Shown here: piece by piece, positions 1 to 56,540 of the stretch
Numbering within the stretch: the first letter of the stretch is position 1
Layout: every line of letters begins with the position of its first letter
Assembly (NCBI GenBank): GCA_028826165.1
Contig: JAPDFW010000041.1
Span: 1 to 56,540, forward strand
DNA length: 56,540 bases
Source: Anaeramoeba ignava BMAN
Taxonomy: Eukaryota; Protista; Anaeramoebae
Direction: 5' to 3'
Translations under genes and position numbers: made by a program
The notes under the pieces: generated by a model
Databases searched by the model: none
What the model saw: the letters and a program-made list of their open reading frames with translations, nothing else
What the model was told of the DNA's origin: nothing

Positions 1-3000
1 CAAAATAAAATTTGTTCTGGTTCATTAAAAATTCAGGAAGATAGAAAATTCTAGTATAAGCTCCTTCACATCAGACATTGTCACTTTACTTGCTGATAAA
101 AATGTTTTCTGAATTGAATGGAAAAGTCTTTCTGCATGATCAAATTTTCCTCCTTGAAGATGAACAAATTGAGTTGTAAAAGGTTCCAAACGAACTAAAT
201 AATAAAGAACAATAGCAGCAGAAGAATAATGTGCTCCATAATGAAATTTGGGGATAATTGGATCTTCCCACATTTCATATCTTGTTCGAAATTCATTGGC
301 TCGATTCTCTCCAAGTGCTCCCCATTGGTTTGGATAAATCACGATATATTTTGCTATCTTTGAGATTTATTGTTTCATTTTCATAATCTGCTATAACCCA
401 TGGGAAAACAGGATATTGAGTTAAATCGTTGTATGTTCTTCCAGCCATTGAATTTAATATCATCAAATATTCAAAATTAGATATTTTTCCATTAACCCAT
501 TTTTGTGTTGATGAAGATTTTTGATAATTCCCGAATCCCATAAAAATCATTTCACCTCGGATTTATATCCTCGATTTTCGTTCTTTTGGTTGATATTAAT
601 GATAATATTTGTGAAAAATTTCATTTCTTTGTTTCCGCATTAAAATAAAACAGATAATTGCGTCCATCACCAGAAAAATTTCAATGCAATAGGTTACAAT
701 AAATATCTTCTTTTCACAACATCATCTATCAAATTGAAATTGGTAATTTTATGCATTTATGCCCAATAATTGAGCTTTTTCTGTTTATCATAATTATCAT
801 ACATTTCAGGAACATTTGATTTTTCTTTGGCAGTCCATGAATTTGTAAATGGTTCTTTTATTACTATATTCCCTCAATTTCAAAAGCAATCAATTTATTT
901 GATAATAATCCCACTTAATTTTTCATCAATTTTCAATAATTTCTTGATTAGAAGATACCGCATAATTATCAATTATATAAAGATTATTTGAGCAGATGGA
1001 GTAACAAAGTTGGTTGTGATTCAAGACCAATAACTCTTGAACAATTATATTTGCGTAATATTCGATGATCTCCTTCTTCAAGCATACGCAAGATTCTTTT
1101 TGATCTTCCTCTTGTTCTGATTCTCTTCGTTTATATTTTCATTTATATTTTCATTTTCATTTTCATTTATATTTTCATTTATATTTTCTTTTTCTTTTTG
1201 GAAATCTAAAATCTCCATCAAAAATTTCAGATAAATTATTATTGGTTTGACGTGGTGTTTTTGGTTCCATTTCTCTTGCTCTTCTTGTGCATCTAAATCT
1301 ATAAAAATATCCTCCTTCAAATTCAATTTTGAAATATTTGTAATATTAGTATCACTTTCATCATCACTATCTCCATCTAATTTCTTTTTATTCACAAATG
1401 AACCGCTCTGCATAGAACTGAGTTTCTTAGAAATTAAATCTTTCTTTTCTTCATTCTCTTTCTCATCTTGTTCTGGATTATCATCCAATTCTTCATCATA
1501 TCTTGCGCATCCTTTATAATCTCTGAAATTGAAATTTTTTTCAAGCCTCATTCTCATTCGTTCAGGCCCTTCATTTGTATCCAATTTCCATTTTGCATCT
1601 TGATCTTGTTTTTAGATCCCCAAATTCCTCGTTCTCGAGTAAATTCTTTTTTGAATTTTTCCCATTCAAATACTATATATTGATGCATATCATTTAGTTT
1701 TAATCTCTCGTTTTGATTTCGATTTGTTTCAAAATTGGCTAAATTTTCAATCTGAAATTTCCCATATTCTTGAAATCTTTTGTATATTTCTTGATCTCCT
1801 CGATCCTTTTTTCTGCGATTTTTAAGCCGAGTTTTTCTTCGACTAATCCAAGAATTAACTTGTTCCAAGTTGTTTTTATTTTTAATTTCTTTGTAAAATT
1901 CCACGCTTTTTTACAATATGATAATTAAATGCCTGATGAATTTCTTGTTCATTTTGAATTAAATAATCAATAAACTCCTTCCTCATTTGACATGTATTCA
2001 AGCATTGTTGAAAATAGGTTTTTGTTTCCTTATTATCGTTTTTATAAACAAACAATGGTTTTATATTTTCATTTTGTGATTTTTGCAAAATATTTCCAAA
2101 TTTCAAAAGTTTTAGCAATAATTTCATCTTCTCCGAACGTAATAACCGATATAAACTCAAACAAAAGCATGAAATGAACTCAACATCTGAATTGTACGGA
2201 TTCATAACAATGTTCTTCTCTTTCAAAATTAAAAGTAATAATTTCATCAATTCATCTTTATGGAAAGTCTTGAAACTCAAAATAAATAAAATATTTGATT
2301 CAATCCTTTATATAAGGATTGCAAGCCAGTATTTTGATGTTTGTTCTTGATTTGAAATTGATTAAATTCTCAATTTTGGCTAATGTATCTCCAATTATCA
2401 ATTTGATCATTGTAACAAAAATTGAAATATAAACGATTCTTTTCTTTTGGAAAATTTCATTGTTCATTTTATCCACTACAAGTTGAGAAAACTTAGAAAT
2501 GTTATTTGAAAATTTGGAGCTTGAAAATCTTTCTCTTCTTGTATTCATCTCAAGATGTTCCATAATAGAAATGAATAGATCCAGTTCAAAACTTGAAATT
2601 ACTTTTTGGGAACATAAATCAATGGAGAATCAAGAATGGATTCAATTATTTGTTGGAATTTTTGATCATTAGAAATACTTTTGAGTTGCTAATCTTGTGA
2701 GAAAATCAAAAATTAACAATGTTGTTGGATGATTTAAAATGATTTTTGTAATCTCTTCTTCGTTATTTGAGATTTTTGTTCATCTTGAACATTTTCACTT
2801 TCACTTTTATTCTCTTTTGGTTAAAAGATTCTTTTGATGATTTTGATTCATTTTCTTCATCCAATTTTTGGTTTCTGTTCATTTTTCTTGTTTTCTTGAT
2901 TTATTTTGTTTCATTTTTCACTTATTTTTGAATGAATTATTCCTGTAAAAGAAAAGAAAATTCCCATTGTCTTTCTTTTTCTCTCATATCTCTCTCAGTT

Positions 3001-6000
3001 TGAGGTGAATCTTCTTTTGATTGGTTGTTATTATTATTCAATGATTCATCAACTTCCATTTGAATTTCAGAGTAATTAATAAATATAATTTCAACTAATG
3101 CTTCAATAAATTCTAGTTTTTTGAAAGTATCTCTGAAGTTCGGATAATTATTAAAGAAACTGATTAAAAATTTAATAATTTCGTTTTGTTGTTGAATTTG
3201 TAATTGTAAAATTTTTGGTAATTTTTTGGAATAGGAAGAAATATGACTTCTTTGTGTAATTGATTTTGTTTCACTTTGTCTTCTTTTACTTCTTCTTTTC
3301 TTTATTTTAGGAAAAACATAAACTTCTTCATTTTTTACTTTTGGTATTTCATTCTCAGCATTTTTTGTAATTGTTTTTCTACGAACTTTTCTAAAGAAAG
3401 AAGGAAGTGTTTTTGATATTTTGAATTTTGAAGATTTTGTTTCATTTTCATTTTCTTTTTCGTTTTGAATTTCATTTTGAATTTGATTTTGTATTTCAAT
3501 AGGAATGAAATTTTCATTTTCTTTTTCATTTTCTTTTTGATTTTGATTTTGATTTTGATTTTGATTTTCAATTTCTTTTTGATTTAAATTTTCTTTTTTT
3601 CTTTGTTCCTTTTTCTTTTTTGATCGTCTTTTTGATTTTCGATGTTTTGATTCCCTTCTTAATTTCCTTTTTTTTTGATATTCCTCATGAAATTTTAATT
3701 CTTCATTAATACATTTCCTTTGACTTTCCCTTAATAAAGTTAAAATTAGGAAAAATGCTTCAGAACAATAAATTTGAGAAGTCTTCTTGAAAATTGATGA
3801 ATTATTTAATAAAACTTCTTTGAAATTTGTTTCTTTGACTTCGAAATTTTCTTTGTCTAAAACTTCAGATACTCCAAAAAGTAAACAAAATAAATAATAA
3901 TAAATGATCGATTTTTGCTCAATTTTGGATAATATTAGTGTAAGAATTGGGAATCCATAATTCTGTTTGAATTTCTGGAAAAATAAAGGATACATTAACA
4001 ATAATGCTGTTGTTAATTTTAGTGCCTTTATTTTTGTTGATAATGCTTTGGAATGTTCAATTATAGAAAGTACAAAACTTGGGCTTAGAATTTTCACAAT
4101 TAACTCATGGTTATTTTCCTTGTTTTTATTTCTAACTATTAATCCAAAAATCATATCTAATAACAATCCATGAATTTTTGCAAATATATTTTGAAATTTT
4201 GTGTTTTCTGGATCACTTTTTTCTTGTTTGTAATTTAAAGTGGATGTTATAAATGTTTGAAAAAGAGAAAATTCATCAGAAAGTAAAGAATGATCAAATA
4301 TTAAATCTAACAGAGAAACTATTTTATTGATAACAGAATCATCAAATATCTCTTCTCGAAGTAATTTGAATAAATACTTGACAAATCTGAGTTTTCTTAA
4401 TTGATTAATATTAAAATCTTGGTTTTTGTTATCAATAGGAATGAAAGTTTGGAATTTTGCGAAAAAATATTCTTGAACTAAATTTGATGTTTTACTCCAT
4501 ATTTCTTGATCAAAACAAACAATTTCAATAATACCAAGGTTTTTAATTAAAGATGAAATGTTCGCATCTTCTTGTGTTCCAATCAATTCAAAAAGTGAAT
4601 TGATGATATTTACATTTATGAAATGTGAATTTTCTTTTAAAAAATGAGACATGATTTTATATCCATTCATTCTTTCAAATTCTTTTAAGTTTGTGTAATT
4701 TAAATTAATTAAATTAACTAAAATTGCGAATATTTGTTGAAAATGAATTTCTGTTGTAATTTTTTCAAATAATAAAAAGCAAATAATCGGCCCTCTAATT
4801 TTAGATATTTGCATAATAGCTCCTTTAGAGAGAAAAACATTAACATTTCCTGAAAGAATTCCATATGGTTTCCCATTCAAAACTGCAAGATTTTGTATTG
4901 ATAATGATTGTTTCAAAAAATTCTCATTTTTGTAATTGGATTCTTTATTTTGAGAATTTATTTCTTCAATTTTTCATTTTCATTTTCATTTAAAATATTT
5001 TTCTAATACTTTTTGTATGAATTGGACTCAAACAAAAATCAATTTTTCATTTACTATTGGAATAGAAGCTATTGAAAGATCCAATTGTTTCATAATATCT
5101 TCAAAATTTTCTCCATTTTTGAAAAGATTATCAACAATATAATTATTAACAATTTGAAAATTTGTAAATTGTGAAAATGGATTGATAAAAGATCCTGAAT
5201 AATTAGGTCCAAGTAAAAATATTTTTTGAATATCTTGCAAACTTAAAGCAGATTCATAAAGAAAGCATGATCCTAATTTCCATTTTATATGGGGTGGATT
5301 TTCTGAAATATTTTCATTTCCTTAAAAGAAAAATTATTTATTAAAATTTAAAATTTAAAATTAAAATTGAAATTGAAATTATTTACCAATAACAAATTTA
5401 AAAGGAGATTGGATTGAATTTGGATAGTTGATTTTGCAAATTTGTTTAGAAGAACCATCAACAAATAATGTAATTGAAGATTGATAAAATTTATGTTTAG
5501 AATGAACAATAACGGCATGATACCAATGATTTTCTTTGAATTGAAATTTGTCAAATGAAATGGAAGAATTTGAAGATGAAGTGATCGATAATTTTCCATT
5601 AGAAATTGAGAATATAATTTCTAGTTGATTTTTGGAAGAAAAAACTCTGAATAAATTGATAGAAAACTCGCTCAAAGAATCAAAATATATCCAAAATGAT
5701 AAAGAATATGAAGAAGAAGGAGGCCATGATTTATCATTTGAATATTCCAGAGACAATTTGGCATTTGATGATTCTTGGAGATCAAATTCAATAAAAGAAG
5801 GTTGATTTCCATCATGAATCATTGATTTAAATATTGATAAAATTGAATTTGGAATGTTTTTGTTTTTCTTAAATAACCGGAAAAACTTGCGAAATTCTTT
5901 GATTGAGGAATTGCTTGCTTGAATGATCTGAAAAAAGTTTGTTAGAACTGGATGTAATAAACTTTCTTCATCAAAAAGAAATTCTTGATATTTTTTCATC

Positions 6001-9000
6001 AATAAAGTCGAAATTTCCACAGAATTAATTTGCTGTTGGTTAAACCAATTCCCGATTGTGATGATTTTCAATTTTAGAAATATCTGAATTTGGTAATTCA
6101 CTGCGAAATCTTTCATCAAATCTACAACAACCATAATTGGATGAGGCAAAACAATTTTCAGTTTTGATGAATCAGGAATAAGTGTGTTGTTTGTATGAAG
6201 TAATTCATTTGATAGTATTGATAAATCAAGTAACAAACAAAATAGATGATATTTTTGGGAATTTTTGAGTAAACTATGGAAATTTCCTGAGCGAGTAATT
6301 GAATTAACCAATTTTTCATGTGTGTAAATGTGATGGAAATGTATTTGATTGATTTTTGAATCTGATAGTGAACAAATGATCATTTGGAATAAATTTTGAA
6401 GAAATTGGTTTTGTGCTTCAATATTTTGAATTTTCACTAAGCTTTCTGGAAGTATTTTGTTGAAAATGATTTCATAACCTTGAATTTTTTGGAAATGAAC
6501 TTGTGAAGTTTGGTTTTGTTTAAATATTGAAGTTAAACAAATTAAAAATGCTTTATATAATGATAATTGGGTTATTTTCATTGAAGATATTTCATCAAGA
6601 ATTAACTTAATAATATCTAGTTTTTGTGCTTTATCTTGTATTGCGAGACTTTCAATCAATGATAATGTTAATTGTTGATAATCTTTCAATTTGATCAATT
6701 CAAATAATAAATTAATTCCTTTCTTTTCATAAAGTAAGTTCATATTTTCCAAATTATCATTCACAAAAAATTCAATAGTTTGAATATAAAATATGATTAA
6801 ATTTTTTGATTGAGATTTTTTTTTCGATTTGTGTTTTTTGTGTTGAGAAATTTCTTTTTGAATATAAGTATAAATTGAATTAAATAAACCAAATTGGAAT
6901 AGTATTGTTTTGAATTCATTTTTGGATGATATCAAGTCCTTAAAAAGATTTGTGATTAATTGAACAACCTCAATTTTGGGTTTGTTTTTAAATAATTGTA
7001 TTAAAATTTCTAATTCTAATTTAGGTGTAATTTGGAGGGAAGAAGCAACAAATTTGATAATTTTAAGCAAATCAACCTATTTTTTTTAAATTTTTAAATT
7101 TATTTTAATTTTTAAATTTATTTAAATTTATAATTTTACTTGAATTTCATTTTCATATAAAGGAAATTTTGCAAGAACCAATTCAATAACTTTGGATTGA
7201 CTCATCACATAATAATTATATGGATTTTTTTGAAGAATTAAGAATAATTGTTGAAGAGTAAATAATGATAATTTTTTAAATGAAGAATTTGCTGAAAGTA
7301 AGAAAATATTAGATAAAATTTGCAAAGCATCAGTATTTTGAATTGAAAAATTTGTATTGATTTCTTTTTCTTGATCAAAAATGGATTTAATATTAAAATC
7401 TCCACAAAAAACAAGAGATGAAATGTTTTTGATAATTGATTCCAAATCTGATATTGAAGTTGATTTGTTATGAAGCATATCAGCTACAATTTTTCCAAAT
7501 AATTTATATCCTGATAGTTTTATAAATTCATCAAAAAATTTATGAGTTTTTGGAAAAAGAAGAAATGAGTAAATTAATAATAAATGAAATTGAGTTTGAA
7601 ATTCTGAATGAACTTAATTTTGATGTTTCTGAAAGTGTTTCAAGTTGAATTTTAATTATGTTTTTTGTTTGGATATAAAAAATCAAATTTTCATTCATAA
7701 ATTGTAATAAAATTAATTGAGAAACATTTTGAAGTTTTTTAATTAGATAATTTTTGTTAGAATTAGAGTTTATAATTTCGAAAAGGATTATTAATGTATC
7801 AGATTGAATAAGTTGATCAATAGATTTTTGATTTTTAGAATTTTCTTGAAGAATATCAACAAATAAAAGAATAAAATCATTTTCTGTTTCATTTCTATTT
7901 TCATTTTCTATATAAAAATAATAATAATAAAAATAAAAACTTCAATTTGTTTTTTAAATAAATTAAATATAAATAACACAAACTTTCTTGATTATTATTT
8001 TCTTCATAAGAAATTTGATTTAAATCAAATTGAGAGAATAATTTTAAAAAATTTAATAAATTTGAAGTTAACTTTGAATTTAGAAGAAATTCAATATTAA
8101 TTTCTTGTTGTGATAATAAAAGAAGTGTTGCAGATAATTGAAAGTAATAGAGATTATTTTGATGATTTATTGGGAAATTAATAATTTTAGAAAGTAAATT
8201 AGGATCAGAAGAATTGATTTCTTTTGTTAATTTAATTAATAAATTGATGAAATATTTTGCAATAACGAAAGAGAAATTTCTAGTATCACCAAATCTTTTT
8301 TTAATATAATTTTATTAAATAATTTTATAAATAATTTTATAAATAATTTTATAATTAATTTTATAAATAATTTAATAAATAATTTTATAATTAATTTTAT
8401 AAATAATTTAATAAATAATTTTATAATTAATTTTATAAATAATTTAATAAATAATTTTATAATTAATTTTATAATTAATTTTATAATTAATTTTATAAAT
8501 AATTTAATAAATAATTTTATTAATAATTTTATAAAATAATTTAATAAATAATTTTATAATCAATTTTATAAATAATTTTATAAATAATTTTATAAATAAT
8601 TTAATAAATAATTTTATAAATAATTTTATAAATAATTTTATAAATAATTTTATAAATAATTTTATAAATAATTTATTAAATAATTTTATAAATAATTTTA
8701 TAAATAATTTAATAAATAATTTTATAAATAATTTAATAAATAATTTTTATAAATAATTTTTATAAATAATTTTATAAATAATTTTATAAATAATTTTATA
8801 TTTAATTTTATAAATAATTTTATATATAATTTTATATTTAATTTTTATAAATAATTTTATAAATAATTTAATAAATAATTTTATATTTAATTTTATAAAT
8901 AATTTTATATATAATTTTATATTTAATTTTATAAATAATTTTATAAATAATTTAATAAATAATTTTATATTTAATTTTATAAATAATTTTATAAATAATT

Positions 9001-9391
9001 TTATAAATAATTTTATATATAATTTTATAAATAATTTAATAAATAATTTTATTAATAATTTTATAAATAATTTTATAAATAATTTTATAATTGATTCCTT
9101 TTACTCTTTGATTGAATTTTTATTTTCTTCTGTATAAAAATATTCATAAAATGTTGGCACAATTTGATTTAAAAGATTTTGTTTAGAATCTTCATCATTT
9201 AATTGAGAAAATTCATTCCATAATTGACGAATTTCTTGAATTTTTTGAAGATTTAATAATTTAGAAGCAATATTTTGTGTGTTTTGATCCTCATTATTTT
9301 TTTTTAAATTTTTTTCTTTTTCTTCTTTTTCTTTATCTTTATCTTTATCTTTATTTTTCTTTTTGATTAAATTTTTAAACCAACGACTCAT
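1..9391 (-). CDS. BEACH-domain protein (WDFY3/ALFY/LvsA-like: ARM-like region, ConA-like domain, PH, BEACH); 3' end beyond the window edge; intron-containing, multiple apparent frameshifts
   Basis: BEACH signatures [42 protein letters not shown] and [10 protein letters not shown]...YLVRLEPFT...[13 protein letters not shown] (25-550). [13 protein letters not shown] motif (about 1540-1580). ConA-like [10 protein letters not shown]...WYHAVIVH...LFVDG (about 5450-5720). Start MSRWFK at 9391. GT-AG introns read at 8295-9104, about 7908-7983, 7077-7139 and 5321-5386. Confidence 0.9.
8295..9104 (-). repeat. 810-nt intron of the BEACH gene filled with a ~12-nt A/T-only tandem repeat (ATAAATAATTTT and variants)
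   Basis: Donor GTAAAAG at 9104 and acceptor AAAG at 8295 join ...SIKE|FGDTRNF in frame; the interior is nearly pure tandem repeat. Confidence 0.8.
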
Positions 9392-9471
9392 TTAAAAACA
9401 ATAAAATAAAATTAAAAAATAATAAAATAAAAAATGAAAAATGAAAAATTTTGTTTTCAATTTATTTTTGG

Positions 9472-11330
9472 AATTGATTTAAAATTGATTTAAAATTGAT
9501 TTAAAATTGATTTAAAATTGATTTAAAATTGATATAAAATTGATATAAAATTGATATAAAATTGATTTAAAATTTATTTAAATTTGATTTAAAATTGATA
9601 TAAAATTGATATAAAATTTATTTAAAATTGATATAAAATTGATTTAAAATTGATTTAAAATTAATATAAAATTTATTTAAAATTGATATAAAATTAATTT
9701 AAAATTGATTTAAAATTTATTTAAAATTGATTTAAAATTGATATAAAATTGATATAAAATTTATTTAAAATTGATTTAAAATTGATATAAAATTGATATA
9801 AAATTGATTTAAAATTGATATAGAATTGATATAAAATTGATATAAAATTGATTTAAAATTGATTTAAAATTGATATAAAATTGATTTAAAATTGATTTAA
9901 AATTGATTTAAAATTGATATAAAATTGATTTAAAATTGATATAAAATTGATTTAAAATTGATATAAAAATTGATATAAAATTGATATAAAATTGATATAA
10001 AATTGATATAAAATTGATTTAAAATTTATTTAAAATTGATTTAAAATTAATATAAAATTTATTTAAAATTGATATAAAATTGATATAAAATTGATATAAA
10101 ATTGATATAAAATTGATATAAAATTGATATAAAAATGATATAAAAATGATATAAAAATTGATATAAAATTGATATAAAATTGATTTAAAATTGATTTAAA
10201 ATTGATTTAAAATTGATATAAAATTGATATAAAAATTAATTTAAAATTGATATAAAAATGATATAAAATTGATATAAAATCGATATAAAATTGATTTAAA
10301 ATTGATTTAAAATTGATATAAAATTGATTTAAAATTAATATAAAATTGATTTAAAATTTATTTAAAATTGATATAAAATTGATTTAAAATTGATATAAAA
10401 TTGATATAAAATTTATTTAAAATTTATTTAAAAAATTGATTTAAAATTGATTTAAAATTGATTTAAAATTGATTTAAAATTGATTTAAAATTGATTTAAA
10501 ATTGATTTAAAATTGATTTAAAATTGATTTAAAATTGATTTAAAATTGATTTAAAATTGATTTAAAATTGATTTAAAATTGATTTAAAATTTATATAAAA
10601 TTTATTTAAAATTGATTTAAAATAGATTTAAAATTGATTTAAAATTGATTTAAAATTGATATAAAATTGATTTAAAATTGATTTAAATTGATTTAAAATT
10701 GATATAAAATTGATTTAAAATTGATTTAAAATTGATTTAAAATTGATTTAAAATTGATTTAAAATTGATTTAAAAATTTATTTAAAAATTGATTTAAAAT
10801 TGATATAAAATTGATTTAAAATTGATTTAAAATTGATTTAAAATTGATATAAAATTAATATAAAATTGATTTAAAATTGATTTAAAATTGATTTAAAATT
10901 GATTTAAAATTGATTTAAAATTGATTTAAAATTGATTTAAAATTGATTTAAAATTGATTTAAAATTGATTTAAAATTGATTTAAAATTGATATAAAATTG
11001 ATTTAAAATTGATATAAAATTGATTTAAAATTGATTTAAAATTGATTTAAATTTGATTTAAAATTGATTTAAAATTGATTTAAATTTGATATAAAATTGA
11101 TATAAAATTGATTTAAAATTGATATAAAATTGATTTAAAATTGATTTAAAATTGATATAAAATTGATTTAAAATTGATATAAAATTGATTTAAAATTGAT
11201 ATAAAATTGATATAAAATTGATATAAAATTGATATAAAATTGATTTAAAATTGATTTAAAATTGATATAAAATTGATTTAAAATTGATTTAAAATTGATT
11301 TAAAATTGATTTAAAATTGATTTAAAATTG
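9472..11330. repeat. 11-bp intergenic satellite (AAAATTGATTT / AAAATTGATAT), roughly 170 copies
   Basis: Directly visible head-to-tail 11-mers over about 1.86 kb, with occasional variants. Confidence 0.97.
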
Positions 11331-11332
11331 TA

Positions 11333-14300
11333 TTAGAAATCTAAAAGTAAATCGATTATAGAATTGGGATTTAATTGATAATAATCCTTGAAATCTTTAA
11401 ATTCTTGTTTTATGTCTTGATTAATTGTTTTTGTTTCATCAAATTCATCATGATAAAGAAAATAAACTAATTGTTGAATTGCTTCAAATGATTTCCCAGA
11501 ATAATCATGAACTTGATTAGAAGAATCTGAAACATTTAAAAACATCCCTTTAAACAAATCACTTCTTAATATTAATATTAATTTATGAACTTTGATTTCT
11601 TTTTCTTCGCAAATAATTGTGAAATCTTTTGTTTCATTTTCTTGATATAATTTTTCAAAATCTTTTATTATTCCTTTTCTTCCTTTTTAGATTCAACCCA
11701 TTCTGAATTTAATCCCATTTCATTGAAAAACTCACATATTATTTCTTGTTTCTCTTCTTGTTTTTGTTGAGCTTTGAATATTTCGCTTTCTCTTCTTTCA
11801 TAGAAGTAATCATACACATTAGACTTGTTTTCTATATTCACGAGTTGATTTATTAGTTGAAAGTCAATAAACCCATTATAAAAAGAAAACTCAAAAGCAA
11901 TTTCAACATCTTCTTTCGGCTTTTCAGAGCAAATCTTGACGAATTTTTCTAGAATCGAATTATCATTGTTAAATCTTAATAAAAAGAATTAATTTGTGAG
12001 CATTAAATGTTGAAGAATCACTTGATTTAATTTGGTAATCTGGAAAATTATCATTTGAGTTCAATAACTTGTTCATATCATCATTTATTGAATGGACATT
12101 GTGATAAATTTCAATAAATTCTTCTGTTATACTTTGATCTGATAAATTAAAAATATTCGCACCATTCATCAATAATACTGCTATTAAAATTTTTTTTTTT
12201 CGAAAAATAGATATTGAAAGAGCTGTTTCACCTCCATAATATTCTTTTGCATCCAAATCAGTCCCACTTTTAATCAATAAGTTTGCAATTTGAAATAATG
12301 AATTCTGGCTAGAATTATCACAAAAAATTTTCAAAGCTGTTTGTCTTTGGCTTGTTTGTGCATTGACATCAATTCCCCTTTCAATCAAATACTGGATAAC
12401 TTCGAAAGATGGATTCTCATTTTCACAAGCATAATGCAAAGCTGTTTTACTGTCATTTGCTCTTGCATTTGTATTACTTCCATTTTCAGCCAATAATTTT
12501 ATCACTTCAACTGATGAATTTTCATTTCGACAAGCATAATGCAAAGCTGTTTCTGTTTGATGCGTGACTGCATCAATTTCAATCCCATTTTCAATTAAAT
12601 ACTTGATAGTTTCAAACGATGATTTTGGGTTTCCACAAGCAATATGCAAAGCTGTTTGGTTAGCATTTGATTTCTCATTAATTTTTTGCACCTTTTTCAA
12701 CAAGATACTTGACAATCTCAAATGATGAGGCTAGATTCTGTTTTTCACAAATGATATGCAAAGCGGATTTCTCATCTTTTGTTTTTGTGTTAAGATCAAC
12801 ACCCTTTTCAACTAATAACTTGATGATTTCAAATGATGGATTTTGATTTAAGCAAACAATATGCAAAGCTGTTTCATTGTAATTTGTTTTCGCATTGATA
12901 TCAATTCCCTTTTGAATCAAGTATTCGATCACTTCAACCGATATTTTTTCGTTTTTACAAGCAAAATGGAGTGCTGTTTGTTTCCCATGTTTTGCGATTG
13001 CATTGAGATTGATCCCATTTTCAACCAAGTATTTGATAATCTCAAACGAAATATTTGGGTTTTTACAAGCAAAATGTAATGCTGTTTGATTTCCATAACT
13101 TGTGGTTGCATTGATGTCAGTTCCTTTTTCAATCAAATATTTGGTAATTTCAAACGATGGATTCTTGTTTTCGCAAACAAAAAGTAGAGGTGTTTTGCTT
13201 TGATCTGTTTTTGCATTGATATTCACACCTTTTTCAATCAAATATTTGATAAGTTCAAACTGCGGAGTTTTGTTTCTACAAACAGCATGCAATGCGTTTT
13301 CCTTTTTATTTGTTATTATATTGATATTAGCTCCTTTTTCAATTAGATACTTGATGAGTTCAAAGTATTTTGAATTTGAAGTGTTTTCACAAGCAATATG
13401 TAAAGCTGTTTGGTTGAAGTTTGTTGTTGCATTGATATCAATCCCTTTTTCGATTAAATATTTGATAGTTTCAAGTGATGGATTTTCATTTTTGCAAACA
13501 ATATGCAAAGCTGTTTGGTAGGAATGCGTTTTTGCATTGATATCAATTCCTTTCTCGACTAATAATTTGATAATTTCAAATGAATTTGGATTTTTATTTA
13601 TGCAAGCAAAATGTAGAGCTGTTTGACCATAAATTGTTTTTGCATTGATATTAATTCCCTTTTCAATCAGATATTTGACAAGTTCAACAGAAATTAACAC
13701 TTTATTTTCACAAACAAAATGTAAAGCATTCTGGTTTTTCTCTGTTTTTTCATTAATAAATCCTCCTTTTTCAATAAGATATTTGATAATATCAACTGTT
13801 GATTTTTCATTTCTGCAAGCAATATGCAAAGCTGATTGGTTGTCATTTAGTTTTGCATTGATATCAATTCCTTTTTCAACTATCAACTTAATAATCTCAA
13901 ACGATATATTTTCATTTTGACAATAAAAATGCAAAGCTGTTTGGTAGGAATGCGTTTTTGCATTGGTATAAATTCCTTTCTCGAGTAGTAATTTGATAAT
14001 TTCGAATGAATTTGGATTTTGATTTTTGCAAGCAAAATGTAAAGCTGTTTGATTCTGGAATTTTGTTTTGATGTTGAGATTAATTCCCTTTTCAATTAGA
14101 TACTTTACAACTTCCAATGATGAATTTTTGTTTCGACAAACAAGATGCAAAGCAGTTTCATTTTCGCTTGTTGTTTCATTAACATCAATTCCTTTTTCAA
14201 CTAAATATTCGATAATTCCAAAAGATAGGTTTTCATTTTGGCAAACAAGATGCAAAGCTGTTTCATTTGTATATGTTTTAGCATGAATATCAATTTCCTC

Positions 14301-14768
14301 TTCAATCAAATACTTGATGATTTCAAAAGATAGATTGCTATTTGCGCAAGCAGAATGCAAAGCATTTCGTGATTCATATGTTTTTGCATCAATATCAACT
14401 CCTTCTTCAATTAGCAATTTGATAATTTCCAATGATGAATTGTTTTGGCAAGCAAAATGTAAAGCCGTTTCCTTTCTATTTGTTAATGCGTTGATATCAA
14501 CTCCTTTTTCAATTAAATATTTGATGATTTCAATTCCCAAATTATTTATGATTGCAGTATGAAGTGAATTCTGGTTTGATGAACTATCAATTAAATTTGG
14601 ATTTGCTCCTTTTTCAATCAAAATTTGAATTATTTCTTTTGAAACTTTTTTTTCCATTGCAAAATTAAGAATTGGTTTGCTTTCTTTTTGCATTTGATCT
14701 TCTGGAATTTTTTTGATTTGTTTTAAGTACTTAATATTGTTTTCTTCAATAGCTTTCCAAATATTCAT
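11333..14768 (-). CDS. Ankyrin-repeat protein (~25 repeats) with two C-terminal BTB/POZ domains; intronless, apparent frameshifts near 12690, 11975 and 11700-11880
   Basis: Repeats QTALHFACxNxxxSFEIIKYLIEKGIDINAKT in ORFs 12678-14828 and 11969-12721. BTB motifs FPDYQIKSSD..FNAHKLIL and KDFTIICEEKEIKVHKFILILRSDLFKGMF...DYSGKSFEA..LVYFLYHD. Likely start MNIWKAIEE at 14768. Confidence 0.9.
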
Positions 14769-14836
14769 TTTAAAAGAAAAAAAATGAAAAAAGTAAAATG
14801 AAAAAAAAAGTTTTTTTTTTATCATCATTTTTTAAT

Positions 14837-17694
14837 CTAATTTAAATTTTGTGATTTTTCTTCTTCTTGTTTTTTCAAATAAAATTTCTTTTTTTGATTA
14901 ATTTCAGTTATTAATTTTGGTTTTGAAAGAAGTTGATAAAAATCTCCAAGTTCAGATATTTCTTTTAAATTTTCAACTTTTATTGATTCAGGAAGTTTAT
15001 CTGTATAAAGAAATTCAATTAAAGCTCTTATTGATTCACCTGATCTTTGAGAATAATCATGAACTTGATTTGAGGAATCATTTACACTAATAAACATTCC
15101 TCTGAATAATTCAGTTCTTGCCATTAAAACGAATTTATGAACATATATTTTTTGTTCATCATATGAAATTATGATAAAATCTTTTGGATCATTTTCATAT
15201 AAATTTTCATATAAATTTTTATATGAATTTTGATTTTGATTTTTATATGAATTTTCATTTTGATTTTGATTTTCATTTTCATTTAAATTTTGATTTTGAT
15301 TTTGATTTTGATTTTCATTTTGATTTTGATTTTGATTTTGATTTTGATTTTGATTTTTATATGAATTTTCATTTTGATTTTGATTTTGATTTTCATTTTC
15401 ATTTTGATTTTGATTTTGATTTTCACTTTGATTTTGATTTTGATTTTGATTTTGATTTTGATTTTTATATGAATTTTCATTTTGATTTTGATTTTCATTT
15501 TCATTTAAATTTTGATTTTGATTTTGATTTTGATTTTCAATTTGATTTTGATTTTGATTTTGATTTTGATTTTGATTTTCAATTTGATTTTGATTTTGAT
15601 TTTGATTTTGATTTTTATTTTCATTTTCATTTTGATTTTGATTTTGATTTTGATTTTTATTTTCATTTTCATTTTGATTTTGATTTTGATTTTTATTTTG
15701 ATTTAAATTTTGATTTTGATTTTGATTTTGATTTTTATATAAATTTTTATATGAATTTTGATTTTGATTTTGATTTTCAATTTGATTTTGATTTTGATTT
15801 TGATTTTGATTTTGATTTTGATTTTCAATTTGATTTTTATATAAATTTTTATATGAATTTTGATTTTGATTTTGATTTTCAATTTCATTTTGATTTTGAT
15901 TTTGATTTTGATTTTGATTTTCATTTTGATTTTCATTTTGATTTTCATTTTCATTTTGATTTTCATTTTGATTTTGATTTTGATTTTTGATTTTGATTTT
16001 CATTTTGATTTTCATTTTGATTTTCATTTTGATTTTGATTTTCATTTTGATTTTCATTTTGATTTTGATTTTGATTTTCATTTTGATTTTCATTTTGATT
16101 TTGATTTTCATTTTCATTTTTATTTTTATATAAATTTTTATATGAATTTTGATTTTCATTTTTATATAAATTTTCATTTTCAATTTGATTTTGATTTTTA
16201 TTTTCATTTTGATTTTCATTTTCATTTTGATTTAAATTTTGATTTTGATTTTGATTTGATTTTTCATATAATCTCTTTAAATCAGAACAAAATCCTGTAT
16301 ATCCTGATTTAAAATCAATTTCTTCATTTGAAAATCCAATATCTCTTAAAATTCTAAAAGATTTCTCATTCAAATTTTTGGATCCAAAATAAATCCATTC
16401 AAGTATATTCATTACTTCAAATTTATACTCTTTCTTTAGAATTGAAAATAGTTTTGAACACTTTTCTTTGCCAATTCTCATATTCAAAACATTTGAATGA
16501 ACATTTTTTTCACCATCAAAAAACACAATTTTGGAATCACAATTTTCTTCTCGTTGAAAAAAGCGAAGAAAATCTTGAATCAAATAAGAATCTAAAGGAT
16601 AGAAAATAAAGGAAGTAATAGGTCCTGAAGATATTGCGATATGAAAGGGTGTTGATTGAAGAATTTGAGATATAGAATGAAGAAAAGGGGTTTTTGCATT
16701 TTCTTTAAGGGAAGGTTTGCCAAGTTGACCATAAGAATTACTTGCTCCCCAAATCAAAATTTCATTTTTGGATGTTAAGACAATTGAGTGAGAAGATCCT
16801 GTTGTGATTGCAATAATATCATGATCGGGCATTTCTAATTTTTGAGGCCTATTTATTGCATTGTGAGAATTGAGCCCATTAAATTCTGATTTTCCACATG
16901 AATAAATTTGACCGCATCCTTTCTCTTTGACAAGAAAAATTGTTGAACTGCTTGTCATCCTGATATCCATGATTTGTTCTGCAAAGAATTTTGTGTGTTC
17001 AAAAGGCTGCCAAACTTCCTTAAAATGACCCAATCCAAGTTGTCCCCAAACATTCAATCCAATGCAATAAATCCGGAAATCTTTTGTGATAAAAAAGGCT
17101 TCTGAACAGCAAGCATCACTGTAGATCTTATCCACATTTTTAAAAAGAAGAAATAAGGAAGTTTTCTCTCCGTTTGGAGAATAAAGAAATGAAGAAGTAT
17201 CCCCCAAAATATTTTTAATCCCCCAATTTCCGCAGGCAAAAAGATCCCCATTTTGAGATAGGAAATACATCTGGTTTTTCCCGCAAGCAATGTCCTTGAT
17301 AAACATGTCTTCGAAAACAAGCACTTTTTGAGGAGTGTTTAAATTCAATGAAACCCCCAAATTTATCTCACTCATTGGAATTCCCCAACAATAAACACTT
17401 CCGGAAATTGTATTCGCAATAAACGTTCCTCTTCCTGTTGATTGAATTTTCTTGATTCCTGGAAGTTTGATTTTGGGATCAATTTTCTTTTTTTCACAAA
17501 AATATCCTTGAAGAATAATTTCGTCACTTGAAGAAACAAAACATGTATTTTCAATTGCAGATGATATTTGAGAAACAAAATGTCCTGGAAAGATGTGGAA
17601 AGCATTGGGATTTTGTACATAAAACCCATCATTTTGGAAACCTAATTGATTATAGAAATTATATCTTTTTGAAAGAAGAAAAACAAACAAACAT
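14837..17694 (-). CDS. RCC1/BLIP-II beta-propeller protein with two BTB domains separated by a long Asn/Gln/Glu tract; apparent frameshifts near the start and at about 15985
   Basis: RCC1 motifs [64 protein letters not shown]1 NCDSKIVF...VHSNVLNMR; BTB2 [31 protein letters not shown]. The nearest ATG (17694) is out of frame with the long ORF. Confidence 0.85.
15190..16256 (-). repeat. Coding hexamer microsatellite (AATCAA/AATGAA; NQ/NE) with interspersed SYKNLYK units
   Basis: (GATTTT)n/(CATTTT)n on the + strand, lying between the two BTB domains. Confidence 0.9.
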
Positions 17695-17868
17695 AATTTT
17701 TACAATTTTTAAAAAAAACAAAGAATTAATTAATTTAGAAAAATTAAGTCAAATACCCCCATCCAAAAATTTTGGGAAGTTTTTTCATTTTCGAATAAGA
17801 AAAGATTAAAAAGAAAAAAAATGAAAAAATGAAAGAGAAAAAAAATGAAATTTTGTTTTTTGTTTTTT

Positions 17869-20800
17869 TTAAATTTCATCTTCTTTTTTTAATTCTTGAA
17901 GTTTAAATTTTGAATAAGGTGATGATTGTTGATAATTGTTTGTTAAAATGTAAGAATAACATTTTGAAAGTAAACTTGATACTTGTATTTTCTCTGAAAG
18001 TGGGATTTGTTTATACCAATTTTCAAAATGTAAAATGAAATCTTCTTTCCAAATATTATCAAATCTTTTCCAAAATTTTTCTAAATTAATTAATTCTTTG
18101 TTTTTTTCTTTAGAATAAAATTCTTTAAGTTTTTGGAAAAATTCTTGTTGATTTCCATTTCTGTGATTCGAACTTTCTGAAATCCAATTAAGAATAAGAA
18201 AAAAAGAAGGATTTGATTTTAAAAAATCAATTACAGTTTTTCCATTCCATGATTCCATTGATTTGTCAACTTCATCAATATCTTTTCCTTGTTTAACTCG
18301 AACTCTGTGTCTTATCTCAAATAGAATTATTAATATAAGAATTGTAAATGATATCCAAATAATAGCTACAATAATTGTAGAAAGAATTGTTTTGGATTTT
18401 GTTGTTTCAAGATCATTAGAAACAAATATCATTCCTGATAAAAGAATAATTTCTGAAAATAAAATTAAAACAAATTCAAGTGTATTGTGTCTTTCAGCAA
18501 TATATGGATTGATTCTAAATTGAATGATTAATGCAATCAAAAGAATAAAAACACAAAATACTGATTGAATGATTGAATCTGAAACAAGAAATATTTCAAA
18601 AATTGTTAATAATAATTTTCTTATCATAATCATAAATTCCCAAAAAAACCATCTTCTTGAATATCTTGCACAAAGTAATCCAAATCTTAAATCAAATGTT
18701 TCTTCATCAAGTTTTTTAGATGAATGTATTAATAAGAAAAGAAGTCCTAATGGTATTCCAATTACATACACAATAATTAATAGAATTGCCCAATAAAATA
18801 ATTTATACCACCAATCTTTATAACAAAAATTTCCTGGTTCTGCATCAAAAGTATATGAACCATCTGCTTGTTTACTACATCCAAATATTTGTAATACTTT
18901 ATATGCAAGGAAAAGATATAAAAATGAAAGAATTGTTGTATATGAATTGATAAGATTATTATAAAGTTGTTTGCGTTCTTCTTTGCTAAATCCATGTGTG
19001 AAAAATTGACTAATTTTGAATTTGATCCAAATAAATGGAAATATATATTTATTGGTTGTTTTTCTGCTTGGTTTTGAACAAAATCGAGGGAATTTTCTCA
19101 TAAATCCTGCTCCACATTTCTCAATAATTTTGGAATGAATAAATGTAAAAAGATAAATTAAAAGTAAAACACTTAAAAGAACAAAAGGAAGAAGCATAGA
19201 AACAATCCATTTTTCTGAATAAGTAAATTGAAAGCTGCAATCAACTGCAAGAAAATCAATATTGAAATTAAATATTGAAAGATATTTCCAAGTATTATTT
19301 ATATTAGATGGCCAATTTAAATCAAGTCCTGATATAATACTTAAAATTTGGAAAAATGAAAACATAATACTGAATGATGCAAAATAATTCTTCACTTTCT
19401 TTGCAATTATGAAAAGAAATAAACATAGAAATACAATTAAAATTGATGCAATTATAAGTCTACTTTTGGCATTTGATGGACATTTAGCACAATTTGTTCC
19501 AAATTTATAAAATCCATTCAAACATTCTGAACAACATTCTCCATAATATCCTAATTCACTATTACATTGTTCTGCTTCTCCTCCTGGACATGCTTCTGTT
19601 GGATTACATTTCAAGAATAATGTTGGATTTTTTGATGAATGCCAATATCCATATTCAGCTTCTGGAATTTTTAATCCAATATCTTTGCAAATTGCTCCTT
19701 CAGGACATTTTTCACATGGTCCTCCTTCTGGCCCATAATATCCATATGAACAAAAACAATCTGTTATTGATGTTGATCCTGAAGTAGCTGATTCTGAATG
19801 ACTTGGGCATAATTTACAATATGTTTGTCCTGTTTCATCTTGATAATGACTACTTGGACATCCAATACAATTTTGTGCTCCTTCTTTGGTGTTATATGTT
19901 CCACTAGAACATGGTTTACAAAATGATCTAGCTAAATTATTATATGTTCCTTGTGGGCATAATCCACATTCTGTTGTTGATATTGCATATTTCCCATATC
20001 CACAATCTTGACAACTTGTTGCTTCTGTAATATTATTATATTGACCTGATGGGCATTCTTTACAATTAATTGATCCATTTGTTGTTGAAAATGTTCCTGC
20101 TTTACATGATTCACATCCACTTTGTGCTGCTAATTGTTGAAATGTTCCTGGTTTACATTGTTCACATATTATACTTCCTTCGTGATCTGAATAATTTCCT
20201 GAAGAGCATGGTTTACATTCAAATGCTCCTATTTTATCATTATAATATCCACTAGCACACTTACTACAACCTTCATCTTCATCATCAAAATTATTACTAT
20301 ATCTTCCTTTTGGACATCCTTTTACTTCTCCAGTAATTGATACATTTGAATTATATTCAAATTCAATATATTGTATATCTGTTGAATTTAATTTGTTTTT
20401 ATCTAAAGTACTTTCATCAAAAAATAAAATTACTTGATATAATATATCTTTTCTTGAGCTACCTGTTGAATTTCGAAGTAAATTAACATTTATAGATTGT
20501 TGTAAAATAGATATTGAATTGTTAATCATAATTCCATATGAATCTTGTGATACAATAATATTTAAATTTGAATATTGATATGTTTTGAAATTTCCTGAAA
20601 TTATACTACTGTTTTGGAAAATTACATTTCCATAAAATAAAAATGAATAATTGTTTAATGTAGATAAAGTTGAATTATCTATTATTGTATTTGAAGTATT
20701 CATAAAATAAGAATCATTATATATATTTAATGAAGAAATATTATTTAATTTTAAATCTTTTGAATTGTTTATGGAATATATAAAAAGATTTGAATTATTC

Positions 20801-23800
20801 ATTTCAATTATTCCTTCATTTATAAATGTAATGTTAAATGTAGATTGAATATTGTTTAGATTTGTTATTGTTCCTTTGTTGATAAATTTTGATTCATTTT
20901 TAGTTTGATCATTATCTTTTATATAAAAATTGTTTTGAATTTGAGTAATATTGTTTACAATAATTGTTGTTTTAGATGTTTTTATTCCTGAACTTTGTGA
21001 ATTTATTTGTAAATTATTTGTATTAAATTGACAATTTGTTATTGAAATTTCTCCATCTTCAGCATCAATAATAGATTTATTATTAATAATAAAAATTGCA
21101 TTTTCTAATTTAGTATTTGCTTTTAAATTGATATTTGAAAATGTAATTTGAGGAAATGTTTCATTTACTCCTTGAATTATTCCATCAGTTTCAAAATTTA
21201 TATTTTCTGAATTAAATAAAAGATTTGATACTGTTTTGATTGTTGCTCTATTTGTAATATCTTTCATAAATTTGATTTCACGATAGCATCTTATTATTCC
21301 AGAAGCTAAATTATTTAATAAAATATTGAAAGTCATCATTTCATTTCCAAATTCATTTTGATTTTGATTTTGATCTTTTAATTTTGATTTTGATATTGTT
21401 TCATAAAAATAAATTTCTCCATTATTTGTTATTAATGATAATTCATCTGATGTTATATTATTATTGTTGGAATAAATATTGATTAATGAATCATAATTGA
21501 AATTAATTTCTGTATTGTAAATTTCAAGATTACTTATTATATTAATATTTCCTGTTGTAGTTATAGAACAATTAGTATTATTTTTTGGATTGATTTTGAT
21601 TGTTTCTTTCCCATCTCCAAAAATCCAATTTGAATTGATGTTTCCATTTATTTCTGTAAAATTGAAATTTCCACTATAAAAAAAGAAATTTAATAAAATA
21701 ATTGAATTTAATGAATTAACTGTTGAATTATCTTGAATTTGTAATGTTAATAAATTTCCTGTTAAATTAAGTTCTGAATATGATTGATTATATAAATAAA
21801 TTGATGTATCATCAACAATTCCTGAAATGAATAAATTTGAATTATCATACATCTTGATTGAATTATCTAAAATTTGAGAAGTTGTATTTATTCTCAAATT
21901 TGAGTTATTATAAACAGAAACATTTGATAATAAAATTTCTGATGTTTCTGAATTTGATAATCCGAATGTGAAATTTGATAATTCATAAAGATTAAGTGTG
22001 CCATTATCAATAAAATTCCAATTATTCTCAATATTAATTGTAATATTATTCAGATTTAAGGTTGTGTTTTCATTAAGTGAAACTGTAGATGATGGTAATG
22101 ATTGTAAACTTGTTATATCTGAATTCAAAAAATTTATTGTTGAATTTATTGGAGATTCAATTAAATAATTTCCTTCTTCAAAATAAAGACTTGAAGAACT
22201 TTCGAAATTAAGAATTGAATTTATCAATGTTAAATTTGATTCATTTCCAAATATGTTTACAGTGTTCTCAAAAGAAATATTACAATCTTCAAAACTGTTA
22301 TTTCCAAATAAATCAATTTTATAAAATTTTGAATTGAAGTTTTGAATTATTGAATTTTCAATTTTGGTAACTGGTAAATTAATTAATTCATCTTTAAAAT
22401 TTAATGTTGAATTTAAAATTTCAAGATTATTTACTCCAACATCTTGATATTCAATTCGAGAAAAAGGATTATTCAAAATTGAATTATTGATAATAACTTG
22501 TCCTATTGGTATTCTTAATTCAATATTTTTAAATTGAGAATCATTTATTGATTTTAATTCAAAAGTAAGTAATGAAGATTCAAGATGAAGTATAACTTTT
22601 TGAGTATCATAAAATGGAACTTTTGTTTTTAAATTCCCATAAATATCGAATGTATTAGCTATTAATGATCCATTTCCAGATATTTCGAAATAAGATTCTT
22701 CTGTAAAATTTGCATGTCCAGTTGATGAAATTTGAGAATTTTCAATTAATTCAACATTGCTACTATGAGTGAAAATTACGTTTGATGTATTAATTTGAGT
22801 TTTGTTAAGTGAAAAACAACCTTGATTAATTTCTAATGATGTTAAATTAATTGTATTTCCATTTCCAGAAATAGTTACACATTGTGGAGTTTTAATTTCT
22901 TTTTCTTTTTCATTTAATAAAGATGATTCTAATTCTAATTCTGATTGAATGTTGTTTTGAGAAATATTTATTGAATTAAATTCAATATCTTGATTAATTT
23001 CTATATCTCCATTCATAATATTAACATTTAAATTTGTTAAATTGATAGTACCACCTATTTTAGGTGAAATTTTAAATGTTGATCTAATTTCAATTGTTAT
23101 CCCAATATCGCTCATTATATTTGTTCCTGTGAATATTAAAGGTAAACTAATAATTTGTTCATCTCCAACATCTCCAGTAAAATAAAGTGAATCATTAACT
23201 TCAAGGTTGTTTGAAGAACTAAGTTCTAAATTTCCAAATAAAACAAGAATTGGAATTAAAGTATCTTTGGATATAGACAAATCTCCGTAAATCAATATTA
23301 TTCCAGAAATATTTGTTTGATAATCTCCTTGCATTATCAATGATTCATGAAAATGAACAATAGATTGATGTTCAATTGTTAAATTCCCATCATTTAACAC
23401 TATTTCTGCATATATATCAGAACTTGATGTTCCTCCAAAATATAAATTTCCATTTAACACAGCTTTACCTCCTTGAATATTTGAATTTGGATAAATATAT
23501 AAGTTATTAAAATTTTGATTTTTTTGCTCAAAAATTAAACTTGAGTTTATTAGAATAATTTTGGAAATATCATTTGATTCTTCTACATGAAGAGATGAAT
23601 TTTCCATTATTAATTCTTCTGAAACAGAATCTTTGAAATAAACTCGACATCCTATCGATTCTACTGTATAATCATTTACACTACATGATGTGAAAGTGAT
23701 ATTATTGTATACTGAACAAACAAATTTAAAAAATGTTTTTAATGATTCTGATACTATTCCAAGAGATTCAATTTGAATATTTGAATAAAGAGCATCAACT

Positions 23801-24544
23801 AATTTTGTTTCCTCTGATATATCATGGAAGATGTTTTTCATTTGAATTTGTGATTGATTTGATGAAATAGATCCTTCATCAGTAAAACCAATATTTGTAT
23901 CAAATAATATATTGTCTGAATTTTGAATTGTTATCTTTCCATGAAAAACTAACTTAACCACTGATTCATTTACAGTGAAAATGATATTTGATGATCCATC
24001 AATCTTTATAAATAATAAATTTATTTTTTAATATTAAATTTTAGAATAAAAATAAAAATAAAAATAAAAATAAAAATAAAAATAAAAATATACAATAAAA
24101 TCTCCATAGAAATGGAATGTCCCAACATCTGGGCATCTTAAAGGAAGAGAAATGGTGATCTATAAAGAAAATAAAAAAAGAAAATAAAAAAGAAAATTAA
24201 TTGATTAATTAATTGATTTTAAAAGAATTTACCCCTTGTGTATTCGATATAGTTTTATCGTAAGAAGCAACAGTAAAATTTTCTTCTAAACAATTTATAT
24301 AATAGTTTGTCTTCTCTTTAATTTCAGAAAAATTAGTGGGAAGTTCAACACCAATACCCAAAGATTGAGTATAGAAGAAGACTTGATCAAATTTTAATTT
24401 TAAAAAAAAGAATAAGAACAAAAATTAATTAATTAATTAATTAATTAATAAATAGCAAATTAAAATAATAAAAATAATTAAATAGTTTGTTTTACTTTGA
24501 AATAAACAGAAAAAAGAAATAAAAAAGATAAAGCTTTTTTTCAT
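17869..24544 (-). CDS. Large (~2100 aa) surface/membrane protein: signal peptide, Asn/Ile/Ser-rich beta-helix-like ectodomain, Cys-rich ephrin-receptor-like (CxxCxxGxY) repeats, multi-pass TM C-terminus
   Basis: 2030-aa ORF extended at its 5' end by three short introns to an ATG at 24544 (MKKSFIFFISFFCLFQ|IFFYTQSLG). Repeats CSKCASGYY, CKPCSSGNY, CEQCKPGTF etc. at about 19480-20320. Many hydrophobic segments at 18320-19455, including RFGLLCARYSRRWFFWEFMIMIRKLLL. Confidence 0.8.
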
Positions 24545-24707
24545 TTTCGAATAAAAAAAGATAAGGAAAATGAAAGAAAAAAATATTTTTTTTTATTTTT
24601 TTTTTTTAAATAAAAAAATATTCATTTCGATTTCACAAAAACAACAAAAACTTATTTAATTAATTAATTAATTATTAAAAAAAAAAAAATTATGTTCTTC
24701 TTTTCTT

Positions 24708-27700
24708 CTATAAAAAAGAATTATCAGAAGTTTCATAAAGAAACGGTGTTCCATATTCTGCTATTCTTATAGATAAAATACGAATTTGTTTTGAAGAAAT
24801 TTGTTGATGAGTTTTTGCTCTAATTTGTTGAAGAATATTTTTTTCAAGAAGTTTTTCATTTTGATCAAGAGCAATAATTTGTTTTTTAGAAACAAACTGT
24901 CTATTTTGAGAATCGTTATTGACAAAGAAGCACAAACATTTCCACAAGAAAATGCCGTAATCACCGACTATTCGAGGTGTTTGGAGAGAATAATTGAGAT
25001 CATTTTGAGTTAGACTATTTGAGAAAGAATCATCAATTTCAATTGAAAGCGCCAGTTTCTTTTTGGAAAACACTATTGAATCTCTTTTTTTTTGCCGAAT
25101 ATTGATTGCTTTGGATGAATCGGATGAATTTTTTTCGGTTGAAAGATCGGATTGATTTTCGACTTGATTTTGTTCAGAATTATTTCCGTTGTTTGTATTT
25201 TCATTACTATTCTGTATATTTTTGATATTTTTGATATTTTTGATATTTTTAATAATTTCGTCTTCATAATCAGTTTCTGTGTCTGTTTCTGTATCAGATA
25301 TAGACTCTGTTTCTGATGTTTCCAAAAGAGAGTTATTTGCAGATAACTTGAATTTCTCGTTCAAAATATTTTTAGTGTTTTCGTAAGAGTTTTCTTTTGA
25401 TGATAAAGTTCGTATTTTGGAAAAAAGTTTTTCGTCTCGATCGTGATTTTCTTGCCATTGAAAAAGAAAAGAACGCACAGACTCGTGGATTGTTTTTGAT
25501 AGTGTCTTTACCCATGAAGTGGTGAAGCTTTCCTGATCGGAAACAAAAATAAACGCGCCGTCAGGGATAATCAGTCTGAATCCGTAAGAATGAGATTGCA
25601 GATGCGGGACAATCTCCTCAGGCATTTCGTCCAGAAAAATATGCATAATTGGAACTACATTCTGCACATTCATTATTGAATTTTTTGATTTGTCGCAAAT
25701 AATAAGAAAATCATTGAAGAGAAATAGATATTTTGGATGCAGATCAAGCTTCACAGTATGTTTTGCTGCATTTTCGTTGGCTTTGTTTGCGTGATTTCTT
25801 ACAGATGGCTTCATTTTCATTGATACTGAGCGCATTTTTCGCACTCTTCCTGTGTAAACTTGTATTTGCTTTTTCACGTTTTTTTGCTTTTCCAAGTTTT
25901 TGAGCCGTTCGGTAAAATTTGGTGAAATCATGATTTTGTTTTGTAATTTGTGGTTTTGTTGGGGTGTTCTTGGCGAAATTGGTGCGTTTTGTTTTCCAAG
26001 AGATTGTATTGTGTGGATTCCTGAAACATGAGATACAAAATTACTGTTTGGTACAGGCAGGGATGTTGTTGATTTGGGTGTTTCCGCTTGGGTTTTCTCG
26101 TTTGTGTTCAGATTCTCTTTGAAAAAGATTGTGCGGTTCTTAGGCGGAGTGGATTTTAATGATTTTATTCTGGACATTCTTTTCTTGCTAGTTAATATGC
26201 TGGAATTTATGTTATTGGGATCTGTGTTGGGCAAATCGGGATTAATGTTATTTTCATTTTCATTTTCATTTTGATTTTCATTTTCATTTTCATTTTGATT
26301 TTGATTTTGATTTTCATTTTGATTTTGATTTTGATTTTCATTTTCATTTTGATTTATATTTGAATTTTGATTTGAATTCTCGTTGTCATCAGGAGTTATC
26401 ATTTGGGGTGCGTTTGTATTTTTGGGAGTTAATGGTGAAAGCCAACGAGGCATTGGAGTGGAAGAAACAAGAGTTGTACTTTGGGGATCTGTGTGGAGAA
26501 TTGATGATATTGATGAAGGATCAATAGAATAGAGCAATCCTTCAAGAATAAACTTGCGTGTTGGATCTGCAGAAAGATCCATTTTAAGACCAGAAACGGC
26601 GGCTTGTATACGTTCAAAAACAGCATAGTCTTCCTTCATGCGTTTGGATTTATTAATCAAAGTGCCCATGTTTCTGAAGGCGGAAAGAGCATTTTGAAGA
26701 CCTGAATAATCGGGATGGGATTTAGGAGTTGGTTTGATAAAAGCCTCAAGAAGAAGAGGATATTGCCCGACTCGCTGAACGGGTTTTATGAGAATGCCTG
26801 CAAGATCCAAACGTCCGCATCGCGGATCATTTTCAAGAGATTTGAGTATTTCTGCAGCCGATGGGACATGTGTGAGACGCGCAAGAGATTCGCGTGCAAG
26901 TTCGAAATTGGCGTTGTATTTCACATAGCATCGCAGATGAGGCATGAAGGAAAGCATTGGTTCGCTGAGCCGTTTTTGCGAAGACCATTTCTTCATTAGA
27001 TCCTCAATTTCGGAAAGAAAATGCGAGTTTCCTTCAAGAATTTCCTCGATGTTTCCAAAAACTGCATCAACATCCTGCTTGTTTATTGTGGGACTTGAAC
27101 GGAGCGGAAGGAGAACAAAGCTGATTGCGAGTTGAAGACTGCTGACATAATTGCGTTCTGTATCGACAATTTCACGGAATGCGGATGTGCGTTTGAATTC
27201 CTGAGAAAGTATTTGAGCGCATGAAGAATTTGCCTGTTTGGCGAGAATATGAGGCCGTTTCATTTCATCGCGATATTCAATAAGCTCCACACCTTGTGCA
27301 AGGAGCTGTGTGCAGATCTCAGGATCGTCTTGCTGCGCGACTAACTGGATTGGGGTCAACTGCATATCGTTGAGGATGTTTGTGTATTTTGTGTGTTTTA
27401 GAATAAGTTTCGTGACATCCGCATTATGAGTGAGTATTGCTAAATGCAGGGCAGTATTTCCATCCTCGTCGCGCATCTCGCTTGTATATCCAGCAGCAGA
27501 AAGTGCGTCTTGGATCATTGCAAGATCGCATTTCTGTATTCCTTTTTTGAGCGGGGAAACCGCGCCTTTGCGATATAAAAACTTCGCAACAGAAATGTGT
27601 TTGTTTTGCATTGCGAGATCAAGTGCAGTTTTCCCGTCGCGATCAGGAATTTCCAATTGCGCCCGGGCATCCACAAGTGTGGAAACGCATTTTTCGTGGC

Positions 27701-30700
27701 CAAACATGCTTGCTAAATGAAGAGCAGTTTTCCCAGCGGAGTTTTTCCTTTCGACATCAACACCTCTCGCAACCAAGAAGTTAAGTGCGATATCTTGACC
27801 ACTTTCCGCATCAAGATGAAGCACTGTATTTCCTTCTTTGTCCGTTAATTCCAAATTTCCTCCCGTTTTTTCGATCCAAGCAAGAAATTTGAATTTTTCA
27901 TATATTGAGGAATAATGGATTGCATAACGACCTTTGCTGTCTATTCTTTGGTCGAGATCTTTTCCTCTTTCCGCGACCAATTTGATGCAGCTCAGCATCT
28001 TGTTATTTGCCACGCAAAGATGCAACGGCGGCATCCCATCTGTTGTTGGTGTAAGTGGGATTCCTTTTGAAAGTAACAATTCAAGAATTTCGGCTTGTTC
28101 TTCCTTTATTGCGTAATGAAGTGCGTTGTCGCCGTTGGGATCTGTGAGAGAAAGGTCTGCGCGTTGTTCCACAATAATGCGCGCGATTTGGTCGTTATGA
28201 GCAAGGATGCTCATCATCAAAGGAGTCCTGTTTTGTTCATCTCGTGCATTGATATCTGCACGTTTTTTCCATTTCTTGCTGAATAATATTTCTACTAAAT
28301 TTTTATGTTCTTTGCGAATGCATATATGGATTACTGCTTCCTTGTTTGGTGTGTATATGTTAGGATCCGCTCCCCGTTCGAGAAGCGCTGCAAAACTTAT
28401 CTCGTTTCCTTTTTCTGCTGCAAGGTGCAAAGGCACCAATCCTTCATTATTCTCTTTGTTTTCGTTGATTTTTTTCTTTTTGAGAACAATTTGTGTTAAA
28501 AGTCCCATTTCATATAAAATTGAATAATGAAGTGCGTTGTTTCCGTTTGTGTCTGTTGCTTGGGTTTTTGCTTTTTTGCTTATTAAATATTGTGCTATTT
28601 CTTTTTGTTTTTCTCTTATTCGCTGAAGAAGTGGTGTAAGTTGTTCTTTGTTTGTTGATTCGATATTTGCTCCTGATTGAAGAAGGAGTTGAACTATTTC
28701 GAGTTTTCCTTGTTTGATTGCGATATGAATAGCTTTATTACCGTATACATCAACAGCTTTTTTTTTAAAAATTCAATTCAATTCAAAATTTAATTTAATT
28801 TAATTTAATTCAAAATTTATTTAAAATTTAATTCAATTTAATTCAATTCAATTTAATTTAATTTAATTTAATTTAATTTAATTTAATTCAATTTAATTCA
28901 ATTCAAAAATTCAATTCAATTCAAAATTTAATTTAATTTAATTTAATTTAATTTAATTTAATTTAATTTAATTTAAAAATTTAATTTAATTCAATTCAAA
29001 ATTTAATTTAATTTAATTTAATTTAAAATTTAATTTAATTTAATTTAATTTAATTTAATTTAATTTAATTTAATTCAAAATTTACATTCTAAATCAACTT
29101 TTTTCTTAATAAACTTCTTTAATTTATTAACATTTCCTGATTCAACTAATTCATGAAATCGACTTTTTGCACCATGTTTAAGTAATAATTCACAGATTTC
29201 CATATTATTATTTTGTTGAGCTAACAACAAAGGAGTAGCACCATTACTATCTGAAGAATTAGGCAAAGCACCAGCTTTAAGAAGAAGATTAACAATTTCT
29301 TTGTGGCCACTTTCTGCGGCATAATGAAGTGGAGAACGATTATCTTTTGATAAACATAAAACAGCAGATTTGTTCTCAAGAATCTGCTCAATTATATTCC
29401 TTGTTCCATATTTTGCTGATAAATGAACTGGGAGCATTCCTTCAGAATTATATGGAATTTTTTGTGATGATAATGTTATTAATTGATGATACGCTTCAAG
29501 TGTTCCTGCTTTTGCTGATATGTGTAATGCAAGATTGCCTTGTTTGTCTGTTATTTCATTCAGTCCTTTATCTTGTGATAATAAATAAAATATTGATTTT
29601 GATGAATTTGCTTGTGCTGCCCAATGGAGCGCAGTCCTAAAAAATTCAAATTTAATTATAAATTTTGTTTTAAATTTTGTTATAAATTTTGTTATAAATT
29701 TAATTATAAATTTAGTTATAAATTTTGTTATAAATTTAGTTATAAATTTTGTTATAAATTTAGTTATAAATTTTGTTTTAAATTTAATTATAAATTTAAT
29801 TATAGATTTAATTATAAATTTTGTTTTAAATTTAGTTTTAAATTTAATTATAAATTTAATTATAAATTGTTTTAGATTGTTTTAAATTGTTTTAGATTGC
29901 TTTAGATTGTTTTAAATTTAATTTTAAATTTTGTTATAAATTTAATTATAAATTTAATTATAAATTTTGTTTTAAATTTAGTTTTAAATTTTATTTTAAA
30001 TTTAATTATAAATTTTGTTTTAAATTTTGTTATAAATTTTATTATAAATTGTTTTAGATTGTTTTAAATTGTTTTAAATTGTTTTAAATTTAATTATAAA
30101 TTGTTTTAGATTGCTTTAGATTGTTTTAGATTGTTTTAGATTGTTTTAGATTGTTTTAGATTGTTTTAAATTTTGCTTTAGATTTTGTTTTAAATTTAAT
30201 TATAAATTTAGTTATAAATTTAATTATAAATTTTGTTTTAAATTTTATTATAAATTTTGTTTTAAATTTTGTTTTAAATTTTGTTATAAATTTTGTTTTA
30301 AATTTAGTTTTAAATTTTGTTTTAAATTTAATTATAAATTTAGTTATAAATTTAATTATAAATTTTGTTTTAAATTTAATTATAAATTTTGTTTTAAACT
30401 TTGTTTTAAATTTAGTTTTAAATTTAATTATAAATTTAATTATAAATTTAGTTATAAATTTAATTATAAATTTTGTTTTAAATTTAATTATAAATTTTAT
30501 TATAAATTTAATTATAAATTTAATTATAAATTTTGTTTTAAATTTAATTATAAATTTTGTTTTAAATTTAATTATAAATTTTGTTATAAATTTTGTTATA
30601 AATTTAATTATAAATTTTGTTTTAAATTTTGTTATAAATTTTGTTTTAAATTTTGCTTTAGATTTTGTTTTAAATTTTGTTATAAATTTTGTTTTAAATT

Positions 30701-31381
30701 TAATTATAAATTTTGTTTTAGATTGTTTTAGATTGTTTTAGATTGTTTTAAATTGTTTTAGATTGTTTTAAATTTTGCTTTAAATTTAATTATAAATTTT
30801 ATTTTAAATTGTTTTAGATTGTTTTAAATTTAATTTTAGATTGTTTTAGATTGTTTTAGATTGTTTTAGATTGTTTTAGATTGTTTTAGATTGTTTTAGA
30901 TTGTTTTAGATTGTTTTAGATTGTTTTAGATTGTTTTAAATTGTTTTAAATTGTTTTAAATTTAATTATAAATTGTTTTAGATTGCTTTAAATTGTTTTA
31001 GATTGTTTTAGATTGCTTTAAATTGTTTTAAATTTTGCTTTAGATTTGAATTTACCATCCTTGATAATCAACAATCCTTGTGCCTGCTTGTTTACTTAAT
31101 AAAAATCTCACAAATCTATGATTATTTCTTTGACAAGCAAATTGAAGAGGAGTTAAAGCAGATTTATCAATTAAATTTATATCAATATGAAAATCAACTA
31201 AAAGTTTTCCAAGTTCATAATTATCATTCTCAATTGATAAATGAAGAGCTGATTGCCCTTTTTCATTAAGTTCATTGATTTCAACAGTTGCATTTGGATC
31301 ATTTAATATTGATGCTATTTTTGTTTTATCTCCTGTACTACATGAATTTAAAAAGCTATTTGTTCTAGATCTTTTTTTCAT
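24708..31381 (-). CDS. Ankyrin-repeat RhoGEF (Dbl homology + split PH domain); two satellite-filled introns; apparent frameshifts at about 28510 and 29440-29570
   Basis: Many ankyrin repeats (GKTALHLASMFGHEKCVSTLVDARA). DH motifs RTSAFREIVDTERNYVSSL and LAGILIKPVQRVGQYPLLLEAFIKPTPKSHPDY. PH motifs RKFILEGLL...YLFLFNDFLIIC...WVKTL. Introns 29637-31055 (join QGW-TALHWAA) and 28757-29085 (join LES-VDVYGNKAIH). Confidence 0.9.
28757..29085 (-). repeat. Intron filled with a 5-bp repeat (AATTT/AATTC)n
   Basis: GTAAAT...AAAG boundaries on the minus strand; pentamer array inside. Confidence 0.85.
29637..31055 (-). repeat. 1419-nt intron filled with mixed 10-12-bp satellite units (AAATTTAATTAT, AAATTTTGTTTT, AGATTGTTTT)
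   Basis: GTAAAT...TTTAG boundaries restore an ankyrin repeat; tandem units are visible throughout. Confidence 0.88.
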
Positions 31382-31439
31382 TTCAAAAAAAATACAAAAG
31401 GAAAAAAAATTTTTTATAAATTTGTTTTGTTTTGTTTTG

Positions 31440-31470
<31 letters not shown>

Positions 31471-31786
31471 TGGGGTTTTTTTTTAAAAAAAAGAAAGATT
31501 GAAAATTGAAAATTGAAAAATGAAAATTTTAAAAATTTTGGATTAAAAAAATAAAAATGAAAAAAATAAAAATGAAAAAAAAAAAAATTTTATTTTATTT
31601 AATTTTCTTTTCATTTTTAAACTTAAATTTTAAAAAGTTAAATAAAGATTATTCCCTGATTTGACCCCTAAAAAAAAATTTTCCAACTCTGATTTTTCAT
31701 TATTTTTTAATTTTTTTCATTTTTTTTAATTTTTTTTTCATTTTTTTTTCATTTGCAAATATAAATAAATAAATATAAATATCAAA

Positions 31787-33841
31787 ATGCAAAGTTCATC
31801 AGAAACTGATTCAGAAAAAACATATTTAATCCAAAAAAAACAACCAATGATTAATAAATATAAGGAAATTAAAGCTTTACTTTCTTTAACATTTCCTTTA
31901 ATTCTTGAAAATTTAGCTGTTGTACTTTTTCAAGTTGTAAATTTAATTTCTTTGGGACATCTTGGAGAAGAAGAATTAGCAGGATGTTCTTTAGGTTCAA
32001 TTTTATGGGCAATCTCTATTATGTTTCCACTTGGTTTTGTTCATGCTCTTGATGCTTTTATTTCTCAAGCTCATGGCGCAAAAAATGAAAGACTTGTTGG
32101 TGTTTATGTTTATCAATCTTATTTTATAATGATAATTCTCGCTATTCCTATTGCTTTTCTTTGGTATTTTTCTGGTTCTGTTATGACTGCTTTGAAACAA
32201 GATCATGTTGTTGCTAATTATGCAAGAAAATATCTCATTTGGCAAATTCCTGCTTTGATTCCCTATTTGTTTTTATCAGTTATTCAAGAATGTTTTCAAA
32301 ATTTACAAATTGTTATTGCTCCTTTAGTAATCAATCTTATTGGATTTGGGATTAGTGTTTTTTTGAATTTTGGATTTGTTTATGGTGTTTTCCATTTACC
32401 TAAACTTGGATTTATTGGATCACCAATAGCAACTTCCATATCTGAATTTATTATGTTTGTTTTGATGTATATCTATTTAAAAGTTAAGAAAATTGATAAA
32501 GAATGGAAACTTGAAAAATCAGTATTTAATCCACTTAATTTAATTCCTTTTGTAAAAGTTGGATTGCCAATAGTTTTCACATTGTTAGTAGAAGATCTAA
32601 TATATGAATTAACATTATTTCTTGCAGGAGCAATGGGAACAATTCAAATGGGTGTTCATACAGTTTTAGTTAATATTGATTATCTTTTATATTCCATTGC
32701 TCTTGGATTTTCAGTAGGAGTATCAACAAGAATAGGATATTTTTTAGGATCTGGAGATCCAATATCAGCAATATTAAGCGCAAGATGTAGTTATTTTATT
32801 GGATTTATAATTGGATCAATTAATTTTTTAATAGAAATTTTACTAAGAAAACATCTTGGATATATTTTCAGTTCATCAAAAACAATTATTAATCAAGTTT
32901 CACAAATTGCTTATTATAGTGCTCCAAATGCATTTATATATGCCAATTATATGACATTTGAAGGAATTATGAGAGGAATAGGATCTAATGTTCCAGGATT
33001 TTTATTTACATTTTTTGGATTTTTAGTAATTTCATCAGCACTTTCTTTTGTATTCTTTTTTGAAACAAATCTTGAAGTAAAAGGATTATGGATCGCAATT
33101 ATTATTGGAATATCATGTTCAGCTATTGCAGTTATTTTCTTTTTTTTAAGAAGAATTAATTGGAAAAAACAATCAGATATTGCAGTATTAAGAGCAACAC
33201 ATGAATGGTCATCAAGAAGTGAATCTGAAAGTGATGAAGATGAAAAAAAGAAAAAGAAAAAGAAAAAGAAAACAAAAAAGAAAACAAAAATGCAAACAAA
33301 AAAGAAAGATCGATATAAAAAGAAAGATAAACATAAAGGAACTTTTCTTTCAGAATCAGAATCTAAATCAGAATCAGAATCAAAATCAAAATCAGAATCA
33401 GAATCAAAATCAAAATCAAAATCAATTTCAATTTCAACCTCAAAATCAATCTCAACCTCATCAACATCCTCATCTACTTCAGAATTTCCAAGTGAATTAT
33501 CTGATACTGGAAATGATATTGAAAATGATATTGAAAATGAAAATGAAAATGAAAATGAAAATCAAAACGAAAATCAAAATCAAAATCAAAATCAAAATCA
33601 AAATCAAAATCAAAATCAAAACCAAAATCAAAATATAAATCAAAACCAAAATCAAAATATAAATCAAAATGAAAATGATATTGAAAATCAAAATCAAAAA
33701 ATTCAACAAATAATTTCTGAAAATGATTTTGAAAATGATAATCAAAATAATAATATTATTAATATTGATATTGAAAATGTAAATGAAAAAAGTGATAATT
33801 CAATTGATTTAAATTCAGATTCTTCAGATTCATTTGTATAA
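31787..33841 (+). CDS. MATE family efflux transporter, copy 1 (low-complexity C-terminal tail)
   Basis: LGHLGEEELAGCSLG, ALDAFISQAHGAKN, PKLGFIGSPIATS, GFSVGVSTRIGYFLGSG, KGLWI; about 12 TM segments; eukaryotic/NorM-type motifs. Confidence 0.93.
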   Translation: MQSSSETDSEKTYLIQKKQPMINKYKEIKALLSLTFPLILENLAVVLFQVVNLISLGHLGEEELAGCSLGSILWAISIMFPLGFVHALDAFISQAHGAKNERLVGVYVYQSYFIMIILAIPIAFLWYFSGSVMTALKQDHVVANYARKYLIWQIPALIPYLFLSVIQECFQNLQIVIAPLVINLIGFGISVFLNFGFVYGVFHLPKLGFIGSPIATSISEFIMFVLMYIYLKVKKIDKEWKLEKSVFNPLNLIPFVKVGLPIVFTLLVEDLIYELTLFLAGAMGTIQMGVHTVLVNIDYLLYSIALGFSVGVSTRIGYFLGSGDPISAILSARCSYFIGFIIGSINFLIEILLRKHLGYIFSSSKTIINQVSQIAYYSAPNAFIYANYMTFEGIMRGIGSNVPGFLFTFFGFLVISSALSFVFFFETNLEVKGLWIAIIIGISCSAIAVIFFFLRRINWKKQSDIAVLRATHEWSSRSESESDEDEKKKKKKKKKTKKKTKMQTKKKDRYKKKDKHKGTFLSESESKSESESKSKSESESKSKSKSISISTSKSISTSSTSSSTSEFPSELSDTGNDIENDIENENENENENQNENQNQNQNQNQNQNQNQNQNQNINQNQNQNINQNENDIENQNQKIQQIISENDFENDNQNNNIINIDIENVNEKSDNSIDLNSDSSDSFV

Positions 33842-34048
33842 AAAAAAATATAAACAAAACAAAGAAAGAAAGAAAGAAAGAAAACTTTCTTTTTTTGTGT
33901 TTATTAAATTTTTTTAGATTGAAAATTTTAATTTAAAAATTCATGAAAACTAAAATCAAAATATAAAAAAATTTATTTTTTTTTTCATTTTTTTCATTTT
34001 TTTTAATTGCAAATTTAAATAAAAATAAAAATAAAAAAAAATATCAAA

Positions 34049-35881
34049 ATGCAAAGTTCATCAGAAACTGATTCAGAAAAAACATATTTAATCCAAAAAA
34101 AACAACCAATGGTTAATAAATATAAGGAAATTAGAGCTTTACTTTCTTTAACATTTCCTTTAATTCTTGAAAATTTAGCTGTTGTACTTTTCCAATCAGT
34201 AAATTTAGTTTCTTTGGGACATCTTGGAGAAGAAGAATTAGCAGGATGTTCTTTAGGTTCAATTTTATGGGCAATTTCTACTATGTTTCCACTTGGTTTT
34301 GTTCATGCTCTTGATGCTTTTATTTCTCAAGCTCATGGCGCAAAAAATGAAAGACTTGTTGGTGTTTATGTTTATCAATCTTATTTTATAATGATAATTC
34401 TCGCTATTCCTATTGCTTTTCTTTGGTATTTTTCTGGTTCTGTTATGACTGCTTTGAAACAAGATCATGTTGTTGCTAATTATGCAAGAAAATATCTCAT
34501 TTGGCAAATGCCTGGTTTAGTTCCTTTTTTGTTTTTATCAGTTATTCAAGAATGTTTTCAAAATTTACAAATTGTTATTGCTCCTTTAGTAATCAATCTT
34601 ATTGGATTTGGAGTTAATATTTTTTTGAATTTTGGATTTGTTTATGGTGTTTTCCATTTACCTAAACTTGGATTTATTGGATCACCAATAGCAACTTCTA
34701 TTTCTGAATTTATTATGTTTGTTTTGATGTATATCTATTTAAAAGTCAAGAAAATTGATAAAGAATGGAAACTTGAAAAATCAGTATTTAATCCACTTAA
34801 TTTAGGACCATTTTTAAAAGTTGGATTACCAATAGTTTTCACAATGTTAATTGAAGAATTAATATATGAATTAACATTATTTCTTGCAGGAGCAATGGGA
34901 ACAATTCAAATGGGTGTTCATACAGTTTTAGTTAATATTGATTATCTTTTATATTCCATAGGACTTGGATTTTCAGTAGGAGTATCAACAAGAATAGGAT
35001 ATTTTTTAGGATCTGGAGATCCAATATCAGCAAGATTAAGTACAAGATGTAGTTATTTTATTGGATTTATAATTGGAGCAATTAATAGTTCTATTGTTAT
35101 TTCATTAAGAAAACATCTTGGATACATTTTCAGTTCATCAAAAACAATTATTAACCAAGTTTCACAACTTGCTTATTATAGTGCAGTTCATGCATTTATT
35201 GATGCTAATTATACTACATTTGAAGGAATTATGAGAGGAATAGGATCTAATGTTCCAGGATTTTTAATCACATTTTTTGGATTTTTAACAATTTCAACAA
35301 CACTTTCTTTTGTATTCTTTTTTGAAACCAATCTTGAAGTAAAAGGATTATGGATTTCAATTATTGTTGGAATATCAAGTTCAGCTATTGCAGTTATTTT
35401 CCTATTTTTAAGAAGAGTTAATTGGAAAAAACAATCAGATATTGCAGTATTAAGAGCAACACATGAATGGTCATCAAGTAGTGAATCTGAATCTGAATCT
35501 GAATCTGAAACTGAAACTGATGAATTTATTTCAAAATCATCAACTTCATCTTCAACATTTTCAAGTGAATCATCTGAGAATGAAGATGAAACTGAAAATC
35601 AAGATCAAGATCAAGATCAAGAACATCTTAAAGTTAGTAATCAATCAGAAACTTCATCTTTATCATCTTCAACATTTTCAAGTGAATCATCTGAAACTGA
35701 AGATGAAAATGAAGATGAAAATGAAAATCAAAATCAAAAAATTCAACAAATAATTTCTGAAAATGATTTTGAAAATGATAATCAAAATAATACTATTATT
35801 AATATTGATATTGAAAATGTAAATGAAAAAAGTGATAATTTAATTGATTTAAATTCAGATTCTTCAGATTCATTTGTATAA
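34049..35881 (+). CDS. MATE family efflux transporter, copy 2
   Basis: Near-identical paralogue of the flanking copies with the same motifs. Confidence 0.93.
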   Translation: MQSSSETDSEKTYLIQKKQPMVNKYKEIRALLSLTFPLILENLAVVLFQSVNLVSLGHLGEEELAGCSLGSILWAISTMFPLGFVHALDAFISQAHGAKNERLVGVYVYQSYFIMIILAIPIAFLWYFSGSVMTALKQDHVVANYARKYLIWQMPGLVPFLFLSVIQECFQNLQIVIAPLVINLIGFGVNIFLNFGFVYGVFHLPKLGFIGSPIATSISEFIMFVLMYIYLKVKKIDKEWKLEKSVFNPLNLGPFLKVGLPIVFTMLIEELIYELTLFLAGAMGTIQMGVHTVLVNIDYLLYSIGLGFSVGVSTRIGYFLGSGDPISARLSTRCSYFIGFIIGAINSSIVISLRKHLGYIFSSSKTIINQVSQLAYYSAVHAFIDANYTTFEGIMRGIGSNVPGFLITFFGFLTISTTLSFVFFFETNLEVKGLWISIIVGISSSAIAVIFLFLRRVNWKKQSDIAVLRATHEWSSSSESESESESETETDEFISKSSTSSSTFSSESSENEDETENQDQDQDQEHLKVSNQSETSSLSSSTFSSESSETEDENEDENENQNQKIQQIISENDFENDNQNNTIINIDIENVNEKSDNLIDLNSDSSDSFV

Positions 35882-36113
35882 AAAAAACATAAACAAAACA
35901 AAGAAAGAAAGAAAGAAAACTTTCTTTTTTGTGTGTTTATTAAATTTTTTTAGATTGAAAATTTTAATTTAAAAATTCAAAATAAACCAAAAAAAAAATT
36001 TATTTTTTTCATTTTTCTTCTTTTTTCTTTTCATTTTTTTCCTTTTCTTTTTTCCTAATTTTTTATCTTTAATTAAATTTAAAAAAAAAATAAAAATAAA
36101 AAAAAATATCAAA

Positions 36114-38081
36114 ATGCAAAGTTCATCAGAAACTGATTCAGAAAAAACATATTTAATCCAAAAAAAACAACCAATGATTAATAAATATAAGGAAATTAGA
36201 GCTTTACTTTCTTTAACATTTCCTTTAATTCTTGAAAACTTAATAAATTTTCTTACTCAAATAGTAGATCTTGTTTTTTTGGGACATCTTGGAGAAGAAG
36301 AATTAGCAGGATGTTCTTTAGGTTCAATTTTATGGGCAATTTCTACTATGTTTCCACTTGGTTTTGTTCATGCTCTTGATGCTTTTATTTCTCAAGCTCA
36401 TGGCGCAAAAAATGAAAGACTTGTTGGTGTTTATGTTTATCAATCTTATTTTATAATGATAATTCTTTCTATTCCTATTGCTTTTCTTTGGTATTTTTCT
36501 GGTTCTGTTATGGTTTCTTTGAAACAAGATCATGTTGTTGCTAATTATGCAAGAAAATATCTCATTTGGCAAATGCCTGGTTTAGTTCCTTTTTTGTTTT
36601 TATCAGTTATTCAAGAATGTCTTCAAAATTTACAAATTGTTATTGCTCCTTTAGTAATCAATCTTATTGGATTTGGAGTTAATATTTTTTTGAATTTTGG
36701 ATTTGTTTATGGTGCCTTTCATTTTCCTAAACTTGGATTTATTGGATCACCAGTCTCAACTTCTATTTCTGAATTTATTATGTTTGTTTTGATGTATATC
36801 TATTTAAAAGTCAAGAAAATTGATAAAGAATGGAAACTTGAAAAATCAGTATTTAATCCACTTAATTTAGGACCATTTTTAAAAGTTGGATTACCAATAG
36901 TTTTCACAATGTTAATTGAAGAATTAATATATGAATTAACATTATTTCTTGCAGGAGCAATGGGAACAATTCAAATGGGTGTTCATACAATTTTGGTGAA
37001 TTTTGATTATCTTTTATATTCAATAGGACTTGGATTTTCAGTAGGAGTATCAACAAGAATAGGATATTTTTTAGGATCTGGAGATCCAATATCAGCAAGA
37101 TTAAGTACAAGATGTAGTTATTTTATTGGATTTATAATTGGAGCGATTAATAGTTCTATTGTTATTTCATTAAGAAAACATCTTGGATACATTTTCAGTT
37201 CATCAAAAACAATTATTAATCAAGTTTCACAACTTGCTTATTATAGTGCAGTTCATGCATTTATTGATGCTAATTATACTACATTTGAAGGTGTTATGCA
37301 TGGAATAGGATCTAATGTTCCAGGATTTTTAATCACATTTTTTGGATTTTTAACAATTTCAACAACACTTTCTTTTGTATTCTTTTTTGAACCAAATCTT
37401 GAAGTAAAAGGATTATGGATTTCAATTATTGTTGGAATATCAAGTTCAGCTATTGCAGTTATTTTCCTATTTTTAAGAAGAGTTAATTGGAAAAAACAAT
37501 CAGATATCGCAGTATTAAGAGCAACACATGAATGGTCATCAAGTAGTGAATCTGAATCTGAATCTGAATCTGAAACTGAAAAAGATCATGATGAATTTAT
37601 TTCAAAATCATCAACTTCATCTTCTTCATCTTCTTCATCTTCAACATTTTCAAGTGAATCATCTGAGAATGAAGATGAAAATGAAGATGAAAATGAGAAT
37701 ACGAATTCCAATATAAATATAATTGAAATTCAAAATGAAAATCAAAATGAAAATCAAAACGAAAATGAAATTCAAAATCAAAATCAAAACGAAAATCAAA
37801 ATCAAAATCAAAACGAAAATCAAAATCAAAATAATCAAAATCAAAATAATCAAAATCAAAATAATCAAAATCAAAATAATCAAAATCAAAATCAAAATCA
37901 AAATCAAAATCAAAAATCAAAAGATTTTGATATTGATATTAATATAAATCTTAATTTTGATATTGATTCTGATTCTGATTCTGATTCTGATTCTGATTCT
38001 GATTCTTATAAAGCAAATGAATTAAACAAAAGTGATGATTTAATTGATTTACACTCAAATTCTTCAAATTCATTTGTATAA
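36114..38081 (+). CDS. MATE family efflux transporter, copy 3
   Basis: Same motifs; distinct TM1 and tail. Confidence 0.93.
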   Translation: MQSSSETDSEKTYLIQKKQPMINKYKEIRALLSLTFPLILENLINFLTQIVDLVFLGHLGEEELAGCSLGSILWAISTMFPLGFVHALDAFISQAHGAKNERLVGVYVYQSYFIMIILSIPIAFLWYFSGSVMVSLKQDHVVANYARKYLIWQMPGLVPFLFLSVIQECLQNLQIVIAPLVINLIGFGVNIFLNFGFVYGAFHFPKLGFIGSPVSTSISEFIMFVLMYIYLKVKKIDKEWKLEKSVFNPLNLGPFLKVGLPIVFTMLIEELIYELTLFLAGAMGTIQMGVHTILVNFDYLLYSIGLGFSVGVSTRIGYFLGSGDPISARLSTRCSYFIGFIIGAINSSIVISLRKHLGYIFSSSKTIINQVSQLAYYSAVHAFIDANYTTFEGVMHGIGSNVPGFLITFFGFLTISTTLSFVFFFEPNLEVKGLWISIIVGISSSAIAVIFLFLRRVNWKKQSDIAVLRATHEWSSSSESESESESETEKDHDEFISKSSTSSSSSSSSSTFSSESSENEDENEDENENTNSNINIIEIQNENQNENQNENEIQNQNQNENQNQNQNENQNQNNQNQNNQNQNNQNQNNQNQNQNQNQNQKSKDFDIDININLNFDIDSDSDSDSDSDSDSYKANELNKSDDLIDLHSNSSNSFV

Positions 38082-38152
38082 AAAATTTTATTTTAATAAA
38101 AAAAAAAATCATTTTTCATTTTTCATTTTTCATTTTTCATTTTTTAAATTAA

Positions 38153-40049
38153 ATGGAAATTTTACTTGTAAAAATATTTTATATTTATTTATTGGAAAAT
38201 TAATTATAAAAAAAACTATTTGCAAAATTAACTTGTTTTTCAATTCAATAAAAATTAAAAAATTAGAAAAAAAAAATACTTGAAATTTTTAAAACTGATA
38301 ATTTAGAACAATTAAAATCATTTTTACCTCAAAATATAAAACCAAATGCAGTTATTGATGTATTTATATCCTCAAATAAAATAAATTTAAAATTTAAAAT
38401 ATATAATAAAGGGAGTAAATAATAATAATTATTCTATTTAGCTTTGAGAAAAAAAAAACTTAATAACTTATTAAATTTAATTTAGAATGTAATTTAAATT
38501 TATATTTATATTCAAATTCATAAAAATTTTTGAAAATAATATTTTTAAATTATTCTTATTATAGGGTGATACATTACTTCATTTAGTATGTGGTTTTCGT
38601 CCAAAAGGAACAGAAATTATTAAATGGTTATTAAATAATAATTGTTCTGTTTCTAAAAAAAATGTAAAATAATGATGATAATAATTTTAATTTTAATTTT
38701 AATTTTAATTTTAATTTTAATTTTAATTTTAATATATTTTATAGTCTGTATATTAATTAAATTCTTTTTATTTGAACATTTTTGTTTTTGTTTTTAATTT
38801 GTATCATTTTAAAAAATTGGAATAAAGATTGTAAAAAAAAAAACAAATTGAAAATTCCATTTTCATAATTTTAAAATGTTAAATTTATATAATATAATTA
38901 AAGGGTCATAACCCTTTTCTTATTGCTTGTAGAAATCAAGCTTCTTTAAATGTTATTAAATTGCTATTAGAATCAGGAGCTGATATTCATGTTAACGATG
39001 TATTTATGAACAAAATGGAATGAATTTTGTTAATATTTTATATAAAATTATAAAATTATAAAAGAATGTAAATTTTGATTTAAATTTTGATTTGAATTAA
39101 ATTTTGATTTGATTTAAATTTTAGCAAGTAATTTAAAAGAGAAAATGTTGTTTAACTCTAGTTTATTTTTCTTTTTTTTATATTGTGAAACTATTTTATT
39201 TAAGATGAATACTCCATTACATTATCTTGTTATGTGGAAAGAATCAATTGATACTCTCAAATTTTTATTAGAAAAAGGAATTGATCCAAATTCTAAAAAT
39301 GTACACTTAATAATAATAATTATAATTATTATATATTAATGTTACAAAAATACTTTAATTTTTATTAGAAAGTTTTTATCAATTTTTCTTGATTGTTGTT
39401 TTTTAGTCAAAATAAAATAAAATTTATAAATGAAAATCATCTCATCTTATTTATTTAGAATGTATTAAAAAAAAATTTCTTTATAATTGATAATTGATTT
39501 AGATTTTTACATCTTAATATTTTAAGGGATTAACTCCATTACATTTAGCTTGTATTTGTGGTAGTGAAATTGAAAAAGTTAAACTACTTCTTGGTTATGG
39601 AGCTGATATTTTAGCAGAAGAAGTGAATTATTTTAATTCAAGGAAAAAACAATTTGATTAAATTTTCAATTAATTTAATTTTTATAATTTAGAAAGTATT
39701 TTTGATTTTATAACTGAATATGAATAAATATCAATTTATTTTCTTTTTTTTTGATTTGTAGAATGGAATAACACCAATAGATTATGCAACTTCATGGGCT
39801 TCAAATAAAGATATTTTATCATTATTTTTTTTACATGCAGAATCAAAAAATATTAAAATTAATGTGAATAATTTTTGAATTAAAATCATTCTAAATTTAA
39901 CATAAAATTATTATAATAATATCTTTTTTGATAATTTAAAGAAAGAAAAATTAGTATTATTAGCAAAAAGAACAGGATTATCTCAAGAAGTTTTAGATAT
40001 AATTGATAATGAAGAAAAGATCAACAAATCCAAAACATTTAGAAGATGA
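38153..40049 (+). CDS. Cryptic ankyrin-repeat protein (~243 aa), 17 exons including nine 3-nt microexons; all introns phase 0
   Basis: Large exons: 38153-38167, 38267-38359, 38565-38663, 38904-38999, 39205-39300, 39527-39622, 39762-39863, 39942-40049. With microexons in brackets: MEILLKKKILEIFKTDNLEQLKSFLPQNIKPNAVID[G][N]GDTLLHLVCGFRPKGTEIIKWLLNNNCSVSKKN[S][I]GHNPFLIACRNQASLNVIKLLLESGADIHVND[N][Q]MNTPLHYLVMWKESIDTLKFLLEKGIDPNSKN[K][N]GLTPLHLACICGSEIEKVKLLLGYGADILAEE[K]NGITPIDYATSWASNKDILSLFFLHAESKNIKINKEKLVLLAKRTGLSQEVLDIIDNEEKINKSKTFRR*. A 1-nt error near 40017 would extend an acidic tail to 40143. Exon 1 is the least certain. Confidence 0.85.
38412..39695 (+). other. Set of nine single-codon microexons
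   Basis: AG|NNN|GT at 38412-38414 GGA, 38486-38488 AAT, 38745-38747 TCT, 38828-38830 ATT, 39065-39067 AAT, 39125-39127 CAA, 39369-39371 AAA, 39459-39461 AAT, 39693-39695 AAA; flanking introns are 52-87 nt. Confidence 0.8.
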
Positions 40050-40302
40050 TGAAGATGAAGATGATGAAAATATTATTATTGAAATTATTTCTGAAACAAA
40101 GAAAATAGAAAATATTGATAATCAATCCAAAAATTTAAATTAGAATTAAAATTAAAATTAAAATTAAAATTAACAAAAAAAGTGGAACAAAATAAAATCA
40201 ATTTAAAATTTTCTTTTATTTTTCTTTTATTTTTTTATTAATGAAAAAAAAAAGAAATCAATTCAATTCAATTCAAATCAATTCAATTCAAATCAATTCA
40301 AA

Positions 40303-40743
40303 TCAATTCAATTCAACAACTTTGTAATTCAATAAGAAAGCAAAAGATAACCAAGCAAGATAAGGAGCAAAAATAAGAGCACCAACAAAATCAACAAATA
40401 AAAGAGAAACAAAAATCAAAGCAACAACAGAAATTAGTAAAGAAATAATAATAAGACCAACAAAAGGTTTTTGTTTCTTAAAGAAAAAAAATGGCCAAAT
40501 AAAATTAAGAACTAATTGAAAAATAGAAAGCAAAAAAATCTTATAATTTTCTTTTTGGAATTCTCGATTCAAAACAATTCCAATTAAAAGATATAAAATA
40601 GTCCAAGCAACAGGAAAAACATAACTTGGTGGTGTAAATTTTGGTTTATGTAATTTTTGATACCATTTTGTATTTCCTGAATTGGAAAATCTTGAAACTG
40701 TAAAACCTCCAATAACTGGTGTAAAAATAAGAATAAAATTCAT
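40303..40743 (-). CDS. tspO: TspO/MBR (translocator protein, tryptophan-rich sensory protein)
   Basis: WYQKLHKPKFTPPSYVFPVAWTILYLLIG, QLVLNFIWPFFFF, APYLAWLSFAFLLN; 146 aa, 5 TM, intronless. Confidence 0.93.
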   Translation of the reverse strand: MNFILIFTPVIGGFTVSRFSNSGNTKWYQKLHKPKFTPPSYVFPVAWTILYLLIGIVLNREFQKENYKIFLLSIFQLVLNFIWPFFFFKKQKPFVGLIIISLLISVVALIFVSLLFVDFVGALIFAPYLAWLSFAFLLNYKVVELN

Positions 40744-40914
40744 TATTAAAGATTTAAAGAAAAAGAATTTAAAAAAAAATGATTTTGTTGATTTTGAATT
40801 TTATTTTTTTTTAAACTTCCAATTTTTTTTTTTTTAATTAAAACAAAACCCCCTTTTTTAATTATTATTTTTTTTTTTTTTGATCTTTTGATCTTTTCCA
40901 AATAACCCCTTTTT

Positions 40915-41470
40915 AATTTATATTTAAATTTATATTTAAATTTAGATTTTAATTTTGATTTTGATTTTGATTTATATTTTGATTTATATTTTGATTTTGA
41001 TTTTGATTTTGATTTTGATTTTAATTTCCATTTAAATTTATATTTTAATTTTGATTTATATTTTGATTTTGATTTTGATTTTAATTTTGATTTTGATTTT
41101 GATTTATATTTATATTTTGATTTAGATTTATATTTGATTTTAATTTTAATTTTAATTTTGATTTATATTTTGATTTTAATTTTGATTTTGATTTTAATTT
41201 TAATTTTGATTTAGATTTAGATTTTGATTTTGATTTTAATTTATATTTATATTTATATTTTGATTTTGATTTTGATTTTGATTTTAATTTTGATTTTGAT
41301 TTTGATTTTAATTTTAATTTAGATTTTGATTTATATTTTGATTTTGATTTTGATTTAGATTTTGATTTTAATTTTAATTTTGATTTTGATTTTAATTTTG
41401 ATTTCTATTTATATTTTGATTTTGATTTTGATTTATATTTTAATTTTGATTTTAATTTTAATTTTAATTT
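40915..41470. repeat. Intergenic hexamer microsatellite (GATTTT/AATTTT/TATATT variants)
   Basis: Direct inspection. Confidence 0.9.
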
Positions 41471-41494
41471 CCAAATCTTTAAATCTTTAAAAAA

Positions 41495-43513
41495 TTAATT
41501 AATTAAACAATTCGATTTTTGTTTTGATTTAATTTGGAAAGCAGGATCATTTTTAGCTTTTTCTTCAGCTTTTTCATTTTGTTTTTGCATTTTTTTAATT
41601 TTTTCTTGAGCTTTCTTTTTTGCAATTCTTCTTTTTTTCTTCAATTTAAGATGATTATACATTGCATCAAGTTGGGAACTACTCATTCCATAATATTCAG
41701 AACAATCATATAATTCATCAGCCAATTCTTCATTAATATTTGTAAGTTCATCTGTGTATAAAAAATAAACAAATCTTTTAACAGCCTCAAAACTTCTTCC
41801 ACTAAAATCTGGAGCAGTATTTGATGTATCATTTACATTTAATAAAAGCATATTTCGATATAATTCACTTCGAGCAGCAAGAAGCATTTTATGAGCTTGA
41901 AGCTTTTGATCCTCAATCAAAATTGTAAAATCTTTGCTTTCTTCATCTTCATATAAATCTTTCATATCTTTTTGAAGTTGTTCTGATCCATTTTTGGGAT
42001 TAAATCCAAATCCATGTAATAATGAAGAAACAATACTAAATTGTGGATCATCAAATTTCATTTTGTGAATTCCTGTGTAAATAAAGAAGATGAAAGAATC
42101 TACAACTTCAAATGGATATTTTGAGCATTCATATTTGATCATATTTAAAAAATCTTCTTCTTTAATTGTATCTTGAGTGATTTCCTGAATATTTTGATTT
42201 TGAATTTGAATTTGATTTTCATTTTCATTTTCATTTTGATTTTCATTTTTAATTTGATTTTGATTTTCATTTTCATTTTTAATTTGATTTTGATTTTTAA
42301 TTTGATTTTCATTTTCATTTTGATTTTCATTTTGATTTTCATTTTTAATTTGATTTTCATTTTCATTTTCATTTTGATTTTCATTTTCATTTTCTTCTTT
42401 TTCCTTCTTAAATAATTTACTCCGAATCTTTAAAAAATAAGAATGAGCTCGAATACTTTTTCCATCTGAACAAATAATTTCGAAATCAGTCAAATCTTGA
42501 CTAACCAAAAAATTCCCCAAATCACGTTGAAGATCTGAAATTAAAGAAATCGAATGAAATTCTTTAACTGTAGTATATTTACTAACAACAACATCATAAG
42601 AACTACCACCAATCACATACATATTTCCATCTCTTTCAAAAACAGTAGGATCACGCTTAGCAAGAGGACGATCCAATCTCATTGTTTGAATTTTATTCCA
42701 AGTATTTGTATGAAAATTAAAAAAAAGTAATTCATCAGTTTCTTTGTTTGTTTTATGAATTTTGCCACCAAAAATAAACAAAGAATGCCTATAAATAACA
42801 GCTCCATGACCCGAACGTTGATCTGGAATAAATGAAGATTTTGCTTCAATAATTCTCCATTCTTCATTTTTTAAATTGAATCCAAAAATAAAATCATTAT
42901 CGTTGTAATGACCCCAACCTCCATAAAGAATAATTTCATCGTCATAAATATTCCAAGAAGCTCCTGAACGAGGTTTTGGAGCATTTCCTTTGTCATGAGT
43001 GATCATTTTTAAAGAATCTGAAACAATATCATATTCATAAAAAGAGAAATTATTTATATGTTCTGATCCAGAATAAATATAAATTGTTCCATCATAATAA
43101 AGTGATTTAAAATTAGATGAATAAAGTTTATTATTTAATGGTTTTGTTTGGATTTCAAATGAATCATTTGATTTTTTCAGCAAATTAACCAACATAAAAT
43201 TTGTTGAAATTAGCAACAATGTATCTTCAAATATCAAACAATCATAAATATTATAAAGATATTGTCTTATCACTCCCATTTTGTTGAATTTTTTTGTTTG
43301 TGGGTAATAAATATATAATTCAAAGTCTCCATATCCATATTCTGAATGTGACATAAAAAAAATAAATGCTTCTTCTTTTTTATAATATAATACTCGAATA
43401 CTTGGATAATATCCAAATGGTAATTGTGTATTTTCAGGGAAATCTTCAACATTCCATTTCTTATATTTTTTCTCTTTAATTTCTTTTTTTTTCTCTTTAA
43501 TTTCTTTATTCAT
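41495..43513 (-). CDS. Kelch-repeat protein with two BTB domains (LZTR1-like architecture), C-terminal CaaX-like motif
   Basis: Kelch motifs PKPRSGAS..IILYGGW, PDQRSGHGAVIYRHSLFIFGG, MYVIGG. BTB motifs LTDFEIICSDGKSIRAHSYFLKIRS and KDFTILIEDQKLQAHKMLLAARSELYRNM. Ends ...KQKSNCLIN*. Confidence 0.9.
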   Translation of the reverse strand: MNKEIKEKKKEIKEKKYKKWNVEDFPENTQLPFGYYPSIRVLYYKKEEAFIFFMSHSEYGYGDFELYIYYPQTKKFNKMGVIRQYLYNIYDCLIFEDTLLLISTNFMLVNLLKKSNDSFEIQTKPLNNKLYSSNFKSLYYDGTIYIYSGSEHINNFSFYEYDIVSDSLKMITHDKGNAPKPRSGASWNIYDDEIILYGGWGHYNDNDFIFGFNLKNEEWRIIEAKSSFIPDQRSGHGAVIYRHSLFIFGGKIHKTNKETDELLFFNFHTNTWNKIQTMRLDRPLAKRDPTVFERDGNMYVIGGSSYDVVVSKYTTVKEFHSISLISDLQRDLGNFLVSQDLTDFEIICSDGKSIRAHSYFLKIRSKLFKKEKEENENENQNENENENQIKNENQNENQNENENQIKNQNQIKNENENQNQIKNENQNENENENQIQIQNQNIQEITQDTIKEEDFLNMIKYECSKYPFEVVDSFIFFIYTGIHKMKFDDPQFSIVSSLLHGFGFNPKNGSEQLQKDMKDLYEDEESKDFTILIEDQKLQAHKMLLAARSELYRNMLLLNVNDTSNTAPDFSGRSFEAVKRFVYFLYTDELTNINEELADELYDCSEYYGMSSSQLDAMYNHLKLKKKRRIAKKKAQEKIKKMQKQNEKAEEKAKNDPAFQIKSKQKSNCLIN

Positions 43514-43580
43514 TAAAATTTCAAAAAATAAAATAAAATAAAAAAATGAAAATTTGTTTTTTGCTTTTTTTATTTTTGAG

Positions 43581-44059
43581 AATTAAAATTAAAATTAAAA
43601 TTAAAATTAAAATTAAAATTAAAATTAAAATTAAAATTGAAATTAAAATTGAAATTAAAATTGAAATTAAAATTAAAATTAAAATTAAAATTAAAATTAA
43701 AATTAAAATTAAGAATTAAAATTAAAATTAAAATTAAAATTGGAATTAAAATTAAAATTAGAATTAAAATTAAAATTAGAATTAAAATTAAAATTAAAAT
43801 TAAAATTGGAATTAAAATTGGAATTAAAATTAAAAATTAAAATTAAAATTAAAATTAAAATTAAAATTAAAATTAAAATTAAAATTGGAATTAAAATTGG
43901 AAATTAAGATTAAAATTAAAATTAAGATTAAAATTGGAAATTAAAATTAAAATTAAAATTAAAATAGAATTCGGAATTAAAATTATTAAAATTTGAATTA
44001 AAATTAAAATTAAAATTGGAAATTGGAAATTGAAATTTGAATTTGAATTGGAATTAAAA
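43581..44059. repeat. (AAAATT)n-type hexamer array abutting the stop codon of A2M copy A
   Basis: Direct inspection; a paralogous array lies at 48637-48851. Confidence 0.9.
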
Positions 44060-47000
44060 TCATCTTTCATCAGGAATAATTTCAATTTTAAATGGTTCAT
44101 TCCAACATTTATATTCGTTGTTATAATAAATATATGCTCTTGATGATGGACCTTGATATATTCCTGGTACACTTGCAATAACATCAATATTAAATTTAAT
44201 TTCTTCTTTGTCTTTTAAATTATACCAATAAAATACTAATTCTCTTGATCCAAACATTTCAAAAAATGCAAATATTTCTTGTTTCATCATTTCTTTTAGT
44301 TTTTCATATCTAACTTCCATTCCTCCTGGTAATCCAATAATTGCTATACTCATTGGAAGAACTTTATCTGTTTTGTTTCGGATAATTACTTCAATTTCTG
44401 TTGATTCTCCTTGTTTAATTTTTTGAATTTCATTTTGATTTTCATTTTGATTTGTTGTTATTAATTTGCTTTTCATTTCAATTAAACATTCTTTATCACT
44501 TTTGGGTTTGTTTGTTGTTAAATTAACTTGAAATACATATGGCATTCCAATTCCATCAATCATTTCTAATTCAACTGTGTTTTCTTTTCCTTTTTTTAAT
44601 TCTTTACAAAAATCTGGAAAAAGTATTGGTCCTGTATGTTTTTCATCAAATCCAATTGCTTCAATAGATTCTTCATTGATTTTTAATTCAATAGATCCTT
44701 CTTTCATCATTTTTGAATTTTTGATATCAAATTTTAATATTGCTTTTAATGCAAGAACTGTTGATTGTGTTGAACCAAAATTTCCTCCTTTGCAATTTGT
44801 TGTTAAATAATTCATCGCAAATTGAATATTTTCTGCAAATTCTTCATGAAAATTTAATAATGAAAGAATAACTAATGATGTTGTTTCCATTTTTAAATCA
44901 AATCCTCTTGATGATGTAATTGTTGTTTTGGATTTACTTATTGAACCATCTTCTTCTTGTGATTTAATTGAAATAATTTTGCGATTTAATTCAAGTGATT
45001 TTTCATTTAATCCAAAATTAAATAAACTTAATGAAATTAATGCAAGAAAATAACTATCTTCTTCCCATTCTTTTTCTTTGCTTTGTTCAAGTAAATATTC
45101 AATAACTTTTTCTAATCTGGAATATTCAATTTTAGATTCTGATAATGCCCAAGTAATATATGCATTTGTAATTTGTTCTGGTGAATGACTTAAATGATCA
45201 GGTGCATATGGATTTAATTCAAAAATTCTTTTTTCAGAATTAAATCTTGAAAATAACCAATTTTTAGTTCGATTTAACATTGTAAAATCAATATTCATTA
45301 CACTTGATAAATCAGTAAATTCCATAATTCCCATTGCAGTTAATGCTTCTGATGCTGGACTATTTCCAAACCAACTAAATCCTCCTCCTTTACATTCATA
45401 TCCAATTAATCTTTTATATCCTCTTTCTAATTTATCACTTGATTCTAATATCCAACTTGGATCAACTCCAACATGTGTTTTGAAGTATTGTTGTGCCATT
45501 GTTAATGGATAAACAGTTGTTGATGTTTGTTCAAAACATCCATATGGTTCTCTTATTAATGATTTCATTGATTCTTGAAGAGTTGCCATTGGTGATGGAA
45601 AAATACAACAATATGTTGTAAAACTTCCTTCAACAATATCATCTGGAATTTCAAATGTAAATTTCTTTTTACTGTTTGATTTCAAAAATCCTGATGAATT
45701 AATATCATATGGAAATCCAGTTGGTTTAATTTCAAGTTGTCGAATAACTTGATCTTTTAATGATGGATTATTATCATCAATTCCAGTTATTTTAAGTGAT
45801 GTTGTTTCTAAAATTTGTTCAACTTCAAATTCAAATAAATGTTTTGTTCTCATTTGAGATTTTAAAATATCATTCCATTTAGATTCACCAATAGGAATAA
45901 TTCCTTTATTCAAAATTTCAGTTTCTAATGATAATTGAATATCAGAAGGAAGTGAGTTAACTAATGCAACTGGAACAATAATTTTATCACCAAAAGATAC
46001 TTCAAGAGGTAATCTTGGTTCTAAATAAAATGGTTCTTTTGAATCAATCACAAAACTATCATAATATCCAAGTAATCCATTTTGATTACATCCATCAATA
46101 AAAATTCTGAAAGAAGAAACAGAATCATTTAAATCAAAAGTAAATTTCGCAAAACTTTCAGAAGTTTGATCTTTGGATCTTATAACAGATAAGTAAGGAG
46201 AATAAAATAAAGTATTGGTAAAATCGGAACGTTCTCCAGGTTTTCTTAATGAATTTGTTCGATGTGCATATACCCTTTGAAAAAGTAAGGCTATTTTTTT
46301 CTTTTTCATAGGCCTTCTTCTTCTGCTTTTTGCAGCAATTTTCTTTTTTTTAGGTTTTTTTTCAAAATCTTCCATTGGTAATGATTGCTTTTGTTTTGCC
46401 ATTTCTTGTTTCATTGGTGGAGGTGCTTCAGATAATATTGGTGCTTCAATGGATTTTCCATCTGTTTCTTCATTAGTTTGTTCATTAGTTTGTTCATTAG
46501 TTTGTTCAACAATTTGTTCACTTTCTGTAACTTTAGTAATAATTTGAGGTAATGTTTGGGGTTTAATGGATCTATCTTTGAAAACTTCATTATCTTCATA
46601 TTTATAAAGAACTAACATTCTTTCAAATTTTTCTTTATCATCTCTTTGAAATAAATTATTATCAATTTTGATAAATCTTCTCCATCCTTGTGTTCCTAAT
46701 AATAAATCTAATTCTTCATATTCTTCATTTTTTTCTTTTTCATTTTCATTTTCATTTTCATTTTCATTTTTATCTCTTTCTGGTGATAAATAAATTTGAC
46801 AATCTTCAAAATGTTCAACTTCATTTTCAAGGAAATACATTGATGGTAATCTTGCTGGTCTTTCTCTTTTTTCTTTCATTTTATATATTGAATCATCTGT
46901 TATTGTTATTCCAAAATCACATTCAATATTTTTTCCTTGTTTGTTTTTTGATTTAATTGTTAATGTAACTTTATCTCCTGGACAATAACTACTTTTATCT

Positions 47001-48421
47001 GCAATAACTTCAAATAAAATTTCATCATTTGGATGAACAAATATAATTCTTTCACAAAGTGGTTCTATATCTTGTTTTTCCCAAACAGTTATTCTTAATA
47101 CTCCATCATTTCCATTTGTATCTAATTTTATTTCTTGAGTTGTATTTGCTTGATTGAATTTAACATTTTTAGAAGTTATTAATTTTTCTTTTTTATATAA
47201 ACAAACTGGAAAATTTCCTTTAAATGATGAAGATAAAGTGATTGAAATTGACTCATTATATTTAAATGATTTTTTATTGGAAATTAAAGAAATTCCTTTT
47301 TCTTTTGATTTAGGAAGATTAATTGGAATTGTTATTCCACTTGGTTTAATAATTTGAATTGAATATTCTGAATTTGATTGAGGAATAAATTCAAATCTTC
47401 CTCTTCCTTCATGAATTGTTTTAACTATTTTTTGATTTTTGATTTTTGAATTAAATATTGAATAGATTTATATTTATATTTATATTTATATTTCAAATAT
47501 TTATATTTTATTTATATTTATATTTATATTTATATTTCAAATATTTATATTTATATTTATATTTATATTTCAAATATTTATTTACTTGTAATGTTTTTAT
47601 TAATATCTTCTTTATTTGATGAAATTAATATTCCTTCAAAATCAGCTGGATCACCTGTTGGTGTTGTTGCTTCAAAATATACTCCACATTTAACTCCATT
47701 AACAAGATCTCCTCCTTCTGGATATATATTAACATCTAACTTTTTTAAAATTATTGGAAGTGTTTTTGATGCATTTTCAATTACTCCTCCATCTTGAATT
47801 GAACAATTCAAATTTCCAATTCCTTCTTTAATATTTTCTGGTAATTTGAAATGAAATTAAACATTTTCCATTTTTATCAATTTTATAATCTCCTCGATAT
47901 ACTTCTTCATTATCAAGTCTTGCTATTGCTGTTACATTTGCTCCTTCAGGAAATCCTCCTTCAGCTCTTTCAACAAATAAACTTGCTTTGACTTCATCTC
48001 CTGCTCCATATGCTTTTTGAATAAATTCTAATTCATTTTTTAATCTTGGTGGTGAATAACTTTTAACTGTAACTTTTCTAATTGAATTTGGAATTCCTCT
48101 TCCATTTTTATAAACAATTTCAATCGTATATTCACCTCCTGATGCTGTTTTTGGTATTTCCCAAGAACCTGATAAAAAATTTTTTTCTCTTCCCAATCTT
48201 TTCTCAAATAAAATATCATTTTTAGGACCTTTGATTTTTAAAAAAGGAAAGCCACAATACATCGAATTTTCAAATGGTTTATGATTAAAAGCATCAAGAA
48301 TAATTGCTCTTATAAATATTTTTTCACCAGGTTTATAAGTATGTTTATCAGTTGAAATATGAACTGTAAATCTTTCAACTTCTGTGTATTCTTTTAATAA
48401 TTTTGATTCGTTATTTCCCAT
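44060..48421 (-). CDS. Alpha-2-macroglobulin-like thioester-containing protein, copy A (one intron 47425-47585; apparent 1-nt frameshift at about 47848)
   Basis: MG2-type VHISTDKHTYKPGEKIFIRAIILD; YPEGGDLVNG; LDLLLGTQGWRRF; RSDFTNTLFY..FDLNDSVSSFRI; thioester motif PYGCFEQT (GCFEQ at 45527-45541); GGFSWFG; receptor-binding-type C-terminus GPSSRAYIYY. Confidence 0.9.
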
Positions 48422-48636
48422 TTCTTTTTTTATTATTAATAATAATTAAAATAATAATAAAAATAATAAATTTTAAAAAGAAAAAAAATGAAAAATAAAA
48501 AATTTAAAATAATTTTTTTTTGCTTTTTTTATTTTAATTTATTCTTAAAGTAAGAACAAATTTTCTCTTTTTTTTTTTTTTCCATTTTCCTTCCACTTTT
48601 TTTTTTCACCTTTTTTTTTTAAATTGAATTAATAAT

Positions 48637-48851
48637 CAAAATTAAAATTAAAATTAAAATTGGAATTAAAATTAAAATTGAAATTAAAATTGAAATTAAA
48701 ATTGAAATTAAAATTGAAATTAAAATTGAAATTAAAATTGAAATTAAAATTGAAATTAAAATTAAAATTGAAATTGAAATTGAAATTAAAATTGAAATTA
48801 AAATTAAAATTAAAATTAAAATTAAAATTAAAATTAAAATTAAAATTAAAA
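48637..48851. repeat. (AAAATT/GAAATT)n array abutting the stop codon of A2M copy B
   Basis: Direct inspection. Confidence 0.9.
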
Positions 48852-51800
48852 TCATCTTTCATCAGGAATAATTTCAATTTTAAATGGTTCATTCCAACAT
48901 TTATATTCGTTGTTATAATAAATATATGCTCTTGATGATGGACCTTGATATATTCCTGGTACACTTGCAATAACATCAATATTAAATTTAATTTCTTCTT
49001 TTTCTTTTAAATTATACCAATAAAATACTAATTCTCTTGATCCAAACATTTCAAAAAATGCAAATATTTCTTGTTTCATCATTTCTTTTAGTTTTTCATA
49101 TCTAACTTCCATTCCTCCTGGTAATCCAATAATTGCTATACTCATTGGAAGAACTTTATCTGTTTTGTTTCGAATTATTACTTCAATTTCTGTTGATTCT
49201 CCTTGTTTAATTTTTTGGATTTCATTTTGATTTTCATTTTGATTTTCATTTTCATTTTGATTTGTTGTTATTAATTTGCTTTTCATTTCAATTAAACATT
49301 CTTTATCACTTTTGGGTTTGTTTGTTGTTAAATTAACTTGAAATACATATGGCATTCCAATTCCATCAATCATTTCTAATTCAACTGTATTTTCTTTTCC
49401 TTTTTTTAATTCTTTACAAAAATCTGGAAAAAGTATTGGTCCTGTATGTTTCTCATCAAATCCAATTGCTTCAATAGATTCTTCATTAATTTTTAATTCA
49501 ATAGATCCTTCTTTCATCATTTTTGAATTTTTGATATCAAATTTTAATATTGCTTTTAATGCAAGAACTGTTGATTGTGTTGAACCAAAATTTCCTCCTT
49601 TGCAATTTGTTGTTAAATAATTCATCGCAAATTGAATATTTTCTGCAAATTCTTCATGAAAATTTAATAATGAAAGAATAACTAATGATGTTGTTTCCAT
49701 TTTTAAATCAAATCCTCTTGATGATGTAATTGTTGTTTTGGATTTACTTATTGAACCATCTTCTTCTTGTGATTTAATTGAAATAATTTTGCGATTTAAT
49801 TCAAGTGATTTTTCATTTAATCCAAAATTAAATAAACTTAATGAAATTAATGCAAGAAAATAATTATCTTCTTCCCATTCTTTTTCTTTACTTTGTTCAA
49901 GTAAATATTCAATAACTTTTTCTAATCTGGAATATTCAATTTTAGATTCTGATAATGCCCAAGTAATATATGCATTTGTAATTTGTTCTGGTGAATGACT
50001 TAAATGATCAGGTGCATGTGGATTTAATTCAAAAATTCTTTTTTCAGAATTAAATCTTGAAAATAACCAATTTTTAGTTCGATTTAACATTGTAAAATCA
50101 ATATTCATTACACTTGATAAATCAGTAAATTCCATAATTCCCATTGCAGTTAATGCTTCTGATGCTGGACTATTTCCAAACCAACTAAATCCTCCTTCTT
50201 TACATTCATATCCAATCAATCTTTTATATCCTCTTTCTAATTTATCACTTGATTCTAATATCCAACTTGGATCAACTCCAACATGTGTTTTAAAATATTG
50301 TTGTGCCATTGTTAATGGATAAACAGTTGTTGATGTTTGTTCAAAACATCCATATGGTTCTCTTATTAATGATTTCATTGATTCTTGAAGATTTGCCATT
50401 GGTGATGGAAAAATACAACAATATGTTGTAAAACTTCCTTCAACAATATCATCTGGAATTTCAAATGTAAATTTCTTTTTACTGTTTGATTTCAAAAATC
50501 CTGATGAATTAATATCATATGGAAATCCAGTTGGTTTAATTTCAAGTTGTCTAATAACTTGATCTTTTAATGATGGATTATTATCATCAATTCCAGTTAT
50601 TTTAAGTGATGTTGTTTCTAAAATTTGTTCAACTTCAAATTCAAATAAATGTTTTGTTCTCATTTGAGATTTTAAAATATCATTCCATTTAGATTCGCCA
50701 ATAGGAATAATTCCTTTATTCAAAATTTCAGTTTCTAATGATAATTGAATATCTGAAGGAAGTGAATTAACTAATGCAACTGGAACAATAATTTTATCAC
50801 CAAAAGATACTTCAAGAGGTAATCTTGGTTCTAAATAAAATGGTTCTTTTGAATCAATCACAAAACTATCATAATATCCAAGTAATCCATTTTGATTACA
50901 TCCATCAATAAAAATTCTGAAAGAAGAAACAGAATCATTTAAATCAAAAGTAACTTTCGCAAAACTTTCAGAAGTTTGATTTTTGGATCTTATAACAGAT
51001 AAGTAAGGAGAATAAAATAAAGTATTGGTAAAATCGGAACGTTCTCCAGGTTTTCTTAATGAATTTTTTTGATGTGCATATTGTCTTTGATATTCAGAGC
51101 GTAAATGAGGTGGAAGCGGTTTTGATTGAGAGAAATATCGTTTACCACTTAAAGTTTTTTTTGATTTTGAAGGAATTGCCAAATCTTTCATTGGTAGAGA
51201 TTGTTTTCGTTGTTCCATTTCTTGTTTCATTGGTGGAGGTGCTTCAGATAATATTGGTGCTTCAATGGATTTTCCATCTGTTTCTTCATTAGTTTGTTCA
51301 TTAGTTTGTTCAACAATTTGTTCACTAGTTTGTTCATTAGTTTGTTCAACAATTTGTTCACTTTCTGTAATTTTGGTAATAATTTGCTGTTTAAAAAAAG
51401 TATCAATTGGAACGTTATTCCTTATTCCAAGTTGGATTTCGTTAATATCTTCATTTTTATAAAGAACTAACATTCTTTCAAATTTTTCTTTATCATCTCT
51501 TTGAAATAAATTATTATCAATTTTGATAAATCTTCTCCATCCTTGTGTTCCTAATAATAAATCTAATTCTTCATATTCTTCATTTTTTTCATTTTCATTT
51601 TCATTTTCATTTTCATTTTCATTTTCATTTTTATCTCTTTCTGGTGATAAATAAATTTGACAATCTTCAAGATGTTCAACTTCATTTTCAAGGAAATACA
51701 TTGATGGTAATCTTGCTGGTCTTTCTCTTTTTTCTTTCATTTTATATATTGAATCATCTGTTATTGTTATTCCAAAATCACATTCAATATTTTTTCCTTG

Positions 51801-53312
51801 TTTGTTTTTTGATTTAATTGTTAATGTAACTGTATCTCCTGGGCAATAACTACTTTTATCTGCAATAACTTCAAATAAAATTTCATCATTTGGATGAACA
51901 AATATAATTCTTTCACAAATTGGTTGTATATCTTGTTTTTCCCAAACAGTTATTCTTAATACTCCATCATTTCCATTTGTGTTTAATTTTATTTCTTGAG
52001 TTGTGTTTGCTTGATTGAATTTAACATTTTTAGAAGTTATTAATTTTTCTTTTTTATATAAACAAACTGGAAAATTTCCTTTAAATGATGAAGATAAAGT
52101 GATTGAAATTGGTTCATTATATTTAAATGATTTTTTATTGGAAATTAAAGAAATTCCTTTTTCTTTTGATTTAGGAAGATTAATTGGAATTGTTATTCCA
52201 CTTGGTTTAATAATTTGAATTGAATATTCTGAATTTGATTGAGGAATAAATTCAAATCTTCCTCTTCCTTCATGAATTGTTTTAACTATTTTTTGATTTT
52301 TGATTTTTGAATTAAATATTGAATAGATTTATATTTAGATTTATATTTATATTTCAAATATTTATATTTATATTTATATTTATATTTATATTTATATTTA
52401 TATTTATATTTATATTTATATTTATATTTCAAATATTTATATTTATATTTATATTTATATTTCAAATATTTATTTACTTGTAATGTTTTTATTAATATCT
52501 TCTTTATTTGATGAAATTAATATTCCTTCAAAATCAGCTGGATCACCTGTTGGTGTTGTTGCTTCAAAATATACTCCACATTTAACTCCATTAACAAGAT
52601 CTCCTCCTTCTGGATATATATTAACATCTAACTTTTTTAAAATTATTGGAAGTGTTTTTGATGCATTTTCAATTACTCCTCCATCTTGAATTGAACAATT
52701 CAAATTTCCAATTCCTTCTTTAATATTTTCTGGTAATTTAAATGAAATTAAACATTTTCCATTTTTATCAATTTTATAATCTCCTCGATATACTTCTTCA
52801 TTATCAAGTCTTGCTATTGCTGTTACATTTGCTCCTTCGGGAAATCCTCCTTCAGCTCTTTCAACAAATAAACTTGCTTTGACTTCATCTCCTGCTCCAT
52901 ATGCTTTTTGAATAAATTCTAATTCATTTTTTAATCTTGGTGGTGAATAACTTTTAACTGTAATTTTTCTAATTGAATTTGGAATTCCTCTTCCATTTTT
53001 ATGAATAATTTCAATCGTATATTCACCTCCTGATGTTGTTTTTGGTATTTCCCAAGAACCTGATAAAAAGTTTTTATCTCTTCCCAATCTTTTCTCAAAT
53101 AAAATATCATTTTTAGGACCTTTGATTTTTAAAAAAGGAGAACCACAATACATCGAATCTTCAAATGGTTTATGATTAAAAGCATCAAGAATAATTGCTC
53201 TTATAAATATTTTTTCACCAGGTTTATAAGTATGTTTATCAGTTGAAATATGAACTGTAAATCTTTCAACTTCTGTGTATTCTTTTAATAATTTTGATTC
53301 GTTATTTCCCAT
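48852..53312 (-). CDS. Alpha-2-macroglobulin-like thioester-containing protein, copy B (~1420 aa; one intron 52286-52477)
   Basis: Exons 53312-52478 and 52285-48852 join NIT|IKTIHEGRG in frame; GCFEQ at 50337-50351; tandem duplicate of copy A. Confidence 0.92.
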
Positions 53313-53519
53313 TTCTTTTTTTATTATTAATAATAATTAAAATAATAATAAAAATAATAAATTTTAAAAAGAAAAAAAATGAAAAATAAAATAATTTAAA
53401 ATAATTTTTTTTTGCTTTTTTTTTATTTTAATTTATTCTTAAAGTAAGAACAAATCTTCTCTTTTTTTTTTTTTCCATTTTCCTTCCACTTTTTTTTTTC
53501 ACCTTTTTTTTTTAAATTG

Positions 53520-54170
53520 AATTAATAATTTTATTTAATTTATTATTTTAAATTAAATTATTATTTTTTAAATTTTAATTTTATTATTTTAAATTAAATT
53601 TTAAGATTCAAATTATTAATTTTATTCAATTTATTATTTTTAAATTAAATTATTTAATTTTATTTAATTTATTATTTTTAGATTAAATTTAATTTAATTT
53701 ATTATTTTAAATTAAATTATTATTTTAATTTTATTTAATTTATTATTTTAGATTAAATTATTAATTTTTTTTTATTCATTTATTATTTTTAGATTAAATT
53801 ATTAATTTTATTCAATTTATTATTTTAGATTAAATTTATTAATTTTATTCCAATTTTAGATTTATTATTTTAGATTAAATTATTAATTTTTATTTTTAAT
53901 TTATTATTTTTAGATTAAATTATTAATTTTATTTAATTTATTATTTTAGATTAAATTATTAATTTTATTTAATTTATTATTTTAGATTAAATTATTAATT
54001 ATTTTTAATTTATTATTTTAGATTAAATTATTAATTTTATTCAATTTATTATTTTAGATTAAATTATTAATTTTATTTAATTTATTATTTTTTAAATTTT
54101 ATTTTAATTTTAGATTAAATTATTAATTTTATTTAATTTATTATTTTAGATTAAATTATTAATTTTATTT
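53520..54170. repeat. Degenerate ~39-bp A/T minisatellite (TTTTAGATTAAATTATTAATTTTATTTAATTTATTA-like) in a divergent intergenic region
   Basis: Recurring TTTTAGATTAAATTATTAATTTT units. Confidence 0.8.
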
Positions 54171-54243
54171 AAAAAAAAATTTCCAAAAAAAATCAAAAAT
54201 CATTTTTTTCTTTTTTCTTTTTTTTTTTCATTTATTTAAAAAA

Positions 54244-56540
54244 ATGAGTAAAAGTCCAAACACAACAAAATCACCAACAAATACTTCACCTACAAGAGGA
54301 ATACGTGGAAGAAGAGGACCACCACGAGGAAGAGCACCAACAAGATCAAGACCAATGTCACAAAACATTCCAAATTTAAGAGGAAATTTTCGACCAAATA
54401 GAATAACATCAAGAAATCCAAATTCAAGTTTAAATACAAATCAAAATACAAATACAAATCCAATAAACAAAACTGAAGAAACAAATCCAAATACTAAACA
54501 AAAAGTTGCAAACGTTTTTAAATCTAAATTTGAAGGTAGATAAAAATCCACTTTAAAATTTAAATTTAAATTCATTTCAAAATTAAAATTTAAATTCATT
54601 TCAAAATTTAAATTCATTTCAAAATTAATATTAAAATTTAAAAATTAAAATTCATTTCAAATTTAAAATTAATATTAAAATTAAAATTCATTTCAAAATT
54701 AAAATTAAAATTCATTTCAAAATTAAAATTAAAATTCATTTCAAAAATTAAAATTAAAATTAAAATTAAAAATAAAATTAAAAATTAAAATTAAAATTCA
54801 TTTCAAATTAAAATTCATTTCAAAATTAAAAATAAAATTCATTTCAAAATTCATTTCAAAATTAAAAATAAAATTCATTTCAAAATTCATTTCAAAATTA
54901 AAATTAAAATTTGTTAAAATTAGAACAAAAAAAAATAAGATTCCCTCAAAAAAAACCGATAGCAAAAAAACAAAATAACTTGCCTGGAAAACTTAATCCA
55001 AATAAACTCGATCCAGCAAAATTAATGGCTCAAGCACTTATGGGATCACCAAAATCTATTCAGAAAATTCATGCAAATAAATTAAAAGAAGAAAAAAAGA
55101 AGGCAAAAAAAGAAAAGAAAATAAAGTCAAAAGAAAAAAATGCTAATGAAAATAAAACGGAAAAAACTCAAGATCAAGAAGAAAAATTGAAACCGAAAAA
55201 AATCACTGAACAAGAAGTAGAAAAAATGCATGTCCAAACATTAACAATCTCAACAAAAAGCGAAGAAACAGAACCAAAACAAATCTCGGAAACAAACAAA
55301 CGAGGAGAAGATATGTATTTGTTATTCAAATCAGAGAAGGAGTTTTTAAGCCAATTAGAAACATTTTTGAATGTAAAAAGAAAAAAAAAAATTTTTTATT
55401 TTTTGGATTTAATTTTTGTTCCACTTTTTTGTTTTTGTTTTTTTTTCTAATGTGAAATAATAGAACTATCAAATACCGTTATCTCAATCCGCAGAAATTG
55501 CGAATTCAAATTATGCAGAAAAAGCACTTGTGAAGGTTGAGCCGTTAATTGAGCAACAAAAACTAATTGTAGACAAGTTAACGAGTCTGATGAAAGAGAA
55601 CATCTCGATTAACGAAAGATCTGTCGGTAAATGCTATTCAGATTTCAAAACGGAGGTGTATGAGATGTGGGTGGATCAGTATGACGAGGCGATGCACAAC
55701 TCAACATTGCTTCGAGAGGAAGTAGCGGAGGCAAGTGACTTGTTCCACAAATGTCAAGAGCAGTGTGACAATAAGAACTATGATTTTTTCCTTGCAGAGC
55801 CGTTGCGCAGGATCAACAGTCTTTACCAAGAAATCCGCACGCTCCTTCTTCACACTGATGTTGAAAAACAAGATTATGCGAGACTTTATAATTTCCTTAA
55901 CAAGATCGAACCAGTACTGTACCAAACAGCGCCGAGACTGTATGTCATCGAGCACCAAGCAGAACTTCTCGCGCTTGAGGAAACTATTGAGAACCGCGGC
56001 AAAATACGAATAGCACAAAACGGGCCGCTATTTGCATATGAAAGGCACTGTGCTTCGCGAAACTGAAGAGAAACCACAAACTCAAAAATTCTTTGTTTTC
56101 AATGATAAACTTTTCATTTGCAAAAAGAAGAAGGCAAAATTATACGCTTTTGAGAGCGATTTGGCATACACAAGCTTCATCATTCGTGATCTCCCTGATG
56201 ACGAGAACGGCGGTACAAAAAACGCAATTGAACTTCTTGTTGATGAAAGTATCGACCGTTGCATTTTTACATTCAAAACAAGTGAAAATAAACAGCTGTT
56301 TATTACAGATCTTCACGAGTATATGGGAGTGCATATTGAGGTGCAGAAAACAGTAACCGCAAAGGATATCGTAAGCAAACGTATCGAGCTTTCGACGACT
56401 ATCCAGCCCAAGAAACAGCTAGACAACATATCCCTTCCTCAAGCAAAGGAAACCAACCAGAAAATGCGGGCAAATGTGATCCGCGAGATGGTTCAAACGG
56501 AAGGCATTTATGTGGAGGATTTAAACACATTAATCACATT
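54244..56540 (+). CDS. RhoGEF with a divergent DH-PH followed by a second DH domain; runs off the window; introns 54536-54923 and 55373-55463; apparent frameshift at about 56022
   Basis: KSEKEFLSQLETF...FFLAEPLRRINSLYQEIRTLLLHTDVEKQDY (DH). After the frameshift, GRYLHMKGTV...KFFVFNDKLFICK...NAIEL (PH). Then RANVIREMVQTEGIYVEDLNTLIT (second DH). Confidence 0.82.

Follow-up and report, generated by a model that had tools for sequence, protein, structure and literature searches.

An ankyrin-repeat gene and its neighbours

The window under study comprises all 56,540 nucleotides of contig JAPDFW010000041.1 (GCA_028826165.1) from Anaeramoeba ignava, a free-living anaerobic metamonad (PMC11550330); a protein encoded near the gene described below falls into a cluster with an A. 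ignava transcriptome protein. At positions 38153-40049 it carries an NCBI-annotated gene whose large exons all lie on the + strand, are in phase 0 and have GT-AG boundaries. The annotated gene begins with a coding exon of five codons that carries the ATG start (38153-38167), followed by an N-cap exon of 31 codons (38267-38359) whose last codon corresponds to D in the first turn. Next come four ankyrin repeat exons, the first of 33 codons (38565-38663) and the others of 32 codons each (38904-38999, 39205-39300 and 39527-39622), which scored 22.1, 23.5, 27.9 and 30.7 bits, respectively, in Pfam Ank searches (PF00023; curated cut-off 21.1 bits). Thus, four repeat exons individually exceed the cut-off, identifying the product as an ankyrin repeat protein; the alignment of the fourth to DARPin repeats runs from the G of DxxG onward. 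A last, degenerate repeat exon of 34 codons (39762-39863) fell below the cut-off in the same search, and the last annotated coding exon comprises 35 codons and a stop (39942-40049). Domain searches, run with single exons, returned matches to ankyrin only and none to NACHT, and, going by the ankyrin family, we take the protein to be a small protein-interaction module.

The 3' end of the annotation calls for comment. Within the annotated last exon, third codon positions are devoid of G and C for 25 codons and then carry them in 4 of 10, and a shifted frame from 40018 encodes a 41-residue acidic tail with typical codon usage (40013-40143, +). There is probably a 1-nt indel near 40013-40018, be it an assembly error or real, and the C-terminus may extend about 30 residues beyond the annotated one; on codon usage, the true C-terminus could be this acidic tail (40018-40143, +).

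Three tandem MATE transporter genes (31787-38081, +) lie just upstream of the ankyrin gene. The window also contains a TspO gene (40303-40743), a Kelch-BTB gene (41495-43513) and, on the - strand, a tandem pair of large genes (44060-53312) that, as read from sequence, resemble alpha-2-macroglobulin/thioester proteins. Two further ankyrin loci are on the - strand. The first (11969-14828) lacks introns: its array of about 20 repeats spans two overlapping ORFs, a BTB-like start comes after it, and the locus belongs to a large A. ignava ankyrin-BTB family. The second (24708-31381), annotated as a 1641-aa protein, reads as ankyrin repeats followed by RhoGEF- and PH-like regions; its introns are full of simple repeats, one being ~1.4 kb long, and it holds no one-codon exons.

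Nine codon-sized islands in the hairpin spacers

A previous sequence-only reading had proposed that residues at the hairpin tips of this protein are each encoded by a 3-nt exon lying in the spacers between the large exons. All its coordinates for exons, islands and introns proved correct: nine AG-NNN-GT islands occupy the five hairpin spacers, dividing them into 14 introns of 52-87 nt, and the two introns outside hairpins (99 and 78 nt) hold none. These putative one-codon exons, all on the + strand, are described here by the position that they would fill in the DxxG turn, x1 or x2. The first spacer carries GGA (Gly, x1; 38412-38414, flanking introns 52 and 71 nt) and AAT (Asn, x2; 38486-38488, 71 and 76 nt), the second TCT (Ser, x1; 38745-38747, 81 and 80 nt) and ATT (Ile, x2; 38828-38830, 80 and 73 nt), the third AAT (Asn, x1; 39065-39067, 65 and 57 nt) and CAA (Gln, x2; 39125-39127, 57 and 77 nt), and the fourth AAA (Lys, x1; 39369-39371, 68 and 87 nt) and AAT (Asn, x2; 39459-39461, 87 and 65 nt). 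The fifth spacer provides an internal control, also noted in the earlier reading: the exon that follows it (39762-39863) already opens with the x2 codon, and the spacer holds a single island, AAA (Lys, x1; 39693-39695, introns of 70 and 66 nt).

For comparison, the ~32,000 introns of A. ignava have a mode of 76 nt, a median of 102 nt, a minimum of 35 nt and 8% GC (PMC11550330 Table S3A). Being internal, at most 15 nt long and bounded by canonical GT-AG introns of normal length, the islands have the size and boundaries of microexons. They are non-repetitive and lie on the sense strand. When the hairpin spacers were subjected to 5000 dinucleotide shuffles, AG-N3-GT occurred 0.46 times on average and 4 times at most, versus 9 observed, and no shuffle placed an island in all five spacers; other spacings from N0 to N12 were at chance level in the window spacers. 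The nine-island architecture is thus confirmed as highly non-random.

Island codons would restore the length of the ankyrin turn

Turn length was measured as the number of residues from the G of GADV to the T of TPLH, with 12 as the canonical value. A motif count gave 12 residues in 33 of 38 uninterrupted ankyrin junctions, and a junction profile of other organisms gave 12 in 1646 of 1752 turns, those shorter by one or by two residues numbering 12 and 3, respectively. Without islands, the junctions after repeats 1-4 of the window gene measure 10, 10, 10 and 11 residues; with them, each measures 12. The claim that islands restore canonical junctions therefore stands for these four, but the cap junction comes to 13, though D-x-x-G itself is restored. 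As had been proposed, the islands supply the residues missing from DxxG, namely positions 2 and 3, and these are indeed the positions randomized as binding positions in designed ankyrin libraries (PMC4308713).

The NCBI model has missed all of them, as had been anticipated for gene prediction: its 234 residues are exactly the sum of the large exons, and KAJ5079076.1 (P0006, 234 aa), which a search with the last repeat exon retrieved at 100% identity, lacks the nine island residues. Taken together, the sequence features indicate that the nine islands are very probably one-codon exons supplying the DxxG tip residues.

Further A. ignava genes with the same architecture

Paralogues were gathered with a contiguous ORF of the window and part of P0094, the record of a different gene, as queries, and annotated proteins were screened for short turns. 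Two of 28 A. ignava ankyrin records, P0094 and P0209, had short turns at every scored junction. None of seven A. flamelloides ankyrin records displayed this signature, and two of their loci had no AG-N3-GT excess, too few cases for the feature to count as missing from that species. The P0094 gene (locus L002) encodes about 21 repeats and a BTB domain, and contains 29 islands as well as two annotated 12-nt exons (at 6184 and 6974). The P0209 gene (L003) has 11 repeats and 22 islands, and its annotation treats one island-intron-island stretch as an exon. Further along the same locus (L003 13889-15317), two GAT islands (13997 and 14090) lead to an exon that is open from 14208 through a protein kinase domain, in frame; P0209 and the separately annotated downstream protein kinase are probably one gene that the annotation has split.

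Together with the nine of the window gene, this yields 60 usable islands on three contigs. The spacers of the three genes contain 61 AG-N3-GT occurrences, as opposed to at most 7 for any other spacing between 0 and 15 (4 for N0), and shuffled controls gave a mean of 3.25 and a maximum of 12. The absence of stop codons noted in the earlier reading extends to all three genes (0 of 60; P ~0.002 given spacer triplets). By codon position, GC is 0.27/0.18/0.07 in islands and 0.40/0.30/0.08 in large exons, the same falling pattern. Island donors read GTA in 54 of 60 cases, the 92 island-flanking introns have a median length of 71 nt, and island residues are rich in Asn, as in uninterrupted paralogues.

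These counts bear on the simplest alternative, namely that AG-NNN-GT arises by chance in AT-rich introns or through an assembly artefact. A tandem repeat elsewhere in the window does yield AG-ATT-GT, on the antisense strand of an intron, and such repeats can inflate counts; the islands, by contrast, are found on three contigs, and 163 kb of A. ignava sequence outside these genes show no excess of N3 (12 occurrences, versus up to 46 for other spacings). The window shuffles, the three-gene spacing counts and the 163-kb control rule this explanation out, and we give it practically no weight.

A fourth gene (L002 11323-13466, also L009 18323-20953; annotated as 409 aa, with no Pfam match on record) adjoins P0094 and shows the architecture in part: it is a spliced ankyrin gene that devotes an exon to each repeat and carries two one-codon exons, each standing singly. 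As a rule, a symmetric exon holds one repeat in the window gene, L002, L003 and this fourth gene alike. Fetched paralogues whose turns are mostly normal have few introns or none. The architecture is thus common to at least three A. ignava genes, and partly to a fourth, and was missed by annotation; the public models of at least three genes appear to be wrong.

With regard to transcripts, none of the island-bearing genes yielded a transcript-derived copy. Two A. ignava proteins known from transcripts have turns of normal length; one matches the genome model without gaps, and the other has no recorded locus. The 90% clusters of KAJ5079076.1, P0094 and P0209 have one member each and contain no transcript-derived copy (no EukProt, no RNA-derived entry). 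A bait search with a 250-aa ORF retrieved no Anaeramoeba proteins, searches with architecture patterns had no match in JGI metagenomes or viral contigs, and an Rfam search had no match.

Three adjacent intron sites as the probable basis of the islands

Phase-0 introns are found at three adjacent positions of the turn: A (D|x1), B (x1|x2) and C (x2|G). The fourth gene has C alone or B+C, and the window gene A+B or A+B+C. In the former, each of seven consecutive junctions has an intron directly before the G of DxxG. If the exon preceding the spacer carries both tip residues, the spacer lacks islands, even at a length of 389 nt; if that exon carries the first residue only, an AAT island is present, a case that the last junction of the window gene (A+B) mirrors. 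The cap junction of the fourth gene has a second candidate island, which follows an unusual GAG acceptor and is probably due to chance.

Overall, 25 of 32 scorable junctions total 12 residues. Exactly two islands are found in 19 of the 23 junctions that are two residues short and none in any of the five complete ones, showing that islands occur only where residues are missing. The exceptions are the window cap junction, at 13, and four L002 junctions, three at 11 and one at 10 with a candidate 12-nt exon; two L002 junctions are filled by 12-nt exons rather than by 3-nt islands. We also note two L002 spacers without a 3-nt island, one (5306-5474) with candidate islands of 4, 7 and 9 nt and the other (8109-8281) with a candidate island of 12 nt.

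It could be argued that the islands, as vestiges of exons or as intermediate points of splicing, are absent from the mature mRNA, the 234-aa protein with short turns being the real product. The annotation does join the large exons directly, and the intronless ankyrin-BTB paralogue P0068 (L006 10001-12019) tolerates one natural turn two residues short. However, the number of islands matches that of the missing residues across four genes, and the islands are free of stops and have a coding-like base pattern. Zero-length AG|GT, the form that recursive splice points take, shows no enrichment (N0). We consider this explanation improbable, and have high confidence, from these sequence features, that the islands are real exons. 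The short turn of P0068 itself may be either a tolerated deletion or the trace of a skipped, reverse-transcribed junction.

A proposed model for the splicing of putative consecutive one-codon exons

The reading that we favour, with a probability of about 0.68, is that the islands are real and mostly constitutive one-codon exons, joined as introns are removed one at a time, and multiplied by repeat duplication. The window gene would be a functional member of a spliced A. ignava ankyrin subfamily with one repeat per exon, in which introns may have been gained at adjacent sites; wherever neighbouring sites among A, B and C are occupied, the codon between them would become a 3-nt exon. The spliceosome would recognize each short and very AT-rich intron as a unit (intron definition) and take as acceptor the first AG past a minimum distance, the short, G-poor introns leaving each GT and AG nearly unambiguous. 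Since splice sites 3 nt apart presumably cannot both be engaged at once, given the geometry of the spliceosome, we propose that introns are removed sequentially, each codon being ligated to the lengthening exon before splicing proceeds to the following intron. Consecutive removal of introns flanking microexons has been described in plants (PMC8831610). The main mRNA would include all nine codons and encode 243 residues, versus the annotated 234, with canonical turns.

If island donors are used, each opening its own intron, stray AGs should be rare at a distance from them. Indeed, beyond 45 nt from an island donor AG occurs at 5 of 1632 positions, versus 49 of 2100 nearer to it, a ratio of 7.8; the ratio for GA, taken as a control, is 1.9.

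The recurrence of the pattern is explained by repeat exons duplicating along with their introns, which would make the exon and its introns the duplicating unit. This is directly visible in L002, where positions 5475-7452 comprise a recent internal duplication of repeat blocks together with introns and islands. Between the duplicates, 19 of 300 exon positions and 11 of 479 intron positions carry substitutions (p=0.007; few events, with no dN/dS model). The codon changes are 13 non-synonymous and 2 synonymous, several of them at the end of helix 1, and the homologous x2 codons are GGT, AGT and GCT (Gly, Ser and Ala).

Several observations count against constitutive inclusion and sequential splicing. 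The protein clusters contain no transcript-derived copy, the public annotation skips the islands, a few L002 junctions depart from canonical length, and P0068 indicates that two-short turns are not impossible. In addition, apart from simple repeats, no sequence similarity connects the introns at the three sites, and none of an introner-like kind was found among them.

Codon-sized exons in other lineages

According to four papers citing Iotti et al. 2012 (PMID 22289772; cited in PMC4986451, PMC13449251, PMC3689799 and PMC9815663), the NACHT-ankyrin (nank) genes of the truffle Tuber melanosporum contain tens of alternatively spliced 3-bp exons. The absence of precedent implied in the earlier reading thus does not hold. 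As described in those papers, the resemblance lies in many codon-sized exons in ankyrin-repeat genes of an expanded family. It concerns exon size, position within the repeat being compared for A. ignava only. The differences are that Tuber is a fungus and A. ignava a metamonad protist, that the A. ignava proteins are devoid of NACHT and are ankyrin-only, ankyrin-BTB and probably ankyrin-kinase, and that alternative splicing of the mini-exons is reported for nank, while the A. ignava exons are predicted from genomic sequence. The arrangement was found described only for the truffle gene family, and A. ignava represents a further variant in a distant lineage, probably by convergence.

This precedent suggests another explanation, in which genuine one-codon exons undergo regulated or stochastic alternative splicing and thereby vary the binding surface, as described for nank; in-frame skipping at each turn would generate many isoforms recognizing prey, symbionts or parasites. 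Every island is in phase 0 and 3 nt long, hence any skip stays in frame, and the residues occupy binding-surface positions (PMC4308713). Moreover, cytohesin-1 changes its ligand specificity through an exon of 3 nt (PMC6314551), and the L002 duplicates have more exon than intron substitutions and differ in their x2 codons. The excess of exon changes, however, comes from few events and is not specific to islands. Furthermore, a junction never has more than two islands in the three full genes, leaving no spares to choose from, skipping can only delete residues, towards turn lengths that are rare elsewhere, and the island donors are strong. We thus regard diversification as unlikely, albeit the main alternative. 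Also unlikely, in our estimation, is that the protist independently evolved a truffle-type device, its tip codons being isolated and then kept by selection since their skipping or exchange varies a recognition surface. Lacking NACHT, the window gene does not belong to the nank genes, but may work like one. Mostly constitutive inclusion is favoured because there are no spare islands, any skipping would leave the turn at a rare, shortened length, and the island residues resemble those of uninterrupted paralogues.

Other systems share single aspects of this architecture. In the abstract of the Ectocarpus study (PMC3341825), ROCO-LRR and NB-ARC-TPR genes, which encode candidate receptors, are described as having an exon for each repeat, as duplicating and shuffling their repeats, and as showing signs of diversifying selection. 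One repeat per symmetric exon is also the A. ignava arrangement, but the Ectocarpus repeats are LRR or TPR and that abstract names no codon-sized exons. Plant microexons of 1-15 nt are missed by annotation (PMC8831610). In cytohesin-1 and the plant cases, exons down to a single codon are spliced, alter binding properties and escape annotation, features that A. ignava would share; their microexons are isolated or at most paired, whereas A. ignava has a systematic pair at every repeat. The micro-exon genes (MEGs) of Schistosoma encode secreted proteins, with runs of mostly 6-36-bp symmetric exons. A. ignava likewise has runs of very short symmetric exons, but its 3-nt exons are interspersed with exons that each encode an entire repeat of a folded domain. 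Introns aligned with repeats are also known from animal ankyrins. No mention of microexons was found in the Anaeramoeba papers searched.

If constitutive one-codon exons are indeed present, the A. ignava spliceosome would routinely join 3-nt exons two in a row, and do so dozens of times in a gene. This is near the physical limit of exon size, and would make the system well suited to testing intron definition and the ordered removal of introns. Ankyrin genes with codon-sized exons would exist in a second, distant lineage, mapped here to the binding turn, and whether the link between exon and turn reflects selection or is a by-product of repeat duplication would become testable. Were the truffle-type device the correct reading, a symbiont-bearing metamonad would possess a splicing-based repertoire for non-self recognition. 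Annotated ankyrin proteins in which all turns are two residues short offer a screen for missed exons.

Lastly, the ankyrin-BTB gene at L002 adjoins a gene for a 2327-aa NRPS-like protein (L002 1-1960; L009 1725-8960) with AMP-binding, PP-binding, condensation and PH domains, which is unusual for a metamonad.
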